The notes under the pieces: generated by a model | Told to the model about the DNA's origin: nothing | Database searches by the model: none | What the model saw: the letters and a program-made list of their open reading frames with translations, nothing else | Program-made: the position numbers and the translations under genes | Assembly (NCBI GenBank): GCA_041694815.1 | Contig: JBGFSC010000033.1 | Span: 90,609 to 154,608 of the forward strand | Source of the DNA: Elusimicrobiota bacterium | GTDB lineage: Bacteria > Elusimicrobiota > Elusimicrobia > UBA1565 > JACRDR01 | Reading direction: 5' to 3' | DNA length: 64,000 bases | Shown: piece after piece, positions 1 to 64,000 of the stretch | How positions within the stretch are numbered: position 1 is the first letter of the stretch | How the letters are laid out: each line of letters opens with the position of its first letter

Positions 1-2
1 AC

Positions 3-3000
3 ACCAACAACCTCATCCACACCGCGGTCGCGAGTTTCTCGGACCCGATCCCGGCGATCACGGTCAACGCCGGCCCCGCCTCGGCGATTACCGTCGATCC
101 CCCGGCCAACCAGGTGGTCAACGTGCGCGCGGGCTCGTTTAGCTCGCCGGGATTTAAGACCTTCACGGCGCAGATCTCCGACAGTTTCGGCAATGCCGTT
201 CAGGCGGCCACCACGGCGTACCTGCAGCTTGTCAGCGTCGTGGGAACGCCGGGAACGATCAGGTATTCCAGCAATACCTGGATCAACATGGGAGTATCGA
301 CCACCGTCGTCTCCGACAACAAGGGGCGCATCGGTAAGAACACCGACTCCGACAATACGAATATGCCCTTGGCCCTGTTCGTTTCGCCGACGGTGCCCGA
401 CTCGACGAGGATCTGGATCGGAACCATGACATTCCCGGGCGGCGACCTGACCCCCTACATCAATACCCGTATCAATATCTCGGGGACCTTCGCGACCATC
501 GGCGGCGACCCCAGGACCCTCGTGTTCGTTTCGAGCCCGACCTCACCGGTGCTCGTCGACGAGGTGCCCGCCTCCGGCGCCGACTTCATCATCGAGCGCC
601 GAGACGATTTCGGCAACGCCACCGACAGCGGGCAGACCGATGTTACCTTGAACCTGCCCGCGGCCCAGGTACAGGCACACACAGCGGCGGGATTTACCGC
701 GGGCGTCTCCTTCACGATCCAGGGCGATTACGGCTTCATGGATACCGGCAACAACTATATCCCGAGCCTTTCCTTCCTGGAGGGCATCAAGCAGGTGAGT
801 TTCCGCTACCGCGACAAGATGTCCTCGTACGCGGGGCCGAGCGTCTCCTCGAACACCGGCTTCGGCGGACGTCCCGGCGCCTGGACGCTCGAGATCGTGC
901 CGACCTCCATCGGCGTATCATCGATCAGCTTCAATCTGCAGATGGAGCCAAAGGATCCCTTCCAACTGGGCTTCGGCAATCCCAAGCGCACGCTGCAGGC
1001 TGGCAAACCGAGAGACGCCGGCAACAAGCTGCACTCCTTCCAGGCGCAGATCCATGACCGTTTCAGGAACCCGCGCGTGCCGGTCACCCCGATCAACGTG
1101 TTCGTGTCCACCGTGACGCGCACGCCCTCGAAGTTCGCCGACTCCTTCTCCTTCTCCCTCTCGAGCACGCTGGCGGCCGGCTCTCCCCCGGCCTTCGCGG
1201 CCTCCACCGACACCTTGAGCTTCCCGTTGGACCGCTACGAGACCACGTTCTATTACCTCGACACGATGGCCAGCTCCTCCTACCCTCCGGGACAGACGGC
1301 CCCCGTAATCGGGCTCTGGGACAAGGCCACGGTGCTATTTTCCACCTCCCAGGCCGTCAACATCACCCCCGAGGTAATCCAGGCGATCCGCGTGCGTCCC
1401 TCGACAAGCACGGCGTTGCTGGCCGGGACCACCTCGGAGATGATGGTCTTCGAATTGCAGGACCAGTTCGGCAACCCATCCGCGTTGCAATCGGGCCAGG
1501 AAGATCTCGGTCCCTCGCCGTGCCCGTTCCCGTGCGTGGAGTTCCAGCTGACCTCGGATTCCAACGGCAAGAAGCAGTTCTCGAGCCCGAACGTCGGCGC
1601 CTTCAAGAACTCCACCGGTACGGCCTACATGGCCATCGGGCAGGCCGCGACGACCTTCTACCTCATCGACGACATGGTCTCGCCGACCACCTGGACCCTC
1701 ACCGTAGAGACGGTGCGCAGCCACGGCTGGACGAAGGGCATCTCCACCTATACCGTCAAGCCCGGTCCTCCGGTCCTGGCGCTGTTTACGACCCCGCAGC
1801 GCTACCTCATCGCGGGCACCACGGTCCAGTTGAGCACGGCGACGCAGCAGCCGATCCCGACCCCGATCACGCTGCGTCTCGTCGACGCCTTCGGCAATGT
1901 CACCTCCTCGAGCTGGGCCGCCCATACGGCGAACTTCTACTCGAACTTCACGGGCTCGACTCGCGGCGGCATCGACCCGACGCAGACGGTGGTCGACGGG
2001 GCCAACTGGCCCTTGATCGCGGCGAGCTCCTTGCCGGTGACGATTCCGGCCAACAGCAATTCGGCCACGGTGTATGTCTGGGACACCGTGGTCTCGACCC
2101 TGCCGCTGATGGCCTCGGTGATCCGTCAGGACGGCTACGCCCTGCCCCTCTCAAGCCAGAGCGTGTTCATCACGCCGGCGAAGGCCGACTACATCACCAT
2201 CTACCATCCCTTCCCGGTGACGGCGCCCTTGAAGGTCAATACCCCCGGGATCCTGACCCGCAACGTGGGCGGCAAGAACCTGGGCGTCGTGATGCGCGAC
2301 CGCTACGGCAATATCGCCTCGGGGCATCCGATCAACAAGCAGCATTTCAGCGGTGCCGTGGTCTTCAGCACGAACCGCTCCACCAAGACGGTGAGCCTCG
2401 TCGACACGACGAACAGCACCACCACGCCGCGGATGTACGTGTTCAACGGCGAGTCCGACGCGACGCCCGGCATCTACAATGGACTGCAGATCCAAGACAG
2501 CATGGTCTCGGAACTTCAGGTTTTCGCGACCGCCTACGCCAACGCGGCGATCTGGGGCCGCACCAATGACGCCAGCCGCTCCTTCAACAACTCGCCCCCG
2601 CCGCCCTCCTCCGCCTTCTCGGACGGCAATGTCTTCACCGCCGGCCTCGTGGTCACGCCGACGGACATGGCCCCAGAACAGGACCCGGCCACGGGCCTGG
2701 TGGTGGCGCATAAGCAGTCGTTCCAGAGCCGCGCGGTGTTGCGCCAGGGTGACGGCACGACCTCGAACTCGCCCGATCCGGTCCAGATGCTACGGCTGTC
2801 CTTCAATATCCTGCCGTCGACGCCGACACTAAACGCCAAGCTTTCCGCCATCCGGGTGCTCAAGACGGGGTTCTTGGCCACCGATAAGGTCCCGGAGGTG
2901 GCGCTCTATTATGACGAGAACCATGACGGCCTCTTCCAGTCGGGCTCCGACGTGCGCATCGCCACGGCCGCCTTCGACGGTTCGGGCTGGCGCTTCGGCG

Positions 3001-6000
3001 ATCCCAGCTACAATCTGACCCCGCTCAACGTGGCCGATCCGGGACGCACCTTCGTCGCCGGGGTCAATACCGAGGCGATGAATTTCTTCCTGACCGTGCG
3101 CATTTCGTCCGCCGGTTACGGGGCGACGGAGCTGCCGAGCTCCTTGGGCATGAGCATCCCCTCGCCTTCCTACGTCACGCTGACGGGCGACAGCCTCACG
3201 GGAGTGGCGGAAAACAACTTCTCCATATTGACCGCGACGTCGGTGGTGCAGCGCGCCCCGGCGCAGATCTATGTCAAGGGCACCGATATCAACGCCTGGT
3301 GGTCGCCTCCCTCCTTGAGCCTGTCGAGCTATAATTACGTCGACCAGGGCGCTTCGTTCGTGGGCGTGCTCAAGCTTCAGATGTGGACACCGAGCTTCAC
3401 GGGCACGCTGGGCCGGGTCCACGTCATCCACACCGGTACGGGCTTGGACATCGATATCAAACGCCTGCATCTGTTCGTCGACTGCGATACCAACGGGAAT
3501 ATCGCCAACGGCGACGGCAAGTTCCAGGCCTCCATCGACAAGGAGATCACCGACCCGGCCATCCTCGTGAAGTTCACCACCAACACCCCACGCGCCGCCG
3601 ACCTCGTGCTCAAGGTCGACCCGAACGACAGCAACAATTACTCGTTCCGCACCATCACCCAGTCGACGATCACGTATTTCGTGGTCTATGACTATGAACC
3701 CGCGGCCGTGGCGTACCTGGACCATGGAACGCAGGTCGGAACCGCCGACATCGTCCCGCTGGGTGGGGATGGCGACGTCGTGCCCTTCTCGACCATCCTG
3801 ACGACCAACGTATACGTGCGCCCGACGGCCGACCTAGCCGCCGTCGAGAAGGTCAACAACCCCGGCACCGGCAACGCCGCGGCGGTGCCCGCCTCCATCA
3901 CCCAGGCCGATGCCAATCAACCGGTCATGAAGCTGACCCTGCGGACATTGAGCGGCGCGGCGAGCTGGTCGGGCCTGAAACTGGACCGTTGGGTGCCCTC
4001 GAGCTTGAGCGGCAGCGTCATCTTGAACAAGGCGGCCGACGTCAAGAATATCCAGATATGGGCGGATGTCAACGGGAACGGACTCCTGGATCCCACCACC
4101 GACCAAATCGTAAGTCCCTTGAGCGGCATCGTGCATAATTTCCCGCAAAGCACCCTGGGCGTGGCCATCAGTTCGACGCAGGCCGGGCCGCTCGACGTCG
4201 TCGTCACTAATCTCTCGGCCTTCTTCCCGGCCGACGACGTGTTCCCGTCCGTTCCCCAGCGCCTGGTGTTCGCCGACGACCAGACCGACCAGGCGAATAA
4301 GGAGGTCTTCGTCTGCACTGGCATCTCCTTCTCCTCGGGAGCCTTCACCAACTGCATGCCCGGCCAGGACCAGACCACGCGCAAAAACCACGCCGTCGGC
4401 ACCGTGATTTCGGGCCCCGCGCGCGTACCCGTGCAAGGCACCGGAGGCGGACAGACGCTCACCGTCTTAAACAAGGACTTCTTCGTGGCTTATGACTTGG
4501 ATCCGTTGGCCACGGTCAACCCTTCGGCCAACCTTGGCGCTATCATCCCGACCACCCATTACTTCCTTATCCAATCCCCGAAGCGGATGCACGACAAGGA
4601 TTCTAATGGCACCGTATCGGTCGGCATCCCGCCGAACGGCAAGACGATGTCCTTGGTGTCCAACGTAGCCGAATACGCGGACAAGATCGTCGTCGTCGCC
4701 TCCAATACGGTCGACGACGTGAATCTGGGCCCCTTCCTGCAGCAGAAATCGACCGGGGCGGTGCTCAATTTCTCGCTTTACACCGACGTCGCCGACGCCT
4801 TATGGCGCTGGGTGATCGTGACGGCCACGGGCACCTCGGCTGCGGCCGGCAATGTCTCCAACGACGTGCAGCTGGTCTCCTTATGGCGTGACGCCAACAA
4901 TAACGGCAGCTTGGACGTTAACGACGTGCTGGTGGGCACGGGGACTTTCGGCAACACCGGCCAGCCGCTCACCTCTCGTGTGCAGCTGAGCACGCCGTTT
5001 AGGCTGATGACGCAGGCCAAGGCGCCGACCCCGCAGCGCTTCTTCGTCGCTTATTATCTAAGCGCCAACGCGCAGTCCAATGACCCCATCACCCAGGCGC
5101 CTCGTACCTTAGGGGCGGTGCTCACGGCGGGCTCCTTCCCGCAGAACAATCCCACCGTCGACGATTATTTCGCCAACGCCTTCACCCTGCCCAATATCTA
5201 CAATCCCGCTTCCCCGCTTCCCTTCGAGGGCAAGTCGCGGGCCATCATCCCGGCGTCGCAGACGATGTACGTCAAGACGACGCCGATGTTCTCAAGCTCC
5301 AGCGGCACCTTCGTGGCCCCCACGGTGTCCTTCGCCGTGCCGGCCTCCACGCCCGCAGCGGTGGACGCCGCTTGGGTGATCACCTCATCGGCCGGCCTGC
5401 CCTCCGGCGGTCCCACCACCTACATGGTTGTCGACGGGGAGGTGATCAGCTATGAGGACCTGGGGCCGACATCGCTCATTCGGGTGCACCGCGGCCTCCT
5501 GGGGACTTCCGCTTCCGCCCACGGCGTCGGGGCGGTATTGGGCCCGCTGCTCGAGCAGGGTAGTCCGGCGAACGCCGTCATGAAGGTGGAGGCCTGGAGC
5601 AGCGGCTTCCAGGTGCAGTGGAACGCCTTGCGCCTACTCATCAATGCCCCCGGAGGGCTTTCGCATGTCGACGCCGACGTGGCCAAGGTCAAATTGTGGA
5701 AATCGGTGCAGCCCTCCTCGGCCCCTATCTTCCATCGCGACCAGAATATACAGGGATCCGGGGACATACTCTTGGCGCAGGGCAACTTGGTGCAAGGAGT
5801 CGTCGACTTGAGCATCGTCGACCCCACCCTCAATTTCGCGCCCTATACCTTGGTGGGCACCTCCACGCAGACCTTCTACGTCTCGCTCGACATCGACCCG
5901 GCGGCGCGCTACTGCTTCGTCTCGCTCAATCCACCCAACGAGGTCGTGGGCCTGCAATCCCTGAATGGATCCGACTGGGGGCTGAGCCCGCCCGGCGCCG

Positions 6001-9000
6001 ACCACCAGATCGTGCTGCTCAATACTCCGGTGACGACGGTGCAGCCCATCGTGCCGACGCTCAACACGATGAACGCCTCGATCCTGTCGATCGCGCCGCT
6101 CTTCGCGCTTCAGAGTTCCTCCAACGTGCCCATCGCCCAGATCACGGCGACGGCCGACCGCAACACCGTGGTCTGGCAGAAGCTCAGGCTCGACCGCATC
6201 GGCACGGGCGGAGGCCTGGACTCCGATATCTCGTTGATCAAGGTCTGGAGGGACGCCAACGGCAACAGCATACTCGACTCGACGGACACGGCGCGTAATC
6301 CCGACGGTAGCTACCCCAATCTCATAACCTTCGGCAACGAGACCTTCTCGAGCGCCACGGTGACCTTGACCTTCAAGAACCCGCCCGTCGTTTCGACGGC
6401 GCCGTCGAAGTACTTCGTGACCTACGACTTCTCCCAGTTCGCCATCATCGACTCCGGCGAGGGCCTGCGCATAGCCAATACGACGTACGCGACGGTGCAG
6501 ACGCCGCACCTGGTAACCTTCTCGACGGCGAATTTCCAATCGACGCTGGTCACGGTCCAAAAGGTTCCCTCCAACGTCACCTTGGGCGTCAACGACCTTA
6601 TCCTCAACAACAACGTGACCAAGCTCTCGCAGGCCCAGGCCGATGTTCCCTTCCTGAGGCTAAACCTCGCCACGGACATCTCGCTGGCCCAATGGCAGGC
6701 CTTGCGCATCGCCCGTTCGGGAGGCAGCCAGGATTCGAGCAAGCCTTTCGGGCGCAACACCAACGTCGGCTTCATCCGCATCTGGAAGGATATCAACCAG
6801 AACGACACGCTTGAAACGGACACCGATGTCAACGTCTCCGAGGCGAACACGGTGCTGCAGGTCGCCGTCTCCTCGGTCCAGGCGACTCCCTTCCTCATGG
6901 TTCTAGCCTCCACGGCCGGTTTCCCGGCCTCGGGCAACGGAAAAATTTACGTCAACAACGCGGAATTGATGACCTTCTCCGGCTACACGACGGTATTCGT
7001 CTCCGGCTCGAGCCGCCCGGCGGTCAATGTCTTGACCCGCGGAGACAATTTGGGCACGACCTCGACGCCGCGCCTCAATCACGCGGTGGGATCTAGCGCG
7101 CGCAAGGTCGACCTGTTCGATCAGACCAACGACGCCAATCTTCAGACGGTGCTGGAGCTGGCGGTGCCGCAGACCATACTCCCGACGCCGCCTGTATTCT
7201 TCCTCACCTACGACATCGGGGCGACGGCCGTCAAGAACGACTCGGTGGGCGTAGACATCGCCGACCGCAATTGGGTGATCGTCAGTAACCCGAACGTCAC
7301 CTCGGCCCGCGTCAACGTCAATATCAATAAGATCCTTACCCAAGGCACCACCAACCATGCCTATCCGTACACGGGCACCACGGTGTTCATCTCGCCGCTC
7401 AATCTGTCGATCGTCGGCCGCAACATCGCGCCGACCGCCGCGACGGTCAACCAGAACAATGTGCCCTTGGAGCAGTTCACGATCAAGACCTCCTCGGATT
7501 ACGTGCGCATCGGCCAATTGCGGCTCAAGCAATTGGGCACGGTGCAGTCGCCTCCGACGCCCGGCGCCGGAAGGGGCGACGCCAAGCGGGTGACGGTCTG
7601 GCTCGACAACGGCGACGGGGCCTTCACCCCGAACACGGACACCCTGATCGGCGCCCTAACCCACAACGGGTTGCCGGGCGGATCGCCTGCCTTCGACAAC
7701 GGGGTGGCCTTCACCAGCCTGACGGTCAATGGGCTTCCGTACTTGACGGTCTCGACGGCTCCGGTCAACCTTTTCGTCGCCGTCGACATCTCGAGCGTGG
7801 ATTTGGCGGGCAATATCACCATCGGCCATAACATCGGCTTCGCCCTGCCCAGCTTCAACGATATCTTCGGGCCCAACGCGACGACGCTCAACGCGGCGCC
7901 CGACCCGAGCAATCAAAACCCGCTCAACGCGGCCTCCTCGCTGGTCCAGATCTCGCCGGCCATCATTCCGCTGTCGAATATCCTGCCCAAGATCGCGATG
8001 GCCTCCAACGGATACCCGGCCTACGTGCTGCAGGATTCCTCGGGCAATGTGATCCTGGATTCCAACGGCATGCCCATCGCCGATGCGAGCAAATGGATAT
8101 ACCTGCAGGGTTCTACGGAGCCGCTCGTCGATATCAACGGAGACGGCCAGCCCGACAACTTCGCCTACCCGCCGGACACGACCCCCCTGCCGCCAGGCGT
8201 CAAGCCCGGACCCCTGAAATTCATCAGCTTCGACGGCACGCGCAACCCCGCCTTCGACCTGGACGGCGACAAGCTCCTCGACATCGACATCAATCGCGAC
8301 GGCATACCCGACGCGGTCGTCAACGACGGCGCCGGCAAGCCCATCTACTTCCTGCGCGACATATTGGGCAATACTTACCCCGTTTCGGACCAGGCCCTGG
8401 CGGTGACGGCCTGGAGCAACAATACGACGAAGCTGGAAGCCGCCTGGTCAATCCCCACCTCTACCGTCACCGGTTTCCAGCTGGCGGCCGGGGTCAATTA
8501 CTCGAGCCCCACATCTTTCTCCAACGGCTGGCGCACGATCGGCTCGAGTACCACCGGCATGATCGACGGGCTCGGCCTGCCCGTGCCAAAGGTCACGCGC
8601 CTGACGGCCAATATCTCGCAGACCGATACGATCATCTCGGTCGAGGCGGCGGGCAACCTCGTCTCGGTAGGCAAGATCGTCGTGGGCTCGGAGATCATCG
8701 GCGTCACAAGGATCAGCGCGACCCAGTTCCAGGTCACCGCCTTGGAGGGCTGCCCGAACAACAGCGGGCGCGGCTGCGACGGCTCCTTGCCGCAACCCCA
8801 TCTCAAGAACGAGCTCGTCAGTGACCAGGCCGTGTTTGTCTCCGTGCGTGGTTTCAACGGGCCGGCCTCGGCCCCGAGTGGCTACGTGCCCGGTCCCACG
8901 GGAAGGCCGCTGCTGGTCTACCGCATCGACACCACGCCCCCCAATGCTCCGGCCAACGCCGCGCCGAACGTGGCGCCCGGAACCCCGGCCGGCGGCTCCT

Positions 9001-9617
9001 TTGAAATCAGCTGGGACGCCTCGGTCGACGCTGAGTCGAGCGTGATGGCCTACCAGATCCAGGAGCGCGTCGGCACCGATCCCGTCTGGCGCAGCATCGC
9101 GATGATCCCGGCCGTCAAATCCAACGGCGCGATCAACCGTTCCTATAACGTCGGCAACCCCGCGATCAACGCGGCCGAGAAACCGAGGGCCTCCGGCCAA
9201 TTCTATTCCTACCGGGTGCGGGCCTTCAACTACGCCGGTATCCCGTCGGAATACTCGAGCGAATCGAGGCCCGTGGCGACCTCGCTCATCTCCTCGCCGA
9301 TCTCGAATGTGTCGAACTTCCCGAACCCCTTCGACAGCCGCAAGGGCGGCCCGGAGGGTAAGACCGTCATTACCTACACCTTGGGGGCCGACTCGGACGT
9401 CACGATCACGATCTACGACATGCTCGGCTACACCGTCAAGACCTTCACCTTTTCCCCCGGACAGCAGGGTGGACGTGCCGGCCCCAACTTCGTTACTTGG
9501 GATGGCCGCAACGGGGAGGGCCGGCTGGTCGCCAAGGGCGGCTACGTAGCCCGTATCAAGGCCGGCTCCTCGGCCGGCACCGGCACCGTCATCCGAAAGA
9601 TCGGCGTTATCCATTAA
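3..9617 (+). CDS. Giant secreted/surface protein (5'-truncated, >3,200 aa): Ig-like/beta-rich repeats, Ca-binding-type DxDxDG motifs, FN3 domain, C-terminal T9SS type-A / FlgD-Ig-like sorting domain
   Basis: Frame is open from base 3 (TNNLIHTAVASF...) so the start lies upstream of the window. S/T/G/V/P-rich. Repeated (W/Y)xDxNxNGxLD-type motifs, DINGDGQPD and DLDGDKLLDIDINRDGIPD, FN3-like YSYRVRAFN. C-terminus NFPNPF...ITYTL...VTITIYDMLG..VK...WDGRN..G..VAKGGY..RI. Confidence 0.9.
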   Translation, partial: TNNLIHTAVASFSDPIPAITVNAGPASAITVDPPANQVVNVRAGSFSSPGFKTFTAQISDSFGNAVQAATTAYLQLVSVVGTPGTIRYSSNTWINMGVSTTVVSDNKGRIGKNTDSDNTNMPLALFVSPTVPDSTRIWIGTMTFPGGDLTPYINTRINISGTFATIGGDPRTLVFVSSPTSPVLVDEVPASGADFIIERRDDFGNATDSGQTDVTLNLPAAQVQAHTAAGFTAGVSFTIQGDYGFMDTGNNYIPSLSFLEGIKQVSFRYRDKMSSYAGPSVSSNTGFGGRPGAWTLEIVPTSIGVSSISFNLQMEPKDPFQLGFGNPKRTLQAGKPRDAGNKLHSFQAQIHDRFRNPRVPVTPINVFVSTVTRTPSKFADSFSFSLSSTLAAGSPPAFAASTDTLSFPLDRYETTFYYLDTMASSSYPPGQTAPVIGLWDKATVLFSTSQAVNITPEVIQAIRVRPSTSTALLAGTTSEMMVFELQDQFGNPSALQSGQEDLGPSPCPFPCVEFQLTSDSNGKKQFSSPNVGAFKNSTGTAYMAIGQAATTFYLIDDMVSPTTWTLTVETVRSHGWTKGISTYTVKPGPPVLALFTTPQRYLIAGTTVQLSTATQQPIPTPITLRLVDAFGNVTSSSWAAHTANFYSNFTGSTRGGIDPTQTVVDGANWPLIAASSLPVTIPANSNSATVYVWDTVVSTLPLMASVIRQDGYALPLSSQSVFITPAKADYITIYHPFPVTAPLKVNTPGILTRNVGGKNLGVVMRDRYGNIASGHPINKQHFSGAVVFSTNRSTKTVSLVDTTNSTTTPRMYVFNGESDATPGIYNGLQIQDSMVSELQVFATAYANAAIWGRTNDASRSFNNSPPPPSSAFSDGNVFTAGLVVTPTDMAPEQDPATGLVVAHKQSFQSRAVLRQGDGTTSNSPDPVQMLRLSFNILPSTPTLNAKLSAIRVLKTGFLATDKVPEVALYYDENHDGLFQSGSDVRIATAAFDGSGWRFGDPSYNLTPLNVADPGRTFVAGVNTEAMNFFLTVRISSAGYGATELPSSLGMSIPSPSYVTLTGDSLTGVAENNFSILTATSVVQRAPAQIYVKGTDINAWWSPPSLSLSSYNYVDQGASFVGVLKLQMWTPSFTGTLGRVHVIHTGTGLDIDIKRLHLFVDCDTNGNIANGDGKFQASIDKEITDPAILVKFTTNTPRAADLVLKVDPNDSNNYSFRTITQSTITYFVVYDYEPAAVAYLDHGTQVGTADIVPLGGDGDVVPFSTILTTNVYVRPTADLAAVEKVNNPGTGNAAAVPASITQADANQPVMKLTLRTLSGAASWSGLKLDRWVPSSLSGSVILNKAADVKNIQIWADVNGNGLLDPTTDQIVSPLSGIVHNFPQSTLGVAISSTQAGPLDVVVTNLSAFFPADDVFPSVPQRLVFADDQTDQANKEVFVCTGISFSSGAFTNCMPGQDQTTRKNHAVGTVISGPARVPVQGTGGGQTLTVLNKDFFVAYDLDPLATVNPSANLGAIIPTTHYFLIQSPKRMHDKDSNGTVSVGIPPNGKTMSLVSNVAEYADKIVVVASNTVDDVNLGPFLQQKSTGAVLNFSLYTDVADALWRWVIVTATGTSAAAGNVSNDVQLVSLWRDANNNGSLDVNDVLVGTGTFGNTGQPLTSRVQLSTPFRLMTQAKAPTPQRFFVAYYLSANAQSNDPITQAPRTLGAVLTAGSFPQNNPTVDDYFANAFTLPNIYNPASPLPFEGKSRAIIPASQTMYVKTTPMFSSSSGTFVAPTVSFAVPASTPAAVDAAWVITSSAGLPSGGPTTYMVVDGEVISYEDLGPTSLIRVHRGLLGTSASAHGVGAVLGPLLEQGSPANAVMKVEAWSSGFQVQWNALRLLINAPGGLSHVDADVAKVKLWKSVQPSSAPIFHRDQNIQGSGDILLAQGNLVQGVVDLSIVDPTLNFAPYTLVGTSTQTFYVSLDIDPAARYCFVSLNPPNEVVGLQSLNGSDWGLSPPGADHQIVLLNTPVTTVQPIVPTLNTMNASILSIAPLFALQSSSNVPIAQITATADRNTVVWQKLRLDRIGTGGGLDSDISLIKVWRDANGNSILDSTDTARNPDGSYPNLITFGNETFSSATVTLTFKNPPVVSTAPSKYFVTYDFSQFAIIDSGEGLRIANTTYATVQTPHLVTFSTANFQSTLVTVQKVPSNVTLGVNDLILNNNVTKLSQAQADVPFLRLNLATDISLAQWQALRIARSGGSQDSSKPFGRNTNVGFIRIWKDINQNDTLETDTDVNVSEANTVLQVAVSSVQATPFLMVLASTAGFPASGNGKIYVNNAELMTFSGYTTVFVSGSSRPAVNVLTRGDNLGTTSTPRLNHAVGSSARKVDLFDQTNDANLQTVLELAVPQTILPTPPVFFLTYDIGATAVKNDSVGVDIADRNWVIVSNPNVTSARVNVNINKILTQGTTNHAYPYTGTTVFISPLNLSIVGRNIAPTAATVNQNNVPLEQFTIKTSSDYVRIGQLRLKQLGTVQSPPTPGAGRGDAKRVTVWLDNGDGAFTPNTDTLIGALTHNGLPGGSPAFDNGVAFTSLTVNGLPYLTVSTAPVNLFVAVDISSVDLAGNITIGHNIGFALPSFNDIFGPNATTLNAAPDPSNQNPLNAASSLVQISPAIIPLSNILPKIAMASNGYPAYVLQDSSGNVILDSNGMPIADASKWIYLQGSTEPLVDINGDGQPDNFAYPPDTTPLPPGVKPGPLKFISFDGTRNPAFDLDGDKLLDIDINRDGIPDAVVNDGAGKPIYFLRDILGNTYPVSDQALAVTAWSNNTTKLEAAWSIPTSTVTGFQLAAGVNYSSPTSFSNGWRTIGSSTTGMIDGLGLPVPKVTRLTANISQTDTIISVEAAGNLVSVGKIVVGSEIIGVTRISATQFQVTALEGCPNNSGRGCDGSLPQPHLKNELVSDQAVFVSVRGFNGPASAPSGYVPGPTGRPLLVYRIDTTPPNAPANAAPNVAPGTPAGGSFEISWDASVDAESSVMAYQIQERVGTDPVWRSIAMIPAVKSNGAINRSYNVGNPAINAAEKPRASGQFYSYRVRAFNYAGIPSEYSSESRPVATSLISSPISNVSNFPNPFDSRKGGPEGKTVITYTLGADSDVTITIYDMLGYTVKTFTFSPGQQGGRAGPNFVTWDGRNGEGRLVAKGGYVARIKAGSSAGTGTVIRKIGVIH

Positions 9618-9620
9618 TTC

Positions 9621-9702
9621 AGGTGCCAGGCATCCACTTTCTACACTTTGTTGAAATTCTCGAGAAAGTAGAGAAAGTGTAGAAAGTGAATGTCTGGCAC
9701 CT
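9621..9702. repeat. Palindromic REP/MITE-like element, copy 1
   Basis: 29-bp arms AGGTGCCAGGCATCCACTTTCTACACTTT / AAAGTGTAGAAAGTGAATGTCTGGCACCT (2 mismatches). Same family as 38987-39070. Confidence 0.85.
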
Positions 9703-9725
9703 AAATATTCTTCCTTAATAGGGTA

Positions 9726-9765
9726 TTGACAAAGCCCTTGACAAAGCAAGTGGACCTGTTATACT
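9726..9765 (+). promoter_or_regulatory. Sigma70-type promoter with duplicated -35 box
   Basis: TTGACAAAGC twice (9726-9735, 9738-9747), then an extended -10 TGT-TATACT (9757-9765). The spacer is 16 nt from the second TTGACA. Confidence 0.7.
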
Positions 9766-9844
9766 AGGGGGGTAAGCACTCCTGCAGCCGGTCAAGACAG
9801 CGTGTTACGGGGCTCATAGGCGCTGTCATTCGCTTTCCGGCTGC

Positions 9845-9925
9845 GGGCGATAATAGCAAACCCGCCGCAAGACGGGGGCGCAAAGCCGTGGTCCCGGTTT
9901 CCGGGATGCCAGGCTGCCGAATGCG
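9845..9925 (+). promoter_or_regulatory. c-di-GMP-I (GEMM-I) family riboswitch, A20 variant
   Basis: CGATAATAGCAAA-CCCGCC-GCAA-GACGGG-GGCGCAAA-GCC...TCCCGG-TTT-CCGGGA...GGCTGCCGAA matches the GEMM-I layout: GCAAA, P2 with GNRA loop, GCAAA junction, P3, 3' GCCG. It lies directly 5' of the 9926 ATG. Confidence 0.85.
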
Positions 9926-11536
9926 ATGGCCCGAAGAGAACGATTAGGGGCTTGTCCCCTGCTTCAGAACTGCCTCAAGAGCGCGGCCTTGGCCGGCTTT
10001 TGGGGCGTCGTCGTTTTAGGGGCCATCCCGGCGTTCGCCGGGGAAGGAGGCGGGCAGGCGGGCACCTTCCTTTCCTATGGGGTCGGCGCCCGCGCCCTGG
10101 CGATGGGCGGTGCCTTCTACGCCATCTCAGACGACGCTACCGCGGGGTACTGGAACCCGGCCGGCTTGGCCCAGGTTCAACGCAAGGAGCTCACTACGAT
10201 GCAGGCCACGCTCTTCGCCCAGACCAAGCTCACCTATATGGGCTTCGCCTATCCCCGCGCCGCCGGCGGCACCTGGGCCTTCAGCCTGACGCAGTTGGTC
10301 TCCTCCGGTTTCGAGAAGGTCAGCGCCACCTTCGACCCCGCCACCAGCGAGCCCACCGGGGTGCAGACCGCGGGCAGCTTCTCCGACCAACAGACGGCCT
10401 ACGGCCTGTCCTGGGGAAAGCAGGTCACCGACACCATGTCCTTCGGAACGACGCTCAAGCAGGTCAAGCGCCAGCTCGACAATTCCGTCGACAGCCATAT
10501 GGCCATGGACATCGGCATGATGCGGCAGATGTCGAGTCTCCACAGGCTCGGCATCGGCGTGCAGAACGTCTTTAGCCGCAGCTCCGGGGACACCGACGAT
10601 AAACTGCCCGTCACGGCGAAGCTAGGCAACAGCCTGACCCTCTTTAAGGGTCGCCTTCTCTTCGGCCTCGACCTCGCCAAGCCACAGACCAGCGGCTTGG
10701 GCTGGCGCTTCGGCGGCGAGTTCTGGGCCACCCGCTGGTTTCCGCTCCGCTTCGGCCTGATGGGTTCGCCGGGCATCCAGGAGACCGATTTCGGCTTCGG
10801 CCTCGCCTTCCGCTACTTCAACCTCGACATCGCCAACGGCATCCACGATCTCGGCGCCAGCACCCGCATCTCGCTGACGGCCAAGTTCGGCAAGTCCAAG
10901 AACGAGGTTTCGGGAGAGAAGATCAGCGCGCTCATCCAGGCGGGCTTCGAGGCCTTCAAGGAGGGCAATTTCCGCCTCGCCACGGTGCGCTTCACGCAGG
11001 CGGCCGACGCCGACCCGGAGAACCGCGACGTGCGCGCGATGCTCACCCGCCTGCAGACGGCGGTGACCTACGTGCCCGAGGCCCAGGGCGGCGAGGAGAT
11101 ACAGACCTACATCCGCAAGGGCGTGATCGCCTACGTCGACGGCCGCGACCTGCGGGGCGCGGTCAATTCCCTGCGCTACGCCTTCAACAAGAACCCGCGC
11201 GACGAGAAGCTGCTCTCCTTGCTCAACTTAGTCGAGCGCGAGACGGGGGCCTCGGAGATGACCCGCAAGCCGGAGGGGCCCGAGCAGTTCACCTTCGTCG
11301 ATCAGAAGATCTTCGACGCGCGCCAGGCCGTCTACGACGGCAAGTACGACCTGGCCATCCGCCGCACGCAGGACGTGCTCGACCTGGAGCCCAACAACGT
11401 CACGGCGCTCGAGATCATGGGCAGCGCCTTCTTCCTGATGGAGGAGCGGGCCAAGGCGAAGGCGGTCTGGAAGAAGGTGCTCCAGATCGACCCGAAGAAC
11501 CGGGTGGTGCGCGAATTCCTCCAGCAGATTCAGTAA
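9926..11536 (+). CDS. PorV/PorQ-like (UPF0164/FadL-type) outer-membrane barrel protein fused to C-terminal TPR domains
   Basis: Signal peptide ending AFA. Family motif FLSYGVGARALAMGGAF..ISDDATAGYWNPAGL, amphipathic strands ending RISLTAKFG, then TPR-like helices. The start codon is uncertain. Confidence 0.8.
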   Translation: MARRERLGACPLLQNCLKSAALAGFWGVVVLGAIPAFAGEGGGQAGTFLSYGVGARALAMGGAFYAISDDATAGYWNPAGLAQVQRKELTTMQATLFAQTKLTYMGFAYPRAAGGTWAFSLTQLVSSGFEKVSATFDPATSEPTGVQTAGSFSDQQTAYGLSWGKQVTDTMSFGTTLKQVKRQLDNSVDSHMAMDIGMMRQMSSLHRLGIGVQNVFSRSSGDTDDKLPVTAKLGNSLTLFKGRLLFGLDLAKPQTSGLGWRFGGEFWATRWFPLRFGLMGSPGIQETDFGFGLAFRYFNLDIANGIHDLGASTRISLTAKFGKSKNEVSGEKISALIQAGFEAFKEGNFRLATVRFTQAADADPENRDVRAMLTRLQTAVTYVPEAQGGEEIQTYIRKGVIAYVDGRDLRGAVNSLRYAFNKNPRDEKLLSLLNLVERETGASEMTRKPEGPEQFTFVDQKIFDARQAVYDGKYDLAIRRTQDVLDLEPNNVTALEIMGSAFFLMEERAKAKAVWKKVLQIDPKNRVVREFLQQIQ

Positions 11537-11537
11537 A

Positions 11538-11600
11538 CGGCGACGAGCCAGGCATTGCCGCCTGCGGAGACCTCCTACGGCAATGCCTGGCTCGTCGCCG
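11538..11600. repeat. Perfect 23-bp inverted repeat (REP-like hairpin or terminator/stabiliser)
   Basis: CGGCGACGAGCCAGGCATTGCCG (11538-11560) pairs with 11578-11600, right after the PorV-like stop. No U-tract. Confidence 0.75.
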
Positions 11601-11606
11601 GGCGAC

Positions 11607-11635
11607 TTGAAAATTTAATATGGGGCCCCTACACT
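11607..11635 (+). promoter_or_regulatory. Putative sigma70 promoter for the motor genes
   Basis: TTGAAA-17 nt-TACACT, 8 nt before ATG 11644. Confidence 0.45.
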
Positions 11636-11643
11636 TATCGAGT

Positions 11644-13572
11644 ATGCTCCGCTTAAGGATCGTGGCGGCCTTATTGGCCGTTCACGCGGCGATGCCCGTC
11701 GGCGCCCGGGCGGTCGTCGACGCTCCCGACCTGTCGCTGCTCGAGAGAGAGACCGCCCTCAAGCGCGAGATCGAGAACAAGATCCAAAGCGATATTCTCG
11801 ACCCGATACTGGGCAAGGACCGGGCGAAGGTATTCATGGACATCCAGTTGGAGGTCATGGCCCAGCAGCGCGAGAATCAGCGCACCGGCGCCGGCATGGC
11901 GGAACGCTACAAAGAGAAGCTCGGTCCCAATCCGGGCGCCAGCTTTCCCATGCAATTCATCCTGCCCGGGGTGCCCAAGCCGAAGAACGTCAACAACGCC
12001 CCGACCCCCAAGCCGGAGGCCTCGCAGGGCCAGGTCGCCTCGCAGGAGAAGGCCGACAAGGAGGAGATATTCTCCCTGCAGACCACGGTCAAGCGCCTGC
12101 TCGTGACCGTGATCCACGACGATAGCCTGCCGCAGCCCAAACTCGAGATGGTGCGCCAGCGCATCATTGATGCCCTCACGCAGTTTAAGCTCGGCAAGGA
12201 CCAGATCGTTTTCCGACCCACGAATTTCAAGACGGCCGTATGGCTCGACGATTTGAAGAACCCGAGCGTCTACATCCCGCTGCTCTACGCGCTCCTCCTG
12301 CTGCTGCTGCTGCTGTTCCTCTTCGGACCGCTGGCGGGTTTCATGCGCCGCTATGTCGAGGCCATCCGGGAGAAACCCGCCGCGGAGGTGAACGTCGAAT
12401 CCCAGATCGAACAGCCGGAGGAGGAGGGGCGGGGCCTCGGGGGCCCCGAAAAGAGCGAGCTCGACATCATGCTCGGGCGCAAGCCGACCGAGCCGCCGCC
12501 GCCGTCGGAGGAGGACGAGGCCATGAAGAAATTTGAGCCGTTCGCCTACATCAACGAGGAGAACCTCAAGCGCCTGGCCAATCTGTTCATGCTGCGCCGC
12601 GAGGAGCCCTGGCTGATCGCCGTCGTCTTAAGCTACTTGAAGCCCGAGTTCGCGCGGCAGGTGCTAACGCAGTTGCCCGTGGAGCTGCAGGCCAAGGTCG
12701 CCCTGGAGGCCCTGAAGGTGCGGCAGGTGACCCGCGAGCAGGTGGTCGCCATCGACGCAGATGTCAAGGAGTCGATCGACTTCGTCGTCGGCGGTATGGA
12801 GCGCCTTACCCAGATGCTCGAGGAGTCCGACACGCAGACCCGCAAGAACATCCTGGAGTACCTAAAGAACGAGAAGCCCATGGTCTACGAGCGGGTGCGC
12901 AAGTTCATCCTCACCTTCGAGGACGTGGTGGGTTTCCCGGACCGCGAGATGCAGGCCATCGTCCGCGAGCTCAAGACCGACGCGATGGCGCGCGCCCTGC
13001 AGGGAGCCTCGCCGGAGGTGGTCAACAAATTCCTTTCCAACATGTCGGGGGGCGCGGCCTCCCTGCTCAAGGAGTCCATGGAGTACAGCAAGGGCTTGAC
13101 CGAGGCCCAGGTGGAGGAGGAGCGGAGCAAGATTATCGATACGATCAAGACGATGGAGAAGGAAGGCAAGATCGCCATACGCGAGGGGCGTGGCCAGCTC
13201 GAGGGCTTCCAGGAGGAGCTAGCTATCGAGCGCGTCGAGCGCCTCGGCGCGCGGGCGCAGGCGAAGGCGGCGCTGCCCGCTCCCGCCCCGGCCGCCGCTT
13301 CAGACCCTGCCGCCGCGCAGCAATTCCTACAGGCAGGAGCGCAGGCGCACGACGCAGGCCGTTTTGAGGAGGCCATGGCCCAGCTGCGCCAAGCCCTGGA
13401 TTTGGACCCGAATCTCTGGCAAGCTTATCAGTACCTTGGCAACGCCCTGCTGCAAACAGGTCGTGCGACGGAGGCGCTGGGCTGCTACGAGAAGCTGCTT
13501 GAGATCAATCCTGATCCCCAACTGCGGTCGTGGGTCGAGAGCTTCAAGGCCCAGTTGAAAACGGCATCATGA
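11644..13572 (+). CDS. FliF C-terminal (RBM3-like)-TM-FliG(M/C)-TPR fusion protein
   Basis: Signal peptide, then FliF_C-like LKREIENKIQ..LDPILGKDRAKVFMDIQLE...VKRLLVTV.HD...KDQIVF...F. One TM helix (VYIPLLYALLLLLLLLFLFG). FliG-like EEPWLIAVVLSYL, VGG, LTFEDV....DREMQ.IVREL, KFLSNMS..AA.LLKE. C-terminal TPR. Start moved from TTG/ATG 11620 of the track to ATG 11644. Confidence 0.8.
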   Translation: MLRLRIVAALLAVHAAMPVGARAVVDAPDLSLLERETALKREIENKIQSDILDPILGKDRAKVFMDIQLEVMAQQRENQRTGAGMAERYKEKLGPNPGASFPMQFILPGVPKPKNVNNAPTPKPEASQGQVASQEKADKEEIFSLQTTVKRLLVTVIHDDSLPQPKLEMVRQRIIDALTQFKLGKDQIVFRPTNFKTAVWLDDLKNPSVYIPLLYALLLLLLLLFLFGPLAGFMRRYVEAIREKPAAEVNVESQIEQPEEEGRGLGGPEKSELDIMLGRKPTEPPPPSEEDEAMKKFEPFAYINEENLKRLANLFMLRREEPWLIAVVLSYLKPEFARQVLTQLPVELQAKVALEALKVRQVTREQVVAIDADVKESIDFVVGGMERLTQMLEESDTQTRKNILEYLKNEKPMVYERVRKFILTFEDVVGFPDREMQAIVRELKTDAMARALQGASPEVVNKFLSNMSGGAASLLKESMEYSKGLTEAQVEEERSKIIDTIKTMEKEGKIAIREGRGQLEGFQEELAIERVERLGARAQAKAALPAPAPAAASDPAAAQQFLQAGAQAHDAGRFEEAMAQLRQALDLDPNLWQAYQYLGNALLQTGRATEALGCYEKLLEINPDPQLRSWVESFKAQLKTAS

Positions 13573-13584
13573 TAGGAGCGTCCC

Positions 13585-14958
13585 GTGTCCGAAGAAAAGA
13601 AAGACGATAAGAAGCCCTTTTCCTTGCCTCCTCTTCCCGGAGGCCTGAGGCTGCCGCCCATGCCGGGGATGGGGGCCGGCTCCCTGCGTCCCGGCCTGCC
13701 ACTGGGCCCGGGGCCCGCGGCGGCGGTGGCGCCCTCCGCCGTTCCGGAGCCGCCGAAGCCGCCGGAACCACCGGGGGCCGAGCTGGAACGCAAGCTGGCC
13801 GAGACCGAAAAGCGCCTGCAGGAGGAGAGGGAGAAGGTGCTCTTAGCCAATCTCAAGGCGCAGGAAGAGAAGGTCTACGCGGCGAAGGTAGAGACGGCGA
13901 TCAAGGAGGTGCAGGAGAAGCTGCGCCGTGACCGCCGGGACGCCGACGCCGAGGAGGCCAGGATACGCTTGGAGGCCCGCATCCAGGAGCTCGAACAGAA
14001 ACTCATCGCCGAGCGCGAGACATGGGTCACTACGCTCAAGGGGCAGATGCAGAGCCGCCAGGCGCAGGATCGCGAGATCGAGACGCAGTTCACCTCGCGG
14101 ATGCAGGAGATGGAGCGGCGCTGGCTGGAGGAGAAGGCGCATTGGCAGAAATCCCTCATGGGCAAGGAGGAGGAGAACCGCGCCCTCAGGAACATCGTCG
14201 AGAAGCTCAAGGGGGCGGACCTCGAGCTGCAAAAGGTGTCGCAGGAGAAGAAGCTCCTGGAGGTCCGGATCGCCGAACTGGGTCAGGAGGCCGCCGCCGC
14301 CCAATCGCAGGCGCGCGCCATGGCCGAGCATGAGAAGGAGTATTTCGCACTCAAGGCGGAGCTGACGTTGGCCCGCGAGCAGGCGCGGCTCAAGCAGGAG
14401 GCCCTCGAGGGGGAGCTCAAGAGGCTCAAGGACGAGAACGAGCCCCTGCGCCGCGACGCCCAGGGCGCCTACGCACGAGCCCGGGCCGAGGCCGACCTCG
14501 AGATCCATACCCACCGCGAGCGCTTCGAGCGGCAGGCCCAGGCGGCGCGGGAGGAGGCCGCCTCGGAAATCCAAAGGCTCAAGGGGCAATTGGAGGCCGC
14601 CAGCGCCTCGCTGCAGCGCATGCGGGCCGTCGGCGCGGCGTTGGAGAGGCAGGCCGCCGCCCTGCGGGTGCAGGCCGAGGAGGCGGGCAAGGCCAAAAAG
14701 GAGCTCGAGCAGATGAACGAGCGCTACAAGGCGGAGTTTCTCGTCCTGCAGCGCCGCTGGCTCGAGCGCGAAAAGGAGATACGCCAGGAGTCGCAGCGGG
14801 CCGTCGAGCAGATGCGGCGGGAGGCCGAGGCGGCCGTCGCCCAGGCGAGGAAGGATTTGGAGGAGGAGCGCCGCAGGACGGCGCTGCTTGAGGGCGAGAT
14901 CCGCCACCGCCAGGTCGCGGGGCTGCTCAAGCCCGAGCCTCCGGCGGCGCCGGCATGA
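13585..14958 (+). CDS. Cytoplasmic long coiled-coil protein with Pro-rich N-terminus
   Basis: AGGAG before GTG. About 60 aa P/G-rich, then about 380 aa E/K/R/Q/A/L heptad-like sequence. No TM or signal peptide. ATGA overlap with flbD. Confidence 0.8.
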   Translation: MSEEKKDDKKPFSLPPLPGGLRLPPMPGMGAGSLRPGLPLGPGPAAAVAPSAVPEPPKPPEPPGAELERKLAETEKRLQEEREKVLLANLKAQEEKVYAAKVETAIKEVQEKLRRDRRDADAEEARIRLEARIQELEQKLIAERETWVTTLKGQMQSRQAQDREIETQFTSRMQEMERRWLEEKAHWQKSLMGKEEENRALRNIVEKLKGADLELQKVSQEKKLLEVRIAELGQEAAAAQSQARAMAEHEKEYFALKAELTLAREQARLKQEALEGELKRLKDENEPLRRDAQGAYARARAEADLEIHTHRERFERQAQAAREEAASEIQRLKGQLEAASASLQRMRAVGAALERQAAALRVQAEEAGKAKKELEQMNERYKAEFLVLQRRWLEREKEIRQESQRAVEQMRREAEAAVAQARKDLEEERRRTALLEGEIRHRQVAGLLKPEPPAAPA

Positions 14959-15179
14959 TCCGCTTGACGCGACTCAACGGCTCGCCGATCACGGTGAACG
15001 CCGAGCTCATCGAGTCGATCGAGGGGGAGGCGGACACCGTCCTGTCCTTGGCGACGGGCAACCGCTACGTCGTCAAGGAGTCCGTCGAGGAGGTCGTCTC
15101 CAAGGTGGTCGAATACCGCAAGAAGGTCAACGCGGAGCGTCCCGTGACGAATCCCATTCAGGGGTTCGAGCGGAAGTAG
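14955..15179 (+). CDS. flbD: FlbD/SwrD family protein
   Basis: MIRLTRLNG.....NAELIESIE...DTVLSLATG..YVVKES.EEV; typical position upstream of motA. Confidence 0.9.
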   Translation: MIRLTRLNGSPITVNAELIESIEGEADTVLSLATGNRYVVKESVEEVVSKVVEYRKKVNAERPVTNPIQGFERK

Positions 15180-15192
15180 GGAAGGGGCCAAC

Positions 15193-16008
15193 ATGGATAT
15201 CGCAACAGTGATGGGCATCATCGTCTTCTTCGGACTGACCGTATCGTCGATATGGATCGCCGAAGGCGCGGCGGGATTTAAGCCTTTCGCCAACCTGGAG
15301 GCCTTGCTCATGGTGATGGGGGGCACTTTCTGCGCCACCCTGGTCAATTACCCGCTCAACCAGGTGGTCGGCCTGGGTGGGATCCTGCGCAAGGTGATGC
15401 GCTCCTCCGGCGAGGACACCTCCAAGATCGTCGGCACCTTCGTCGCCTTGTCACAGAAGGCCAAGCGGGAAGGCTTCCTCGCGCTGCAAGGCGACGTGCG
15501 CGGGCTCGACAACGATTTCCTGAGGCGGGGGGTGCAGCTCGTCATCGACGGGGCCGACCAGGAATTCATCCGGAACATGCTCGAGACCGAGATTGGCTTC
15601 CTCCGCGAACGGCATAAGGTCGGCCAGGAGATATTCAACGCCATGGGCACCTACGCCCCCGCCTTCGGCATCATCGGTACCGTGCTGGGCATGATACTCA
15701 TGCTCTCCTCGATCGATGACGTCGCTCAGGTCCCGCGCCGTATGGCCCTGGCCCTGGCGGCCGCCTTCTACGGGCTCGGCTCCGGTTACATGATATTCCT
15801 GCCCATGGGCGGCAAGCTTCGGCGGCGTTCCGAGGAGGAGATGCTCGTCAAGGAGATCGTCATCCGCGGGGTGCTGCTCCTGCAAAGCGGCGCGACCCCG
15901 AGCGTGGTGGAGGCCAATCTCAAGGCTTACTTGGAACCGGCCAAGCGCGTATTGATCAAGACGGCCGAGGAAGCGACGCCCGCCGCCCCGGCGCCCGGAG
16001 CAAGATAA
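15193..16008 (+). CDS. motA: MotA-family stator subunit
   Basis: MDIATVMG, GGT..ATLV.YP, AKREGFLAL, FLRRGVQLVIDG, APAFGIIGTVLGMI. Confidence 0.92.
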   Translation: MDIATVMGIIVFFGLTVSSIWIAEGAAGFKPFANLEALLMVMGGTFCATLVNYPLNQVVGLGGILRKVMRSSGEDTSKIVGTFVALSQKAKREGFLALQGDVRGLDNDFLRRGVQLVIDGADQEFIRNMLETEIGFLRERHKVGQEIFNAMGTYAPAFGIIGTVLGMILMLSSIDDVAQVPRRMALALAAAFYGLGSGYMIFLPMGGKLRRRSEEEMLVKEIVIRGVLLLQSGATPSVVEANLKAYLEPAKRVLIKTAEEATPAAPAPGAR

Positions 16009-16751
16009 TGCCCCTACGGGCGCCCAAGGGCTTCATCGACGAGACGGACCCCAAGGTCTGCCAGATTGGGCACCCCGCGCCCCCCTGGCTCGTCAACTAC
16101 GCCGATCTCATGACCGAACTGGTCTGCTTCTTCGTCATTCTCTACGCCTTGTCGGCGGCACTCAACAAGAACGTGCAGCAGGCCGCCAAGCAGGTCAAGG
16201 AGATGATCGAGAACAAGGAAGTCTCGGGTGAGGTGAAGGTCGACCGCGAAGGGCTCAAGATATCGCTGGAGGAGCAGGGAGAGAACGTCTTTTTCGAGAG
16301 CGGTTCGGCGGAGCTTACCCCGCGTATGCGCGTGCTCATGAACAAGCTCGCCCCGGTGCTGACTAAGCTCGTGCAGCAGCACGAGATCATCATCGAGGGG
16401 CATACCGACAATATCCCGATCAAGAACGACCTCTACCTCTCCAATTGGGAGCTCTCCTCCGAGCGCGCCACCAATGTCGTCGAATACCTGATCATGGCGC
16501 ACGGCTTCCCGCCATCCAAGATGGGGGCCATGGGGTACGGTGAGAACCGTCCGGTCGTTGCCAACGACACGCCGGCCAATCGCGCGCGCAACCGCCGGGT
16601 GGTTTTCTTCGTCAAGAACGCACCGATCGCGCCGCCGGCGGCCGCCAAGGCGCCCGCGGCCGTGCCCGCGCAGGCACAGGCTCCGCTTCCCGCCTCTAAG
16701 GGGGCGCTCGAGACGCTTCGAGGCGTCTTGTCCCGATTTACTCCAAAATGA
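16008..16751 (+). CDS. motB: MotB-family stator subunit with OmpA-like peptidoglycan-binding domain
   Basis: TM WLVNYADLMTELVCFFVILY containing the conserved Asp; IEGHTDN, NWELSSERA, RARNRRV. Confidence 0.92.
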   Translation: MPLRAPKGFIDETDPKVCQIGHPAPPWLVNYADLMTELVCFFVILYALSAALNKNVQQAAKQVKEMIENKEVSGEVKVDREGLKISLEEQGENVFFESGSAELTPRMRVLMNKLAPVLTKLVQQHEIIIEGHTDNIPIKNDLYLSNWELSSERATNVVEYLIMAHGFPPSKMGAMGYGENRPVVANDTPANRARNRRVVFFVKNAPIAPPAAAKAPAAVPAQAQAPLPASKGALETLRGVLSRFTPK

Positions 16752-16764
16752 TTCAATAAGACGA

Positions 16765-17463
16765 ATGCCCCGCCTCGTTCTATTCCTTTCCTTAATAATG
16801 ACCTTGAGCGCCTGCTCAGGCCTGCAATTGGGCAAGGGCAGGAAGAAGGTTGTCTTGTTCGATTACGCGGAAGGGCGCGTCGTCGACGTCGCGATTACGG
16901 ACCGGCGCACGGGGGCCACGGAATTGCTGTTCGTATCGATGCCGAAGCGCTCCCTGTTCTTGGAAGGCTATATTCAGGGAATCGTCACCGATTACAACGA
17001 CAACCCGATCCAGGGGGTGATCGTGCGTGCCTTGGCCGAGGGCGAGCAGAAAATGATCGAAAGCGGAAAGGCGGCCTTCCAGAGCTCATCCTTCGACGCG
17101 GGCGTCAGCGACACCAACGGCATCTACCGCATCCGCTTTTCTTTGCCCGTGATCAATCGCAAGATCGACGTGCGCGGGAAATTCCTGTACAATCCGGGCT
17201 GGGAGCAGGAGAAGGTCAATCTCGGCAAGGCGTACGAGCCCCAGACCAAGGAATCCCCCTTCCGGCTCATCTTCGATGAGGCGCAGGGAATGCTCGTATT
17301 CGCCGAGGGGATCCGCAAGGCCATCGTGATGCCCGTGCTCAGCAACGCCCCTCCCAAGACGCAGCTGCCCGGCGTCAAGCCCGTCGAGGCCCCGAAGGAA
17401 GAGAAGAAGCCGGAAAAGCCTGCGGAAGACGACCTGTTCAAGAGCTTCGGCTTCGGCCCCTAG
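16765..17463 (+). CDS. Putative lipoprotein with carboxypeptidase-regulatory-like (transthyretin-fold) domain
   Basis: MPRLVLFLSLIMTLSA-C lipobox; IQGIVTDYNDNPIQGVIV...SDTNGIYRI motif; 13 nt after motB. Confidence 0.7.
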   Translation: MPRLVLFLSLIMTLSACSGLQLGKGRKKVVLFDYAEGRVVDVAITDRRTGATELLFVSMPKRSLFLEGYIQGIVTDYNDNPIQGVIVRALAEGEQKMIESGKAAFQSSSFDAGVSDTNGIYRIRFSLPVINRKIDVRGKFLYNPGWEQEKVNLGKAYEPQTKESPFRLIFDEAQGMLVFAEGIRKAIVMPVLSNAPPKTQLPGVKPVEAPKEEKKPEKPAEDDLFKSFGFGP

Positions 17464-17478
17464 CCTGCCTTTCCCGCG

Positions 17479-18642
17479 ATGAAACGCCGAGTCTACCTCG
17501 ACCACAACGCGACCACGCCCATACGTCCCGAGGTGCTGGAGGCGATGTTGCCCTACCTGCGGGAGCGCTACGGCAATCCCAACAGCCCCTATTGGCTGGG
17601 CCAGGAGAGCCGGGCGGCGGTGGAGAAGGCCCGGGCCCAGGTCGCGCGGCTCGTCAACGCCAAGCCCTCGGAGATCGTATTCACCTCCTGCGGCTCGGAA
17701 TCGGACGTGCTGGCCATCGCCGGCGCGGCCCAAAGCGCCTTCGAGCGCAGCAGGGGCGCCAAGAGGCATATCATCGCCTCCAGTATCGAACACGACGCCG
17801 TGCGCGGCATCCTCGAGACCCTCCGCCGCAGGGGCTTTTCGATCTCCATCTTGCCGGTAGACGAGCATGGGCGCGTGGACCCGCAGAGCCTCCGGAAAGC
17901 GATTCAAGACGACACCGCCCTGGTCTCGGTGATGCACGCCAACAACGAGGTCGGCACGGTGCAGCCGATCCGCGAGCTGGCCGCGGTCTGCCGTCAGGAA
18001 GGGGTGCCGTTCCACACCGACGCGGTGCAGTCCGCCGGCAAGATACCCATCGATTTTCGCGATATCGGGGCGGATTTCTTGGCGATCTCGGGCCATAAGA
18101 TCAACGCCCCGAAGGGGGTCGGGGCCTTGGTCGTGCGGGAGGGCGCCGCACTTTCTCCGGTGATCACCGGCCATCAGGAAAAAAACCGGCGCGGCGGTAC
18201 GGAGAACGTGGCCTCGATCGTCGCGCTGGGCAAGGCCTGCGAGCTCGCGCAGTCCGAGCTCGCCGCCCACGCGAAGCAGCTTTCCGTCCTGAGAAAGCGA
18301 TTGGAGGAGGGCTGCCTCAAGATACCGCGCTCGAGGCTCAACGGGCATCCGACCGAGCGCCTGCCGGGCACCTGCCATGTCTCCTTCGAGGGCGTCGACG
18401 GATTCCAGCTCGTCGTGGCCTTGGATCTGGAGGGCGTTTGCGCCTCCAGCGGTCCGGCCTGCTCCAGCGGCGTGTCGGAGCCGTCCCATGTGCTCGAGGC
18501 GATGGGGGTGGAGCGCCGCTGGTCGACCGGAAGCCTGCGCCTGTCGCTGGGTTGGGGATCCACCGCGGAGGATGTCGAGTGCCTGCTCGAGGTTCTGCAA
18601 GGTGCGGTGGATCGACTGCGGAAAGTAGGAGTGTCCATATGA
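17479..18642 (+). CDS. iscS: Cysteine desulfurase, IscS/NifS family
   Basis: YLDHNATTP, MHANNEVGTVQP, HTDAVQ, SGHKI (PLP Lys), SSGPACSS. Confidence 0.93.
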   Translation: MKRRVYLDHNATTPIRPEVLEAMLPYLRERYGNPNSPYWLGQESRAAVEKARAQVARLVNAKPSEIVFTSCGSESDVLAIAGAAQSAFERSRGAKRHIIASSIEHDAVRGILETLRRRGFSISILPVDEHGRVDPQSLRKAIQDDTALVSVMHANNEVGTVQPIRELAAVCRQEGVPFHTDAVQSAGKIPIDFRDIGADFLAISGHKINAPKGVGALVVREGAALSPVITGHQEKNRRGGTENVASIVALGKACELAQSELAAHAKQLSVLRKRLEEGCLKIPRSRLNGHPTERLPGTCHVSFEGVDGFQLVVALDLEGVCASSGPACSSGVSEPSHVLEAMGVERRWSTGSLRLSLGWGSTAEDVECLLEVLQGAVDRLRKVGVSI

Positions 18643-19706
18643 TACGGATCGTGGTCGCCATGAGTGGAGGGGTCGATAGCTCGGTGGCGGCCGCTCTGGT
18701 GGCCCGCGCCGGTTACGAGACGATTGGCGTCACACTGCGCCTGATGCCGAAGCTTGAGACCGGGTTCGGCTGCTGCGGCTCCCCGAAGGACATCGACGAC
18801 GCCAAGCGGGTTTGCGAGACGCTCGGGGTCCCGCATTATACGCTCGATTTGGCCGAGCTGTTTGAATCCAAGGTGATACGCCCGTTCGTAGACGAGTACC
18901 TGCGGCAAAGGACCCCGAATCCCTGCGTGGAGTGCAACCGGAGCGTCAAGTTCGGCTATCTGCTCGCTCTGGCGCGGGCGTGGGGGGCCGACGCCGTCGC
19001 CACCGGGCATTACGCTCGGCTTAAGAAGGGCCGCCTATACCGCGCGGCGGACGAGGAAAAGGACCAGAGCTATTTCCTCTACAGCCTGACTCCCGCGGAA
19101 TTGTCGAAGCTGCTGCTGCCGCTCGGGAAGCTTTCCAAGGCCGAGGTGCGGCGGATCGCCCATCGCCTGGGCCTGGCGACGGCCGACAAGGAGGAAAGTC
19201 AGGAGATCTGCTTCGTCCCGCGGCGCGACTACCGGGCCTTCCTGCGTTCGCGCGCCTCTAACGCCGCGGCTTACGAGCCCGGCGAGGTGCGCGACGGCTC
19301 CGGGGCTCCCTTGGGCCGGCACGAGGGTTTGGCCAATTACACCATCGGCCAGCGCCGCGGGTTGCGCCTGGGCTCCTTCCCCCAGCCGATGTACGTGACG
19401 GGGATGGACTCGGGCTCGAACGTGTTGACCGTCGGCCCGAGGGAGCAGACCTTCCGAGGCGGGCTGGAGGCTTGCGGCGTGTCGTGGACGGTTTCCGATC
19501 CTCCGGTGGCCGCGTTCCGGGCGCGGGTGCGCATCCGCCACCGCCATGCCCCGGCCCAGGCCCGCATTACGCCGCTCGCCGACGCGCGGGCGCGCGTGGA
19601 TTTCGACGAGCCCCAACGTTCGATCACCCCGGGGCAGGCCGCCGTGTTCTACGCCGACGATGGCGAGCTGCTAGGCGGAGGCACGATCGACAAGGTGATT
19701 GGGTGA
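18639..19706 (+). CDS. mnmA: tRNA 2-thiouridine(34) synthase
   Basis: AMSGGVDSS, TPNPCVECN, ATGHY, KDQSYFL, ESQEICF, YTIGQRRG, TPGQAAVFY; ATGA overlap with iscS. Confidence 0.95.
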   Translation: MIRIVVAMSGGVDSSVAAALVARAGYETIGVTLRLMPKLETGFGCCGSPKDIDDAKRVCETLGVPHYTLDLAELFESKVIRPFVDEYLRQRTPNPCVECNRSVKFGYLLALARAWGADAVATGHYARLKKGRLYRAADEEKDQSYFLYSLTPAELSKLLLPLGKLSKAEVRRIAHRLGLATADKEESQEICFVPRRDYRAFLRSRASNAAAYEPGEVRDGSGAPLGRHEGLANYTIGQRRGLRLGSFPQPMYVTGMDSGSNVLTVGPREQTFRGGLEACGVSWTVSDPPVAAFRARVRIRHRHAPAQARITPLADARARVDFDEPQRSITPGQAAVFYADDGELLGGGTIDKVIG

Positions 19707-20767
19707 AAAAAAAGCTCAGGGTGCTGGTGCTCTGCGGAGGCAAGTCCGCGGAGCGGCACGTTTCTTTATCATCGGCCAAAACCATCTTATCGCATCTCGA
19801 CCGCCGCAAATTCGACCCTGAGTTGGTCTTCATCGACCCCGGCGGTCGCTGGCTCAAGGCCGACGCCAAGCGTTTAAGCTTCAAGGTCGAAGACGGAAAG
19901 AAACAGATCACCTCGCGCGGGGCGCAGACGCCTGGGCGGCTCTGGGCCCAGGACCGCCTTCCCGATGTCGTGTTTCCGGCTCTTCATGGCCCCATGGGCG
20001 AGGACGGGACGGTGCAGGGGCTATTCGAGACCGCCGGCATCCCCTATGTCGGCTGCGGCGTGCTGGGATCGGCCGTCGGCATGGACAAGGAGATCACCAA
20101 GCGCCTGGCCCTGGAGGCGGGCCTGCCCGTGCTGCCCTACGTGGCGGCGCGCCGCCTGCAAGAGGCCGAGAAAGCGCTCGCCTTCGGCTTTCCGCTCTTC
20201 GTCAAGCCGGCGCGGTTGGGGTCCTCCGTCGGGGTCTCCAAGGTGAAGAAGGCCGAGGAGCTTGAGGCGGCGCTTAAACGCGCCCTGGAGTTCGACGACA
20301 AGGCGATCATTGAGAAGGGAATCGAGGCCCGCGAGATCGAATGCGCCGTGCTGGGAGACCCCTGGGCCGAGCCCTCCGATCCCTTGAGCCTAAAGGCCTC
20401 GGTCTGCGGGGAGATCGTTCCCCACGCCGAGTTCTATACCTACGAGGCGAAGTACATTGACGAGAACGGCGCCGAGCTCCTGATCCCCGCGCCGATCGGC
20501 GCCGAGACCGCGGCCAAGATACAGGACCTTTCGATGCGCGCCTTCCGAGCCCTCGATGGCTATTCCATGGGTCGCGTGGATTTCCTGCTCGACAAAGGGA
20601 CGGGTGCCGTTTATTTCCTCGAGGTCAACACCATTCCCGGCTTCACCCCCGCCAGCATGTACCCCCTGCTGTGGAAAAAATCGGGTCTCGGCACCCCCGA
20701 GCTGCTCACGCGCCTGGTGGAGCTCGCCCTGAGGCGCTCTAAGGCCAGAAGCCTGCTGAAAAATTAA
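19703..20767 (+). CDS. ddl: D-alanine--D-alanine ligase
   Basis: GGKSAER.VS, LHGPMGEDG, GMDK, FVKPA..GSSVG, FYTYEAKY, EVNTIPGFT..SMYP; GTGA overlap with mnmA. Confidence 0.95.
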   Translation: MKKKLRVLVLCGGKSAERHVSLSSAKTILSHLDRRKFDPELVFIDPGGRWLKADAKRLSFKVEDGKKQITSRGAQTPGRLWAQDRLPDVVFPALHGPMGEDGTVQGLFETAGIPYVGCGVLGSAVGMDKEITKRLALEAGLPVLPYVAARRLQEAEKALAFGFPLFVKPARLGSSVGVSKVKKAEELEAALKRALEFDDKAIIEKGIEAREIECAVLGDPWAEPSDPLSLKASVCGEIVPHAEFYTYEAKYIDENGAELLIPAPIGAETAAKIQDLSMRAFRALDGYSMGRVDFLLDKGTGAVYFLEVNTIPGFTPASMYPLLWKKSGLGTPELLTRLVELALRRSKARSLLKN

Positions 20768-20786
20768 TGGTGCTTGACTGGCTTCG

Positions 20787-22733
20787 GTGAAATTTACGCG
20801 ACACGCGGCGGCACTGGCCGGCTACGTGGCGTTGACCTTAGTATTCACGTTCCCGCTCGTCCTCCATTTCTCGGACCGGGTTATCTTCGGCCCGTCGGGC
20901 GACTACTCCTGGTGGATCTGGGATCTCTGGTATTTCCGCTACGCCGTCGACGTGGCCCGCGTCGATCCGTTATGGTGCGACCTGATTTATTGGCCCTACG
21001 GCGTGAACATGATCCTCCAGCACGGCTGGTTTTACAAACTGGCTGGCTACTTCCTGCAACGTTTCTTCGGCCTTATCGCCGTATACAACATGCTCCTGCT
21101 TACGCCCTACGTCCTATGCGGTTATGCGGTGTTCTTGGGAGCCTCGCTCTTGGGGGCAAGCTGGGCTTCGGCCTTCGTCGCGGGGACCATCTTCGCGTTC
21201 TCCCCGGGCGCGTATTCCCAGCTTTGGGACGGGGCCGGCTTTGATCTCTTAAGCCGGCATACGATCGCGTTCTTCGTGATCGCCCTGATGTTGGCCGTGC
21301 GCCAGAGGCAGCTGCGCTACTGCCTTTTGGCGGCGCTGATGCTAACGTGGGCATGGGGCGGGGATTATTATTACTTCCTCGTCAGCACGCTGTTTATCCC
21401 CGTATTCTTTCTGTTGGTCGAAAAGCCCATCGGCGTGCGGGTATCGAAGCGATTCGCGCCGCCTGGCATGGCGGCGAGGGTATTGGATGCGGCGCTCGCG
21501 GCGAATCTCTGTTGGATATTCTGGCGGCTCCGCCAAGGGCAGATTGAATTTCACGGCCGCGGCTCCGCCGCGACGCTCGTGGCCTACGTGTTCCCTTACA
21601 TCCTTTTCTGGGGGCTCTTGGCGCTTCGGCTCTTCTTATCCTATTCGCTGTCGACGACCCTCGATCGGAAAGCCTTCAGCTGGGAGCGCGTCGCCCCCTA
21701 CGTGGGCACGATCGCCTGCTACGCCGTACTCAACCTGCCGCTCATCCTCGCGGTTCTGGAGCTGATGAAGGACGGCAATACCCCTTCTCCCCCCAGGGCT
21801 TGGCGCGGGGGCGGCAACCCCACCGAATTGCTATGGTTGCTCCATCCCGGCATCCACCATCCCTTATGGGGTCACTGGAGCGACGTGATGGGTGGGGAAT
21901 CCCGCCACGTTCCCTCTGGTTACCTTCCCATGATCGCCGCGATCTGGCTCTGGATCCGCCGTCCCACCGACCGATGGGTGAAACTATGGTTCGGTTGCCT
22001 CGCCTTCGCCCTTCTTCTCACGATGGGGCCGTGGCTTAAGATCGGCGGCATCCATACCTACCTCCCGATGCCGTTCTATTTCGTCCACCTGCTGCCGATC
22101 TACAACAACATGCAAAACGGCCATCGCTTTGCTTCCGCACTCGTTACCCTATTCTTGGCGCTGCTCTTCGCCCCTGTCCTAGAGCAATTTAAGTCCGGCG
22201 CGCCTCGCCGTTGGGCGGCCTGGATCCCATGGCTCGCGTTCCTCTGGCTTGCCGTGGAGTTCGCGCACGACCGCCTTCGCCTGATCGCCGTTGAAACCCC
22301 CGCGATTTTCGAGCGGCTAGGACAAAGGCCGACAGCCGCGATGCTCACGGTGCCGACGGGAGCCCTCTTCGACGGCATCACCAGCTCGAGCTTCGGTCAC
22401 GTCCCCATCAAACCGCATTACCAGATCGCCCACCGTAAGCCTATCGTAGGCGGCCTCATGGGTCGTGTGCCAGGCTACGTTCATCGGGCGATGGTCTCCG
22501 ATCCGCTCCTCTCCGCCATGGTATCGGCACAATCCGGGGCTCCGGTCCCCGACCGCCTTCGGGACCGGAGCTTCCTCCGCCGCCACCTGGCCGCGATGAA
22601 GATCGGCTACGTGATGGTCTTCGAGGACAAGATCCCAGAGGGATTCCGACGGGTTTTAAAGGACTGGCCCCTGCGCAAGATAGACGAGGACAAGCAACGG
22701 CGCATCGTCTTATTCCAGGTCGAGCGTCGATAG
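20787..22733 (+). CDS. Polytopic membrane protein, probable GT-C-fold (YfhO-like) glycosyltransferase
   Basis: About 12 hydrophobic segments; TFPL..HF.....G..GD..W..W; YWPYG; AFVAG.IFAFSP; soluble C-terminal domain with YQ..H.KPIVGG. Confidence 0.6.
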   Translation: MKFTRHAAALAGYVALTLVFTFPLVLHFSDRVIFGPSGDYSWWIWDLWYFRYAVDVARVDPLWCDLIYWPYGVNMILQHGWFYKLAGYFLQRFFGLIAVYNMLLLTPYVLCGYAVFLGASLLGASWASAFVAGTIFAFSPGAYSQLWDGAGFDLLSRHTIAFFVIALMLAVRQRQLRYCLLAALMLTWAWGGDYYYFLVSTLFIPVFFLLVEKPIGVRVSKRFAPPGMAARVLDAALAANLCWIFWRLRQGQIEFHGRGSAATLVAYVFPYILFWGLLALRLFLSYSLSTTLDRKAFSWERVAPYVGTIACYAVLNLPLILAVLELMKDGNTPSPPRAWRGGGNPTELLWLLHPGIHHPLWGHWSDVMGGESRHVPSGYLPMIAAIWLWIRRPTDRWVKLWFGCLAFALLLTMGPWLKIGGIHTYLPMPFYFVHLLPIYNNMQNGHRFASALVTLFLALLFAPVLEQFKSGAPRRWAAWIPWLAFLWLAVEFAHDRLRLIAVETPAIFERLGQRPTAAMLTVPTGALFDGITSSSFGHVPIKPHYQIAHRKPIVGGLMGRVPGYVHRAMVSDPLLSAMVSAQSGAPVPDRLRDRSFLRRHLAAMKIGYVMVFEDKIPEGFRRVLKDWPLRKIDEDKQRRIVLFQVERR

Positions 22734-22749
22734 TCTCCCAGGCTGAGCC

Positions 22750-24555
22750 TTACTTGCGGAGCTCGTAGAGCGTTACGGCTTCGTTGCGGTAGACCGGCTT
22801 AAGGCGACCGCGGTTGCGCCGTTCGAAGTCCGTGGAGGCGTAGGTTCTTTCGAAATCGCCGAACCACACGTAGTCGACGGAGGGCGGCGGCGGCCTGTTT
22901 CGCATCGCTTTCTCGATGAAGGAGCGCACGCTCCGGAGCGGCAGGAAATAGTAAAAATAGATCATCCGCACGTACTCGCGTTCGGCTTCTCCCCGACGGT
23001 AGTCGTTGCGGCCGATGGAAAAGTATTCCTTGCTAAAGCAATCCTTAAGAAATCGGGCCTTGTCCGTTCGGAAGAAGTCCAGTGCGTAGACCAACCGCTC
23101 GGCGATGCGGGGCGTGGGTAGATCCGAAGTCGTGGGCAAGGCGGCGGGAAGCACCACCCTCTGCCCCGTAAACACCGGGATCAATAGATTGACCTCTGGA
23201 TTGAGCGAGAGCACGACGCTGTCAACGGGAGCATGCCGATCCAGGAAACGGAGCGCTTCGTCGTAGTGCCGGGGAAGCCCCTGCATGGGGTAATGGATCG
23301 CCGCGTACGAAAGGGTCTGACCGAAGGCGATAAGCAAGACGGCGCAGGAGGCCGCCAGCCAGGCGCCGGCGCGGCGTTTCCAAGATTCCGGCACGAAGGA
23401 TGCCAAGAGGAAAAACGCGAAGAGATTCGCTTGATACGACCAGCAATAGTCACCGAGGTATATGCCGGTGAGCAGCTGGAGGTTGAGCAAGAGGAAGGTG
23501 CCTCCCAGCAGCGAGGCCACGTAGAGGCCGGCAGGCTCCCGAAGGCGCCAGACGCCGACCGCAAAAAGCAGCAAATAGGGCAGCGAGCGTGGGTTGAAAA
23601 ATCGATCGAAGACCAAGCCCATGCGCAGCGCCAGTTCCGGGTCGAGCGAGCGGTTGACCCACAAGAATGGAATGCTTAAGAACGCCGAGAGCGCAAGCGC
23701 CGCGGCGACCGGCCTCCAGGGGCGCCCTCGGGCAGCCAAGACGGCGGCAAAAACCCCTCCGGCCGCCATGGCCGTTCCCCACGAATCGAGCCGGCAATAG
23801 GCCGAGATTCCTCCGGCAAGCCCGGCGAGGAGGGGCCAACGCCAGCCGGGGCGTTCCGAGCTTCGGATCGTCAAGAGGCTTACGAGAAACAGTATCGCAT
23901 AGTTGATTCCGGGCCTCGGGAGGCGCGCGACGCTTTCGGTACGCCCATAGGATAACAGCGTCCAGAGATTGTGCCCGATCAGTCGCCAGGGGTTCGGGTC
24001 GAATTTTAGATTGGATAGAAACAACAACGTCGTCAGGTAGCTCATGCAAACGGCGAAGACGGCGCAAAAAAAGGCGATCGGCGCCGAACGAGTGGTCGAT
24101 TCCACGATAGCAAAGACAAGGTAAAACCAGGCCGCGCAGCAGGCTAGGCGCAGGAGCACCCAGGCCCAAGAGGCGTCGCGGGTCAGGTGAAAGAATAGCG
24201 CCATGCCTTTGTACATCACCAGTTGCGAGACGGCCGGGCGCAGGCTGCGGTTCTCCAAGATATAAGGATCGTATTGGACTCCGGGCTTGGCCGCTCCCCT
24301 GAGAAGCGCCGCGTAGGTCAACTCATCGTGTTGCAGTTCCGTTCCGAATAGGCCTAATACCGTAAAGCGCCCGTCATTCGGCCATCGGGCGACCAGTTCC
24401 GGGAAATGCCTTTGCCAGGCGGCGCGGCAGGCCGCCGAGAGGAAATAACCGGAGCACATGGCCATGGAGACGGCCAGCGCCCCGAAGGCCAGCGCGAAGC
24501 GGCGCCGCGGTCCGGTGAAAAGGAATCCGCCCGACGGGTCCTCGCGCTGGGCCAC
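22750..24555 (-). CDS. Polytopic membrane protein, possible GT-C-fold glycan transferase/flippase accessory
   Basis: N-terminal loop with DE..Y motif, many TM segments, C-terminal A..FL....P.DSVVLS domain ending VYRNEAVTLYEL. Confidence 0.55.
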   Translation of the reverse strand: MAQREDPSGGFLFTGPRRRFALAFGALAVSMAMCSGYFLSAACRAAWQRHFPELVARWPNDGRFTVLGLFGTELQHDELTYAALLRGAAKPGVQYDPYILENRSLRPAVSQLVMYKGMALFFHLTRDASWAWVLLRLACCAAWFYLVFAIVESTTRSAPIAFFCAVFAVCMSYLTTLLFLSNLKFDPNPWRLIGHNLWTLLSYGRTESVARLPRPGINYAILFLVSLLTIRSSERPGWRWPLLAGLAGGISAYCRLDSWGTAMAAGGVFAAVLAARGRPWRPVAAALALSAFLSIPFLWVNRSLDPELALRMGLVFDRFFNPRSLPYLLLFAVGVWRLREPAGLYVASLLGGTFLLLNLQLLTGIYLGDYCWSYQANLFAFFLLASFVPESWKRRAGAWLAASCAVLLIAFGQTLSYAAIHYPMQGLPRHYDEALRFLDRHAPVDSVVLSLNPEVNLLIPVFTGQRVVLPAALPTTSDLPTPRIAERLVYALDFFRTDKARFLKDCFSKEYFSIGRNDYRRGEAEREYVRMIYFYYFLPLRSVRSFIEKAMRNRPPPPSVDYVWFGDFERTYASTDFERRNRGRLKPVYRNEAVTLYELRK

Positions 24556-24654
24556 GCCCTATACTGAATCATTTTGAGTTGGGTCGCGACAAGACGGCCC
24601 GCGCGGCGGCCTCGGGACGTAGCTGATGGGGCTGATATTTAATAAGATTTTCAT

Positions 24655-25659
24655 ATGGCCGACGCGGTTGTCACCGGGGGTGCCGGCTTCATCGGCAGCC
24701 ACCTGGTTGAACGCCTGCTTGTAGACGGGCACCGGGTGCGTGTCATTGACGACCTTTCGACCGGCCGCATCGAGAACCTTTCCTCCTGCCAAGGCCATCC
24801 CGCTTTTTCTCTGCATCGCGCCGACATTTCCCAGGGCAAGGGGCTCGCGGGGCTTTTTGCGGAGGCCGACTGGGTGTTCCATCTGGCCGGGCTAGCCGAC
24901 ATCGTCCCTTCGATCGCGCGCCCTCTCGACTACCATCGGGTCAACGTCGACGGCACCGTGGAGGTGCTCGAGGCCGCGCGCGCCGCGGGCGCCAAACGCT
25001 TCCTATACGCCGCGTCTTCGTCCTGCTACGGCATCCCCGACTCCTACCCGACGCCGGAGACGGCTCCGGCCAGGCCCATGTACCCATACGCGCTGACGAA
25101 GTATATCGCGGAGCAGTACGTGCTGCATTGGGGAAAAGTCTACGGGCTTTCCTGCGTCTCCTTGCGCCTGTTTAACGTATACGGTCCTCGCGTTCGGACT
25201 CGCGGGACCTATGGCGCGGTCTTCGGCGTTTTCCTTGCCCAAAAATTAAACCGGAGGCCTTTGACCGTCGTTGGCGACGGTCAACAGACCCGGGACTTCA
25301 CCTATGTCACGGACGTGGCCGAGGCGTTCCTCCGGGCGGCCCGCTCGGATATCTCCGGCGAGGCGCTCAACGTCGGCTCGGGCGCAAGCCATAGCATCCT
25401 GGAGCTCGCGGGGCTCTTGGGAGGCGAAATCCGCCATTTGCCGCGACGTCCCGGGGAACCGGAGCGCACCTTCGCCGACACTTCGAAGATCCGGCGCCTG
25501 CTCGACTGGCGGCCTCTGGTGAGCTTCCAAGAGGGCGTCGGGCGGATGCTCGAGCGCATCGAGGAATGGCGCGACGCCCCCGTTTGGGACGAGGCGTCGA
25601 TTGAGAAAGCAACCCAGGAGTGGTTCGCCTGCCTCGGGGGGGACGATGGGCAGCGCTAA
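24655..25659 (+). CDS. NAD-dependent nucleotide-sugar epimerase/dehydratase (extended SDR)
   Basis: VTGGAGFIGSH, YAASSS.YG, YALTK, LFNVYGPR, RDFTYV.DV. Confidence 0.9.
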   Translation: MADAVVTGGAGFIGSHLVERLLVDGHRVRVIDDLSTGRIENLSSCQGHPAFSLHRADISQGKGLAGLFAEADWVFHLAGLADIVPSIARPLDYHRVNVDGTVEVLEAARAAGAKRFLYAASSSCYGIPDSYPTPETAPARPMYPYALTKYIAEQYVLHWGKVYGLSCVSLRLFNVYGPRVRTRGTYGAVFGVFLAQKLNRRPLTVVGDGQQTRDFTYVTDVAEAFLRAARSDISGEALNVGSGASHSILELAGLLGGEIRHLPRRPGEPERTFADTSKIRRLLDWRPLVSFQEGVGRMLERIEEWRDAPVWDEASIEKATQEWFACLGGDDGQR

Positions 25660-27178
25660 TCTCAACGGCAAAATCAAGGATTTGCGCGAACTCGCGGGTC
25701 TGCTGCGCCGGGACCGTTCGCGCAGGCGCATCGTCCATTGCCACGGAGTTTTCGACTTGCTACACATCGGGCATATCCGCCATTTCGAGGAGGCCAGGCG
25801 CCTGGGGGACCTGCTGGTCGTGACGCTGACGCGGGACGCGCATGTCAACAAGGGGCCGGGCCGGCCCGTATTCCCTCAAGAGCTGCGCGCGGAGGCGGTC
25901 GCGGCCCTTCGCTGCGTCGACTATGTCGCGCTCAACGAGTGGCCGAACGCGGTCCCGACGATCCGCCTCCTGCGCCCGCATTTTTACGTGAAGGGCCCCG
26001 ACTATGCCGAGGCGCGGCGCGACGTGACGGGTGGTATCGACCTCGAGCGCCGGGCTGTCGAGGCGCTCGGCGGCCGCTTCGTCGTGACCGACGGCATTAC
26101 CTACAGCTCCTCCCACCTCCTCAATCAATATTTCCCGTCCCTGCCCAAGGAGACCATCGAATACCTCCGCGATTTCTCCCGGAGGCATCCCGCCGAGCGC
26201 GTGCTCGGCGTCCTTAAGGGGGCGGCCTCCCTTAAGGTGCTGCTGGTGGGCGAGTCGATCGTCGACGAGTATCGGTATTGCCAGGCGATCGGGAAATCGT
26301 CGAAGGAGCCAATGCTCGCCACCTTGCACGTCTCGACCGAGCGTTTCGCCGGGGGCATCCTCGCGGTGGCCAACCACGTCGCCGATTTCTGCGGGAAAAC
26401 ATCCGTGGTGTCGTATCTCGGGGATATCGACTCGCAGGAGCGCTTCCTACGCTCCAGGCTCAAGCCGAACGTGAGGCCCCAATTCTTCTACAAGTCGGGC
26501 TCGCCCACCATCGTCAAGCGGCGCTTCATCGACGAATATTTCTTCACGAAGTTGCTCGCCGTCTATGAGATGAACGACGCGCCCCTCGTGCCCTCGGACA
26601 ACCGACGCTTCTGCGATCTTTTGCGCCGCGGCCTCAAGGAATGCGACTTGGCCGTGGTCGTTGATTTCGGGCACGGGCTCCTTGGTCCCGAGGCCGTCGA
26701 ACTGCTCTGCCGCAAGGCTCCCTTCCTGGCGGTAAATACCCAGTCCAACGCCGGCAACCAGGGCTACCATACGATCTCGCGCTACCCGCGGGCGGACTAC
26801 GTCTGCATGGCGGACAACGAATTCCGCCTGGAGGCCCGCAGCCGGCACGGGGACATGCGCGAGATCGTCCGGGAGGTCTCGCGCAAGCTCCATTGCCCCA
26901 GCGTGGTGGTGACGGGCGGCAAGAATGGCTGCCTTGCCTTCAACCGCCGGGAAGGGTTCTTCCGCGTCCCCGCCGTGGCCGGGAAGGTTGTCGACCGGAT
27001 GGGGGCCGGCGACGCCTTCTTCGCGGTGACGGCGCCCTGCGTCTTCCAGGGTGCGCCCATGGAGGTGACGGGATTTATCGGCAACGTGGTCGGAGCGGAG
27101 GCGGTCGCCACGGTGGGGCACCGCGCCTCGATCGACCGGGTGGCGCTGCTCAAGCATATCGAGACCTTGCTCAAATAA
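25646..27178 (+). CDS. Bifunctional nucleotidyltransferase-PfkB sugar kinase (HldE/RfaE-like, reversed domain order)
   Basis: N-terminal HGVFDLLHIGH, KGPGRP, YVKGPDY; C-terminal VGE.IVDEY, DFGHG, DRMGAGDAFF. Confidence 0.88.
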   Translation: MGSANLNGKIKDLRELAGLLRRDRSRRRIVHCHGVFDLLHIGHIRHFEEARRLGDLLVVTLTRDAHVNKGPGRPVFPQELRAEAVAALRCVDYVALNEWPNAVPTIRLLRPHFYVKGPDYAEARRDVTGGIDLERRAVEALGGRFVVTDGITYSSSHLLNQYFPSLPKETIEYLRDFSRRHPAERVLGVLKGAASLKVLLVGESIVDEYRYCQAIGKSSKEPMLATLHVSTERFAGGILAVANHVADFCGKTSVVSYLGDIDSQERFLRSRLKPNVRPQFFYKSGSPTIVKRRFIDEYFFTKLLAVYEMNDAPLVPSDNRRFCDLLRRGLKECDLAVVVDFGHGLLGPEAVELLCRKAPFLAVNTQSNAGNQGYHTISRYPRADYVCMADNEFRLEARSRHGDMREIVREVSRKLHCPSVVVTGGKNGCLAFNRREGFFRVPAVAGKVVDRMGAGDAFFAVTAPCVFQGAPMEVTGFIGNVVGAEAVATVGHRASIDRVALLKHIETLLK

Positions 27179-27181
27179 CGG

Positions 27182-28195
27182 ATGCCTGACATCGACAGGG
27201 TGCTGGTCATCGGGGGGGCGGGGTATGTGGGAGCCGTGCTCGTGCCCAAGCTGCTGGGACGCGGCTACGCGGTGCGCGTCTTTGACCTCTTCCTCTACGG
27301 GCGCGAGGTGTTCGGCGCCCATCAAGGCGACGCCCGCCTCGAGCTACTTCCGGGGGACGTGCGCGACCGCGCTGCCATCGAGGCGGCCCTCGAGGGCTGC
27401 GGCGCCGTCATCCACTTGGCTTGCATCTCCAACGATCCGAGCTTCGAGCTAGACCCGGCGCTGGGCAAGGCGATCAATTACGATGCCTTCGCGCCCTGCG
27501 TGGACGCTGCCAAGCGCGCGGGCGTGCGCCGCTTCATCTACGCCTCCACCTCGAGCGTCTACGGCGTCAGCGAGCGCCCGGACGTCGACGAGGAGCACCC
27601 GCTCAATCCCCTCACCGATTACAGCCGCTACAAGGCGCTCTGCGAGAAGGTGCTGCTGGAGCGCCAGGCCCCGGGGTTCACCTGCACGGTCATCCGTCCG
27701 GCGACCGTCTGCGGCTATTCCCCGCGCCAGAGGCTGGATTTGACCGTCAATATCCTCACCGAGCACGCCGTCAACCGCGGCCGTATCACGGTGTTCGGCG
27801 GCAAGCAGAAGCGCCCGAACATCCATATCGCGGATATCACCGACCTCTACGTCGATCTGCTCGGGATGGAGGAGGCGCGACTCCGCGGCAAGATATTCAA
27901 CGCCGGCTACCAGAACCGCACGGTTTCCGATATCGCCGAGATCGTGCGCCGCGTGGTCGAACGCGAGATCCCGGGCCGCGGGCCTATCGAGGTGCGCAGC
28001 TCGCCAACGGACGACGAGCGCTCCTACCACATCTCCTCCGAGAAGATCGCCCGGGAGCTGGGGTTTGCGCCCAAGCGCACGATCGAGGACGCCGTGCGCG
28101 AGCTGGCGGCGGCTCTGCGCGACGGTAGGATTCCGGACAGCTCCGATATCCGCTATTACAACATCAAGACGATGCAGGCGGTCGGACTCAAATGA
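27182..28195 (+). CDS. NAD-dependent epimerase/dehydratase (extended SDR)
   Basis: IGGAGYVG, LACISNDP, YASTSSVYG, YSRYK, RPATVCG.SPRQRLDL. Confidence 0.88.
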   Translation: MPDIDRVLVIGGAGYVGAVLVPKLLGRGYAVRVFDLFLYGREVFGAHQGDARLELLPGDVRDRAAIEAALEGCGAVIHLACISNDPSFELDPALGKAINYDAFAPCVDAAKRAGVRRFIYASTSSVYGVSERPDVDEEHPLNPLTDYSRYKALCEKVLLERQAPGFTCTVIRPATVCGYSPRQRLDLTVNILTEHAVNRGRITVFGGKQKRPNIHIADITDLYVDLLGMEEARLRGKIFNAGYQNRTVSDIAEIVRRVVEREIPGRGPIEVRSSPTDDERSYHISSEKIARELGFAPKRTIEDAVRELAAALRDGRIPDSSDIRYYNIKTMQAVGLK

Positions 28196-29001
28196 CGGAG
28201 CTGGGCCGCATCGCGCGCGAACTGCGCGGCAAAATCGTCGAGCTCTCCCATAAGGCGCAGACGCCGCATCTCGCCTCGGCCCTCTCTTGCGTCGACATAC
28301 TCGTCGCCGCGTATTGGGGCGGGTCCCTCGACCTGCGCCCCGAGAAGGCCGAAGACCCCTCGCGCGACCGCCTGGTGTTTAGCAAGGGGCACGCCGCGAC
28401 GGCGCTCTACAGCTGCCTCGCCGCCCGGGATTTCTTTCCCCGGGCCCTCCTCGACACCTTCGCCAAGCCCGGCAGCCGCCTGGCCGAGCAGCCCAGCCCG
28501 GGCTGCGTTCCCGGGATGGAGGTGGCCACGGGTTCGTTGGGACACGGCCTTCCAATCGGCGTCGGCATGGCGCTAGGGGCCAGGATCCAGGGGATATCCA
28601 ACCGCGTTTGCGTGGTCATGAGCGACGGGGAATGCGAGGAGGGTTCCAGCTGGGAGGCGGCGATGTTCGCGGCCGCGCAAGGCCTTAAGGCCGTGACCGC
28701 GATCATCGACTACAACAAATGGCAGGCGACGGGGCGCAGCCCCGAGATCATGGCGCTCGACCCGCTGGCCGCCAAATGGTCCGCTTTCGGCTGGAACGCC
28801 GTGGAAGTCGACGGGCACGACATCGTGGCCTTGGCCAGCGCGCTGGGCCATGCCGCCGCGGCCGACAGGCCCACAGCCATCGTGGCGCACACCGTCAAGG
28901 GCAAGGGCGTCTCCTTCATGGAGGACGACAACAACTGGCATTACCGCTCGCCCACGGCCGAGGAGCTGGCCCGGGCCAGGAAGGAGCTGGGCCTGGTCTG
29001 A
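28192..29001 (+). CDS. Transketolase-like, N-terminal TPP-binding subunit
   Basis: RDRLVFSKGHA, TGSLGHGL, SDGECEEG, VDGHD, HTVKGKG. Confidence 0.92.
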   Translation: MTELGRIARELRGKIVELSHKAQTPHLASALSCVDILVAAYWGGSLDLRPEKAEDPSRDRLVFSKGHAATALYSCLAARDFFPRALLDTFAKPGSRLAEQPSPGCVPGMEVATGSLGHGLPIGVGMALGARIQGISNRVCVVMSDGECEEGSSWEAAMFAAAQGLKAVTAIIDYNKWQATGRSPEIMALDPLAAKWSAFGWNAVEVDGHDIVALASALGHAAAADRPTAIVAHTVKGKGVSFMEDDNNWHYRSPTAEELARARKELGLV

Positions 29002-29002
29002 C

Positions 29003-29917
29003 ATGCGAAACGCCTTCGCCGAAGAATTGACCCGGCTGGCCTCCGAGGAACCGCGCCTAGTCCTGCTCTCGGGAGACATCGGCAACAAGCTCTTCGACAA
29101 ATTCAAGGCGGCGCATCCCTCCAAGTTCTACAATTGCGGCGTCGCCGAGCAGGGCATGACGGGCGTTGCCGCGGGCCTGGCCTTGTCGGGCCTCAAGCCC
29201 ATCACCTATACGATCACGCCTTTCGTGACGACTCGCTGTCTCGAGCAAATCCGGGTCGACATCTGCTACCACCACCTTCCCGTCGTCATCGTAGGCGTCG
29301 GCGCCGGGCTTTCCTACGCGAGTCTGGGAGGCACCCACCACGCCTGCGAGGACATCGCATTCCTACGCGCTTTGCCCGGCATGGCCGTTGTCTGCCCCGC
29401 GGACCCCGTGGAGGTTCGGCTGGCGCTGCGGGCCGCGCTGCGCTGGAATGGCCCCGTATACCTACGCATGGGCAAGAAGGGCGAGCCGGTGGTACACGCG
29501 CGCGAGCCGCGCTTTACGATCGGCAAGGCCATCAGGGTCAAGGCGGGTCGAGGCGTCTGCCTCCTGGCGGCCGGTACGGTGCTGCCGCTCGCCCTGGAAG
29601 TAGCGCGCAAGCTCGCCGCCAAGAAGATGGAGGCGGAGGTCGTAAGCTTCCATACCGTCAAGCCGCTCGACGAGGTGTTCCTGAGGCGGGCCTTCAAGGA
29701 ATTCAAGCGCGTGGCGACGATCGAGGAGCACAGCGTGATCGGAGGCTTGGGCGGGGCGGTCGCCGAATGGTTGGCCGACCATCCCGGCTCCCGCGCCCAT
29801 CTCCTGCGTTTCGGCACGGCGGACCGTTTCCTGCACGAGGCCGGCGAGCAGGAGCACGCTCGCCGGCGCTACGGCTTGACGGCGGAGCACATCGCCGCGC
29901 GCATACTGAAGGTGTGA
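29003..29917 (+). CDS. Transketolase-like, C-terminal subunit
   Basis: MRNAF, NCGVAEQ, GGTHH..ED, PVYLR, EEHS..GGLG. Confidence 0.92.
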   Translation: MRNAFAEELTRLASEEPRLVLLSGDIGNKLFDKFKAAHPSKFYNCGVAEQGMTGVAAGLALSGLKPITYTITPFVTTRCLEQIRVDICYHHLPVVIVGVGAGLSYASLGGTHHACEDIAFLRALPGMAVVCPADPVEVRLALRAALRWNGPVYLRMGKKGEPVVHAREPRFTIGKAIRVKAGRGVCLLAAGTVLPLALEVARKLAAKKMEAEVVSFHTVKPLDEVFLRRAFKEFKRVATIEEHSVIGGLGGAVAEWLADHPGSRAHLLRFGTADRFLHEAGEQEHARRRYGLTAEHIAARILKV

Positions 29918-30552
29918 TTAGAGTCGGGGTCGATTTCGACAACACGATCGTCTGCTACGACGGGCTCTTCCGCGAGCTCGCCGCTCGCAGGGGCATCCCC
30001 GGCTCTCGCGCGCGCAGCAAGGGCGAGCTGCGCGACTACCTGCGCGGCGCCGGACGCGAGGAGGAATGGACCGCGCTGCAGGGCGAGGCCTACGGCGAGG
30101 CGATGGGCCGGGCCGAGGCGTACCCGGGCGCGCTCGATTTCCTGCGGCGCTGCGTCCGTGAGGGAGTCGAGGCGCGCATCATCAGTCACAAGACCCGCTT
30201 CCCCTTCCGCGGTCCCCGCTGCGACCTCCATGAGGCTGCCCGGCGCTGGCTTGAGTCCAAGGGGGTATTCGAGCCCGGCTTCGGCCTTTCTCCCTGGCAG
30301 GTCCATTTCGAGCCGAGCAAGGAGGAGAAGCTGCGCCGGATCGCCTCGGAGGGCTGCACCCATTTCATCGACGACCTCCCCGAGTTCCTGCTGGAGCCGG
30401 CCTTCCCCGCCGGGGTCGACCGGATCCTTTTCGACCCCTCGGACCGTCAGGCGGAGTCCGCGTGCTACCTCCGGGCCGCCTCCTGGGGTGAGATCGAGCG
30501 TCGGATATTTAATTATGGTATTTTACCCGGTGACGGGGCCGCGACGAGATGA
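29914..30552 (+). CDS. HAD-superfamily hydrolase-like protein
   Basis: GTG start; GVDFDNTI, IISHKT, FIDDLPE. Confidence 0.8.
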   Translation: MIRVGVDFDNTIVCYDGLFRELAARRGIPGSRARSKGELRDYLRGAGREEEWTALQGEAYGEAMGRAEAYPGALDFLRRCVREGVEARIISHKTRFPFRGPRCDLHEAARRWLESKGVFEPGFGLSPWQVHFEPSKEEKLRRIASEGCTHFIDDLPEFLLEPAFPAGVDRILFDPSDRQAESACYLRAASWGEIERRIFNYGILPGDGAATR

Positions 30553-31241
30553 AAATCAAGGACGGCAAGACACGGGAGCCGCAATACCAGTGCTGCCTCG
30601 ACCTGCAGGAGCGCGAGGGCCTGGCCACCTTCGGGCTCATGAGCAATTTCACCTGGCACGACGATCCCAAGCGCCTGGCCTTCGTCCTCTCCCGCTACAA
30701 GTTCGTTGCCAAGATGCTTTCCGGGCGCCCGCGCGTCCTGGAGGTGGGCTGCGCGGACGCTTTCGGCACGCGCATCGTCGCCCAGGAGGTCGGTTCGGTG
30801 ACGGCCATCGATTTCGACCGCGTGCTCATCGACGACGCCCGGCGCCGCATGGACCCGCATTGGCCCTTCGACTGCGTGGTCCACGACATACTCGCGCGGC
30901 CGATGGCGGCTCGCTTCGACGGCGCCTACGCCCTCGACGTGCTCGAGCATATCCCGGCGCGCGAGGAGCGGCGTTTCATCCGCCACATCGCCGCCTCCCT
31001 GACGGACTCCGGGGCTCTCATCATCGGGACCCCCTCGCTGCAGTCGCAGGCCTACGCGTCGCCGGCGAGCAAGGAAGGGCATGTCAATTGCAAGGACCAT
31101 CGGGCCCTGCGCGCCTTGATGGGCCGCTTCTTCGACAACGTCTTCATCTTCTCGATGAACGACGAAGTGGTGCATACCGGCTTCTACCCGATGGCCAACT
31201 ATCTCTTCGCCCTGTGCTGCGGGAAAAAAAGGCGCCTTTAG
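30549..31241 (+). CDS. Class I SAM-dependent methyltransferase
   Basis: VLEVGCADAFG, DVLEHI, LIIGTP. Confidence 0.85.
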   Translation: MKIKDGKTREPQYQCCLDLQEREGLATFGLMSNFTWHDDPKRLAFVLSRYKFVAKMLSGRPRVLEVGCADAFGTRIVAQEVGSVTAIDFDRVLIDDARRRMDPHWPFDCVVHDILARPMAARFDGAYALDVLEHIPAREERRFIRHIAASLTDSGALIIGTPSLQSQAYASPASKEGHVNCKDHRALRALMGRFFDNVFIFSMNDEVVHTGFYPMANYLFALCCGKKRRL

Positions 31242-32209
31242 TGCTGCGGGAGGCCGCCTCGCGCCTCCTCTCCCGAGCTGGTTTGGGCCCGCTGCTCCGT
31301 TTGAGCCCGCTGCCGCCGGGCGGCAATAACCGGGTCTGCCTCCTGGAGCATCCCGCAGGCAAGGCGGTGCTGAAATCGTATTTCCGTCACGCCTCGGACC
31401 CGCGCGACCGCCTGGCGGCGGAATTCTCCTTCTGCGCCTTCGCCTGGGACCGCGGCTTGAGGCAGCCTCCGCGCCCCTTGGCCAAGGACGAATCCCTCGG
31501 GCTCGCCCTCTATGAATTCATCGACGGCGAGGCGCTGGCGAGCGCGGACGCGGAAGCCGTCGGGCAGGCGGCGGCGTTCTTTGGCGAACTCAACCGGCAC
31601 CGCGGCCATCCCGAGGCCCGCGCGCTGCCCAGGGCCTCCGACGGGTGCTTTTCCGAGGCCGACCATCTCTCCTTGGTCGAGCGTAGGGTTGCGGCCTTAC
31701 GAAGGGTCCGGGGTCACGGTGGGGCCTTCGTGCGGGAGCGGCTGCTGCCGGCCTGGAGGCGCTTCCTGGCGGATTTCGGCGCGGCCTCCCCGCGGCCCCT
31801 GCCGGCCGAGCAGCTCTGCCTATCGCCTTCGGATTTCGGCTTCCACAACGCGCTGCGCTGCGGCTCGATGTACCGTTTCCTCGACTTTGAATACGCAGGC
31901 TGGGACGACCCGGCGAAGATGGCGGCGGATTTTTTCAGCCAGGTCTCGGTGCCGGTCGCACAGAGGCATTGGGAGCCGTTCCTAAGCGAGGCCTTTTCCG
32001 GCTTGGCCGCACCCCAGGCGGCCGCGGCCCGCGCCCTGCGAGTACTGCCCGTCCATCGCTTCAAGTGGATATGCCTGATGCTGGGCGGCTTGCTGCCCGA
32101 GGTGCGGCTGCGTCGGGGGTTCGCCGGCGCCCGGCCGGCGCCAAGCGTGGCCCTGGGAAGGGCCGAGAGGGCCTTGGCCCTTCTGGAGAAAGGGAAATGG
32201 CTTACATAG
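31241..32209 (+). CDS. Aminoglycoside-phosphotransferase/choline-kinase-like protein
   Basis: GGNNRV, VLKSY, LSPSDFGFHN, FLDFEYAGWDD; GTG at 31241 chosen as start. Confidence 0.78.
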   Translation: MLREAASRLLSRAGLGPLLRLSPLPPGGNNRVCLLEHPAGKAVLKSYFRHASDPRDRLAAEFSFCAFAWDRGLRQPPRPLAKDESLGLALYEFIDGEALASADAEAVGQAAAFFGELNRHRGHPEARALPRASDGCFSEADHLSLVERRVAALRRVRGHGGAFVRERLLPAWRRFLADFGAASPRPLPAEQLCLSPSDFGFHNALRCGSMYRFLDFEYAGWDDPAKMAADFFSQVSVPVAQRHWEPFLSEAFSGLAAPQAAAARALRVLPVHRFKWICLMLGGLLPEVRLRRGFAGARPAPSVALGRAERALALLEKGKWLT

Positions 32210-32859
32210 ACTTTATCGCCCCGCTGCACCGCGGCACCCGGCGGGATTATCTCGCGCGGGTCAACGAGGTCCCCAAGGCCGAGGCCGCCGCGGTGGCCAA
32301 GCGTTTCGGCAAGGAGTATTGGGACGGCGACAGGCGCTTCGGCTACGGCGGCTACCGCTACGACGGGCGCTGGCTGCCGGTGGCCTCCGCGATGGCGAAG
32401 CATTACGGTCTCAAGGCGGGCAGTAGCGTCCTCGACGTCGGCTGCGGGAAGGGATTTCTCCTCTACGAGTTCGGCCGGGCCGTCCCGGGCTTGCAGCTGC
32501 GCGGCATCGACATCTCCTCCTACGCCGTCGAGAACGCCAAGCCCGAGATGCGCCCTTTCCTGCAGGTCGGCGACGCCGCCGCGCTGCCTTTCGAGGATAA
32601 GAGCTTCGACCTCGTCGTCTCGCTGACGACGCTTCACAACCTTAAATGCTACAACCTCGAAAAGGCCCTGCGCGAGATCGAGCGGGTCGGTCGCCGGCAC
32701 AAGTACATCGTCGTCGAGTCCTTCCGCAACGAGCAGGAGAAGGCCAACCTCCTCTATTGGCAGCTGACCTGCGAGAGCTTCTATTGGCCCGACGAATGGG
32801 AATGGTGGTTCAAGCACGCCGGCTACACCGGCGACCATTCCTTCATCTATTTCGAATGA
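32197..32859 (+). CDS. Class I SAM-dependent methyltransferase
   Basis: YWDGDRRFGYGGY, VLDVGCGKG, LPFEDKSFDLV. Confidence 0.88.
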   Translation: MAYIDFIAPLHRGTRRDYLARVNEVPKAEAAAVAKRFGKEYWDGDRRFGYGGYRYDGRWLPVASAMAKHYGLKAGSSVLDVGCGKGFLLYEFGRAVPGLQLRGIDISSYAVENAKPEMRPFLQVGDAAALPFEDKSFDLVVSLTTLHNLKCYNLEKALREIERVGRRHKYIVVESFRNEQEKANLLYWQLTCESFYWPDEWEWWFKHAGYTGDHSFIYFE

Positions 32860-33884
32860 AAGCGGCCATACTCGTCCGCCTCCGGAGGCCCCTGGTGATC
32901 GGCGAGGTCGAGCTGCCGCGGCTCGGGCGGGGGCAGGTCCTGGTGCGCGTGCGCTACAGCGGCATTTGCGGCTCGCAGCTGGGGGAGATCGACGGGGTCA
33001 AGGGCCCCGACCGGCACCTGCCCCATCTTTTGGGCCATGAGGGCTCCGGTAACGTGGTCGAGCTCGGACCGGGCGTCTCGAGGGTGACCCGCGGCGATAG
33101 CGTTGTCCTCCATTGGAGGAAAGGCCCCGGCATCGAATCGGAGACCCCCCGCTACCGATGGCGTGGGCGGAGGCTCAATGCGGGCTGGGTCACCACCTTC
33201 AACGAGTTCGCCGTCGTCTCGGAAAACCGCCTCACCAAGATACCTGAGGATTTCGATCCGCTCCTAGCGCCGCTGTTGGGCTGCGCCGTCACGACGGCCT
33301 TGGGCGTGGCCGACAACGAGGCGCGCATCGCCAAGGGCGAGTCGGTGCTGATCTTCGGCGCGGGCGGCCTGGGCCTAAGCCTCGTGCAGGCGGCCAGGCT
33401 GGCGGGCGCTTCGCCGATCGTGGCGGTCGACCGCTTCGAGCGCAAGCTGCGGCTGGCCAGGCGCCTGGGCGCGACACACGCCCTGGCGGCGCGCGGCCGC
33501 GCGCTCGAGCGCTCGATCCGGAGGATCGTGGGGCCGGAGGGTGCCGACGTGGCCATCGACAACACCGGCAGCATCCCCGTCATCGAGGCGGCCTACGAGC
33601 TGACGGGGCCGCGGGGCCGGACCGTCCTAGTCGGCGTCCCCCCGGCGGGAGCGCGCGCCAGCATCGACACCATGCCGCTTCATTTCGGCAAGGCGATCAC
33701 GGGCTCCTACGGCGGCCTCTCGCGCCCCGAGGTCGATATCCCTCGCGCCATCCGCCTTTTCCGCCAAGGGAGGCTCAAGCTGCGGGAGCTCGTCACCGAC
33801 CGCTTCCGTCTCGAGCGCGTCAACGAGGCCATCGCCTACCTGCGCCGCGGAGCGGCTGCCGGGCGCATCGTGCTCGAATGCTGA
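32856..33884 (+). CDS. Zinc-binding (MDR) dehydrogenase
   Basis: GICGSQ, LGHEG, LGCAVTT, FGAGGLG. Confidence 0.88.
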   Translation: MKAAILVRLRRPLVIGEVELPRLGRGQVLVRVRYSGICGSQLGEIDGVKGPDRHLPHLLGHEGSGNVVELGPGVSRVTRGDSVVLHWRKGPGIESETPRYRWRGRRLNAGWVTTFNEFAVVSENRLTKIPEDFDPLLAPLLGCAVTTALGVADNEARIAKGESVLIFGAGGLGLSLVQAARLAGASPIVAVDRFERKLRLARRLGATHALAARGRALERSIRRIVGPEGADVAIDNTGSIPVIEAAYELTGPRGRTVLVGVPPAGARASIDTMPLHFGKAITGSYGGLSRPEVDIPRAIRLFRQGRLKLRELVTDRFRLERVNEAIAYLRRGAAAGRIVLEC

Positions 33885-34867
33885 CCGTCGTCCTGGGGGC
33901 CAACTCCTTCTCGGGCCAGGACTTCGTCGACCTGCTCCTAGACAACGGCCAGCGCCGTGTTCTCGGGATCAGCCGTTCTCCGGAACGCTCGGCCCTGTTC
34001 CTGCGCTACCGCGAGCGTCGGGATCTCTCGCGTTACCGCTATGAGCGCCTCGACATGAACGGCGATTTCCCTGCCCTCGCGGCCCTGCTAGACCGCGAGC
34101 GCCCCGAGGAAATCGTCAATTTCGCCGCCCAGAGCGAGGTCGGGCCGAGCTGGGAGCATCCCGAGCATTGGTTCCAGACGAACACCGTCGCCTTGGCGAG
34201 GCTGGTCAACCACCTGCGCCGCGCCCCCTACCTCAAGCGCTACGTCCATATCTCCTCGCCGGAGGTCTACGGCAATTGCGAAGGGCGCGTGCGCGAGGAC
34301 GCGGGACTCAAGCCCAGCACCCCTTACGCGGCCTCCAAGGCCGCGGCGGACATGCTCTTGGGCGTCTACCACCGGCAATGGGGCTTCCCCTTGCTGACCG
34401 TCCGGGCCACCAACGTCTACGGCGCGCGCCAGCAGCTTTTCAAAATCATCCCGCGCACCGCGATCGCCATCAAGTCCGGCCGTCGGATCCAATTGCACGG
34501 CGGCGGGCAGGCGGTCAAGTCCTACATCCACGTGCGCGACGTCTCGCGGGGGGAGCTGGCGGTGCTCGAGCGCGGGAAGATCGGCCAGACCTACCATCTC
34601 TCTCCCGACGCTGGCATCGCCGTGCGCGATGTGGTCGCGCGTGTCTGCGCGCTCATGGGGGTTTCCTTCGAGGAGGCTGTCGAGACCGCCCCCGAGCGAC
34701 CGGGCCAGGACGCCGCCTACGTCATCGATTCCACCCGCGCGCGGTCAGAATTGGATTGGAAGCCCACGATATCCCTTGAGCAGGGCCTTTCCGAGGTAGT
34801 CGACTGGGTCGGCGGGAACTGGGAAGAGATATCAAAGCTGCCGACTGAATACGAGCACAAACCCTGA
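33878..34867 (+). CDS. dTDP-glucose 4,6-dehydratase-like SDR
   Basis: GANSFSG, NFAAQS.V, ISSPEVYG, PSTPYAASK, NVYG..Q...KIIP. Confidence 0.85.
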   Translation: MLTVVLGANSFSGQDFVDLLLDNGQRRVLGISRSPERSALFLRYRERRDLSRYRYERLDMNGDFPALAALLDRERPEEIVNFAAQSEVGPSWEHPEHWFQTNTVALARLVNHLRRAPYLKRYVHISSPEVYGNCEGRVREDAGLKPSTPYAASKAAADMLLGVYHRQWGFPLLTVRATNVYGARQQLFKIIPRTAIAIKSGRRIQLHGGGQAVKSYIHVRDVSRGELAVLERGKIGQTYHLSPDAGIAVRDVVARVCALMGVSFEEAVETAPERPGQDAAYVIDSTRARSELDWKPTISLEQGLSEVVDWVGGNWEEISKLPTEYEHKP

Positions 34868-34870
34868 ACT

Positions 34871-36007
34871 CTAAAACTTCGGCGGGGCCAGGTATTCGGC
34901 CCCGCGCCCGGATAGGCGCCGGCGGATCCGCGCGGCGATCCTAGGGGGAAGGGCGACGAAGATGCGGCGGTCCTCTCCTACCTCCTCGGGATGCAGGATC
35001 GGCAAGCCCTCGTGGCGGCGCCCGCGTCGGTAGGGATCCTCGTCGACGAAGAAGCCGGCCCGCCCGCGCAGCTCGCCCGCCAGCCAGGTCCCCGCGATGG
35101 AGGTGCCGAATATCCCGAAGCGCCGGGGCGCCGCCGCGGCGGCCGCCCGCGCCGCCGCGGCCTTGAGCTTAAAAAGCCATCGGACCGTCCGCTCGGCGCG
35201 GCTCCATTCGGAGGCGCCGCGCGCGCTCGGCTTGGACGCCGAGGGGCGCGCCAAGAGCGTCCTTTCCTTGGGCACCCATTCGCCGCCCGCGACGGCCTTA
35301 AACCCCGCGCGCGCCATACAGAGGCGCAGGCTGGCTCGGGAAAAATGAGTCGCGTGATCGGCGATGAGCAGCTCGAAGGGATTGCGCTCGTAGCAGGGCA
35401 CATGGACGAGCAATAGGCCTCCGGGCGAGAGCTTCTCGCGGATGCCTTCCAAGAACCGCGTCGGCTCGGCCATGTGCTCGAGCACGTGGACGAGGCTGAT
35501 GAGCTCGAAGCTCCCGCGGACCGAGAGGGGATCGCCCGAGTAAAATGAGCCCGGGCCGGCGATCTTCTCCACGGCCCCGCGATGGCCCGAGTGGAGATCC
35601 GACCCGAATAGGGACCAGCGCGGCCGGAGTTTCTTGAAGGCGCGGAGCAGCGCGCCGTTGCCGCAGCCCACGTCGAGAAGCCGGCCGGCCGCAGCGAGGG
35701 GGGCGGCGGAGAGCACGCGCTCGAGCAGGGCCTCCGAACGGGGCGTGGCGCCGCCGTCCTCGCCGGTATAGACGACCTGCTCGGCTCCGGCGCTTTGATG
35801 GTAAATCGAGTAGCTTCGGTAGATCCGGGCGCACTCGCGCCGCCAGAGCCCGGTTTTCGGAGCTTGGAGGCAGCCGCAGCGCGCGCAGGCCGCCAGCCGC
35901 CCTCCAGGCGACCAGGGCCTGCAGTCCGAAGAGACCCGGCGCAGCCTCCCGTATAAAGGTATCGCGCGCAGGGCGCAGGCGCCGCAAAGGCGGCAGGCCG
36001 CGCTCAT
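34871..36007 (-). CDS. Class I SAM-dependent methyltransferase with N-terminal Cys (Zn-binding) motifs, sugar C-methyltransferase-like
   Basis: CRLC...CARC, LLDVGCGNG, HVLEH, IFGTSIAG; ATG 36007 overlaps the upstream stop. Confidence 0.8.
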   Translation of the reverse strand: MSAACRLCGACALRAIPLYGRLRRVSSDCRPWSPGGRLAACARCGCLQAPKTGLWRRECARIYRSYSIYHQSAGAEQVVYTGEDGGATPRSEALLERVLSAAPLAAAGRLLDVGCGNGALLRAFKKLRPRWSLFGSDLHSGHRGAVEKIAGPGSFYSGDPLSVRGSFELISLVHVLEHMAEPTRFLEGIREKLSPGGLLLVHVPCYERNPFELLIADHATHFSRASLRLCMARAGFKAVAGGEWVPKERTLLARPSASKPSARGASEWSRAERTVRWLFKLKAAAARAAAAAAPRRFGIFGTSIAGTWLAGELRGRAGFFVDEDPYRRGRRHEGLPILHPEEVGEDRRIFVALPPRIAARIRRRLSGRGAEYLAPPKF

Positions 36008-36846
36008 CGCAGCGACCACTCCACGGCCTGCCAAGGGTCCGGGGCCGCGAGCCCCAGCTCGGCGAGCCTCGCCGTGTCGAGCGTGGTGTTGGCCGGAGCG
36101 AGCGCGCAGTCCTGCGCGGCTTTCGGGCGCACCAGGCCCGCGTCCGCGCTCAGGCGCGAGGCGAGGAACCGGCCTATCTCGGCGTAGCTGATATCCGAGC
36201 TCGCCGACAACTGCGTGACCCCCGCCAGGCGCCGCCTGCCCACCCGCAACAGGGTCTCCGCCGCCAGAGGCAGCGGAACCGGCGCCATCACCTTGTCCTC
36301 GAACGGTTCGATGGGAGCTCCCTTGCCGAGCTTCTCCATCCACTCGGTTAAGAGCGGCGGCCGCGGCCCGAGCACCTTGGCGAAGCGAACAATGGCGTGC
36401 GGCTTGCTCAACGCCGACAGGCCTTCTTCGACCTCCAGTTTTTGCTTGCCGTATTCCGTTAGGGGGTGAGGGGGGGCGGAGGCCGCCGGCGCCGGGAGCG
36501 AGCCGTCGAAAACCATGTTGCTCGAGAGAAAGACGATGAAGGCGTCGCGCGCGGAAAGCTCGCGCGCGAGCAGGAGCGTATGGGTCACGTGGGCGAGGCG
36601 GTTGGATTCGGGATCTTCCGCGCAGGCCTGTATGGAGGCGGGACCGGCGCAGAGGTAGGCGACGGCAATCGAATCGGGAAGCCGCCATTCTTGCGGGCGC
36701 TCCAAATCCAGGGGCAGCCAGTTCGCGGCCCCCGCGCGCCGGCTAGTCCCAAGCGACGGGATTCCTGCCTTTAGCAAGGCGTCGACTAACGCCCCGCCGA
36801 TCATCCCATCGGCCCCGACGACAAGCGCGGGCGCCGAAGCGTTCAC
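36004..36846 (-). CDS. RmlD-like nucleotide-sugar reductase
   Basis: VVGADGMIG, FLSSNMVFDG, EYGKQK; GTG 36846 overlaps the GT2 stop. Confidence 0.8.
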   Translation of the reverse strand: MNASAPALVVGADGMIGGALVDALLKAGIPSLGTSRRAGAANWLPLDLERPQEWRLPDSIAVAYLCAGPASIQACAEDPESNRLAHVTHTLLLARELSARDAFIVFLSSNMVFDGSLPAPAASAPPHPLTEYGKQKLEVEEGLSALSKPHAIVRFAKVLGPRPPLLTEWMEKLGKGAPIEPFEDKVMAPVPLPLAAETLLRVGRRRLAGVTQLSASSDISYAEIGRFLASRLSADAGLVRPKAAQDCALAPANTTLDTARLAELGLAAPDPWQAVEWSLR

Positions 36847-37544
36847 CGTATGGATCGGTGGAGCCGGATAAGGGATTTCAAGGTGGGCAGGGCCTTTGCC
36901 CAAAAGTGGAGGGTATCGGAATTTCCCTCCGCCTGGCGGTGGCGGGTGGGCACCTCCACGTAGCTGTGGCCGGTGCGGAGCATGCGGAGCAGCAGCTCGG
37001 CGGGGAATACGTAGTCGTCGGTGATGAAGGTATTGGCCCGTATGAAATCGCGCACGAGCGCCGATCGGTAAACGGTGGCCCCGTGATAGTAACGGAGGCT
37101 GAGATCGAAAAGGCGATTCATCAATACGACGTAGGCGCGCGAGACCGCGCGGCGGTAGAGGCCGCGGTAGCTTGGATTGGCGATATAGGTCAGGACGATG
37201 TCGGCCCTCTCGGTGGCCGCCAACATGTCCCGGAGCGTGCCCTCGAGCATCTCGTATCCGGCGCTCCAGAAGGTCAAATACTCCTTCGAGGCGTTCTCCA
37301 TGCCGCGGCGGAGGCTGTAGCCGATGCCCTTGTTGCCCTGATTGTGGAGGACTCGGATGTTCGGGTTCTTCGCGGCCAGGCCATCCGCCACGGAACCCGT
37401 GGAGTCGCTGCTACCGTCGTTGACGATGAGCAGCTCATGCGAGTCGCATTCGCGCTCTAAGCTTACCAGCAGGTCCCGGGCCGTCTTTTCGGCCATGGAC
37501 TCCTCGTTGTAGAGGGGCAGGATCAAGGTCAGGCTACGTTTCAC
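36843..37544 (-). CDS. GT2 glycosyltransferase (DPM/polyprenol-phosphate type)
   Basis: ILPLYNEE, IVNDGSSD, NKGIG, EVP. Confidence 0.88.
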   Translation of the reverse strand: MKRSLTLILPLYNEESMAEKTARDLLVSLERECDSHELLIVNDGSSDSTGSVADGLAAKNPNIRVLHNQGNKGIGYSLRRGMENASKEYLTFWSAGYEMLEGTLRDMLAATERADIVLTYIANPSYRGLYRRAVSRAYVVLMNRLFDLSLRYYHGATVYRSALVRDFIRANTFITDDYVFPAELLLRMLRTGHSYVEVPTRHRQAEGNSDTLHFWAKALPTLKSLIRLHRSIR

Positions 37545-37601
37545 GCGGGCTTGAAGCTATGGGGGCAAGTTACAAATTTTGTCCTCGAAGAAGCTAGTGC
37601 A

Positions 37602-38981
37602 TCAGTCGGCGTAGTGCTTTTGGTATTCCTCGACCGTGGCCAGGCGCCGGCCTCCCGCCGCGCGGCGCAGCCAATGCCGCGCCGCCCCCGCGCCCAAGAA
37701 GCCCAAGGCGTGGAGTTCCCGCAGGCGGGGATGCCTGCGCAGGAACCGTTTCATCGGCGGCCAGGGCCGCGGCCACGCGGCCGATTCTTCCACCGAGCCT
37801 CCGTCCAAGGTCAGGCGATGCGTCGAGCATTGCGCCTCCTTTCCCAGGCGGAGGCAGGCGGCGTCGGCGGCCTCCTGGGCCATGAGTCGGAAATCCGAGA
37901 GCTTGCCGCCGGCCAAGGTCATGAAGCCCTCAACGCCGTCGCGGAGGGAATGGTCAAAAAGCTCATATTCGCGCGAGAGAAGCTTTTCGTCGCCCGCCTG
38001 TCCGAGTATGGGCCGGACGCCGACGATTGCGCGGTCGAAGCGTTGGGGGAGGAGCTTGAGGTAGCGGCGCGCCGAGTCGAAAAGATAACGCAGCTCCTCG
38101 TCCTCGGGGTGGAGCTCGTCGGGCTCGCCGCCGAAGGCGAGATCGGTGGGGCCGACGAGGGTCTTGCCGGCCACCGGCACGACAAAGATGTAGCGGTCGC
38201 GGTCACGGGCCTCCAGCAGAAGGCCGAATGGCGGAGCGGCGCCCCGGAGCGGCTCGAGGGTCCCGTCGTAGACCAGGTGGGTCCCCTTCCTCAAGCGGAG
38301 CGGGATCCGAACACCGGCCAGGCGCGCGACGGAATCGACCCAAGGCCCCGCCGCGTTGACCGTGAGGGAGGCCTCAATCGGCTCGGAGCGCCCATCCTGC
38401 TCGACGAGGACGCCGCGGACCCGACCGCCTTCCTTGAGCAGCCCAGACGCGCGCGCTCCGACACGGAGCTCGGCCCCGTGCGTCGCGGCGGAATGCAGGT
38501 TCGCCTCGACGAGGGCGACGGGATCGACCCACCATTCGTCGAAGATCAGGGCTCCGAGCAGGCCTTCGGGTTCCAGGCCTCGGGCCAAACGAAGCGTTTC
38601 TCCGGCCGAGAGGCGTAGGTGAGTTCGGCCGAGCTTCATGCGTTGGAAGGAATCGTAGCTTTCCAGCAAGGTCTCGACCGTCTCCAGGCCTCGGCGATGC
38701 CAGCGGTAGACCGGCCATACGATCGGCAGGCGGCGCAGGAGCGCTCGCGCTATGCGGACGATATTGCCTGAATCCCAGCAGCTGTTGTGGGTGGTCAGTC
38801 GGTCATAGAGAAGGTAGCGCAACCCTCCGTGGATAAGATGCGTCGAGGCGGCGGTGGTGGCACGGCCCGGGCTGCCTTTTTCCAGTAGGACGCAGCGCAG
38901 TCCCCGCAGGGCGCAATCGCGCAGCAGCCCGGCGCCGGTGATGCCGCCGCCGATGATGGCAACGTCGTATGGTTCAGGCAT
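37602..38981 (-). CDS. glpD: FAD-dependent glycerol-3-phosphate dehydrogenase/oxidase
   Basis: DVAIIGGGITGAG, LIHGGLRYL, VNAAGPW.D, KGTHL, GVRP, GGKL..FR.MA. Confidence 0.82.
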   Translation of the reverse strand: MPEPYDVAIIGGGITGAGLLRDCALRGLRCVLLEKGSPGRATTAASTHLIHGGLRYLLYDRLTTHNSCWDSGNIVRIARALLRRLPIVWPVYRWHRRGLETVETLLESYDSFQRMKLGRTHLRLSAGETLRLARGLEPEGLLGALIFDEWWVDPVALVEANLHSAATHGAELRVGARASGLLKEGGRVRGVLVEQDGRSEPIEASLTVNAAGPWVDSVARLAGVRIPLRLRKGTHLVYDGTLEPLRGAAPPFGLLLEARDRDRYIFVVPVAGKTLVGPTDLAFGGEPDELHPEDEELRYLFDSARRYLKLLPQRFDRAIVGVRPILGQAGDEKLLSREYELFDHSLRDGVEGFMTLAGGKLSDFRLMAQEAADAACLRLGKEAQCSTHRLTLDGGSVEESAAWPRPWPPMKRFLRRHPRLRELHALGFLGAGAARHWLRRAAGGRRLATVEEYQKHYAD

Positions 38982-38986
38982 TTCCC

Positions 38987-39070
38987 GGTGCCAGGCATCC
39001 ACTTTCTTTACTTTCTACACTTTCTCTGAAGAGAAAGTGTAGAAAGTAAAGAAAGTGGATGCCTGGCACC
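38987..39070. repeat. Palindromic REP/MITE-like element, copy 2 (perfect 40-bp stem, 4-nt loop)
   Basis: GGTGCCAGGCATCCACTTTCTTTACTTTCTACACTTTCTC-TGAA-exact reverse complement. Confidence 0.9.
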
Positions 39071-39108
39071 ATTAGGCCAAAGTACCAAATTGCTATATTG
39101 GACGGGAA

Positions 39109-41346
39109 ATGACCCGGAGCGCTTTTTACCGGCTGCTCTTGGCGCTTGTCGTCCTCATCGCGATGAGCGCCTTTGCCCTCAGAAAGCTGCTGATGGGGCT
39201 GCCGCCTTACTACACCCTGGAGGAGTACAAGCCCGCCCTCACGACCCAGGTCTTCGATTCCAAGGACCAGATCATCGCCGAACTGTCGATCGAGCGCCGG
39301 GCATTGCTCGAGCTTTCCCAGATCCCCGTTGACCTCCAGAACGCCGTGATCGCCACCGAAGATAACGATTTCTTCCATCATTGGGGCATCTCGCCGAAGG
39401 GCATCGCGCGGGCGGCGATCCGCAATTTCTCGCAAGGGCGCGTGGTCCAGGGAGGCTCTACCCTGACGCAGCAATTGGCCAAGCTAATCTTCCTGTCTCC
39501 AGAGCGGAAATTCATCCGCAAGATTCGTGAGGTACTACTTGCCGTGCAATTGGAGCGGAACTTGAGCAAGGAGGAGATACTCCAGCTCTACCTCAACCAG
39601 ATTTTCTTCGGCCACGGGGCCTACGGAGTGCAGGCCGCCTCGCGCATCTACTTCGGTAAGGAGGTCGGGGAGTTGGCGCTGGGGGAATGCGCCCTGCTAG
39701 CCGGCCTCATCAAGTCCCCCGGCGGCTATTCCCCCTTCACCCATCCAGACCGCGCCGCCATGCGCAGGAAGCTGGTGCTCGGGCGCATGCTGGAGGAGAA
39801 ATACATCACCCAACAGGAGATGGACAAGGCACTGGCCGAGCCCTTGCCCGCGGTGCGCCCGCCGCAGGGCGGCATCAGCGCGCCCTTTTTCGTCGAATAC
39901 ATCCGGCGGAACCTCGAGCCCAAGTACGGCTACAACACTTATTGGAAAGGCGGACTCAAAATCTACACCACCCTCGACCTCGACATGCAGAAGGCGGCCG
40001 AGGAATCGATGGAGAAGGCGTTGGCGGAATTCGACCTCAAGGCCGCCAAGGAGTGGGAGCGCAAGCTCGCCGAAGAGCAGGCGGCGGGCATTGATCCGCC
40101 CACCATCTCCACCTCCCCGCCGGCGCCCATTCAAGGCGCTTTCATCATGATGGACGTCAAGACTGGCGCCATCCGCGCGATGATCGGCGGTCGCGGCGAC
40201 TCGCAGTTCAACCGCGCGACCCAGGCCGTCCGCCAGCCGGGTTCGACCTTCAAGCCTTTCGTATGGGCGGCAGCCCTCGACTCGGGAATGAACGCCGCGT
40301 CCCTGGTCAACGATGCGTCATTGGCCTACTATTATGACGGGCGCGACTGGCGCCTCCTGGAGGGGACGACGGACCAATACGCGGTCACCCTGGCGACCAT
40401 GTCGCTGGCGCAGTCGAGGGACTTCAAGATATGGGTGCCGGGGAATTTCGACGGCAAGTTTTTCGGCGTGATCTCGCTGCGTAAGGCGCTAGCCAAATCG
40501 CGTAACGTCGTGTCAGTGCGCCTCATCGAGCATATCGGCCCGCCTAAGGTCGTGGAGCTGGCACACCGCGCGGGCATACGCTCCTCGCTCGATCCCGTGC
40601 TGGCCCTGGGCTTGGGCTCGACCGTCACGAGCCCCCTCGAAATGGCCAGCGCCTTCGGGACATTCGCCAACGGCGGCATACGCGTCGACCCCTTCTCCGT
40701 GCTGCGGGTCGAAGATAGCTCCGGCAAGGAGCTGCAGCGCCATGTCCCGAAGGAGGCCGAGGCGATGAGCCCCCAGCTGGCGTACCTGACGACGAACCTG
40801 ATGAAGGCCGTCGTCGATGAGGGCACCGCCCGCTACGCGCGCCGCCTGCGGCGGCCGCTAGCCGGCAAGACCGGCACGACCAATGAGAACCGGGACCTCT
40901 GGTTCATCGGGTTCACTCCCGACCTGGTCGCGGCGGCATGGATGGGCTACGACAACGACGCCTCGCTGGGCCGCAAGGACTGGACGGGAGGCTCGACCGT
41001 CGTTCCATGGTGGACGGAAATCATGGGAAAGGTCCTTCAAGATTATCCGGCGAGGGATTTCCCCGTGCCCGAGCGCGTCGTGTTCCACAAGATCGACGCC
41101 GATACGGGGCTTCTGGCCGGCCCCGACTGCCAGCACGTGCTATTGGAGGCCTTCTTGAAGGGTAACGAGCCGACTTCCGTGTGCTCCGCCGACCATACCA
41201 AGCCGCTGGAGCTTTCCCCGACCTTCGAGGCGACCGAGGAGCCGACCGCGGCAGCCTTGAGCCCAGAGACCACCCCGCAAATCGCGGCACCGGAATCGCT
41301 CGAGGAGCCCTTGGATGAGAGCGACGGGGCCTTTGTCGAGGATTAG
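39109..41346 (+). CDS. Class A penicillin-binding protein 1A
   Basis: N-terminal TM; transglycosylase EDNDFFHHWG, GGSTLTQQLAK, RKIRE; transpeptidase STFK, SRN, KTG. Confidence 0.95.
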   Translation: MTRSAFYRLLLALVVLIAMSAFALRKLLMGLPPYYTLEEYKPALTTQVFDSKDQIIAELSIERRALLELSQIPVDLQNAVIATEDNDFFHHWGISPKGIARAAIRNFSQGRVVQGGSTLTQQLAKLIFLSPERKFIRKIREVLLAVQLERNLSKEEILQLYLNQIFFGHGAYGVQAASRIYFGKEVGELALGECALLAGLIKSPGGYSPFTHPDRAAMRRKLVLGRMLEEKYITQQEMDKALAEPLPAVRPPQGGISAPFFVEYIRRNLEPKYGYNTYWKGGLKIYTTLDLDMQKAAEESMEKALAEFDLKAAKEWERKLAEEQAAGIDPPTISTSPPAPIQGAFIMMDVKTGAIRAMIGGRGDSQFNRATQAVRQPGSTFKPFVWAAALDSGMNAASLVNDASLAYYYDGRDWRLLEGTTDQYAVTLATMSLAQSRDFKIWVPGNFDGKFFGVISLRKALAKSRNVVSVRLIEHIGPPKVVELAHRAGIRSSLDPVLALGLGSTVTSPLEMASAFGTFANGGIRVDPFSVLRVEDSSGKELQRHVPKEAEAMSPQLAYLTTNLMKAVVDEGTARYARRLRRPLAGKTGTTNENRDLWFIGFTPDLVAAAWMGYDNDASLGRKDWTGGSTVVPWWTEIMGKVLQDYPARDFPVPERVVFHKIDADTGLLAGPDCQHVLLEAFLKGNEPTSVCSADHTKPLELSPTFEATEEPTAAALSPETTPQIAAPESLEEPLDESDGAFVED

Positions 41347-42392
41347 GCGTTCAAATAAACGCGCGGCAGGCGGGGGCTGGCGGCGGTCTTGCGGATCGGA
41401 AGGAAGACGGCGTCCCCGGGCTTGGCATCGGGAACGCGGCTGACATCGAGCATGGCGTGCGAGATGCCGCAGCGGCCGATGAAGGGTGCCTGCTTCCCCT
41501 TGAGCATGCCCCAGTACTGCAGTCCCCTCCCGAAGCTGATAAGCCGCTCGACCGGTTCCATGGTGAGGCCGTCAGAGTAGCCGGCAGGGACCGTCGCCAC
41601 GGTCATCGCCCTTGGCGCGATGTACTCGCTCCCATAGCCGACGGCCGCGCCCTTGCGTATGCGCGCGACCCTGATGATGCGCGCGCAGAATTTCCACGGG
41701 TTTCTCAGCGAAGCGGGTGCCGATGCCGGGTTGAAGCCATAGAGGAGATTGCCGATACGGACCATGTCCATCTGCCAATGGGGGAAATCCAGGAGGATTG
41801 AGGTGTTGGCTGCGTGACGGAGCACGGCGGTACGGCCGCCCAATAGGCGGCGAGAGAGGCGGTCGAAATGGCTCAATTTCTTCTCCGCCTCGACGGCGTT
41901 CTTGCCCGGGACGTAGTCGAGGTGCGTGGACAATCCCCGCAGCACGAGGCGCGTGCGCCCGAGCCGCCCCAGGAACCCTTCCAGGCTTTCCGGTGCGACG
42001 CCCCAGCGCCGCAGGCCATAGTCGACGTCCACGTGCACCGGGAGTCGGCTGGCTCTGAGCTCGAGCGCCCGGATCAGTTCGAGCGAATCGACGGTGGCCT
42101 CCAGACGCGCGCGCGCCGCCGACGCCGCTTGGCCGGGAAGGATGGGCGAGAGGAGGACGATCGGGGCCTTGATCCCGGAGCCGCGGAGCTCGAGCGCCTC
42201 CTCGAGGGTGAGCACGCCAAGGCAGTCGACCCGGGGGCCTAGGGCCCTGGCCACGGCGGCGGCGCCGTGGCCGTAGGCGTCGGCTTTGACCACCGCCATC
42301 AATCGGACGCCCGGTCGAAGCCGGCCGCGGACCCAGGCTAGGTTGCTCCGGATGGCGCCCAGGTCCACCTCGATCCACTTAAGAAAATCCAT
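41343..42392 (-). CDS. alr: Alanine racemase family protein (divergent)
   Basis: AVVKADAYGHG, HAANT, MVRIG.LLYG, VGYG, GYSDG. Confidence 0.85.
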   Translation of the reverse strand: MDFLKWIEVDLGAIRSNLAWVRGRLRPGVRLMAVVKADAYGHGAAAVARALGPRVDCLGVLTLEEALELRGSGIKAPIVLLSPILPGQAASAARARLEATVDSLELIRALELRASRLPVHVDVDYGLRRWGVAPESLEGFLGRLGRTRLVLRGLSTHLDYVPGKNAVEAEKKLSHFDRLSRRLLGGRTAVLRHAANTSILLDFPHWQMDMVRIGNLLYGFNPASAPASLRNPWKFCARIIRVARIRKGAAVGYGSEYIAPRAMTVATVPAGYSDGLTMEPVERLISFGRGLQYWGMLKGKQAPFIGRCGISHAMLDVSRVPDAKPGDAVFLPIRKTAASPRLPRVYLNA

Positions 42393-42422
42393 CGGCAAAA
42401 GTATATCAAACGGAGGAAAGTA

Positions 42423-42508
42423 AGGTGTCAGACTTCAACTTTTTAAACTTTTGCAACTTATTTGATCGAGAAAGTTCCAAAAGTTTAAAAAGTTGAAGTC
42501 TGACACCT
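42423..42508. repeat. Palindromic REP/MITE-like element, divergent copy 3
   Basis: Perfect 31-bp arms AGGTGTCAGACTTCAACTTTTTAAACTTTTG; similar ends, length and internal 9-nt periodicity to copies 1-2. Confidence 0.85.
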
Positions 42509-42573
42509 AATGCCTCCTAATGCCTTTGCCGCTTCGAGGCAATAGTTGGTATCATGCCGCTATCGCCTCCTAG

Positions 42574-44016
42574 ATGAAGTCTTTACGGTTGTTTCGTTCC
42601 GTTCGCTTCAACATCGGCCTCTTCTTCGCGATCGCCGTCGCCTCGGCGATCGGCACCCTGCTCCCGCAGGCGCCCGAGACTCCGGAGAAGGTCGACGTTT
42701 TCATGCGCGCGTACCCTTTCTGGGGCAGGCTCTTCGGGGCCTTGGGCCTTTTCCATCTCTACCAAAGCTGGTGGTACCTGGGGATGCTGGTGCTCATGGC
42801 CTTCGACATCGTCGTCTGCAAGTTGTGGAAGACTCCCCCGGACCCAGGGTTAGTGTCCATGCCGCCGGAGCTAGCACCGGAGGCAGACATGGAAGGGGAA
42901 TTCGACAAGGCCGCAGCCTCGCTGAGGCTCAAGCCCATGCACGCCTCCTTCCTCATTGAGGAGCCTCCGGCGCAGGTCGTCGGCCGGCTCCGGGCCTTCA
43001 TGGAGAAGGAGGGCTACCGGATTCAGGAGGCCTTGAGGGAGGAAAAGTCGGCCCGTTGGTCCTTGGTCGGGACGCGGCATCGTCTGCAGCGCTGGGGCTC
43101 CTATGTCGCCCACGTGGCCCTCGTCGTGATCCTGCTGGGCGGGCTCATCAAGCAGCTCTACGGCTTCGTGGAGATGGTCCCGGTGCTCGAGGGCCGCTCA
43201 CGAAACATGCAGAACAAGCCCGATTGGGAGCTGTTCGTCGACAAATTCACCGTGCAGTATTACGAAGGTACGGCGACCCCCAAACGCTTCGCCTCCGACC
43301 TGCGGGTCGAGAAGAACGGTGAGGAGCTGGGCCGCAAGACCATCATCGTCAATGATCCGCTCGACATAGGCGGCGTGCGCTTTTATCAGGCCTCCTGGGG
43401 CGCGGGGGGGATGTTCCGAAGCGTGACGCTTCGCCTCGGCCGTCAGGAGCTGCAGCTGCCTCAACGCACGGCCCTGCCCATCCCCGGCACGAAGATCCAT
43501 GCTGTCGCCGAGATGATGCTGCCCAATTTCACCGTCGGCGCCGATGGACGCGCCGACTCCGCGTCCTTAGACTTGAAGAATCCCGCCGTCAAGCTCGTGT
43601 TCAAGGTGGGTGGGGTACCTACGCGTCCGCTGTGGCTGCTGCAGCGCTCGCCCGAGGTGGCTTTCGCGGAGGGAGACGACGGAGTGTTGAGCCATATCCC
43701 CCCGCCGCCGTTTAAGCTCGCCGAGATCGATCCTATCCTTTTTTCCGGGATCCAGGTCGCCTACGATCCCGGCTTCAAGGTGGTCTTGGGCGGCGCCGTG
43801 GCGTGGCTCGTTGGCATGATTCTTCTCTTCTACCTGCACCGCCGCCGCTTCTGGTTCCTGGTCGGGCCGGCGCAGGGCGACGGGCGGGCGCAGGTGCTTA
43901 TCGGAGCGTGGAGCTCGCGGGGTTCTCAGGAATTCCAGAAGGAATTTAACGCCTTTGTCGGCCGTCTCCAGCTGGAATTGGGCGGGGGCGCGCCGGGCTT
44001 AAGCCCGGCGCCGTGA
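42574..44016 (+). CDS. resB: Cytochrome c biogenesis system II protein ResB/Ccs1
   Basis: ASAIGTLLPQ, LGLFHLYQSWWY, HVALVVILLGG, VNDPL..GGV.FYQASW, SGIQV.YDPG. Confidence 0.9.
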   Translation: MKSLRLFRSVRFNIGLFFAIAVASAIGTLLPQAPETPEKVDVFMRAYPFWGRLFGALGLFHLYQSWWYLGMLVLMAFDIVVCKLWKTPPDPGLVSMPPELAPEADMEGEFDKAAASLRLKPMHASFLIEEPPAQVVGRLRAFMEKEGYRIQEALREEKSARWSLVGTRHRLQRWGSYVAHVALVVILLGGLIKQLYGFVEMVPVLEGRSRNMQNKPDWELFVDKFTVQYYEGTATPKRFASDLRVEKNGEELGRKTIIVNDPLDIGGVRFYQASWGAGGMFRSVTLRLGRQELQLPQRTALPIPGTKIHAVAEMMLPNFTVGADGRADSASLDLKNPAVKLVFKVGGVPTRPLWLLQRSPEVAFAEGDDGVLSHIPPPPFKLAEIDPILFSGIQVAYDPGFKVVLGGAVAWLVGMILLFYLHRRRFWFLVGPAQGDGRAQVLIGAWSSRGSQEFQKEFNAFVGRLQLELGGGAPGLSPAP

Positions 44017-44030
44017 TCATTGGAGGAGAC

Positions 44031-44888
44031 ATGGAACTGAAACTGTTCGCCGCTTCGGCGGCTTTTTATACCGCGGCCACGGCGCTGGGCTTCGCGTACC
44101 TTTTCTCCAAGGACGAGCGCTGGAGCCTCTGGATGCTCCGTCTGCTCGGCGCCGGAGTCCTGCTCCATCTGGCCTCCTTCGGCCTGCGGCTTAAGCTCTT
44201 CTGGGAGATTCCCGAGAACCGCTTCTTCTTCCCCATTAATTCGTTCTTCGGAGCCCTCTCATTCCTGGCCCTGGCCGTCTCGGTCACGTTCTTCCTCGTC
44301 GAGGGGCGGCACCGGCTCGGCATCCTCGGCGCTTTCGTGCTTCCCTGGGCGTGCCTCGCCTCGTGGGGAGCCCTCTGGCGCGCCCAAGCGATGCAGGGAA
44401 CCGAGATCCACGGCCTGGTGCCGGCGCTGCAAAGCTATTGGATCAACATACACCCGATGGTGCTCATGGCTTCCTACGCCGTCTTCGGCAACGCCTTCGG
44501 TGTGGGCCTGGCGCTTCTCGTGCAGGAAAGGCAGGTGAAGTCCCGCAAGCCCGGCGAATTGTGTTACCGCCTTCCTGCGATCGAGGAGCTCGATAATCTC
44601 AATTACAAGCTGATCGTCACTGGTTTTCCGATCCTCACTGTGGGCATCATCATGGGAGGCATTTGGGCCTACGGCGCCTGGGGCCGCTTCTGGGGCTGGG
44701 ACCCCAAAGAAACATGGGCGCTGATCACGGCGCTCGTCTATGCCGCCTATCTTCATATGCGCTTCATCGCCGGCTGGCGGGGCCGCAAGGCGGTGTATAT
44801 GTCGATGTTCGGCTTCGCCTGCGTGGTCTTCACTTTCATTGGCGTCAATTTCTTGAGCGAATTGCATGGATACTTGTCCAACGGTTGA
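44031..44888 (+). CDS. ccsA: Cytochrome c biogenesis protein CcsA/ResC
   Basis: GGAGGA RBS; PALQSYWINIH; WWD domain WGRFWGWDPKETW; YLH; C-terminal LHGY. Confidence 0.93.
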   Translation: MELKLFAASAAFYTAATALGFAYLFSKDERWSLWMLRLLGAGVLLHLASFGLRLKLFWEIPENRFFFPINSFFGALSFLALAVSVTFFLVEGRHRLGILGAFVLPWACLASWGALWRAQAMQGTEIHGLVPALQSYWINIHPMVLMASYAVFGNAFGVGLALLVQERQVKSRKPGELCYRLPAIEELDNLNYKLIVTGFPILTVGIIMGGIWAYGAWGRFWGWDPKETWALITALVYAAYLHMRFIAGWRGRKAVYMSMFGFACVVFTFIGVNFLSELHGYLSNG

Positions 44889-44925
44889 ATCCATCGGCGA
44901 ATCCGGAGCCGCCGTTTTGCCGAGA

Positions 44926-45180
44926 GCTTTAACAACGGACGCGGCAGCATCTTCGCGAGTATTCCGCGCTTGGCGCCGCAGGCGCCAAGCCACGCGCCCG
45001 AGGCGCGTAAAAGTTGCCGTTCATCCCGAGGGCTTTAACAACGGACGCGGCGCCGACCGGAGTGTCGGCGCCGGACTTCGTCGCGCTTCGCGCGACGAAG
45101 TTCGAGGTTTCTCGCGAGTATTCCGCGCTTGGCGCCGCAGGCGCCAAGCCACGCGCCCGAGGCGCGTAGAAGTTGCCGTT
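44926..45180. repeat. Structured intergenic direct repeat (BIME-like mosaic)
   Basis: 20-bp unit at 44926-44945 and 45032-45051; 69-bp unit at 44953-45021 and 45112-45180 (1 mismatch); several GC-rich hairpins. Confidence 0.85.
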
Positions 45181-45185
45181 TTGCC

Positions 45186-46229
45186 ATGATCGTCGCCGCA
45201 GGCGTAAGCCATAAGACCTGTCCGGTCGAGCTTCGCGAGAGGCTGGCGGCGCTGCGCCCGCCGGAGGCGCTGGACCGCCTCCAGTCCGAGGGTTGGAAGG
45301 AGGCGGTGGTCCTTTCCACCTGCAACCGCTTCGAGGTCTACGCCCCTGCCGCGGCCCCGGACGACGAGCTCAAGGAGCTTCGCCGCGTGCTGGAGCGATG
45401 GGCCGGCGCCCCGCTCCAGGACCATCTCTACGGATACCGGGGCCCGGAGGCCATCGGCCACCTCCTTCATGTGGCCTCGGGGCTCGATTCGCTGGTGCTG
45501 GGAGAAGCCGAGATTTTAGGGCAGGTGAAGGAGGCCTATGAGCTCTCGCGCCAGGCTCGGATGACCGGGAAGTTCACGAACGTGCTGTTCCAGCGCGCGC
45601 TTTACGTGGGCAAGAAAGTGCGCAGCGACACCGGCATCGCGCTGGGGCATACCTCGGTGGCCTCCGTCGCCGTCAACCTGGCCGAGCGCATCTTCGGCAG
45701 CCTCAGGGAAAGCGCGGTGCTGATCCTGGGCGCCGGCAAGATGGCCGAATTGACGTCGAAGCATCTCTCCAGCGGCAAGATATCCAAGCTGCTCGTCGCC
45801 AACCGCACCTGGGAGCGGGGCCGGGAGCTGGCCGAGCGCTTCAAGGCGCAGGCGCTTCGCTGGGAGGAGTTCCCGTCGGCGCTGGAAGCCGTCGACATCG
45901 TCATCGCCTCAACCGGCGCCCCCCAACCCGTCCTGACCCGCGAGCTCGTGGCGCGGGCGGCCTCGGCCCGCCTCGGCCGGTCGCTGTTCATCATTGACAT
46001 CGCGATGCCGCGCGACGCCGAGGAATCGGTCAGTCGGATCGACCACGTCTATCTCTACACGATGGCCGATCTCGAGGGGATCGTCCGCGAGAATTTGGCC
46101 CGGCGCGGGGCCGAGCTGGAGGCGGCGCGGGCCTTGGTCGAGGCCAAGACGAAGGAATTCTCCCGTTGGGCGGAGTCCCTGGCCTCCGGCGCCGAGATCA
46201 GCCTCCGGCATTCCCTCCAGCAGCCGTGA
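45186..46229 (+). CDS. hemA: Glutamyl-tRNA reductase (short, 347 aa)
   Basis: GVSHKT.PVELRE, LSTCNRFE, SGLDSLVLGEAEILGQVK, LGAGKM, DIAMPRD. Confidence 0.93.
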   Translation: MIVAAGVSHKTCPVELRERLAALRPPEALDRLQSEGWKEAVVLSTCNRFEVYAPAAAPDDELKELRRVLERWAGAPLQDHLYGYRGPEAIGHLLHVASGLDSLVLGEAEILGQVKEAYELSRQARMTGKFTNVLFQRALYVGKKVRSDTGIALGHTSVASVAVNLAERIFGSLRESAVLILGAGKMAELTSKHLSSGKISKLLVANRTWERGRELAERFKAQALRWEEFPSALEAVDIVIASTGAPQPVLTRELVARAASARLGRSLFIIDIAMPRDAEESVSRIDHVYLYTMADLEGIVRENLARRGAELEAARALVEAKTKEFSRWAESLASGAEISLRHSLQQP

Positions 46230-47128
46230 GGCTGCGCTACGGTACCCGCGGCTCGGCCTTGGCCCTGGCCCAATCGGCTTGGGTGGCCGAGCGGCTCAAG
46301 GAGGCGGGGGCGGTGGAGACGGAAAGGACGATCATCCACACCAGCGGGGACCGTTTCTCCGCGCAGCAGCCCCCGGACGCGCCCTCGGGACCCGCCGAGA
46401 ACGTCAAGGCCATGTTCGTCAAGGAAATAGAGGAGGCGCTGCTCAAGGGGGAAATCGACTTCGCCGTCCATTCGGCCAAGGATTTGCCCGCCGCCCTGCC
46501 CGAGGGCCTCACGATCGCGGCATACCCGGCGCGGGAGGACCCGCGCGACGTCTATATCGGCTCGGCCGAGTGCCCCGCCTGGGAAAGCTCCGGGCGCTCG
46601 AAGCCCGTCGGCACTAGCTCGCTGCGCCGCAGGATACAGCTGGGCCTCTCGAACCCGCAAGCCTCCTTCGCGCCGCTGCGAGGCAATGTCGACACGAGGC
46701 TGCGCCGGCTGGCCGCCGGTGAGTTTTCCGGGATCGTGCTGGCGCGGGCCGGGCTGCGCCGGCTCGGCCTTTCGGCCACCCGGCAGCAGCTGTTGCCCGT
46801 CGAATTGCTGGTGCCGGCTCCGGGCCAGGGGGCCTTGGCCATCGAGGCTCGGGCCGAGGAGCCCGAGCTACTGGCGGCCTTGGGCGTGCTCGAGCATCGC
46901 GAAACCCGGTTGGCCGTCGAATGCGAGCGCGCGCTGCTCGAGGAGCTGGGGGCCGGGTGCCAGACTCCGCTCGGGGTGCTCGCGGAAGTGCAGGGGCGAA
47001 GCACGCACCTTAACGTTTTCTGGGCCGATGAGAAGGGCGGGCGGCCGATCCGCCGAAGCGAGACCGTGGAGACGGCCGCCGCGCTGGAGTTCGCCCGCGC
47101 CCTGGCGCAAGAATTGCGCAATGCCTGA
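46226..47128 (+). CDS. hemC: Hydroxymethylbilane synthase
   Basis: GTRGSALALAQ, FVKEIE, AVHSAKD, GTSSLRR, RGNVDTRL, PAPGQGAL, GCQTP. Confidence 0.95.
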   Translation: MRLRYGTRGSALALAQSAWVAERLKEAGAVETERTIIHTSGDRFSAQQPPDAPSGPAENVKAMFVKEIEEALLKGEIDFAVHSAKDLPAALPEGLTIAAYPAREDPRDVYIGSAECPAWESSGRSKPVGTSSLRRRIQLGLSNPQASFAPLRGNVDTRLRRLAAGEFSGIVLARAGLRRLGLSATRQQLLPVELLVPAPGQGALAIEARAEEPELLAALGVLEHRETRLAVECERALLEELGAGCQTPLGVLAEVQGRSTHLNVFWADEKGGRPIRRSETVETAAALEFARALAQELRNA

Positions 47129-50100
47129 AGTCGCCATCGGCGGTGTGCCGGGCTCCGGCGCCTGGGCGGCCCTCGCCTTGAGCCTGCTCCACCGGCGGGA
47201 GAGATTTCCCGGCCTCCCGCAAGCCGCGCCGCCCCTGACCCTCGTACGCGGAAGCGACGAGGAGATCGAGGATTTAGCCGACGCGCTGGCAGCACTCCTG
47301 CCCCTGTTCCCCGAGGCGCCCATAGCTCCGCGCATCGCCGTGTTCGGAGACGACGCGCAGGTCCGGCTCGGGTCTCTGGAGATCCTGCGGCGCGGAGCCG
47401 AGATCGTGCTGGCGACTCCGGACGGGCTCCGCCACAAGGCGCCGCTTCCCGGCTCCTTCGACGCGCTGCGCCTGGAACTGCGGCGGGGCCGCAGCTACCC
47501 CAGGGCCGAGTTGTTGGAGCGCCTGACGACGTTGGGGCATCAGCGCGTCGACTTCGTCGAGAGCCCGGGCGAATTCGCCCTGCGCGGCTCGGTGGTCGAC
47601 ATTTTTCCTCTCGAGCCTGTCCGGGCCGTCCGGCTCAATTTCAACGAGGAGCGGCTCGAATCCCTCCGGCTCTTTGATCCTGAGACGCAGGCGGGAGGGG
47701 AATTCATCGAGGAGGCCTCGCTCACTCCGGCGCAGGAGGCGGGCTTTGAGGCCGCCGTCGCGGACTGGCTGAGCGGTCGGGGCCTGTGGGCCTGCGAGGC
47801 GGGAGTCGAGCTGCCTCCCGTCAAGGTGGGGCTTCTGCGCGTCGGCTCCGGGGGCCCGGGTGCCTTCGACTTCGGGATCAGGCCGGGGATGCGTTTTGAG
47901 GGCAATGTCGAGCTGGCCTTAGAACAGGTCCGACGTTGGAGGGAGCAGGGGCTCCGGGTCCTTTTTTTCTCGCTCAACCGCGGTGAGGACGAGCGCGTGC
48001 AGGAGTTATTAGAAGGTCGCGCCGACTGCCAATTCCTCATCGGCCCCCTGCGCTCCGGCTTCGTGTGGCCGACCGAGAAGCTGGCCGTCCTGAGCTCCTC
48101 GGAGCTCTTCGAGCGCTCCTACCGCGGCGCCCCGCGCTGGGGGCGCTACGGCGACGGCTCGCGACGTCGCCTGCGCTGGAAGGAGCTCAAGTCCGGCGAT
48201 TACGTGGTGCACCGCGACTACGGCATCTCCCGCTACCTCGGCATAGAGCCGGTCGAATCCGGGGAGGCCGTCATCGACTGCCTGCGCTTGGAGTTCCGAG
48301 GCTCGGACAAGCTCTACGTCCCCATGACGGATTTCAAGCTCGTCCAAAAGTACGTCGGCTCGGAGGGGCGCCGGCCGCGGCTCTCCTCGCTCGATACTCG
48401 GAGCTGGGAGGCGGTCAAGGCCCGGGTGCGCGAAGGGGTGCGGGAGCTGGCCGAGGAACTGCTCAAGGTGCAGGCGGCCCGGGCCGCCTGGCCGGGGCAC
48501 GCCTTCGGCCCCGATTCGCATATGGAGCGGGAGTTCGCCGCCTCCTTCCCCTACGAGGAGACGCCCGACCAGCGCCGTGCCATCGAGGAGGTCAAGGCCG
48601 ACATGATGCGGCCGCACCCGATGGACCGGGTGGTCATCGGCGACGTCGGCTTCGGCAAAACCGAGGTGGCCATGCGCGCGGCGCTCAAATGCGCGAGCGG
48701 GCTCAAGCAGGCCGCGGTCCTGGTTCCCACGACGATACTGGCCGACCAGCATTTTAGGACCTTCTCCAAGCGCTTCGCCGAGTATCCGGTGCGCCTCGGC
48801 ATGCTCTCGCGTTTCGAGACGCCTTCCAGGCAGAAGAAGACTCTGGATCTGCTGGCCTCCGGGGCGCTTGATATCGTTATTGGGACCCAGCGCCTGCTCT
48901 CTCCGGACGTTAAATTCAAGGACCTGGGCCTTATCGTCGTCGACGAGGAGCACCGCTTCGGGGTGCGGGACAAGGAAAGGCTTAAGGGCTTAAAGAAGAA
49001 CGTCGACGTGCTCAGCCTCTCGGCCACGCCGATACCCCGCACGCTGCACCAGTCGCTCTCGGGGCTGCGCTCGGTATCGATCATCCGCAGCGCGCCCGCG
49101 GGCCGGCAGCCGATCATGACCCGGGTCGGGCCCTGGGATGAAAAACTGGTCGCCGCCGCCATAGAGGCCGAACTTTCGAGAGGAGGGCAGGTCTACTACG
49201 TGCACAACCGTGTCCGGACCTTGGACGCGCGCGCCGACGCCCTGCGCAAGCTCGTGGCCGGCATAAGGGTCTGCGTGGCCCATGGGCAGATGCGCTCGGA
49301 AACGCTGGAAAAGACGATGTGGGATTTTTTCAACCGCAAGCACGATCTCCTGGCCGCCTCGACCATCATTGAGTCGGGGCTCGACATCCCGACGGTCAAC
49401 ACCCTCATCGTCGAGGACGCGCAGGATTTCGGGCTGGCCCAGCTCTATCAATTGCGCGGCCGTATCGGCCGGGAGCGACAGAAGGCCTTCTGCTACCTGC
49501 TGCACCCGCCGGGCTCGGAGCTCGCGCATTTAAGCGAGGAGTCCAGAAAGCGGCTGGAGGCGTTGCGGGAATTCGGCGAGCTCGGCTCCGGGCTGCAGCT
49601 GGCCATGCGCGATTTAGAGATCCGCGGCGCGGGGGATCTCTTGGGCGCCAAGCAGCACGGCTTCGTCGACGCCGTGGGAGTTGAGTTTTATTCCGAGCTT
49701 CTGGGCGAGGAGATCGAGAAGTTAAAGGGGGGAGCCCCCAAGCCGGCGGTCGCTCCGGTCCATCTCGACGTCGAGCTGCCCGCCTTTATACCGGAGGAGT
49801 ATTTGCCTGGGGAGATGGAGAGGCTTGAGTTCTACAAGAGGCTCATCGACGCCGGCCCCGAGCAATGGGCGGCGCTTCGCCGGGAGCTCGAGGACCTTTC
49901 GGGGCCCGCGCCGCGGCCGGTCGTCAATCTATTCCGGCTCTTCGAGCTCAGAGCCAAGGCGTCCGCCGCCGGGCTGCGGGCGTTGTCTCAGCGCGACAAC
50001 CAGGTGGAAGTCTACTTCAGGCCGGACGCGCAGGTCGCGGCCAAGACGCTCTTGGCCTGGCAAAGGGATTTCGGAGGACGGCTCGAGTTCCGGCGCTCGC

Positions 50101-50195
50101 CGGAGGGCGACGGGCTGCGCATCCAGCTGCGCGGCGAGGAGCCGATCGGGTGGGTAGAGTCCTTCGTTACTTCTCTGAATCCCAAGTCAGTTTGA
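47121..50195 (+). CDS. mfd: Transcription-repair coupling factor
   Basis: PGEFALRG.VVDIFP, GDYVVH.DYGI, FPYEETPDQ, GDVGFGKTEVA, DEEHRFG, SATPIPRTL, QLRGRIGR, DLEIRGAG, TRCF domain. Confidence 0.95.
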   Translation: MPEVAIGGVPGSGAWAALALSLLHRRERFPGLPQAAPPLTLVRGSDEEIEDLADALAALLPLFPEAPIAPRIAVFGDDAQVRLGSLEILRRGAEIVLATPDGLRHKAPLPGSFDALRLELRRGRSYPRAELLERLTTLGHQRVDFVESPGEFALRGSVVDIFPLEPVRAVRLNFNEERLESLRLFDPETQAGGEFIEEASLTPAQEAGFEAAVADWLSGRGLWACEAGVELPPVKVGLLRVGSGGPGAFDFGIRPGMRFEGNVELALEQVRRWREQGLRVLFFSLNRGEDERVQELLEGRADCQFLIGPLRSGFVWPTEKLAVLSSSELFERSYRGAPRWGRYGDGSRRRLRWKELKSGDYVVHRDYGISRYLGIEPVESGEAVIDCLRLEFRGSDKLYVPMTDFKLVQKYVGSEGRRPRLSSLDTRSWEAVKARVREGVRELAEELLKVQAARAAWPGHAFGPDSHMEREFAASFPYEETPDQRRAIEEVKADMMRPHPMDRVVIGDVGFGKTEVAMRAALKCASGLKQAAVLVPTTILADQHFRTFSKRFAEYPVRLGMLSRFETPSRQKKTLDLLASGALDIVIGTQRLLSPDVKFKDLGLIVVDEEHRFGVRDKERLKGLKKNVDVLSLSATPIPRTLHQSLSGLRSVSIIRSAPAGRQPIMTRVGPWDEKLVAAAIEAELSRGGQVYYVHNRVRTLDARADALRKLVAGIRVCVAHGQMRSETLEKTMWDFFNRKHDLLAASTIIESGLDIPTVNTLIVEDAQDFGLAQLYQLRGRIGRERQKAFCYLLHPPGSELAHLSEESRKRLEALREFGELGSGLQLAMRDLEIRGAGDLLGAKQHGFVDAVGVEFYSELLGEEIEKLKGGAPKPAVAPVHLDVELPAFIPEEYLPGEMERLEFYKRLIDAGPEQWAALRRELEDLSGPAPRPVVNLFRLFELRAKASAAGLRALSQRDNQVEVYFRPDAQVAAKTLLAWQRDFGGRLEFRRSPEGDGLRIQLRGEEPIGWVESFVTSLNPKSV

Positions 50196-51294
50196 AGCGC
50201 TTCTCCGCGGTATCCAGGGAAGAATAGGTATCCCCAATCGAGGCCTTAAGAGACGACTGTCCATTCGCTTCTTTCAATTCCTGCTCCGTAAATCCGATCC
50301 GTCTAATTGAAATGGTGCCGTTCTTTTCTCCCGTGAGGAGCTTGGTGCCGTTCAAATTAAAAGAGGCGGAAAAAATTTCGGACTCGTGCGAGAATGTCAT
50401 GAGTCTTTCTCCAGTGCGCCGATCCCAAAGGATTGCGGTCTTATCGCGGCTTGCAGTAAGCACATGTAAGCCATCCGGGCTCAAGGATACAGAAGAGATA
50501 TATTCCGTGTGTCCGCGCAGCATCAGTTTCATCTCACCCGTGCGGATGTCTAGAAACGTAGCCGTCGGGTTTTTCCAGCCCGTTACGATGATCAGCTCCG
50601 AATCGTCCGGGCTAAAGCGCACTTTTAGAATGTGGTTCTCGTCATCATTAGCCTGCGGCAGGTTGAAGGCGCTTAGTTTGTAGCCATTCGCCGCGTCAAA
50701 GAGAACAAGCTTGTGTTTGTTGTCGTGCGTGATGATCCTTGAACCATCGTGGCTAAATTCTGGGTCGTAGAGACGGGATGAGCCCGGGGGATCGATATCG
50801 TCTAGCACGAATAAACGATTCCCTAAGACTGAGTTCCATGCTACATGTTTCCCGGTGAATATATCATAGGTCATTAGGATGGATGCATCCGGGCTAAATC
50901 GAGAAAGTGCGTGGCCCTGGCTGTTCTCAAGCTTAAGGTCCTTGCCTGTCTTCCGATCGTGGATAATCCAGTAGGCATCGCCGTTTCCTATGGAAATACT
51001 ACTTGCACTCTTGGAGCCATCGGCGCTGGACTCATTATCCCTAGAGGATTTGTTCCGTATATCTCCTGTAAATGCGTCGCATGTGACAATGGACAGAGGG
51101 AGCGTTACGGTTAAGGTTCGTTCATCATCGCTCCAATGTACGGAATATATCTGGTTCCCGACCAAGTCTTCTGGAAGGATTATCCGGCGTACTCCGCCGA
51201 TCACTGAATCGGTCCATGTCTTGAGCAGGCCGTCGCTCTGCGACCAAACGGGCGATTTCAGCGCCAAAAAGACGAGCATGATGTGCCCAGTCAT
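50167..51294 (-). CDS. Exported WD40 beta-propeller protein (array gene 11, last)
   Basis: FSPD repeats, GHTEYISSVSLSPDG..VLTASRDKTAILWD; ends TAEKRFKLTW; weak signal peptide. Confidence 0.88.
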   Translation of the reverse strand: MTGHIMLVFLALKSPVWSQSDGLLKTWTDSVIGGVRRIILPEDLVGNQIYSVHWSDDERTLTVTLPLSIVTCDAFTGDIRNKSSRDNESSADGSKSASSISIGNGDAYWIIHDRKTGKDLKLENSQGHALSRFSPDASILMTYDIFTGKHVAWNSVLGNRLFVLDDIDPPGSSRLYDPEFSHDGSRIITHDNKHKLVLFDAANGYKLSAFNLPQANDDENHILKVRFSPDDSELIIVTGWKNPTATFLDIRTGEMKLMLRGHTEYISSVSLSPDGLHVLTASRDKTAILWDRRTGERLMTFSHESEIFSASFNLNGTKLLTGEKNGTISIRRIGFTEQELKEANGQSSLKASIGDTYSSLDTAEKRFKLTWDSEK

Positions 51295-52559
51295 GGCAAT
51301 TTGAATCGCTCCTCGGCGCTCTCGCCGTCCTCGGGCCCGGCGGGCTGGGCGGCAACGGCGCCTTCCTTAACGCGGCTCGCCAGTGCCTGGAGTTCCTCCG
51401 GCGTCCAGTCGATCTTTCTGAGCCGGAGCTCGCCCGTTGTGCTCGTAAGAAGCAGGGTATCGTCGGCCCCGAAGGCGATCGGAGAATTTGATTCTTCCGT
51501 CTGTCGGTTGAATAGTATCTCTCCCGTTCGAGTGTCGTAGACGACGAGCCTATTGTCGCAGTGGGCCGCCAACTTCGATCCGTCGCGGTTGAGCGCAGGC
51601 CACGCCGCATGAGCGGACACCCGAAGGGCGCGGATCGGCTCGCCGGTCGCGCCATTGAACAGCGTTATCTCTCCTTTAGAGGAGGCGACGAGCGCCGTCT
51701 CGCCGCCATCGCTGAGCAATAGACTATAGACGCGTTGGCGGCGAAACAGGAACTTGCGTTTGTCCGATTTTAAATCGTGGAGGTACACGAAACCGCCGTT
51801 ATGAGCCGTCAAGGCTCGCGATCCGTCGCGGCTAAGCGCCATATGCGTCGTCTTCCGGCGATCGACTTCCAGCAGAAGCGCGGGGCCTTTTTCGCGAGCA
51901 AGCGCGTTCCAGGAATAGGCGGTGTCCATCGCGGAGTGCAGGATGATTCGGCTGTCATCGGGTGTCAACCAGGCCGAGCCGCCATAGTGGAGATCGTCGA
52001 CGCCATGGATCGTCCTCAGCCTTTTTCCGCTGCGCACATCCCAGACGACGATCCGTTGATCTCGGCAGGCGCCGAGCAATTTCGTTCCATCGGAGGAAAA
52101 AGAAAGCGAGTCGGGGTTCCAGCAGCCCTTTAGCCGGCGTAGCCTCCTGCCGTTTTTCGCGTCCCAGAGGTAGATGCGTTCCTCGTAATAGGCCTCCTCG
52201 GTGTCGACGGCTGCGATCAAGGAGCCGTCCGGACTCAAGGTTCCGCGATCGATATAGGTTCCGGTCAGCTTGAGCGTGTCGGATTTCCGTAGCGGCTCCA
52301 GCAGCGAGCGGTCCTCCAGCGCGGAGCGCGGGCCCGCTCCATCAAAAAGGCGGTCAAGCATGGCGAGCTTGAAGCGATTCTCGGCCTTCCCATCTGATAT
52401 ATTTGGGCCGTGCGGTGCGGGAAGAACTCGACTGGACCAGGGAGGGGCAACATCGTCAAAGGCCGAGGTTTTAGGTTGGCTGGCATGAAGCATGGTAGCG
52501 CCGGCGCTCCAGGTGGCCGATAGAAGCGCTGAATATATCGTTGGTCTCGCAAAGTTCAT
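51291..52559 (-). CDS. Exported WD40 protein (array gene 10, mosaic)
   Basis: Start MNFARPTIYS at the ATGA overlap; WD repeats; ends SAEERFKLP. Confidence 0.85.
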   Translation of the reverse strand: MNFARPTIYSALLSATWSAGATMLHASQPKTSAFDDVAPPWSSRVLPAPHGPNISDGKAENRFKLAMLDRLFDGAGPRSALEDRSLLEPLRKSDTLKLTGTYIDRGTLSPDGSLIAAVDTEEAYYEERIYLWDAKNGRRLRRLKGCWNPDSLSFSSDGTKLLGACRDQRIVVWDVRSGKRLRTIHGVDDLHYGGSAWLTPDDSRIILHSAMDTAYSWNALAREKGPALLLEVDRRKTTHMALSRDGSRALTAHNGGFVYLHDLKSDKRKFLFRRQRVYSLLLSDGGETALVASSKGEITLFNGATGEPIRALRVSAHAAWPALNRDGSKLAAHCDNRLVVYDTRTGEILFNRQTEESNSPIAFGADDTLLLTSTTGELRLRKIDWTPEELQALASRVKEGAVAAQPAGPEDGESAEERFKLP

Positions 52560-53746
52560 CGGTCGTTTCGTTCCTGTGACCATGGCAGCTTGAAGCGTTT
52601 TTCGGCCGTTTCCTGAAAGGAGTCGTTCGCGACGGAGACTTTCTGGAACAGCTTTCTCTTTATCTCTTCCATCTCTTGCGCGGAGGCGGCGATCCGCCAT
52701 ATGGAGACGCTGCCGTAATTTCCGCCGGTGATGATCTTGGTTTCGTCGGAGTTGAAGGCGGCGGACCAAAGCGGCGTTTCGTGCGCGAATTCCCTGAGCA
52801 TTTCCCCGTTTCTCGAGTCCCATAGGATCGCCCGCTTATCCTGGCTCGCGGTCAGGATTTTCGACCGGTCCGGGCTCCAGGATACGGAACGGATCGACGC
52901 GGTATGGCCGCGCAGGATCGTTTTCGTTTCGCCTGTCCGGATATCCAGTATCATCGCCGTCCAGTCCGGATTGCTGACGGCGACGATCTCGGAGGAATCG
53001 GGGCTGAACCATGCTTCCTCTATGTATCCGCCGGTCCAATCGGTCTCCTTCGCATTGAGTATTTTTAATTGATTCCCCGTTGCCGCGTCCCAGAGCACGA
53101 CCCTTTTCCCTTGGCTCGGCGTCACGATCATGGAGCCGTCGGGACTAGATTTGGCGCCGCGGAGCGAATACGCGTACGGATTCCGCAAAAAGCCGGGGCG
53201 TGTTCCGCTGTCCTTGAGCTCGTAAAGTCTCTTCCCCGTGTTCGAGTCCCAGACGGACACCGAGGACAGGAATTTCACGGAGCCCGGAGGGTCGCGATCG
53301 ATGGTCGTCAGTTTCGATCCGTCCGGGCTGAAGCCGAGGAAGTCGTATATGTTTTTATCGGCATAAAGCCTCATCGCCATTCCTTTATTAAGGTCATGGA
53401 CAATCCAATAATAGGTGAACTCAGGGTCCTCGATGCGTTCGATCTTCTTCGACCCGTCCGGGCTGAGATTCCATGCCTCCCTTTGGACGGTCTGAAGGGC
53501 TTCGCCGGTGGCGGTGTTGAACGTAATGGTGTGAAAAGGAAAGACTACCGTCGCCGTTTGTCCGTCATCGTTCAGGTGGACGGACGTGGCGATGGCGTTT
53601 CCCATGTCGCGAGGCGCCCGTAGTTTGCGTTTTGATCCTATCGGAAGATCATGGAGCCCATCCAGAACGCCTTGCTGTGCCACGACGGCGGGCGTTAGAG
53701 CCGCAGCCCGCCACAGGAGCAAAAAGGCCAACGCTGGAATCTTCAT
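52556..53746 (-). CDS. Exported WD40 protein (array gene 9)
   Basis: Signal peptide; GHTASIRSVSWSPD..ILTASQDK.AILWD; ends TAEKRFKLPW. Confidence 0.9.
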   Translation of the reverse strand: MKIPALAFLLLWRAAALTPAVVAQQGVLDGLHDLPIGSKRKLRAPRDMGNAIATSVHLNDDGQTATVVFPFHTITFNTATGEALQTVQREAWNLSPDGSKKIERIEDPEFTYYWIVHDLNKGMAMRLYADKNIYDFLGFSPDGSKLTTIDRDPPGSVKFLSSVSVWDSNTGKRLYELKDSGTRPGFLRNPYAYSLRGAKSSPDGSMIVTPSQGKRVVLWDAATGNQLKILNAKETDWTGGYIEEAWFSPDSSEIVAVSNPDWTAMILDIRTGETKTILRGHTASIRSVSWSPDRSKILTASQDKRAILWDSRNGEMLREFAHETPLWSAAFNSDETKIITGGNYGSVSIWRIAASAQEMEEIKRKLFQKVSVANDSFQETAEKRFKLPWSQERNDR

Positions 53747-54888
53747 TCTCCATCCCTATCCCAAGGGAGTTTGAAACGTTCCTCTGCGGTCTCTCCGCCG
53801 ATGACAGATGAAGCCGGAGTCGATAGGGCGCGGCGGAGTTCCCCTACATCGTGTTCATTCGCCCGGATTTTCCAAATTCTTATGCCGTCATTTACATAAC
53901 ATGCACTGGCGATTTCCGTGCCGTCAGGGCTAAAGGCGAAGGACTGAATATAGCAAGTGTGTCCGGTAAGCAATTTGACCGGCTTTCGGGTGGCAATATC
54001 GTAAAGTTCTATATTAGCGGTCTTAGCCAGCGCTACAAGTCTGCCATCCGGACTGAAGCTGACTGAATTGACGTGATCGTCTCCTTCAAAGCTGTGCAGC
54101 AAAGCGCCGCTCGCTACGTCCCATAGAGAAATCGTGTCGCAGTTTCCAGCGGACCCGTCGCAGCGTTGGTGGCTCAGTAGCTTGGTGTGATCGGGACTCA
54201 ATGTGACCGATATAAGCCAGTCCCCCCAATACCACCATTTCTTCTTTGAAACGGGCAACGGCACGGATCGTAGACGAGCGCCCGTTTTGATATCCCAGAG
54301 CTCGGCGGAATTGTCTCCGGGAGTCCAAACGGTGGAGCCTGATGCGTCGAAGCCACCGAAGGGCCGACGCGTCGGTAAGGTGATCAGCTTTTGGCCCGTC
54401 CGTGCGTCCCAAAGAGTCATCCGTCCGCCGTCGGTGGTGGCTACGGCCGCTGAGTCAGGTGTAAATAGAACGCCTAAGACCTGCTCCTGCGTGTTCAAGC
54501 GCGCCAACACCTCTGCTGTGCTTAGATCGCGGATCGTCGCCCCTCGCTCATCCGGGATTAAGGCTTTTGTGCCATCCGGGCTTGGGAGGGAGGTGTAGCC
54601 CCAAAGCGGAGTGTTGATCGTCGAATGCACGATCCGGCTGATCGTCTCGCCGCTGCGCGCGTCGAGGACATGGGTGTCACGAATGCCGCCCAGGATAATC
54701 CGATTTCCATCGGGACTGAAACGAATTCCCCTGACGTTTTCCGGCGCGGGAAGAACTCGACTGGACCAGAGCGGGGCATAATCGTCAAGGGTCGAGGTTT
54801 TGGGCGAGCTGGCATGAAGCAGGGTAACGCCGGCGCTCCATGCGGTCAATAGAAGCGCCGAATATATCGTTGGTCTCGCGAAGCTCAT
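53743..54888 (-). CDS. Exported WD40 protein (array gene 8)
   Basis: Start MSFARPTIYS; WD repeats; ends TAEERFKLPW. Confidence 0.88.
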   Translation of the reverse strand: MSFARPTIYSALLLTAWSAGVTLLHASSPKTSTLDDYAPLWSSRVLPAPENVRGIRFSPDGNRIILGGIRDTHVLDARSGETISRIVHSTINTPLWGYTSLPSPDGTKALIPDERGATIRDLSTAEVLARLNTQEQVLGVLFTPDSAAVATTDGGRMTLWDARTGQKLITLPTRRPFGGFDASGSTVWTPGDNSAELWDIKTGARLRSVPLPVSKKKWWYWGDWLISVTLSPDHTKLLSHQRCDGSAGNCDTISLWDVASGALLHSFEGDDHVNSVSFSPDGRLVALAKTANIELYDIATRKPVKLLTGHTCYIQSFAFSPDGTEIASACYVNDGIRIWKIRANEHDVGELRRALSTPASSVIGGETAEERFKLPWDRDGE

Positions 54889-56045
54889 TGGTCGTCTCGT
54901 TCCTGTAACCATGGCAGCTTGAAGCGTTTTTCGGCCGTTTCCTGAAAGAAGTCCACGTCGGCGCCTGTGCTTACGAGTGCTGCGCGGCGCCGTTTATCTT
55001 TCATTTCCTGCGGAGTGAACCCGATCCGCCAAGTGAAAATATGGCCGGAATCATCGCCCACAACGATCTTGGTGCCGTTGGAATTAAAGGAGGCGGAATA
55101 AAGGGGATGAGGGTGGGGAAATGTTTTGAGCTGGCTCCCGGTCCGCCGGTCCCATAGAATCGCTTTTCCGTCCAAGCCTACGGTGAGAAGCATGGATCCA
55201 TCCGGGCTCATGGATACCGACTGCACGGTCGACGAGTGGCCGCGAAGCGTCATGGTTTGGAGCCCCGTGTGAGTGTCAAAGAATTCGACGGTGCCGCTGA
55301 GAAACTCCGCGCCGATCAAGGAGCCGTCCGCATTGAACCAGACTTTGTCGAAACTGCCATGCTTGTCCACGTCGGTTTCGTTTTCATGAATGGTCCGCAG
55401 CCTGCGACCCGTTAAAGCATCCCAAAGAACGAGTTTCTTGCCCATGCCCTGCGTCACCAGCATCGAACCGTCGGTACTGAATGCAGGGCGAGTAAGTACC
55501 TGATGAAAGCCTTTAGGAGACACGTCGTCGAGAACAAACAGGATTTTTCCGGTGTTCGTATCCCAGGCTGTCACTCGGTAGTATCTCTGATCGTAGGTAA
55601 GCAGCTTCGAGCCGTCGGGACTGAATCCCGCGAAAAAGTGCTTCCAGCTTCCTGCGAGCCTAAGCAGCGCTTTGGTTTTTTCGTCGCGGATGAACCATTC
55701 CGAAGCCCCGAATTCTCTGCTTTCGGTCGCGCTCTTCGAGCCGTCGGCGCTTAGCCTTCGGTGATTCGGGGTTTCCCAGCGTATCTCGCCGCTCCGGAAG
55801 TCCCAGCAGATGACGGAGTCTGCAAGCGTAGCCGTTAGGGTCCGTTCATCATCGTTCAGCTGGACGGAATAAACACCTCGCAGGTAAGACCGGCCCAAGG
55901 ATCCCGCAGGAACGGTGAACTCTCTTCCCAAACCTATCTCGGAGTCGGCGATCTCATCGAGCAAGCCAGCATGAAGCGTGGTGGCTATAGCGCTCCAGGC
56001 GGTCAATAGAAGCGCCGAATATATCATTGGTCTCGCGAAGCTCAT
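54885..56045 (-). CDS. Exported WD40 protein (array gene 7)
   Basis: Start MSFARPMIYS; GHSSTVQSVSMSPDG; ends TAEKRFKLPW. Confidence 0.88.
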   Translation of the reverse strand: MSFARPMIYSALLLTAWSAIATTLHAGLLDEIADSEIGLGREFTVPAGSLGRSYLRGVYSVQLNDDERTLTATLADSVICWDFRSGEIRWETPNHRRLSADGSKSATESREFGASEWFIRDEKTKALLRLAGSWKHFFAGFSPDGSKLLTYDQRYYRVTAWDTNTGKILFVLDDVSPKGFHQVLTRPAFSTDGSMLVTQGMGKKLVLWDALTGRRLRTIHENETDVDKHGSFDKVWFNADGSLIGAEFLSGTVEFFDTHTGLQTMTLRGHSSTVQSVSMSPDGSMLLTVGLDGKAILWDRRTGSQLKTFPHPHPLYSASFNSNGTKIVVGDDSGHIFTWRIGFTPQEMKDKRRRAALVSTGADVDFFQETAEKRFKLPWLQERDDQ

Positions 56046-57139
56046 CGGTCGTCTCGTTGCCGTGACCATGGCAGCTTGAAGCGTTTCTCCGCCGTCTCGG
56101 ATGATTGGGATCCGGAGTTGCTGCGGGTCTTCCGCCGCAATCTGCTTGCCATCTCACGAAGTTCGGTGTCCGTATATCCGATTTTCCAGATGAAGACGGA
56201 ACCGTCCTCGCAGCCGAGCGCTACGTGTCGGCCATCGGGGTGGAACGAAACGGAGCCGATTTTGGAGGAATGTTTGAATGTCCGGAGCTTCTCTCCATTG
56301 CGGGCGTTCCAAAGTACGGCCATTCCATCGGTGCTTCCGGTGACGATCATGGATTCGTCGCGATTAAATTCCGCCGCGGCGATTCTATGTTCGCCGCTCG
56401 AAAGTATGGCGAGCAATTCGAAGGACTTGGCGTCATAAATCGCCGCGGCGTATTCATTCCGTGGGTAATGCACCCCGAAAACCGTAAACTTAGTTCCGCC
56501 CGGACTGAAGGAAGCCCCCTCAGGGCCTAAATCCTCGATCCGTTTCAAGAGCCTTCCATCCTTGGTGCTTCGAACGCCGACATACACAGAGTAGTTCGTA
56601 TAATCGATGGTCAGAAAGGAGTCCCCGTTCGGACTGAGAGCGGCGGGATCTATCGATTCTCTTGGATCTAAATTTACCTTCCAAATCTGGTTTTGCGTCC
56701 GAGGATCCCATCCAAGTAGAAAATTAGAGGAACTAACGAAGTGGCTTGCGAGCATAAAGGAACCGTCTTCGGAAAGAAGCCCTCTCTTCCAAAATGGGAA
56801 GGGAGTCGGCACTTGGGCGACCTTTCCCGTTTGGGGGTTCCAGGATTCCAGGCCGGCGGAGCCTCGAAAAATTATTTGTTCTTCTTTCACCACGTGGACC
56901 GGCCCACGTACTGAGGGTTCAAGGCGTTTTACCTCACTTTGGGTCTGCCAGTCATAGAGAATGAGACGATTTCTCCAGGCCATTAGCAGATGCGAGCCGC
57001 CTTGGGAAAAGATCGTTTCGGTCCTATCCGGAAATTTGTGCAGCAGTCGCGGCGGCGGGAGCTCGCCGAGGAGGCTTTCGGACGCGAAAAGGCTTATGGG
57101 CGGGAAACTCAGCATTAAGGCGAGGACGGAGAAAATCAT
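56042..57139 (-). CDS. Exported WD40 protein (array gene 6)
   Basis: Signal peptide; IVTGSTDG.AVLWN; ends TAEKRFKLPW. Confidence 0.88.
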   Translation of the reverse strand: MIFSVLALMLSFPPISLFASESLLGELPPPRLLHKFPDRTETIFSQGGSHLLMAWRNRLILYDWQTQSEVKRLEPSVRGPVHVVKEEQIIFRGSAGLESWNPQTGKVAQVPTPFPFWKRGLLSEDGSFMLASHFVSSSNFLLGWDPRTQNQIWKVNLDPRESIDPAALSPNGDSFLTIDYTNYSVYVGVRSTKDGRLLKRIEDLGPEGASFSPGGTKFTVFGVHYPRNEYAAAIYDAKSFELLAILSSGEHRIAAAEFNRDESMIVTGSTDGMAVLWNARNGEKLRTFKHSSKIGSVSFHPDGRHVALGCEDGSVFIWKIGYTDTELREMASRLRRKTRSNSGSQSSETAEKRFKLPWSRQRDDR

Positions 57140-59325
57140 GGTTTCTCAAGCGCGTCGCCGTCAAAAGGTAATTTGAAACGCTGCTCGGCCGTCTCGCCAT
57201 CCTCGGGCCCCGCGGGCTCGGCCGGTGGCGCTCCCTCCTTCACCAACGGGGCGAGCTCTTCGAGCTCCTGCGGGGTCCATGCGATTTTCAAAAGTTGTAG
57301 CGATCTATTGCCGTAGGCCAAGAGCATGGAATCGTCCTTGCTGAAGGCGTCCGGGGACATCCCATCGTCCGTAAGCAGGGTATGCAGCTTCTTCCCGCTG
57401 CGGGTGTCGAACACCGCGATCTTGTTATCGGCAATGTCGACGGCGAACTTCGAGCCGTCTCGGTTGAGCACCGGCGAGCCGAGATGATCGCGCACCCAGA
57501 TCGTGCGCCGCTTCCTTGCCGTCGCGACGTCGAAGATCAGTGTCTTCCCGTTATGATGGGTGACGGAAGCCGTCGAGCCGTCTTCGCTGATAAGGACGGT
57601 AAAGATTGGATTGCTGATCTCCAACAGCCTTCTGCTTGCGCCCGACCTTAGGTCCTGCAGATAAACGAATCCCCCCTGGGTGGCTACGATCGCCTTGTCT
57701 CCGTAGCGGCTGACGGCTAAATGGGAAAAAGGAGTCTTCGGTTGATCCATCACCAAATTGCCTTCATGGTTTCGTCCGGAAACCGGATACATATAGACGC
57801 GATGCAGCTGGGAAGCGAGGACGATGTTTTTGCCGTCCGGTGTAAACCACGCGTGGCCTGGGTAGTAGAGATCGTAGACATCCTTGATCATGCGGATCCT
57901 GCGCCCATTGCGTACATCCCAGACAAGCAGCGTTTGGTCCCGGCAGGCGGCGAGCAGCTTGCTGCCGTCCGGAGAAAACGAGGTCGAGGAGGGGCGCCCG
58001 CATCCTTTTAAAGTGCGAAGGCTTTTTTTCGTCTTGATGTCCCATAGCTGGATATTGCCCTTCTCGTCTCCCGTAGCGATCAAGGAGGTATCGGGGCTCA
58101 GGCTCCAGCAGCATGTGAGCCTTTCGATCTTGAGTTCGGCGCGAACGCGATTGTGATCCAAAAGTGCGCGATCCGTTCCCAAGGGAGGCAGTGGGTTGGC
58201 ACCGTCGAAGAGCCGCTCGGGCGGCAGCTTGAAGCGCTCCTCGGCCTTTTGGCCCTCGGCGTCGGAACTCACGGGTTCCACCTTGCGCTCCAGCCGCCGC
58301 TTGAACGCGGCGAGCTCCGCGGGAGAATATTCAAGGCGCCAGAGGCGTATCGTACGGTCCGAGCCGGCGCTAACTATTTTCCTGCCGTCGGCGCTGAAAG
58401 AAACGGATACCACGTAGCCCTTATGCCCTTTGAATATCCGTAGCTTCTCTCCGCTGGCTGCGTCCCAGAGCACGACGTCTCCATCGCCGCCGGCCGTCGC
58501 GATCTTGAGATTATCGGGGCTCAATACGGCCGAATGGACCCGGTTGTAGCCGTTGTCGAAGCTCATCGTGATGTTACGGATCGGCTGGGCCGTATGAGCG
58601 TCCCAGAGAGTCAAAAAATCTTTGCAGTGGGAAGCGAGGGGCGCCATGCAGCCGCTATGCGTGAGGATCGTGGAGCCGTCCCGGCTGTAGGAGGCCGATC
58701 TCATGTAATGCATCCATTTCTCATGATAGGGCGGGTCAAATCGCAGTTCATGCAAGAATTTCCCCGTCCTCGCCTCCCAGATCAAGGCCTTGTTGTACAA
58801 ATCCCGGACCACCACGCGCGTTCCGTCCGGGGAAAAGGAGGCGTTGTCGGCCCTCCAGGTGGCCATAGGGAGGGTCGCCTCTTTCTTTCCCGTTTTCGCG
58901 TCCCAGAGGCTGAGCGGAAAATCCCTCCCCGAGGCCATCACCCTCGAGCCGTCGCGGTTGAAGGAGAGCGAGTCCAGGGGCCGGCCGGAGGCCCATAGCG
59001 CGGCCACAAAATCCCCGGTTTCGACGTCGCGGATAACGGCGCCGCGATTGTCCGAGATCGCTATCTTCTTGCCGTCGGGACTAAAGCAGGAGGGATATTT
59101 CAGGCCGCCGGGGTGTTCGATTCGGTACAGGGCTTTCCCGGAATCGGCGTCCCAGACCGCGCTATGGCCGCGGCCTACCATGAGGATTCTCGACGAGTCT
59201 GGAGAGAATTCCACCGAAACGACGTCATGGGCCTCCTCGGTGATCACCTTCGACTCCTGGGCGTCGTGTAGAATGGAGTCCCCGGCGAAGGCCGCCGAGA
59301 CGGCCAAGATCAACGCCAGCATCAT
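57136..59325 (-). CDS. Exported double-propeller WD40 protein (array gene 5)
   Basis: Signal peptide ending AFA; two WD40 blocks separated by internal KAEERFKLP; ends TAEQRFKLPF. Confidence 0.9.
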   Translation of the reverse strand: MMLALILAVSAAFAGDSILHDAQESKVITEEAHDVVSVEFSPDSSRILMVGRGHSAVWDADSGKALYRIEHPGGLKYPSCFSPDGKKIAISDNRGAVIRDVETGDFVAALWASGRPLDSLSFNRDGSRVMASGRDFPLSLWDAKTGKKEATLPMATWRADNASFSPDGTRVVVRDLYNKALIWEARTGKFLHELRFDPPYHEKWMHYMRSASYSRDGSTILTHSGCMAPLASHCKDFLTLWDAHTAQPIRNITMSFDNGYNRVHSAVLSPDNLKIATAGGDGDVVLWDAASGEKLRIFKGHKGYVVSVSFSADGRKIVSAGSDRTIRLWRLEYSPAELAAFKRRLERKVEPVSSDAEGQKAEERFKLPPERLFDGANPLPPLGTDRALLDHNRVRAELKIERLTCCWSLSPDTSLIATGDEKGNIQLWDIKTKKSLRTLKGCGRPSSTSFSPDGSKLLAACRDQTLLVWDVRNGRRIRMIKDVYDLYYPGHAWFTPDGKNIVLASQLHRVYMYPVSGRNHEGNLVMDQPKTPFSHLAVSRYGDKAIVATQGGFVYLQDLRSGASRRLLEISNPIFTVLISEDGSTASVTHHNGKTLIFDVATARKRRTIWVRDHLGSPVLNRDGSKFAVDIADNKIAVFDTRSGKKLHTLLTDDGMSPDAFSKDDSMLLAYGNRSLQLLKIAWTPQELEELAPLVKEGAPPAEPAGPEDGETAEQRFKLPFDGDALEKP

Positions 59326-60410
59326 TCCCATCTGAGCTTAAAGCGCTCTTGCGCGTCCTCGTCGCCGGCGTAGGCTCCGGGAAGGGCGGCTGGCTTTTTC
59401 AGGAAGTTCTCGATCTGTTCGGCGGCTTCCTTCGCGGGTCGCAGCTCCCAGAAGATTAAGGCGCCGTCGTCACCGGCGGTGGCCGCCCATTGCCCATCGG
59501 GGCTCAGGGAGGCCGAACGGACAGCGTCGCGATGCCCGCGAAGAACCTTGAGCTTTCGTCCAGTGCGCGCGCTCCAGAGCACCGCCGTCTTATCTCCGCT
59601 TGCGGTGATAATGGTCCCGCCGTCGCGGCTAAACGCCGCCGAATAGATCATTCTAGAATGCTCGAGCCGGAATAGCGGCGAGAGGCTGCGCGCATCCCAG
59701 ATCTGCGCCGAATGATCGCAGTCCGTGCGTCGGAGGCTGCAGCCGCTCACCGTCATCCATTTCGAGCCGTCCGGGCTTTCAGAAACGTGGTAAATGGCCT
59801 TTTGGGTTCCACGGATGATTTTTAGGCGCTTTCCGGTGCTAGCGCTCCAGATGGAGAAGGTATTGTCGCCGCCTGCCGACAGGATGCGGGTTCCGTCCTT
59901 GCTGAAGATGGGGTTGCAGACCTTCCAGTACTCCTTTGTCTCGAGCGACGCGAGCCGTTCACCGCTGGTCAGCTCGAAGATCATTGGCCATTGATAGTGA
60001 AGCGACGAGACTATCTTAGATCCGTCAGGACTGAATACGGCGCTCAGCATTTGGAGTTTCCATATCCGCTGGAGCCGCTCTCCGGAGCCGGCGTCGTAGG
60101 TCGCGACCCCCGTGCCATCCACGATCAAGATCCGATCTCCCGCGGGGCTAAAGGAGGCATTAGCGGGGGCTTCCGCCCGGACGGAGAATCGAACCCGTCC
60201 GCTCGGCCAATCGCGCACGAGCACGAGGCTGTTCCAATAATGTTCCAGCAGAGCTTTGCCGTCCGGGCTGAAAGAGACGGCAAAGGGTCGGTGGGGAAGA
60301 CTGGTAATGATGGGGTATGCCGGCGCGAGCGTGCCGCGGTTGCCGGCGTAAACGAACGAGTTCAACGAGAGGGCTAGAGCCGCCAGCCGGAGGGCGCGGT
60401 CGCCAATCAT
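59322..60410 (-). CDS. Exported WD40 protein (array gene 4)
   Basis: Signal peptide; GHRDAVRSASLSPDG; ends DAQERFKLRW. Confidence 0.9.
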   Translation of the reverse strand: MIGDRALRLAALALSLNSFVYAGNRGTLAPAYPIITSLPHRPFAVSFSPDGKALLEHYWNSLVLVRDWPSGRVRFSVRAEAPANASFSPAGDRILIVDGTGVATYDAGSGERLQRIWKLQMLSAVFSPDGSKIVSSLHYQWPMIFELTSGERLASLETKEYWKVCNPIFSKDGTRILSAGGDNTFSIWSASTGKRLKIIRGTQKAIYHVSESPDGSKWMTVSGCSLRRTDCDHSAQIWDARSLSPLFRLEHSRMIYSAAFSRDGGTIITASGDKTAVLWSARTGRKLKVLRGHRDAVRSASLSPDGQWAATAGDDGALIFWELRPAKEAAEQIENFLKKPAALPGAYAGDEDAQERFKLRWE

Positions 60411-61495
60411 GGCAGGCGGAACCTCTCTTCCGCCTTTTCGATCATCCTGGCCTCAGGCCGGCGCAGCTCCGGGGCCAGCGCGCGGGCCATCTCGCCAAGT
60501 TCCGCGGGGGTGAATTCCAGCCGGCGGATCCAGGCGCGGCCGGATTCCGCGACCGCGATGCCCGCGGCGTCGGGGCTAAATGACGCGGAGCTAAAGCGCG
60601 AGAGGGTGCTCAGGCGGGCCAGCTCCCGTCGGGTCTTGCTGTCGCGGACGACCAGCAGACGATCGCTCAGGATAAAGAACTTGGACCCGTCCGCGCTGAA
60701 GGAGGCCTCCCAGGCGCCGGGCTCTCCGGCCTCCACCTTGAAGGTTTCGATTCGTTGCCGCCTCCGCGCGTCCCATAGCTCCGCGTCCCTGCCCTTAGTG
60801 ACGGCCAATATCAGGGAACCATCGGGGCTAAATAGCGCCTTCCAATATTCCGTGCCCTCGGACAATATAGGCTCGATCCTTTCGCCCGTCCGTCCGTCCC
60901 AAAGCCCTGCCTTGCCCTGGGGGGTGAGCAAAAGCCAGGATCCGTCCGCGTTAAAAGAGGCCGAGCGCGAGTCCTCACCCCCCTCGAGCACCGCGATGCT
61001 TTTGGAGGTCGCGGCGTCCCAGAGCACGCCGGCGCTCGCGGGGCCGCTCGTGGCGAATCTCGAGCCGTCGGGGCTAAACGCGCCGGCCTCGACGAATCCG
61101 GTGAACCCGCTGGCCTTGAGCACGTCTAGCAGCTCGGGCGGGCCGCCTTTTTCTAAATTCCAGGTGCGGGCCTTATTTCGACCGCCGAGAAAAACCCTGG
61201 TTCCGGATTTCGAGAATCCGATCGAGTCGATCGCGCGGCCGTTAGGATAGCTGCCGAGATCGATGGCGCCGGCCGCCTTGTCCTCCAGGAGGTCCCAGAT
61301 CAGGGCCTCATGGTTGTAGACGGCTGCCAGATGTCTACCGTTCGGGCTGTAGGCGACGAGGTGGATGCGGCCCTCGGGTAAACTTAATTGCTTTTTGTCC
61401 GCGAAGCGTTCGAATAAGGCGCGCGGCGAAAGCTCCGATCCCGCCGCCTGCGTCGCGGCGAAGAGGACCAGCGCGGCGGCCTTCACGAGAATCAT
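60407..61495 (-). CDS. Exported WD40 protein (array gene 3)
   Basis: Start MILVKAAALVLFAA at the ATGA overlap; FSPDG repeats; ends KAEERFRLP. Confidence 0.88.
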   Translation of the reverse strand: MILVKAAALVLFAATQAAGSELSPRALFERFADKKQLSLPEGRIHLVAYSPNGRHLAAVYNHEALIWDLLEDKAAGAIDLGSYPNGRAIDSIGFSKSGTRVFLGGRNKARTWNLEKGGPPELLDVLKASGFTGFVEAGAFSPDGSRFATSGPASAGVLWDAATSKSIAVLEGGEDSRSASFNADGSWLLLTPQGKAGLWDGRTGERIEPILSEGTEYWKALFSPDGSLILAVTKGRDAELWDARRRQRIETFKVEAGEPGAWEASFSADGSKFFILSDRLLVVRDSKTRRELARLSTLSRFSSASFSPDAAGIAVAESGRAWIRRLEFTPAELGEMARALAPELRRPEARMIEKAEERFRLP

Positions 61496-62622
61496 CTTCG
61501 GAACAGCTCCCAAGGCAGCCGGAAACGCTTTTCGGCCGCTTCCCCTACCAGGGAAGCCTGATCGGAGCCGAGTTTCGAGGATAGGTTCTTGGCGAGTTCT
61601 TCTAGCTCGTTCTTCGTATATTCGAGCCGCCAGATGGCGATGCCGTACTCGTCGGCGATCAGGGCTTTGTCGCCGTCGGAACTCAATGCCGAGATCCAAC
61701 TGGTGTTGAGTCTGGGGCCCGGGGGACACCACTTGGCGTGGGGCAGCGCCTTTCGTTTTTGTCCCGTTTTGGCGTCCCACAGCGCAGTTTCCTCCGAATC
61801 CGCGGATACGATCTTTAAACCGTCGTGGCTCACAAGAAAACCGCTTCCATGGGGACGTGGGAATCCGTATCGGGCAAGCTCCTGCCAGGTTTGCGGGTCG
61901 CGAACGAAGATGGCGCCATCTTGATAGGCCACCAAAAGCTCGTTCTTAGTCGAATTCCACGCGATCGAATGGATGGAGGAGGGGTACGTGTCATCAATCC
62001 GATGCAGTTTTTTGCCGGTTTGCATTTCCCAAATCGTAATGTGCTTTTTGAATTTCCACGAAAGATCAATGTCCAAGCTGTAGGCCAAAATAGTTTTTTC
62101 TTGCGGACCCAAAACCGCGGGGCCGTATGCGTACGATTCTTCTAAGTTCAGCAACGCTTTCCCGGATTGCATGTCCCAAGCGGTGACCTGCTTATTATCC
62201 GATGTCAGCAGCATCGATTCGTCAAGGCTGAGGGAAAAAGCCTTGACCACGTTGGCCCTCATCTTAAACGTCAAGCCCACCTTGCCGTTTGGCAGGTCTA
62301 AGACAATCACGCGCCCATAGCCATTGTCACTAATCAACGCGAGGGTTCCGTTCCGATTAAAAATAATTGAGTCAGGCCAGACGCCTTTTTCGATCGCAAA
62401 TATCTTTAGCCGCTTCCCGGTCGCGCCGTCCCAGAGGCTGGCCGTCCCGTCGTCTCTGGCCGCCAGAACCTTGGAGCCGTCCGGCGTGAACGCGGCGGCC
62501 GTGATAGGGCTGCGCGGCATTTCAAGAAAAAGCACCGATTCGTTGAAAACGCCTCGCTCGGCGGCCAGCAGGGTATGAGCGGTGAAGAAGACCGACATAA
62601 GGACCGTCCATTGTCGCTTCAT
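61492..62622 (-). CDS. Exported WD40 protein (array gene 2)
   Basis: Signal peptide; WD repeats; ends AAEKRFRLPW. Confidence 0.88.
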   Translation of the reverse strand: MKRQWTVLMSVFFTAHTLLAAERGVFNESVLFLEMPRSPITAAAFTPDGSKVLAARDDGTASLWDGATGKRLKIFAIEKGVWPDSIIFNRNGTLALISDNGYGRVIVLDLPNGKVGLTFKMRANVVKAFSLSLDESMLLTSDNKQVTAWDMQSGKALLNLEESYAYGPAVLGPQEKTILAYSLDIDLSWKFKKHITIWEMQTGKKLHRIDDTYPSSIHSIAWNSTKNELLVAYQDGAIFVRDPQTWQELARYGFPRPHGSGFLVSHDGLKIVSADSEETALWDAKTGQKRKALPHAKWCPPGPRLNTSWISALSSDGDKALIADEYGIAIWRLEYTKNELEELAKNLSSKLGSDQASLVGEAAEKRFRLPWELFRR

Positions 62623-63806
62623 TCGAATTTAATCTGAAAGAGGTCCCAGTTGAGCCGGAAGCGCTGTTCGGCCGACTCCTCCGGCAGGCGCGGCTCCGGT
62701 TTAGCGGCGCCGTTTAGAATCATGGGGCCGGCGATTCGCTGGAATATCTTTTCGGGCCCTATGTCGACCTTCCAGGTTCGGACGGTTTCTCCGCTGACGG
62801 TGACGACCCGCCGCTCATCCGGTGAGAAAGAAGCCTCATCGACATTTTCCGCATGCGTGATAGTTCGAACGGGCTTTTGGGCCTTTCGATCCCAGATAAT
62901 GACCTGCCTGCCGCCGGCGACCAGTATCCGGCTTTTGTCCCTGCTAAACGCTATCGAGCGGAACTTATACGGGGAAAAGCCTATAGCGGGGGCTTTGTAG
63001 AGAAATTTAACATCGTCGGTAAATGCGTTGCGGGACCGTCCGGTGTCGCAATCCCAAAGCGTGATCGGAGCGTTGAAAAATTTCAGCCCAAGCAACTCCT
63101 TGCCGTCCGGGCTCAGCGTGAAGGGGTAGGCCCACTGGGTGATGAGAATTTTTTCCTCGCCCGTATCAGGATCCCAGAGGATCGCCCGCGGCTCGCTGCG
63201 ATGCAGCGGGTTTTTGTTGTGCTTCATTAGGAAGAACAAAATTCTTGATCCATCGGGATGGAAGCGGGCTTGAAGGATAATCACGCCTGGTTTCTTGAGC
63301 GTCTTAACACGCCGCGCGGACGCCGTATCCCATAGGACGACTTCGCTATACCCATTCCAATGATAGGGAGCCGTACTGGGCTCTAAGGACGCTCCAGCAG
63401 TCACGACGCGCGTACCATCATGGTTGAATGCGGCATCCAAGACATGGCCGCCGTGGGCTTTCACCGAACGGGAGGTTCCGGCCCCAATATCCAAAAGGGC
63501 GATTTCTCCTTCGTCGTTTCCGATCGCCAGTCTGGATCCGTCCGGGCTCCAGTCCCAGGCGGTCGCATAAGATCGAAGCGACAGGGTCCGGTCCGGCCGG
63601 CCATGCAAATCGCGCAGGAGTATCGTGTGATCGTTCTTGAGTATCGCTAAAACCTTTCCATCCGGGCTAAAACGGGCTTGGCGAGCGCCGGCATCAACGA
63701 TGATGCGGCCTTGGTCGCGCTCGAGGATGCGATCCATGATCCCGATCGCCGGTTCTTGCGCCGCAACCTGCGCTATGATAAGAGGAAAGAGGCCAAGGAA
63801 TTTCAT
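62619..63806 (-). CDS. Exported WD40 protein (array gene 1)
   Basis: Signal peptide MKFLGLFPLIIAQVAA; WD repeats; ends SAEQRFRLNW. Confidence 0.9.
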   Translation of the reverse strand: MKFLGLFPLIIAQVAAQEPAIGIMDRILERDQGRIIVDAGARQARFSPDGKVLAILKNDHTILLRDLHGRPDRTLSLRSYATAWDWSPDGSRLAIGNDEGEIALLDIGAGTSRSVKAHGGHVLDAAFNHDGTRVVTAGASLEPSTAPYHWNGYSEVVLWDTASARRVKTLKKPGVIILQARFHPDGSRILFFLMKHNKNPLHRSEPRAILWDPDTGEEKILITQWAYPFTLSPDGKELLGLKFFNAPITLWDCDTGRSRNAFTDDVKFLYKAPAIGFSPYKFRSIAFSRDKSRILVAGGRQVIIWDRKAQKPVRTITHAENVDEASFSPDERRVVTVSGETVRTWKVDIGPEKIFQRIAGPMILNGAAKPEPRLPEESAEQRFRLNWDLFQIKFE

Positions 63807-63814
63807 CTTCCTTA

Positions 63815-63820
63815 ATTATA
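63815..63820 (-). promoter_or_regulatory. Putative -10 box of the WD40 operon
   Basis: Perfect TATAAT 8 nt upstream of ATG 63806; no clear -35. Confidence 0.45.
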
Positions 63821-63905
63821 GGCTCGTTGATCGATGGGCGTGAGGGCCCTTGGGCCCTTCCGGGAGTAGGCCCTTTGGGCCACAGCTGTCCCAAGAAAGT
63901 TTTTT

Positions 63906-64000
63906 CTAGAAGGCAAAATCTAGCTGTAATTTTTGTAAATTGTCGTCGCGAATGCGGCCAAGCCTGCGCTCATTAAGTCCCAAAAGATCGATGAGCGTGA
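63906..64000 (-). CDS. Possible 3' end of a gene starting beyond the window
   Basis: Open frame ...TLIDLLGLNERRLGRIRDDNLQKLQLDFAF* running from the window edge; too short to assign. Confidence 0.3.
   Translation of the reverse strand, partial: TLIDLLGLNERRLGRIRDDNLQKLQLDFAF

Follow-up and report, generated by a model that had tools for sequence, protein, structure and literature searches.

What does a single protein that joins a FliF-type periplasmic domain to the middle and C-terminal domains of FliG do in a bacterium whose genome has no matches to flagellar structural genes? We address this question for an Elusimicrobiota bacterium, using a window of 64,000 nucleotides (the whole stretch of DNA that was analysed) that contains one such gene. 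The reading we prefer, to which we assign a probability of about 0.6, is that the protein is the rotor subunit of an ion-driven, non-flagellar rotor-stator machine descended from the flagellar motor core.

Domain architecture of the fused FliF-FliG protein

From its N- to its C-terminus, the protein encoded by the fused gene consists of the following segments, which are numbered along the 650-aa frame (11620..13572, + strand) that opens at an alternative start at 11620:

11644..13572, + strand: fused FliF-FliG gene (putative rotor gene), 642 aa from the ATG at 11644, the start used by the public gene call
11644..11712, + strand: signal-peptide-like hydrophobic segment ending ARA/VV (residues 9-31; cleavage predicted)
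11713..12264, + strand: periplasmic domain of FliF RBM3 (S-ring) type (residues 32-215; from fold and family profile)
12268..12345, + strand: single transmembrane (TM) helix with a conserved FLFGPLA motif, then RR on the cytoplasmic side (residues 217-242; the sole strong TM segment)
12346..12534, + strand: acidic, Pro-rich cytoplasmic linker (residues 243-305; from topology)
12535..13197, + strand: FliG middle and C-terminal domains with the torque-helix region NMSGGAASLLKESMEY (from Pfam, NCBIfam and the 3ajc alignment)
13315..13539, + strand: C-terminal TPR tail, cytoplasmic by topology (from Pfam TPR models)

The periplasmic part is only 184 residues long, and on this sequence alone the Pfam model YscJ_FliF_C reaches 13.7 bits (E 0.085) against a cut-off of 23.8, which is passed by 5 of the 12 relatives with FliG domains among 20 scanned representatives. 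In the AlphaFold2 model of residues 32-215, the order of elements is helix, strand, low-confidence insert, strand, helix, strand, and the top structural match is the FliF S-ring 8z5v_A (Z 11.8, rmsd 2.5, 98 aligned, 28% identity), with a second FliF S-ring, 6scn_A, at Z 11.5. The first 13 rows of a Foldseek search with this model are all FliF entries, and SpoIIIAG matches more weakly (Z 8.9). With a profile built from 35 family sequences, E values are 6.8e-6 to 1.3e-4 for solved FliF chains and 8.9e-4 for SpoIIIAG, while true FliFs are retrieved in the return search at E 7e-19 to 1.4e-16. Because the predicted strand order, the fold matches to FliF S-rings and the family profile all lead to the same assignment, we consider the domain confirmed, at the level of sequence and model, as FliF RBM3 type, in agreement with the split RBM3 pattern that an earlier note on this gene had recognized from the sequence alone. 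SpoIIIAG and SctJ/PrgK share the alpha-beta-beta-alpha-beta fold, and in SpoIIIAG, too, an insert separates the first two strands; however, both match less well than FliF (Z 8.9 and 9.5 versus 11.8), neither is fused to FliG, and the context of our gene is that of neither sporulation nor an injectisome. The insert in our protein (~70 residues, with a conserved LPGxPxP motif) lies at the position of the FliF beta-collar. Since it is modelled at a pLDDT below 50 and is only ~25 residues long in the C15 paralog of the same genome, a FliF-like beta-collar is not established.

Where FliF has two TM segments, the fused protein has one clear TM helix (217-242) and the segment at 9-31, which resembles a signal peptide that would be cleaved; two full-length paralogs of the same genome and the family consensus likewise show AxA-type ends. 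RBM1 and RBM2 of FliF surround the export gate, and the corresponding model (PF01514, YscJ_FliF) has no match in the fused protein or anywhere in the genome, which is 97.8% complete. FliF's C-terminal tail is replaced by a covalent linker to FliG_M, which occupies the place where canonical motors hold the FliF tail bound to FliG_N.

In the cytoplasmic part, Pfam places FliG_M (PF14841) at residues 324-385 (42.9 bits, cut-off 25) and FliG_C (PF01706) at residues 414-520 (91.9 bits, cut-off 23.3), and the solved middle and C-terminal domains of Thermotoga maritima FliG (3ajc) align with residues 306-526 (E 6.4e-34). Pfam also gives a weak FliG_N match, of 27.1 bits at residues 333-416, which falls across this same region and was rejected as a separate N domain, there being just a 63-residue linker between the TM helix and FliG_M. 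By the NCBIfam equivalog standard the protein is not a FliG, since it scores 116.5 bits against a cut-off of 226.7 with the full-length model TIGR00207, covering profile positions 111-333 only. Several TPR models match residues 577-636. Thus, the layout described in the earlier note holds throughout: the single TM helix, acidic/Pro linker, FliG middle and C-terminal domains and TPR tail are all found, and RBM1, RBM2 and FliG_N, which it had called not evident, are missing.

Within FliG_M, the EHPQ(R) motif is the binding site for FliM. In the 3ajc alignment, EEPW lies opposite the EHPQ of T. maritima FliG, as had been read from the sequence, and the position varies across the family (EEPW, EEPQ, ESPE, ETPE, EKPE and others), such that the motif is not kept family-wide. 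The torque-helix region, NMSGGAASLLKESMEY, is aligned against NMSKRAAALLKDELEY. With E. coli R281, D288 and D289 (numbering of PMC12505986) mapped onto T. maritima FliG positions in the way we assume, the Arg is replaced by Gly and the first acidic residue is kept as Glu, while the second is Ser in our protein but Glu in distant relatives. Opposite the Asp of T. maritima 'LLKDE', our protein and 30 of 30 TPR-tailed relatives retain a Glu.

The fusion is not an assembly artefact, a possibility that the earlier note had raised, because full-length relatives are abundant and 151 of the 401 Elusimicrobiota genomes searched (80 of 123 genera) carry the N-domain, with intact frames across the 80 genera. 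Kinase-fused forms also occur among the relatives.

FliF and FliG are known as a single chain in two other settings. Engineered FliF-FliG fusions of Salmonella and Vibrio are reported to assemble rings (PMC10941966, PMC11481574, PMC6079021; PDB 8z4d/8z4g). They share with our protein the covalent 1:1 joining, whereas they are lab-made, combine full-length FliF with full-length FliG and sit inside a flagellum; the protein studied here is natural, retains only RBM3, the TM helix and FliG middle and C-terminal domains, and occurs in genomes without flagellar structural gene matches. A natural FliF-FliG fusion is described in the non-flagellated Chlamydiaceae (Bergeron 2016, PMC4768692). In the passages of that paper that deal with it, the chlamydial protein (~330 aa) has RBM2 and one further RBM, the FliG middle domain only and no SpoIIIAG-like RBM3, and is discussed as an injectisome partner with no mention of a torque domain. 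Our protein is the reverse, with RBM3 only, and with FliG_C and MotAB. The NCBIfam model PRK05934 ('type III secretion system protein') matches residues 322-360 weakly (E 3.4e-4); our guess is that it models the chlamydial fusion.

Operon neighbours and the proposed rotor-stator interface

The fused gene lies in an operon with the order PorV-like barrel with TPR, fused FliF-FliG protein, coiled-coil protein, FlbD, MotA, MotB and lipoprotein:

9926..11536, + strand: outer-membrane barrel of the PorV/PorQ family (residues 45-321), followed by a C-terminal TPR domain (NF033709, 98.4 bits, cut-off 90; TPR models)
13585..14958, + strand: coiled-coil protein of 457 aa, no signal peptide, Pro-rich N-terminus with a PPLPGG-like motif
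14955..15179, + strand: FlbD-family small protein (PF06289, 89.6 bits), its start overlapping the end of the preceding gene by 4 nt
15193..16008, + strand: flagellar-type MotA stator subunit (solved MotA 6ysf, E 6.6e-53, residues 2-254)
16008..16751, + strand: MotB stator subunit with plug, conserved Asp (YADLMT) and OmpA-like peptidoglycan-binding domain (MotB_plug 46.9 bits, OmpA 76.8 bits)
16765..17463, + strand: lipoprotein (lipobox LSAC) with a beta-sandwich fold, the last operon gene, found only in close relatives

From the coiled-coil gene through the lipoprotein gene, the gaps are -4 to +15 nt. A search for sequencing runs covering 9700-17500 listed none. The order is kept in 14 close loci as far as their contigs reach and is mostly kept in 20 distant loci; the PorV-like barrel gene lies upstream of the fused gene in 12 of the 14 close loci and in 16 of the 20 distant ones. 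The earlier note did not mention the operon, the riboswitch, the giant-gene neighbour or the three further paralogs of the genome, which are what lends weight to the reading. The coiled-coil protein has no Pfam match, and its PPLPGG-like motif is kept across the phylum. FlbD, which we take to be the stator accessory called SwrD, is single-copy in the genome. A function for the lipoprotein could not be derived from its fold, as the model (pLDDT 68.7) gives only non-specific matches to generic transthyretin, CnaB and carboxypeptidase-regulatory beta-sandwiches, the best of them at Z 6.8, in the noise range.

The MotA and MotB neighbours miss all NCBIfam equivalog cut-offs (MotA scores 216.5 against 394 bits and 207.9 against 340 bits for the flagellar-stator models), and the channel Asp of MotB is kept in 11 of the 11 close loci that hold MotB. 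For the E. coli interface, two papers (PMC12505986, PMC7564593) give the charge pairs R90/D288-D289 and E98/R281. The MotA 'A[KR][KRT][ED]G' stretch retains a Lys or Arg. In contrast, the FliG Arg that pairs with the MotA Glu in E. coli is Gly or Asn here (Arg in 1 of 35 related rows) and the MotA Glu position is Gln in 12 of 12 close loci, so one of the two classical pairs is gone. We do not take this paired loss as evidence of co-variation, as four loci (L021, L032, L033 and L034) keep the MotA Glu while FliG still has Gly.

The lost charge pair speaks for a protein that does not turn. It could instead be a membrane-anchored docking site through which MotAB-type units pass proton-motive energy to the outer membrane, like TonB/TolA, with RBM3 as a fixed scaffold or forming no ring. 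The variable collar insert with its low model confidence is consistent with this static role, as are the outer-membrane barrel with a periplasmic TPR domain, which resembles energised outer-membrane systems, and the fact that we identified neither a shaft-like periplasmic partner nor a periplasmic part receiving the motor output. We nevertheless regard it as unlikely: rather than an ExbB/TolQ-type unit, the operon has a flagellar MotA-type stator (E 6.6e-53), whose cytoplasmic domain is the torque-generating one, and the genome has four shorter genes of the MotA_ExbB family, with open frames of 185-229 aa, at other places. Conservation of FliG_C and its torque helix is strong in the family, and the RBM3 fold is known from ring-forming proteins.

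The upstream region and giant surface proteins

Upstream of the operon, we observe the following features:

1..9617, + strand: 3' part of a giant surface protein gene, whose frame begins upstream of the window
9617..9706, no strand assigned: inverted repeat with 45-nt arms directly 3' of the giant-gene stop codon (82% complementary, no spacer)
9738..9765, + strand: sigma-70-like promoter match, TTGACA-16 nt-TATACT with TG before the second hexamer (11/12, consensus match only)
9846..9922, + strand: aptamer of the c-di-GMP-I riboswitch class, matched by the GGC variant model RF03167 at 60.7 bits (gathering score 59), with predicted ligand binding

The riboswitch lies in the 5' leader of the first operon gene, whose ATG follows its end by 3 nt. 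A c-di-GMP-I model (RF03167 or RF01051; Rfam clan CL00126) matches at the same position in 13 of 14 other loci (7 of 7 close and 6 of 7 distant). Judged from the sequence, the giant gene is a separate transcription unit, and the inverted repeat that follows it is possibly a terminator or insulator hairpin. The complete open frame comprises 13,791 codons (G000:C38:58850-100222) and ends with an FlgD_ig / T9SS-CTD-like domain at about 9357..9566 (PF13860, 30 bits, cut-off 27; residues 3119-3188 of the window frame). A giant gene is adjacent to the operon in 4 of 15 close loci (the window, L006, L016 and L019), with sucCD-like genes upstream in the remaining ones. A giant or small CTD-bearing open frame together with PorV-TPR lies directly upstream of the fused gene in 14 of 20 distant loci, and 10 of the 21 PorV-family places in the bacterium's own genome have an FlgD_ig match just upstream on the same strand.

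This association resembles type IX secretion and Bacteroidota gliding (PMC8986121), which likewise combine a PorV-family barrel beside CTD-like beta-sandwich proteins, a co-encoded ion motor of the 5:2 family and giant surface proteins. The motor there is GldLM, whereas here MotAB would act on a FliG ring, and the PorV here carries a TPR extension, unlike the PorV of those systems. Two type IX features pass their cut-offs here, PorV (NF033709, 98.4 against 90 bits) and FlgD_ig (30 against 27 bits) at the end of the giant protein. SprA_N reaches 19.2 bits in the genome against a cut-off of 27, in a search that says little, since in the control it found the family in 0 of 14 reference genomes.

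The repeated genomic link to CTD proteins and PorV-like barrels also fits a ring that serves as a conduit or assembly platform, in which RBM3 domains would form a channel or scaffold, like SpoIIIAG/SctJ, by which the giant CTD proteins are exported or anchored, and MotAB would supply energy or gating rather than continuous rotation. By fold, the RBM3 domain resembles PrgK D2 (Z 9.5) and SpoIIIAG too (Z 8.9, with a profile E of 8.9e-4), and the sub-threshold SprA_N score could be read the same way. However, the SprA_N search proves nothing given its control, the operon encodes no ATPase, export gate or translocon detectable with Pfam or NCBIfam, the giant gene is transcribed separately by our reading and often not adjacent, and FliG_C, MotA, MotB and FlbD are kept together, a combination that corresponds to the needs of torque generation. 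We therefore hold this platform to be very unlikely.

Distribution and a proposed non-flagellar rotary machine

In the bacterium's own genome (97.8% complete, draft), we find no match to the FlhA, YscJ_FliF, FliM, FliMN_C, rod and flagellin models, nor to FliN. The same genome contains four paralogs of the fused gene, counting the one studied here, and four MotA-sized stator genes. Across the phylum, FlhA is found in 9 of 401 genomes, 5 of which also carry the fused protein; the other 146 of the 151 genomes with the N-domain, which are draft assemblies, have no FlhA match. The search for related loci yielded 14 in Elusimicrobia, plus a further one from an Acidobacteriota MAG (L020) that was rejected as a spurious TPR match. 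For a short-form relative (P0196), only 4 homologous proteins were retrieved, and a cluster look-up for relatives gave one named organism, Endomicrobiales bacterium. A protein atlas gives leads outside the phylum: Cloacimonadota, Bdellovibrionota and Bacteroidota have long proteins with FliG_C, and Thermodesulfobacteriota have a cluster of 362 aa that combines FliG_M and YscJ_FliF_C.

A tree was inferred from 47 FliG middle and C-terminal regions, leaving out L007 (at a contig end), L018 (split, with Ns), L055 (the same place as L034) and two L053 fragments of fewer than 150 residues. The canonical FliGs of genomes holding both forms group with other canonical FliGs, apart from the fused forms (support 94/81, 96% of bootstrap trees). 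The backbone is unresolved, and a single origin of the fused forms is neither shown nor denied. That the locus is a decaying flagellar remnant, or belongs to a real flagellum whose other genes were missed in drafts, is close to refuted: all parts descend from flagellar proteins and a few genomes do have both FlhA and the fused protein, but conservation among close loci is high (75-86% identity for MotA, 53-64% for the fused protein) with frames intact in 80 genera, the genome has four paralogs and the operon a dedicated riboswitch, six flagellar families lack a match in a 97.8%-complete genome, and canonical FliG separates from the fused forms where genomes hold both.

When compared to the flagellar motor core, our locus shares the RBM3/S-ring domain, the TM helix, FliG middle and C-terminal domains with the torque helix, a flagellar-type MotA, a MotB that carries the plug, the Asp and the OmpA domain, and the gene order flbD-motA-motB. 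The differences are that FliF and FliG form one chain missing RBM1, RBM2, FliG_N and the FliF tail; that other residues stand in place of EHPQ, the E98/R281 pair lacks its Arg and a TPR tail is added; that export gate, C-ring, rod, hook and filament genes have no matches in the genome; and that the partners are a PorV-like barrel and a coiled-coil protein under predicted c-di-GMP riboswitch control. We found no description of a FliF-FliG/MotAB system in Elusimicrobia in the literature searched, which did not extend to subscription journals. The main text of a paper on MotAB evolution does not contain 'Elusimicrob' (PMC12505986), and that of a paper on groundwater Elusimicrobia does not contain MotA, FliG, motil*, pili or secretion (bioRxiv 10.1101/765248).

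For the preferred reading, a rotor-stator machine, we propose the following mechanism. RBM3 domains would assemble into a periplasmic ring, as in FliF, and each subunit would thereby contribute one FliG unit to a cytoplasmic ring. MotA5B2 units, anchored to peptidoglycan and driven by ion flow, would push on the torque helix of FliG_C and turn the ring. On the cytoplasmic side, the coiled-coil protein may be bound at its Pro-rich end by the TPR tail. The rotor would lack CheY switching, since FliM and FliN have no match and the EHPQ motif is absent. The earlier note had argued from a missing export gate and a missing switch to a non-switching rotor; the first half of that argument fits the genome, given that FlhA, YscJ_FliF, FliM, FliMN_C, rod and flagellin have no matches, while for the second half it is by analogy that we infer a protein that forms a ring, rotates and passes on its output. 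The gene content suggests that the job of such a stripped-down rotary motor is other than swimming.

More tentatively, the output could be coupled to the giant surface proteins: the periplasmic ring would transmit it to the TPR-bearing PorV-like barrel, and the barrel to giant proteins with a C-terminal FlgD_ig/CTD-like domain, which may be deployed, held or moved by it. In its fullest form, which is speculative and which we would sooner doubt than accept, the proposal is of an undescribed envelope-spanning rotary machine with a one-protein FliF-FliG rotor, driven by MotAB, turned on and off by c-di-GMP and acting via its periplasmic ring on PorV-like barrels and giant CTD-anchored adhesins. 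Such a machine would be a counterpart of the Bacteroidota gliding/type IX motor, but derived from the flagellar motor; it would serve surface motility or the deployment of adhesins with lengths of tens of thousands of residues, and several specialised copies would exist per cell.

If the rotor-stator reading is true, the torque core of the flagellum can exist, and be maintained by selection, without export apparatus, switch, rod, hook or filament, which would bear on the evolution of the flagellum and on which of its parts form a self-sufficient module. The system would be a new member of the ion-driven envelope rotary machines, beside the flagellum, GldLM/T9SS, ExbBD, TolQR, Agl-Glt and Zorya, and a natural, single-chain, 1:1, switchless rotor would be a simple object for structural and single-molecule study of how MotA turns FliG. 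Finally, the link between a riboswitch, PorV-like barrels and giant proteins suggests how uncultured groundwater bacteria may attach to or move on surfaces.

The proposed rotor protein and its relatives

The rotor gene is an open frame of 650 aa (window 11620..13572, plus strand; residue numbers refer to this form), while public gene calls use the second ATG at 11644, giving a protein of 642 aa. Because a hydropathy scan finds two hydrophobic stretches, at residues 9-31 (ending ARA/VV) and, much stronger, at residues 217-242 (followed by RR), we predict an N-terminal export signal, a 184-residue periplasmic domain, a single TM helix and an otherwise cytoplasmic chain. Pfam recognises FliG_M (42.9 bits; residues 324-385), FliG_C (91.9 bits; residues 414-520) and, further on, TPR models (residues 577-636), and residues 306-526 align with 3ajc, the solved middle and C-terminal fragment of T. 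maritima FliG (E 6.4e-34). The FliG_N match is weak and overlaps FliG_M/C and, since no space is left for it, there is no separate FliG_N domain; RBM1/2 (PF01514) has no match in the protein or in its own genome. Every element listed by the earlier note was thus found where it had been placed, the parts reported as not evident (FliF RBM1/RBM2 and FliG-N) were not recovered here either, and EEPW does stand opposite EHPQ in the 3ajc alignment.

The periplasmic domain had been read as a split FliF RBM3 pattern. As the Pfam model YscJ_FliF_C scores 13.7 bits on the protein, below its cut-off of 23.8, we turned to three further tests of this reading. With 39 relatives as input, AlphaFold2 models residues 32-215 (mean pLDDT 73.5) as a helix, a strand, ~70 residues of poor model quality, a strand, a helix and a strand. 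In a structural search independent of Foldseek, covering 48,161 solved chains, the top matches of this model are FliF S-rings, those of Vibrio (8z5v_A; Z 11.8, rmsd 2.5, 98 aligned, 28% identity) and Salmonella (6scn_A; Z 11.5), followed by PrgK domain 2 (Z 9.5) and SpoIIIAG (Z 8.9), and the first 13 Foldseek rows are likewise all FliF entries, two of them with E <0.001. A profile of 35 sequences (the window's, 12 from close loci in Elusimicrobia relatives, 20 from distant loci and two paralogs from the own genome) matches solved FliF chains at E 6.8e-6, 1.8e-5, 2e-5 and 1.3e-4, and SpoIIIAG at E 8.9e-4. It aligns the domain's insert with the FliF collar region, with LPG of the insert opposite IPG of Vibrio FliF; the insert is poorly modelled and is short in one own paralog. 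Among 1.84 billion representatives, the profile matches 2,992 proteins at E up to 0.001. A Pfam scan of 20 of the best 150 finds FliG domains behind the N-domain in 12 (five of these above the YscJ_FliF_C cut-off), ordinary FliFs (YscJ_FliF + YscJ_FliF_C; E 7e-19 to 1.4e-16) in five and other architectures in three. The model fold and both profile comparisons identify the N-terminal domain as homologous to FliF RBM3, and a single chain carries both the ring-building domain of FliF and the part of FliG that receives torque. One representative, P0213, joins MacB_PCD to YscJ_FliF_C.

The fusion is not an assembly or frameshift artefact, as had been considered: a word-indexed search returns 445 relatives, and the best 120 are full-length (608-686 aa), 54-70% identical (the window's own protein excepted) and, where named, from Elusimicrobia. 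The N-domain occurs in 151 of 401 Elusimicrobiota genomes (122/293 high-quality ones, 80/123 genera); most of the open frames that contain it are 600-700 aa long. It is nearly absent from two small-genome families (1/118 and 0/89). In the own genome, four genes with FliG_C have this build, namely the window gene and those on contigs C41 (530 aa), C15 (514 aa) and C7 (cut by the contig end), and four genes are MotA-sized (C38, which carries the window, C15, C7 and C29). The C15 paralog is followed (C15:13180-17887) by MotA, two consecutive MotB and a 358-aa protein resembling the TPR portion of PorV-TPR; loci L032, L037 and L039 likewise have two MotB genes. In locus L038 (G314:C44, an 834-aa frame) and proteins P0176, P0189 and P0214, a histidine kinase (HisKA + HATPase_c) is fused ahead of RBM3-TM-FliG, which would make these rotor proteins with a built-in sensor kinase. 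Among the nearest clusters in a protein atlas are some of FliG_C-bearing proteins (478-717 aa), most commonly from Cloacimonadota, Bdellovibrionota and Bacteroidota, and one from Thermodesulfobacteriota that combines FliG_M with YscJ_FliF_C in 362 aa. FliG fusions anchored in the membrane may therefore extend outside Elusimicrobiota.

Operon, control region and neighbors

The rotor gene belongs to an operon (9926-17463) with gaps of -4 to +15 nt starting at the coiled-coil gene, and a complete flagellar-type stator is encoded with it.

Operon genes in order, with occurrence in the 14 close loci
Gene 1, PorV/PorQ-family barrel with C-terminal TPRs (NF033709, 98.4 bits, cut-off 90), 12/14
Gene 2, rotor, FliF RBM3 + FliG middle/C
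Gene 3, coiled-coil protein, 457 aa, without signal peptide or Pfam match, 14/14
Gene 4, FlbD (89.6 bits), 12/14
Gene 5, MotA (E 6.6e-53 to solved MotA), 12/14
Gene 6, MotB with plug and OmpA domains, 11/14
Gene 7, lipoprotein with lipobox LSAC, 10/14

Upstream features
9617..9706, inverted repeat, 45-nt arms, 82% complementary, no spacer, directly after the giant gene's stop codon and ahead of the promoter
9738-9765, near-consensus promoter (sequence match)
9846-9922, c-di-GMP-I class aptamer (RF03167, 60.7 bits)

Gene order is kept in the 14 close loci as far as the contigs reach, with identities of 75-86% for MotA and 53-64% for the rotor. Among 20 far more divergent loci, which belong to other families of the phylum, PorV-TPR lies directly upstream of the rotor gene in 16, an upstream ORF carries the giant protein's C-terminal domain in 14, and MotA/MotB fall inside the stretch in eight. 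A PPLPGG-like motif in the Pro-rich N-terminus of the coiled-coil protein is retained across the phylum. This protein is a candidate to bind the cytoplasmic TPR tail of the rotor. Extra genes of 1,640-2,111 aa, absent in the window, lie between the rotor and coiled-coil genes in L022, L024, L026 and L036, those of the first three having TPRs at their ends. An aptamer of the same clan occupies the same position in 7/7 close and 6/7 distant loci, and tandem c-di-GMP-I aptamers occur at L022:12930-13347 and L036:6642-7082, upstream of PorV-TPR / small-CTD genes.

A single open frame of 13,791 codons (C38:58850-100222, ~41 kb), to our knowledge among the largest bacterial ORFs, ends at 9617. This giant gene, whose product has a FlgD_ig / CTD-like domain at its end, adjoins the operon in only 4/15 close loci (window counted). 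In the own genome, a FlgD_ig match lies just upstream on the same strand (<~500 nt) at 10 of 21 PorV-family places (e.g. C40:8722-9887, C19:35934-37069, C44:90512-91680, C53:6650-7874, C54:86690-87813), so 'cargo then barrel' pairing is a recurrent, general feature of this genome; the PorV-family barrels beside rotors are TPR-extended ones only. Elsewhere in the window, two ORFs have no Pfam/NCBIfam match at E up to 0.001 (20787..22733, plus strand, 648 aa; 22750..24555, minus strand, 601 aa). Over a minus-strand ORF run (50167..63806), GC falls from ~0.65 to 0.55-0.57 (50001..58000 and 62001..64000), and this run may be a laterally acquired cluster.

A proposed rotor and stator outside the flagellum

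No FHIPEP (FlhA), YscJ_FliF, Flagellin_N, FliM, FliMN_C or Flg_bb_rod match was found in the own assembly, which is 97.8% complete, whereas each of these searches matched in four flagellated reference genomes. FlhA occurs in 9/401 Elusimicrobiota genomes, five of which also have the fused protein, leaving 146 of the 151 N-domain carriers without a FlhA match. In a tree of 47 FliG middle and C-terminal regions, in which the deeper backbone lacks resolution, a branch with support 94/81, recovered in 96% of bootstrap trees, has all six canonical FliGs on the same side. Four of them come from flagellated Elusimicrobiota, and they do not cluster with fused forms from the same genomes.

For the E. 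coli rotor-stator contact pairs, we presume their positions in the T. maritima FliG alignment. In the torque helix, the window protein and 30/30 TPR-tailed relatives retain the first acidic residue, a basic residue is retained in the matching MotA stretch, and the MotB channel Asp is present in 11/11 close loci holding MotB. According to PMC12505986 and PMC7564593, the E. coli pairs are R90/D288-D289 and E98/R281. The Arg of the latter is Gly or Asn in all but 1/35 related rows, and Gln replaces the MotA Glu in 12/12 close loci; as four distant loci (L021, L032, L033, L034) retain Glu, we rejected a clean co-variation of the charge pair. Rotor and MotA score below all NCBIfam equivalog cut-offs tested (FliG; MotA/MotP/PomA models).

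The nearest known counterpart is the flagellar motor core. Compared with FliF, the rotor protein lacks RBM1/2 and the FliG-binding tail and falls outside that family; compared with FliG, it lacks the N domain and EHPQ, scores sub-threshold on the equivalog and falls outside that one too. Engineered full-length FliF-FliG fusions form rings, according to PMC10941966 and PMC11481574 (PDB 8z4d). The single published natural fusion that we found in the literature is a chlamydial protein, which, as described in PMC4768692, keeps RBM2, has no RBM3-type domain and carries FliG_M only, the reverse of the rotor protein, with RBM3 and no RBM2. Likeness to type IX secretion/gliding is confined to a PorV-family barrel, CTD-like cargo ends and an ion-driven motor; in the own genome SprA_N gives no more than a sub-cut-off match, in a search whose control matched 0/14 reference genomes.

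We propose that the RBM3 domains would assemble into a ring, as FliF does, giving a 1:1 FliG ring beneath the membrane that MotA5B2 units, anchored to peptidoglycan, would turn. With no FliM, FliN or EHPQ motif, CheY-type switching would not be expected, nor, with no RBM1/2 or FlhA, an export gate; c-di-GMP would control the expression level of the operon. The least certain step is the output: because PorV-like barrels and CTD-bearing giant proteins recur as neighbors, they point to the handling or movement of surface adhesins. Counting against the proposal are the poorly modelled collar insert, the loss of the E98/R281 charge pair, the missed equivalog cut-offs and how seldom the giant gene adjoins the operon. 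We found no description of this rotor-stator system in the open literature searched, and the machine as a whole has a real chance of being a novel type of envelope motor.

Follow-up and report, generated by a model that had tools for sequence, protein, structure and literature searches.

What is the role of a short peptide that recurs at the end of every member of a gene array? The question is raised by a 64,000-nucleotide stretch of an Elusimicrobiota contig (the window), in which all 11 minus-strand ORFs between positions 50167 and 63806 carry the same motif 1-10 residues ahead of the stop codon, in the strings listed in a preliminary description of this DNA that had proposed a docking or sorting signal. 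The 11 ORFs encode signal-peptide beta-propellers extended by a C-terminal helix, a flexible linker and the sequence A-x-x-R-F-[KR]-[LIF](-x-W) (Table 1). The WD40 profile (PF00400) scores above cut-off in ten of them, with gene 10 reaching 25.5 against a cut-off of 27. Both internal copies reported earlier, in genes 5 and 10, are present; the N-terminal copy in gene 10, however, is a leftover of rearrangement. The first 147 nt of this gene are 86% identical to gene 8, and its residues 58-422 are 47% identical to gene 5 from the internal motif of the latter onward. An Rfam scan of the window gave a single match, a c-di-GMP riboswitch distant from the array.

Table 1. Tagged beta-propeller genes of the window, with positions of the motif codons.
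Gene	Coordinates	Strand	Length (aa)	Features	Motif
1	62619..63806	-	395	signal peptide, WD40 propeller, tail	62652-62672
2	61492..62622	-	376	signal peptide, propeller, tail	61516-61536
3	60407..61495	-	362 (from ATG at 61495)	signal peptide, propeller, tail	60413-60433
4	59322..60410	-	362	signal peptide, 7-bladed propeller, tail; AlphaFold-modelled	59334-59354
5	57136..59331	-	731	two propellers in one ORF, tail after each	58225-58245 (internal), 57169-57189
6	56042..57139	-	365	signal peptide, propeller, tail	56072-56092
7	54885..56069	-		signal peptide, propeller, tail; probable start at second ATG, 56045	54915-54935
8	53743..54888	-	381	signal peptide, propeller, tail	53767-53787
9	52556..53746	-	396	signal peptide, propeller, tail	52586-52606
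10	51291..52559	-	422	gene-8-like start, gene-5-like second half; chimera	52365-52385 (remnant), 51297-51317
11	50167..51294	-	375	signal peptide, propeller, tail	50188-50208

The motif follows the last blade in 11 of 11 window genes, as would a strand that closes the propeller ring. This role, or that of a piece of a known domain, is nevertheless barely conceivable. In the AlphaFold model of gene 4 (28 strands, pLDDT 88), blade 7 and with it the ring are closed by an N-terminal strand (model residues 10-13), while the tail forms a helix (residues 303-314) and a low-confidence short helix (pLDDT about 57) that place the motif outside the ring. The modelled propeller thus closes without the tail, and as a general role ring closure is ruled out by 25 carriers that are not propellers at all. 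Pfam and NCBIfam contained no matching family: none matches more than two of 74 tails, and none lies near the cut-off as far as shown.

The tail as a whole is a module of about 40 residues, comprising a helix, a flexible linker rich in A, S, E, P, D and G, and the motif A-x-x-R-F-[KR]-[LIF]-x-W. In a six-frame translation of the genome (stop-to-stop ORFs of at least 30 aa), the pattern A[EDQ]xRF[KR][LIF] occurs 63 times, 59 of them no more than 15 residues from the stop, against 4.9 and 0.9 expected from composition; the P values are indicative, as the pattern was derived from the same proteins. The A, R and F of the motif are nearly fixed across carriers with different folds, and Asp or Glu stands between A and R in 66 of the 67 motifs of this genome. 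Between 0 and 14 residues follow the motif in its tagged ORFs (the motif itself ends 20 of 64 copies, and a single residue follows it in another 15), and internal copies also exist. The tail therefore tolerates a free C-terminus, a 1-14-residue extension or an internal position, and a free terminal carboxylate is not needed. This variable distance distinguishes it from PDZ ligands, BAM beta-signals, HbYX and PTS1. With these ligands, signals and docking tails, and with the C-terminal degrons read by AAA+ machines (such as ssrA and Lon degrons), it has in common a short motif that contains aromatic and basic residues and caps a flexible linker; its carriers, unlike those of BAM beta-signals, are not beta-barrels. 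PTS1 and Lon degrons were rejected as likenesses on the same grounds.

Codon choice at each motif position across 64 copies equals the codon use of the same genes, so selection acts on the peptide, as had been argued from fewer sequences. With codon use at background and no conservation of synonymous sites, a DNA-level repeat or integron-like recombination site was rejected; the median nucleotide identity among tails is 0.40. A propeller gene (C25) and an unrelated orphan gene (C40) have 112 nt in common at 91% identity, confined to the tail region; one tail was grafted between them.

Genome-wide, 67 ORFs spread over 26 contigs end in the tail. Carriers include hydrophobic-hairpin proteins, AAA fragments and one FGE-sulfatase-like protein, the only one of nine FGE-type paralogs to bear it. 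Among 64 tagged ORFs, 27 have no WD40 profile match, and 25 of these are non-propellers; the notion of one motif per propeller does not hold, and docking on a neighbouring propeller is consequently unlikely as a general role. Signal peptides, judged by eye and by a crude hydrophobicity score, are assigned by the latter to 50 of 64 tagged proteins vs 511 of 2386 other called proteins. The tagged genes are dispersed and low in GC (0.57 vs 0.63). Searches for longer homologs of one passenger (C19) found none, and an ESM Atlas search with a hairpin protein gave no match.

Against 1.84 billion representatives, tail profile A1 gave 33 matches, 32 from this genome and one to an unrelated TPR protein, in a search so insensitive that the 36-bit threshold is reached by 22 of 64 own tails on leave-one-out, and by none of the copies from relative G359 (at most 9.6 bits). 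In 30 relatives, A1 matched at chance level only. We nonetheless rejected the view that the tail is private to this genome, given this insensitivity and its presence in the relatives described below. DNA pattern scans yielded 43 GTDB and 2 viral matches, with no secreted C-terminal carrier among them; about half represent a single conserved protein of Sphingomonadales-type genomes, which we take to be PspA-like, and the Elusimicrobiota match (L064) sits within a 35-codon frame. The literature searched contained neither the motif strings nor a description of the tail.

In two genomes of another Elusimicrobiota family, G359 and G533, the same tail ends 10 modules within giant polyproteins. The G359 polyprotein contains five copies vs 0.027 in shuffles; G533, to which the tail profile and not the ATPase led, has a vWA ortholog followed downstream by five copies, of which the strict pattern recovers four (0.01 in shuffles). 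Comparing profiles of 64 own and 9 G359/G533 tails gave a probability of 94.5% (E 8.4e-8). An acidic residue stands between A and R in just 4 of the 10 motifs, and the EE of the oomycete RxLR-EER is not kept, which led us to reject that likeness. Passages on Omnitrophota and Elusimicrobiota giant polyproteins (10.1101/2023.11.21.568195; 10.64898/2026.06.07.730766) describe the same combination of a signal peptide, many membrane segments, cytoplasm-type enzyme domains and possible cleavage into modules. Unlike the present case, these main-text passages include no repeated module-end peptide and no genome with the modules as separate tagged genes; the word "motif" occurs once in the main text of the former and not in that of the latter.

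The tails of G359 and G533 share an ORF or locus with a midasin-like AAA5 module, a MIDAS-vWA module or both, and G005, found via its propeller, carries a diverged tail on the gene next after AAA5 and vWA. Whole-genome searches of G005, G082, G359 and G533 detected no above-chance copy beyond these loci, such that all copies detected in relatives fall within the ORF or operon of an AAA5 and/or vWA module. Few independent cases support this linkage: the ATPase led to both G082 and G359, and each of the pairs G005/G000 and G533/G359 belongs to a single family. The motif is absent from the AAA5/vWA polyproteins of G196 (cut at both ends), G534 and G005:C384, and from six of a more distant clade (G001, G006, G008, G018, G038 and G103). 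The repeated tail of G535 is a different one, with no match to the tail profile (probability 3%), and G082 has four repeats at equivalent positions whose score against it is within random controls; we count both as analogous only. A looser pattern taken from G082, A-x3-F-x3-[WF], was dropped after giving 0 copies in G359, G196, G534 and G535. Polyprotein membership alone does not make a module a client, and by standard topology rules the polyprotein domains are predicted to face the cytoplasm, whereas the single-gene versions are exported.

The polyproteins bear on three other readings of the tail. Six of the 10 copies directly precede an internal signal-peptide-like segment, and a protease could cut at the motif to free the passenger from the membrane segment that follows. 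One candidate is the HExGH domain of the vWA protein, whose HExGH is kept in 5 of 5 full orthologs; the MIDAS residues are conserved too. A processing site is improbable, however: the copies that end at the motif or one residue beyond it leave nothing to release, and no peptidase family of Pfam matches the HExGH domain. A transpeptidation at the motif is conceivable. The position ahead of hydrophobic segments could equally mean that an internal signal sequence contributed the basic-aromatic motif as its juxtamembrane part, which then persisted, once the polyprotein was split, as a short amphipathic membrane binder or a relic. The spacing of A, F and W at i, i+4 and i+8 would suit this reading, as would the module-end segments of G082 and G535, similar in kind and different in sequence. 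We hold it to be just as improbable, since near-invariant A, R and F over 64 copies with free codons are more specific than lipid binding needs, many copies have only two hydrophobic residues, and the recent grafting argues against a relic. Slightly less remote, yet still unlikely, is a docking peptide that works without an ATPase, the tails binding a common scaffold or each other and so rebuilding non-covalently the assembly that relatives make as a polyprotein. The alternating F-x-L-x-W would suit strand addition (W occupies +2 in 20 of the 29 copies long enough to contain that position), and polyproteins and two-propeller ORFs have one tail per module. Against it, polyprotein modules are already joined covalently, no protein with the repeated binding domains of a scaffold was identified, and AAA5 and vWA, modules of the same polyproteins, are tail-less in this genome.

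Tentatively, we read the tail as a portable recognition tag whose predicted partner is a midasin-like AAA5/vWA remodeller; a docking or sorting tag, as first suggested, is the best description of a sequence selected as a peptide that is neither a ring-closing strand nor a known domain. The window's genome has five tagged genes flanking the AAA5 and vWA genes, which themselves encode signal peptides and no tag. An AAA5 ortholog was found in just 5 of 393 genomes of the class, and a metagenome scan with the ATPase gave one locus, devoid of flanks. Its closest solved relatives are midasins (6or5, E 8e-82), and the top fold match of the vWA model is Rea1-MIDAS (6qt8), followed by NorD. The pair has the marks of MoxR/midasin-type AAA and vWA partners: Walker motifs in AAA5 and an adjacent vWA with DxSxS, T and D. 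In the ESM Atlas, the vWA N-domain fell into unnamed, mostly viral clusters, with CobT on 20% of one.

Rsa4 and Ytm1, two clients of midasin (Rea1/Mdn1), are WD40 proteins. Passages of PMC8837202 describe Mdn1 as extracting several clients via MIDAS through a common module. Like midasin, the present system combines dynein-related AAA5 domains, a flexible linker and a MIDAS domain; unlike midasin, it has two AAA domains instead of six, AAA and vWA reside on separate signal-peptide proteins or polyprotein modules, and the proposed client module is a 40-residue C-terminal tail in place of a folded UBL domain. An AAA5 and vWA pair beside beta-propeller genes also resembles MoxR-vWA pairs (NorQ-NorD, CbbQ-CbbO, RavA-ViaA) and the MoxR-vWA-beta-propeller ternary systems of Kaur et al, 2020 (PMC7159879), passages of which also report that vWA MIDAS binds extended peptides. 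In subsystem 4 of that study, the vWA protein has a C-terminal propeller and the ATPase is of the bpMoxR type (PF20030), whereas here the 796-aa vWA protein ends in its vWA domain and the C20 ATPase matches PF07728 and not PF20030 at E 0.001.

By this analogy with midasin pulling Rsa4 and Ytm1 and with MoxR-vWA pairs, together with the linkage in relatives, the tag would be the grip by which the AAA5 ATPase, with its MIDAS-vWA partner, pulls on, unfolds or passes along the passenger. Near-fixed A, R and F across folds point to a protein as the reader, and the linker may be the unstructured lead-in that an AAA ring needs. The system would act beyond the producer's cytoplasm, in a periplasm fed by TLC-type carriers or in a host cell, and its client set would have expanded recently to give the window array, with single genes where relatives have one polyprotein. 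The acid between A and R in own motifs suggests a fit with the needs of a MIDAS ligand; as it recurs in only 4 of the 10 G359/G533 motifs, a classical MIDAS contact is unlikely to be general. Complex prediction for vWA (residues 70-796, 6-row alignment, Mg) and tail (74-row) scored 0.00 twice, with controls not folded, and does not enter the argument.

Unrelated passengers with a signal peptide and a C-terminal tag, on dispersed low-GC genes, also recall a second-step export signal: Sec would deliver the proteins to the periplasm, where an outer-membrane or host-delivery apparatus would read the tail, and propellers and hairpin proteins would form a diversifying effector set. Candidates for the apparatus are type II secretion, Tad, an SprA-like barrel and a pore paired with a ClpB-type unfoldase, as in HSP101/EXP2 of the Plasmodium PTEX. 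Gene lists include type II, Tad and two type IV pilus loci, and the genome further encodes an 1829-aa protein with an SprA_N match below cut-off, four signal-peptide ClpB-type ATPases and two TLC-family carriers. Passages of 10.1101/2023.11.21.568195 place giant proteins of the sister phylum next to type II/Tad loci. We nevertheless consider export the less likely reading: the signal-peptide ATPases and vWA, which would need the same destination, have no tag, the type II and pilus loci are unlinked to tagged genes bar one gene beside Tad, and in polyproteins the tag precedes membrane hairpins expected to keep modules in the membrane. It overlaps with the AAA/vWA reading if the export step includes this pair as a component.

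Known export and sorting signals offer partial likenesses. T9SS cargo combines a signal peptide with an Ig-like C-terminal domain of 70-80 residues, and T4SS substrates have C-terminal recognition signals. The tail resembles the former as a module common to unrelated cargo; it differs in its length of about 40 residues, in being helix and linker with no Ig-like domain or CTD family match and, from both, in also occurring internally. VirB4 (PF03135), FHIPEP (PF00771) and the T6SS sheath (PF05943) were not found in this genome, rated 97.8% complete, and a T4SS, T3SS or T6SS substrate signal was rejected. LPXTG, PEP-CTERM and GlyGly-CTERM, in which a motif precedes a transmembrane helix and basic residues, are likewise short C-terminal signatures on many secreted proteins of one genome; unlike them, the 67 single-gene carriers have no transmembrane helix or basic cluster past the motif, and no NCBIfam match.

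In the searches made here, the tail is the first sequence handle on how Elusimicrobiota giant polyproteins divide into modules: it marks module ends, precedes internal signal peptides and recurs on single genes where a lineage split the polyprotein. For an uncultured bacterium it also provides a list of 67 cargo proteins and singles out a candidate reader that is small and expressible, a bacterial midasin-like AAA/vWA pair. More speculatively, and with considerable doubt, these genes might constitute an undescribed ATP-driven cargo system, in which a signal-peptide AAA/vWA pair outside the cytoplasm would use host or partner ATP and read the tag on 67 cargo proteins, ancestral polyproteins being cut by signal peptidase and here split into genes. 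A reader working outside the cytoplasm would bear on why the lineage puts export signals on many ATP-dependent enzymes. At least seven others occur in this genome (four ClpB-type proteins, FtsH, Lon and adenylate kinase), and one of these could be the tag reader instead.

All eleven coupled genes of the array encode WD40-type propellers with an N-terminal hydrophobic signal and a common C-terminal layout: a helix, then a variable linker, then the motif A-[EQ]-x-R-F-[KR]-L, placed 1-10 residues ahead of the stop (together, the tail). The shared C-terminal motif of the preliminary description is thus present in 11 of 11 proteins. Genes 5 and 10 also contain the one internal copy each that had been claimed for them; the early copy in gene 10 is, judging from its sequence neighborhood, a rearrangement remnant, as over its first 147 nt this gene matches gene 8 at 86% identity, and residues 58-422 of its product match gene 5, starting at the internal motif of the latter, at 47%.

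The array stands out by a drop in GC content from ~0.65 to 0.56, and ATGA overlaps couple all 11 genes, if genes 5 and 7 start at their second ATG. Upstream of gene 1 the contig runs on for just 194 bases (to 64000), so that the array may extend beyond it. The 2.77 Mb genome (G000) represents a lone genus, because all ten of the proteins looked up, including ribosomal ones, are singletons at 90% identity and the named homologs of its MnmG, all from Elusimicrobiota, reach at best 75% identity.

Searching G000 with a weight matrix gave 64 tail-bearing ORFs (carriers), to which the proposed genome-wide profile search added three, for a total of 67 on 26 contigs. In the six-frame translation, the pattern A[EDQ]xRF[KR][LIF] occurs 63 times (4.9 expected), 59 of these within 15 residues of a stop (0.9 expected), and across 2431 called genes no C-terminal words are more enriched than the 4-mers of the motif, in a crude gene calling that missed 20 of the 64 carriers. 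Among the 64 copies, the alanine is invariant, and the arginine and the phenylalanine are each kept in 62. Of the 29 copies long enough to reach +2, 20 have a tryptophan there, and 20 of 64 end directly at the last motif residue. Codons at every motif position match the background usage of the same genes; a DNA-level site is therefore rejected, and the earlier claim of selection on the peptide is upheld.

The idea of one motif per propeller did not hold. A WD40 profile matches 37 of the 64 carriers and was itself built from such proteins; the other 27 comprise 16 small hydrophobic-hairpin proteins with no credible Pfam match, four AAA core or lid fragments, two propeller fragments, one FGE-sulfatase-like protein and four orphans. 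With the same profile, which is biased towards carriers, 38 of 44 WD40-like ORFs have the tail. The tail also travels in one piece: the genes of a propeller (contig C25) and of a protein unrelated to it (C40) have 112 nt in common at 91% identity, covering the tail alone, while the median nucleotide identity of tail pairs is 40%, and only one of nine FGE-type paralogs is tagged. In the AlphaFold model of gene 4 (30-row alignment, pLDDT 88, pTM 0.84), 28 strands are predicted, with the N-terminal strand, rather than the tail, closing the last blade. As carriers also include non-propellers, we rejected the motif as a ring-closing strand, a reading with practically no probability left. The modeled tail comprises a helix (303-314) plus a stretch of low confidence, in which a short helix spans the motif; that the tail is a membrane-interface anchor or a relic appears improbable, set beside the conservation of its A, R and F. 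The alternative of a known domain found no support either, with no meaningful Pfam or NCBIfam match for any of 74 tails.

A G000-only tail profile run against 1.84 billion representatives returned 32 proteins of this genome and one unrelated protein, and its matches in 30 relatives stayed at chance level. Such searches are blind to diverged copies, since in leave-one-out scoring only 22 of 64 tails pass the library threshold. A DNA pattern scan gave 43 GTDB and 2 viral matches, none of them a C-terminal tag on a secreted protein. Genomes of Sphingomonadales type contributed matches in a conserved coiled-coil protein (loci L042-L083), presumably PspA-like, which has the same nine residues ~75 residues before its end; these were taken as chance.

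Copies in relatives emerged by other routes. A family-wide propeller search, with 30 loci taken up (24 of them in relatives), yielded one protein, in G005, that combines a diverged motif with a signal peptide, a propeller and the helix known from G000. Its gene follows those of a double-AAA5 protein (a midasin-like ATPase) and a vWA protein (its MIDAS partner), both with signal peptides. The G000 orthologs, on contig C20 (58% and 43% identity), are flanked by five tagged propeller genes. The ATPase has orthologs in 5 of 393 class genomes; those in G082, G196 and G359 are each built into a giant ORF as one of its modules. Scanned prospectively with the original pattern, the G359 ORF (4285 aa, open at its start) contains five copies, against 0.027 expected and at most two in 5000 shuffles. 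What comes before them is a propeller or propeller-like segment in four cases and, in one, the vWA module with a long linker in between; behind four of the copies lies an internal signal-peptide-like segment, and one copy stands at the C-terminus. Adding these tails to the profile brought in one new genome among the 393 (18 candidates per genome scored), G533, with five copies in two ORFs, two of them ahead of internal signal peptides; these ORFs lie directly downstream of a vWA ortholog, within which the contig is cut. The idea that the tail was private to G000 was thus dropped: aligned as profiles, its 64 tails and nine from G359 and G533 match with a probability of 94.5% (E 8.4e-8). Whole-genome tail searches of G005, G082, G359 and G533 gave no further copy above chance.

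The tail is thus physically linked to AAA5/vWA modules in relatives, but the linkage is suggestive rather than statistical proof, since G082 and G359 were found via the ATPase, and the two independent finds belong to the same families as G000 (G005) and G359 (G533). A vWA profile matches 21 of 393 genomes, and ORFs of 15 were examined (all but G089, G017, G043, G098, G099 and G102; the G401 region has no ORF of the length needed for the motif scan). No module-end copy was found in G534, a second G005 locus, six members of a more distant clade (G001, G006, G008, G018, G038, G103), or G196, whose ORF is cut at both ends and has only an incomplete propeller. In G082, four module ends bear a repeat, and one of these repeats sits where a homologous G000 passenger has its copy; against the tail profile, they score within random controls. 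The repeated tail of G535 differs from that of G000.

The G082 repeats, A-x3-F-x3-W, follow globular modules of a 2454-aa ORF (L228, G082:C12; 0.63 expected in shuffles, for a pattern picked after seeing the repeats), and the tagged G000 protein C19:70950 is a homolog of one such module (E 5e-10). The 9958-aa ORF of G535 (L255/L256, G535:C93), with AAA5, vWA and propeller modules, has at least eight copies of its own module-end tail (helix, L-N-K-V-P-like core, basic linker, V-K-F-like end), which does not match the tail profile.

Coordinates of features in the window and its genome (C-numbers, contigs of G000, C38 carrying the window; L013, a locus on C20)
Feature	Location	Remark
Propeller array, eleven genes	window 50167-63806 (-)	
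c-di-GMP-I riboswitch	window 9846-9922	just after gene of 13,779-aa protein
13,779-aa signal-peptide protein	C38:58886-100225	ends in FlgD-Ig domain; no tail motif
Propeller gene broken by frameshift	C38:22295-23409	tail on downstream piece
Hairpin proteins related to tagged ones	C54:66961-68429, C38:21741	no C-terminal tail
AAA lid or core fragments	C8:6634, C38:83, C38:10015, C38:10779	signal peptide and tail
FGE-type genes	C8:7173, C38:547, C40:518, C19:3247, C25:58124-60269	
ClpB-type ATPases (four)	C2:22715, C15:3073, C25:55338, C9:74955	signal-peptide-like start; no tail
FtsH	C9:20394	signal-peptide-like start; no tail
Lon	C9:33955	signal-peptide-like start; no tail
Adenylate kinase	C9:74299	signal-peptide-like start; no tail
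ATP-dependent enzyme	C15:202	signal-peptide-like start; no tail
AAA5	C20:63843	signal-peptide-like start; no tail
TLC-family carrier genes (two)	C9:22483, C25:48698	
vWA protein (and orthologs)	L013:6460-8847 (C20)	N-terminal domain with conserved HExGH and downstream acidic residue, zinc-peptidase-like

A short motif ending a flexible linker of 10-30 residues is the usual design of AAA+ engagement tags. The tail is portable, is selected as a peptide and closes off passenger modules, whether at a free terminus or inside a longer protein; by analogy, it would be a C-terminal recognition tag with a candidate partner, a handle gripped by a protein machine. We hold the midasin-like AAA5/vWA pair to be its candidate reader at just short of even chances. 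The best solved relatives of the ATPase are midasins (E 8e-82), followed by CbbQ and NorQ, and its next homologs among long proteins are of midasin type. The vWA model (pLDDT 66) matches Rea1-MIDAS best, then NorD; the MIDAS residues are kept, as is an N-terminal HExGH motif in all five full orthologs, in a domain without a Pfam match. Passages of the respective papers report that the Mdn1 MIDAS pulls two clients via their UBL domains (PMC8837202), and that vWA partners of MoxR type bind extended peptides (PMC7159879). If the AAA5/vWA pair reads the tail, A, R and F, which may touch the AAA pore or N-domain, would be the constant contact, because an Asp or Glu between A and R, found in 66 of 67 G000 motifs, occurs in only 4 of 10 from G359 and G533. 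ATP-independent docking via the tail seems quite unlikely.

A second-step export apparatus, partly overlapping with the AAA5/vWA reading, is a rather unlikely reader. The G000 gene lists show recognizable type II, Tad and type IV pilus loci; VirB4, T6SS sheath and FHIPEP were not found in the genome, and SprA_N matches only below cut-off. As these are commonly defined, the tail departs from the defining features of LPXTG, PEP-CTERM and GlyGly-CTERM signals, the T9SS domain and strict C-terminal ligands; it likewise departs from those of the MoxR-vWA-beta-propeller ternary system, as far as passages of PMC7159879 describe it. It would work like a midasin-type shared client module or a bipartite sorting signal. 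No description of the motif strings or the tail was found in the literature searched; the tail is real and, as far as searched, undescribed. Passages of 10.1101/2023.11.21.568195 and 10.64898/2026.06.07.730766 describe giant polyproteins that combine membrane segments with enzyme domains; these passages mention no repeated module-end tag, a point on which the supplements could bear.

The polyproteins of G359 (L190, G359:C167), G533 (L226, G533:C143) and G196 (L189, G196:C87) repeat one unit: a signal-peptide-like helix ending in A-x-A, a short loop, a second hydrophobic helix and a globular domain. These repeated units suggest processing of bacterial polyproteins by signal peptidase. That the tail itself is a processing site is very unlikely. 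By standard topology rules, the polyprotein domains would lie on the cytoplasmic side of a membrane, and the single-gene versions of G000 and G005 would be periplasmic or exported. Two explanations are conceivable: a relocation of the system to the outside in the G000 lineage, where TLC carriers would supply the ATP, or an action of both forms inside a host cell. G000 encodes at least eight ATP-dependent enzymes with a signal-peptide-like start, without a later membrane segment where scanned, and none is tagged.

Tagged AAA lid or core fragments often adjoin FGE-sulfatase-like genes in G000, and one might guess that they are dominant-negative AAA subunits. Tagged proteins of this genome also show a second, loose N-terminal tag after the signal peptide (L-F-D-G or G-L-L type, a pattern picked by eye), present in 20 of 64, compared to 12 of 511 other signal-peptide proteins.
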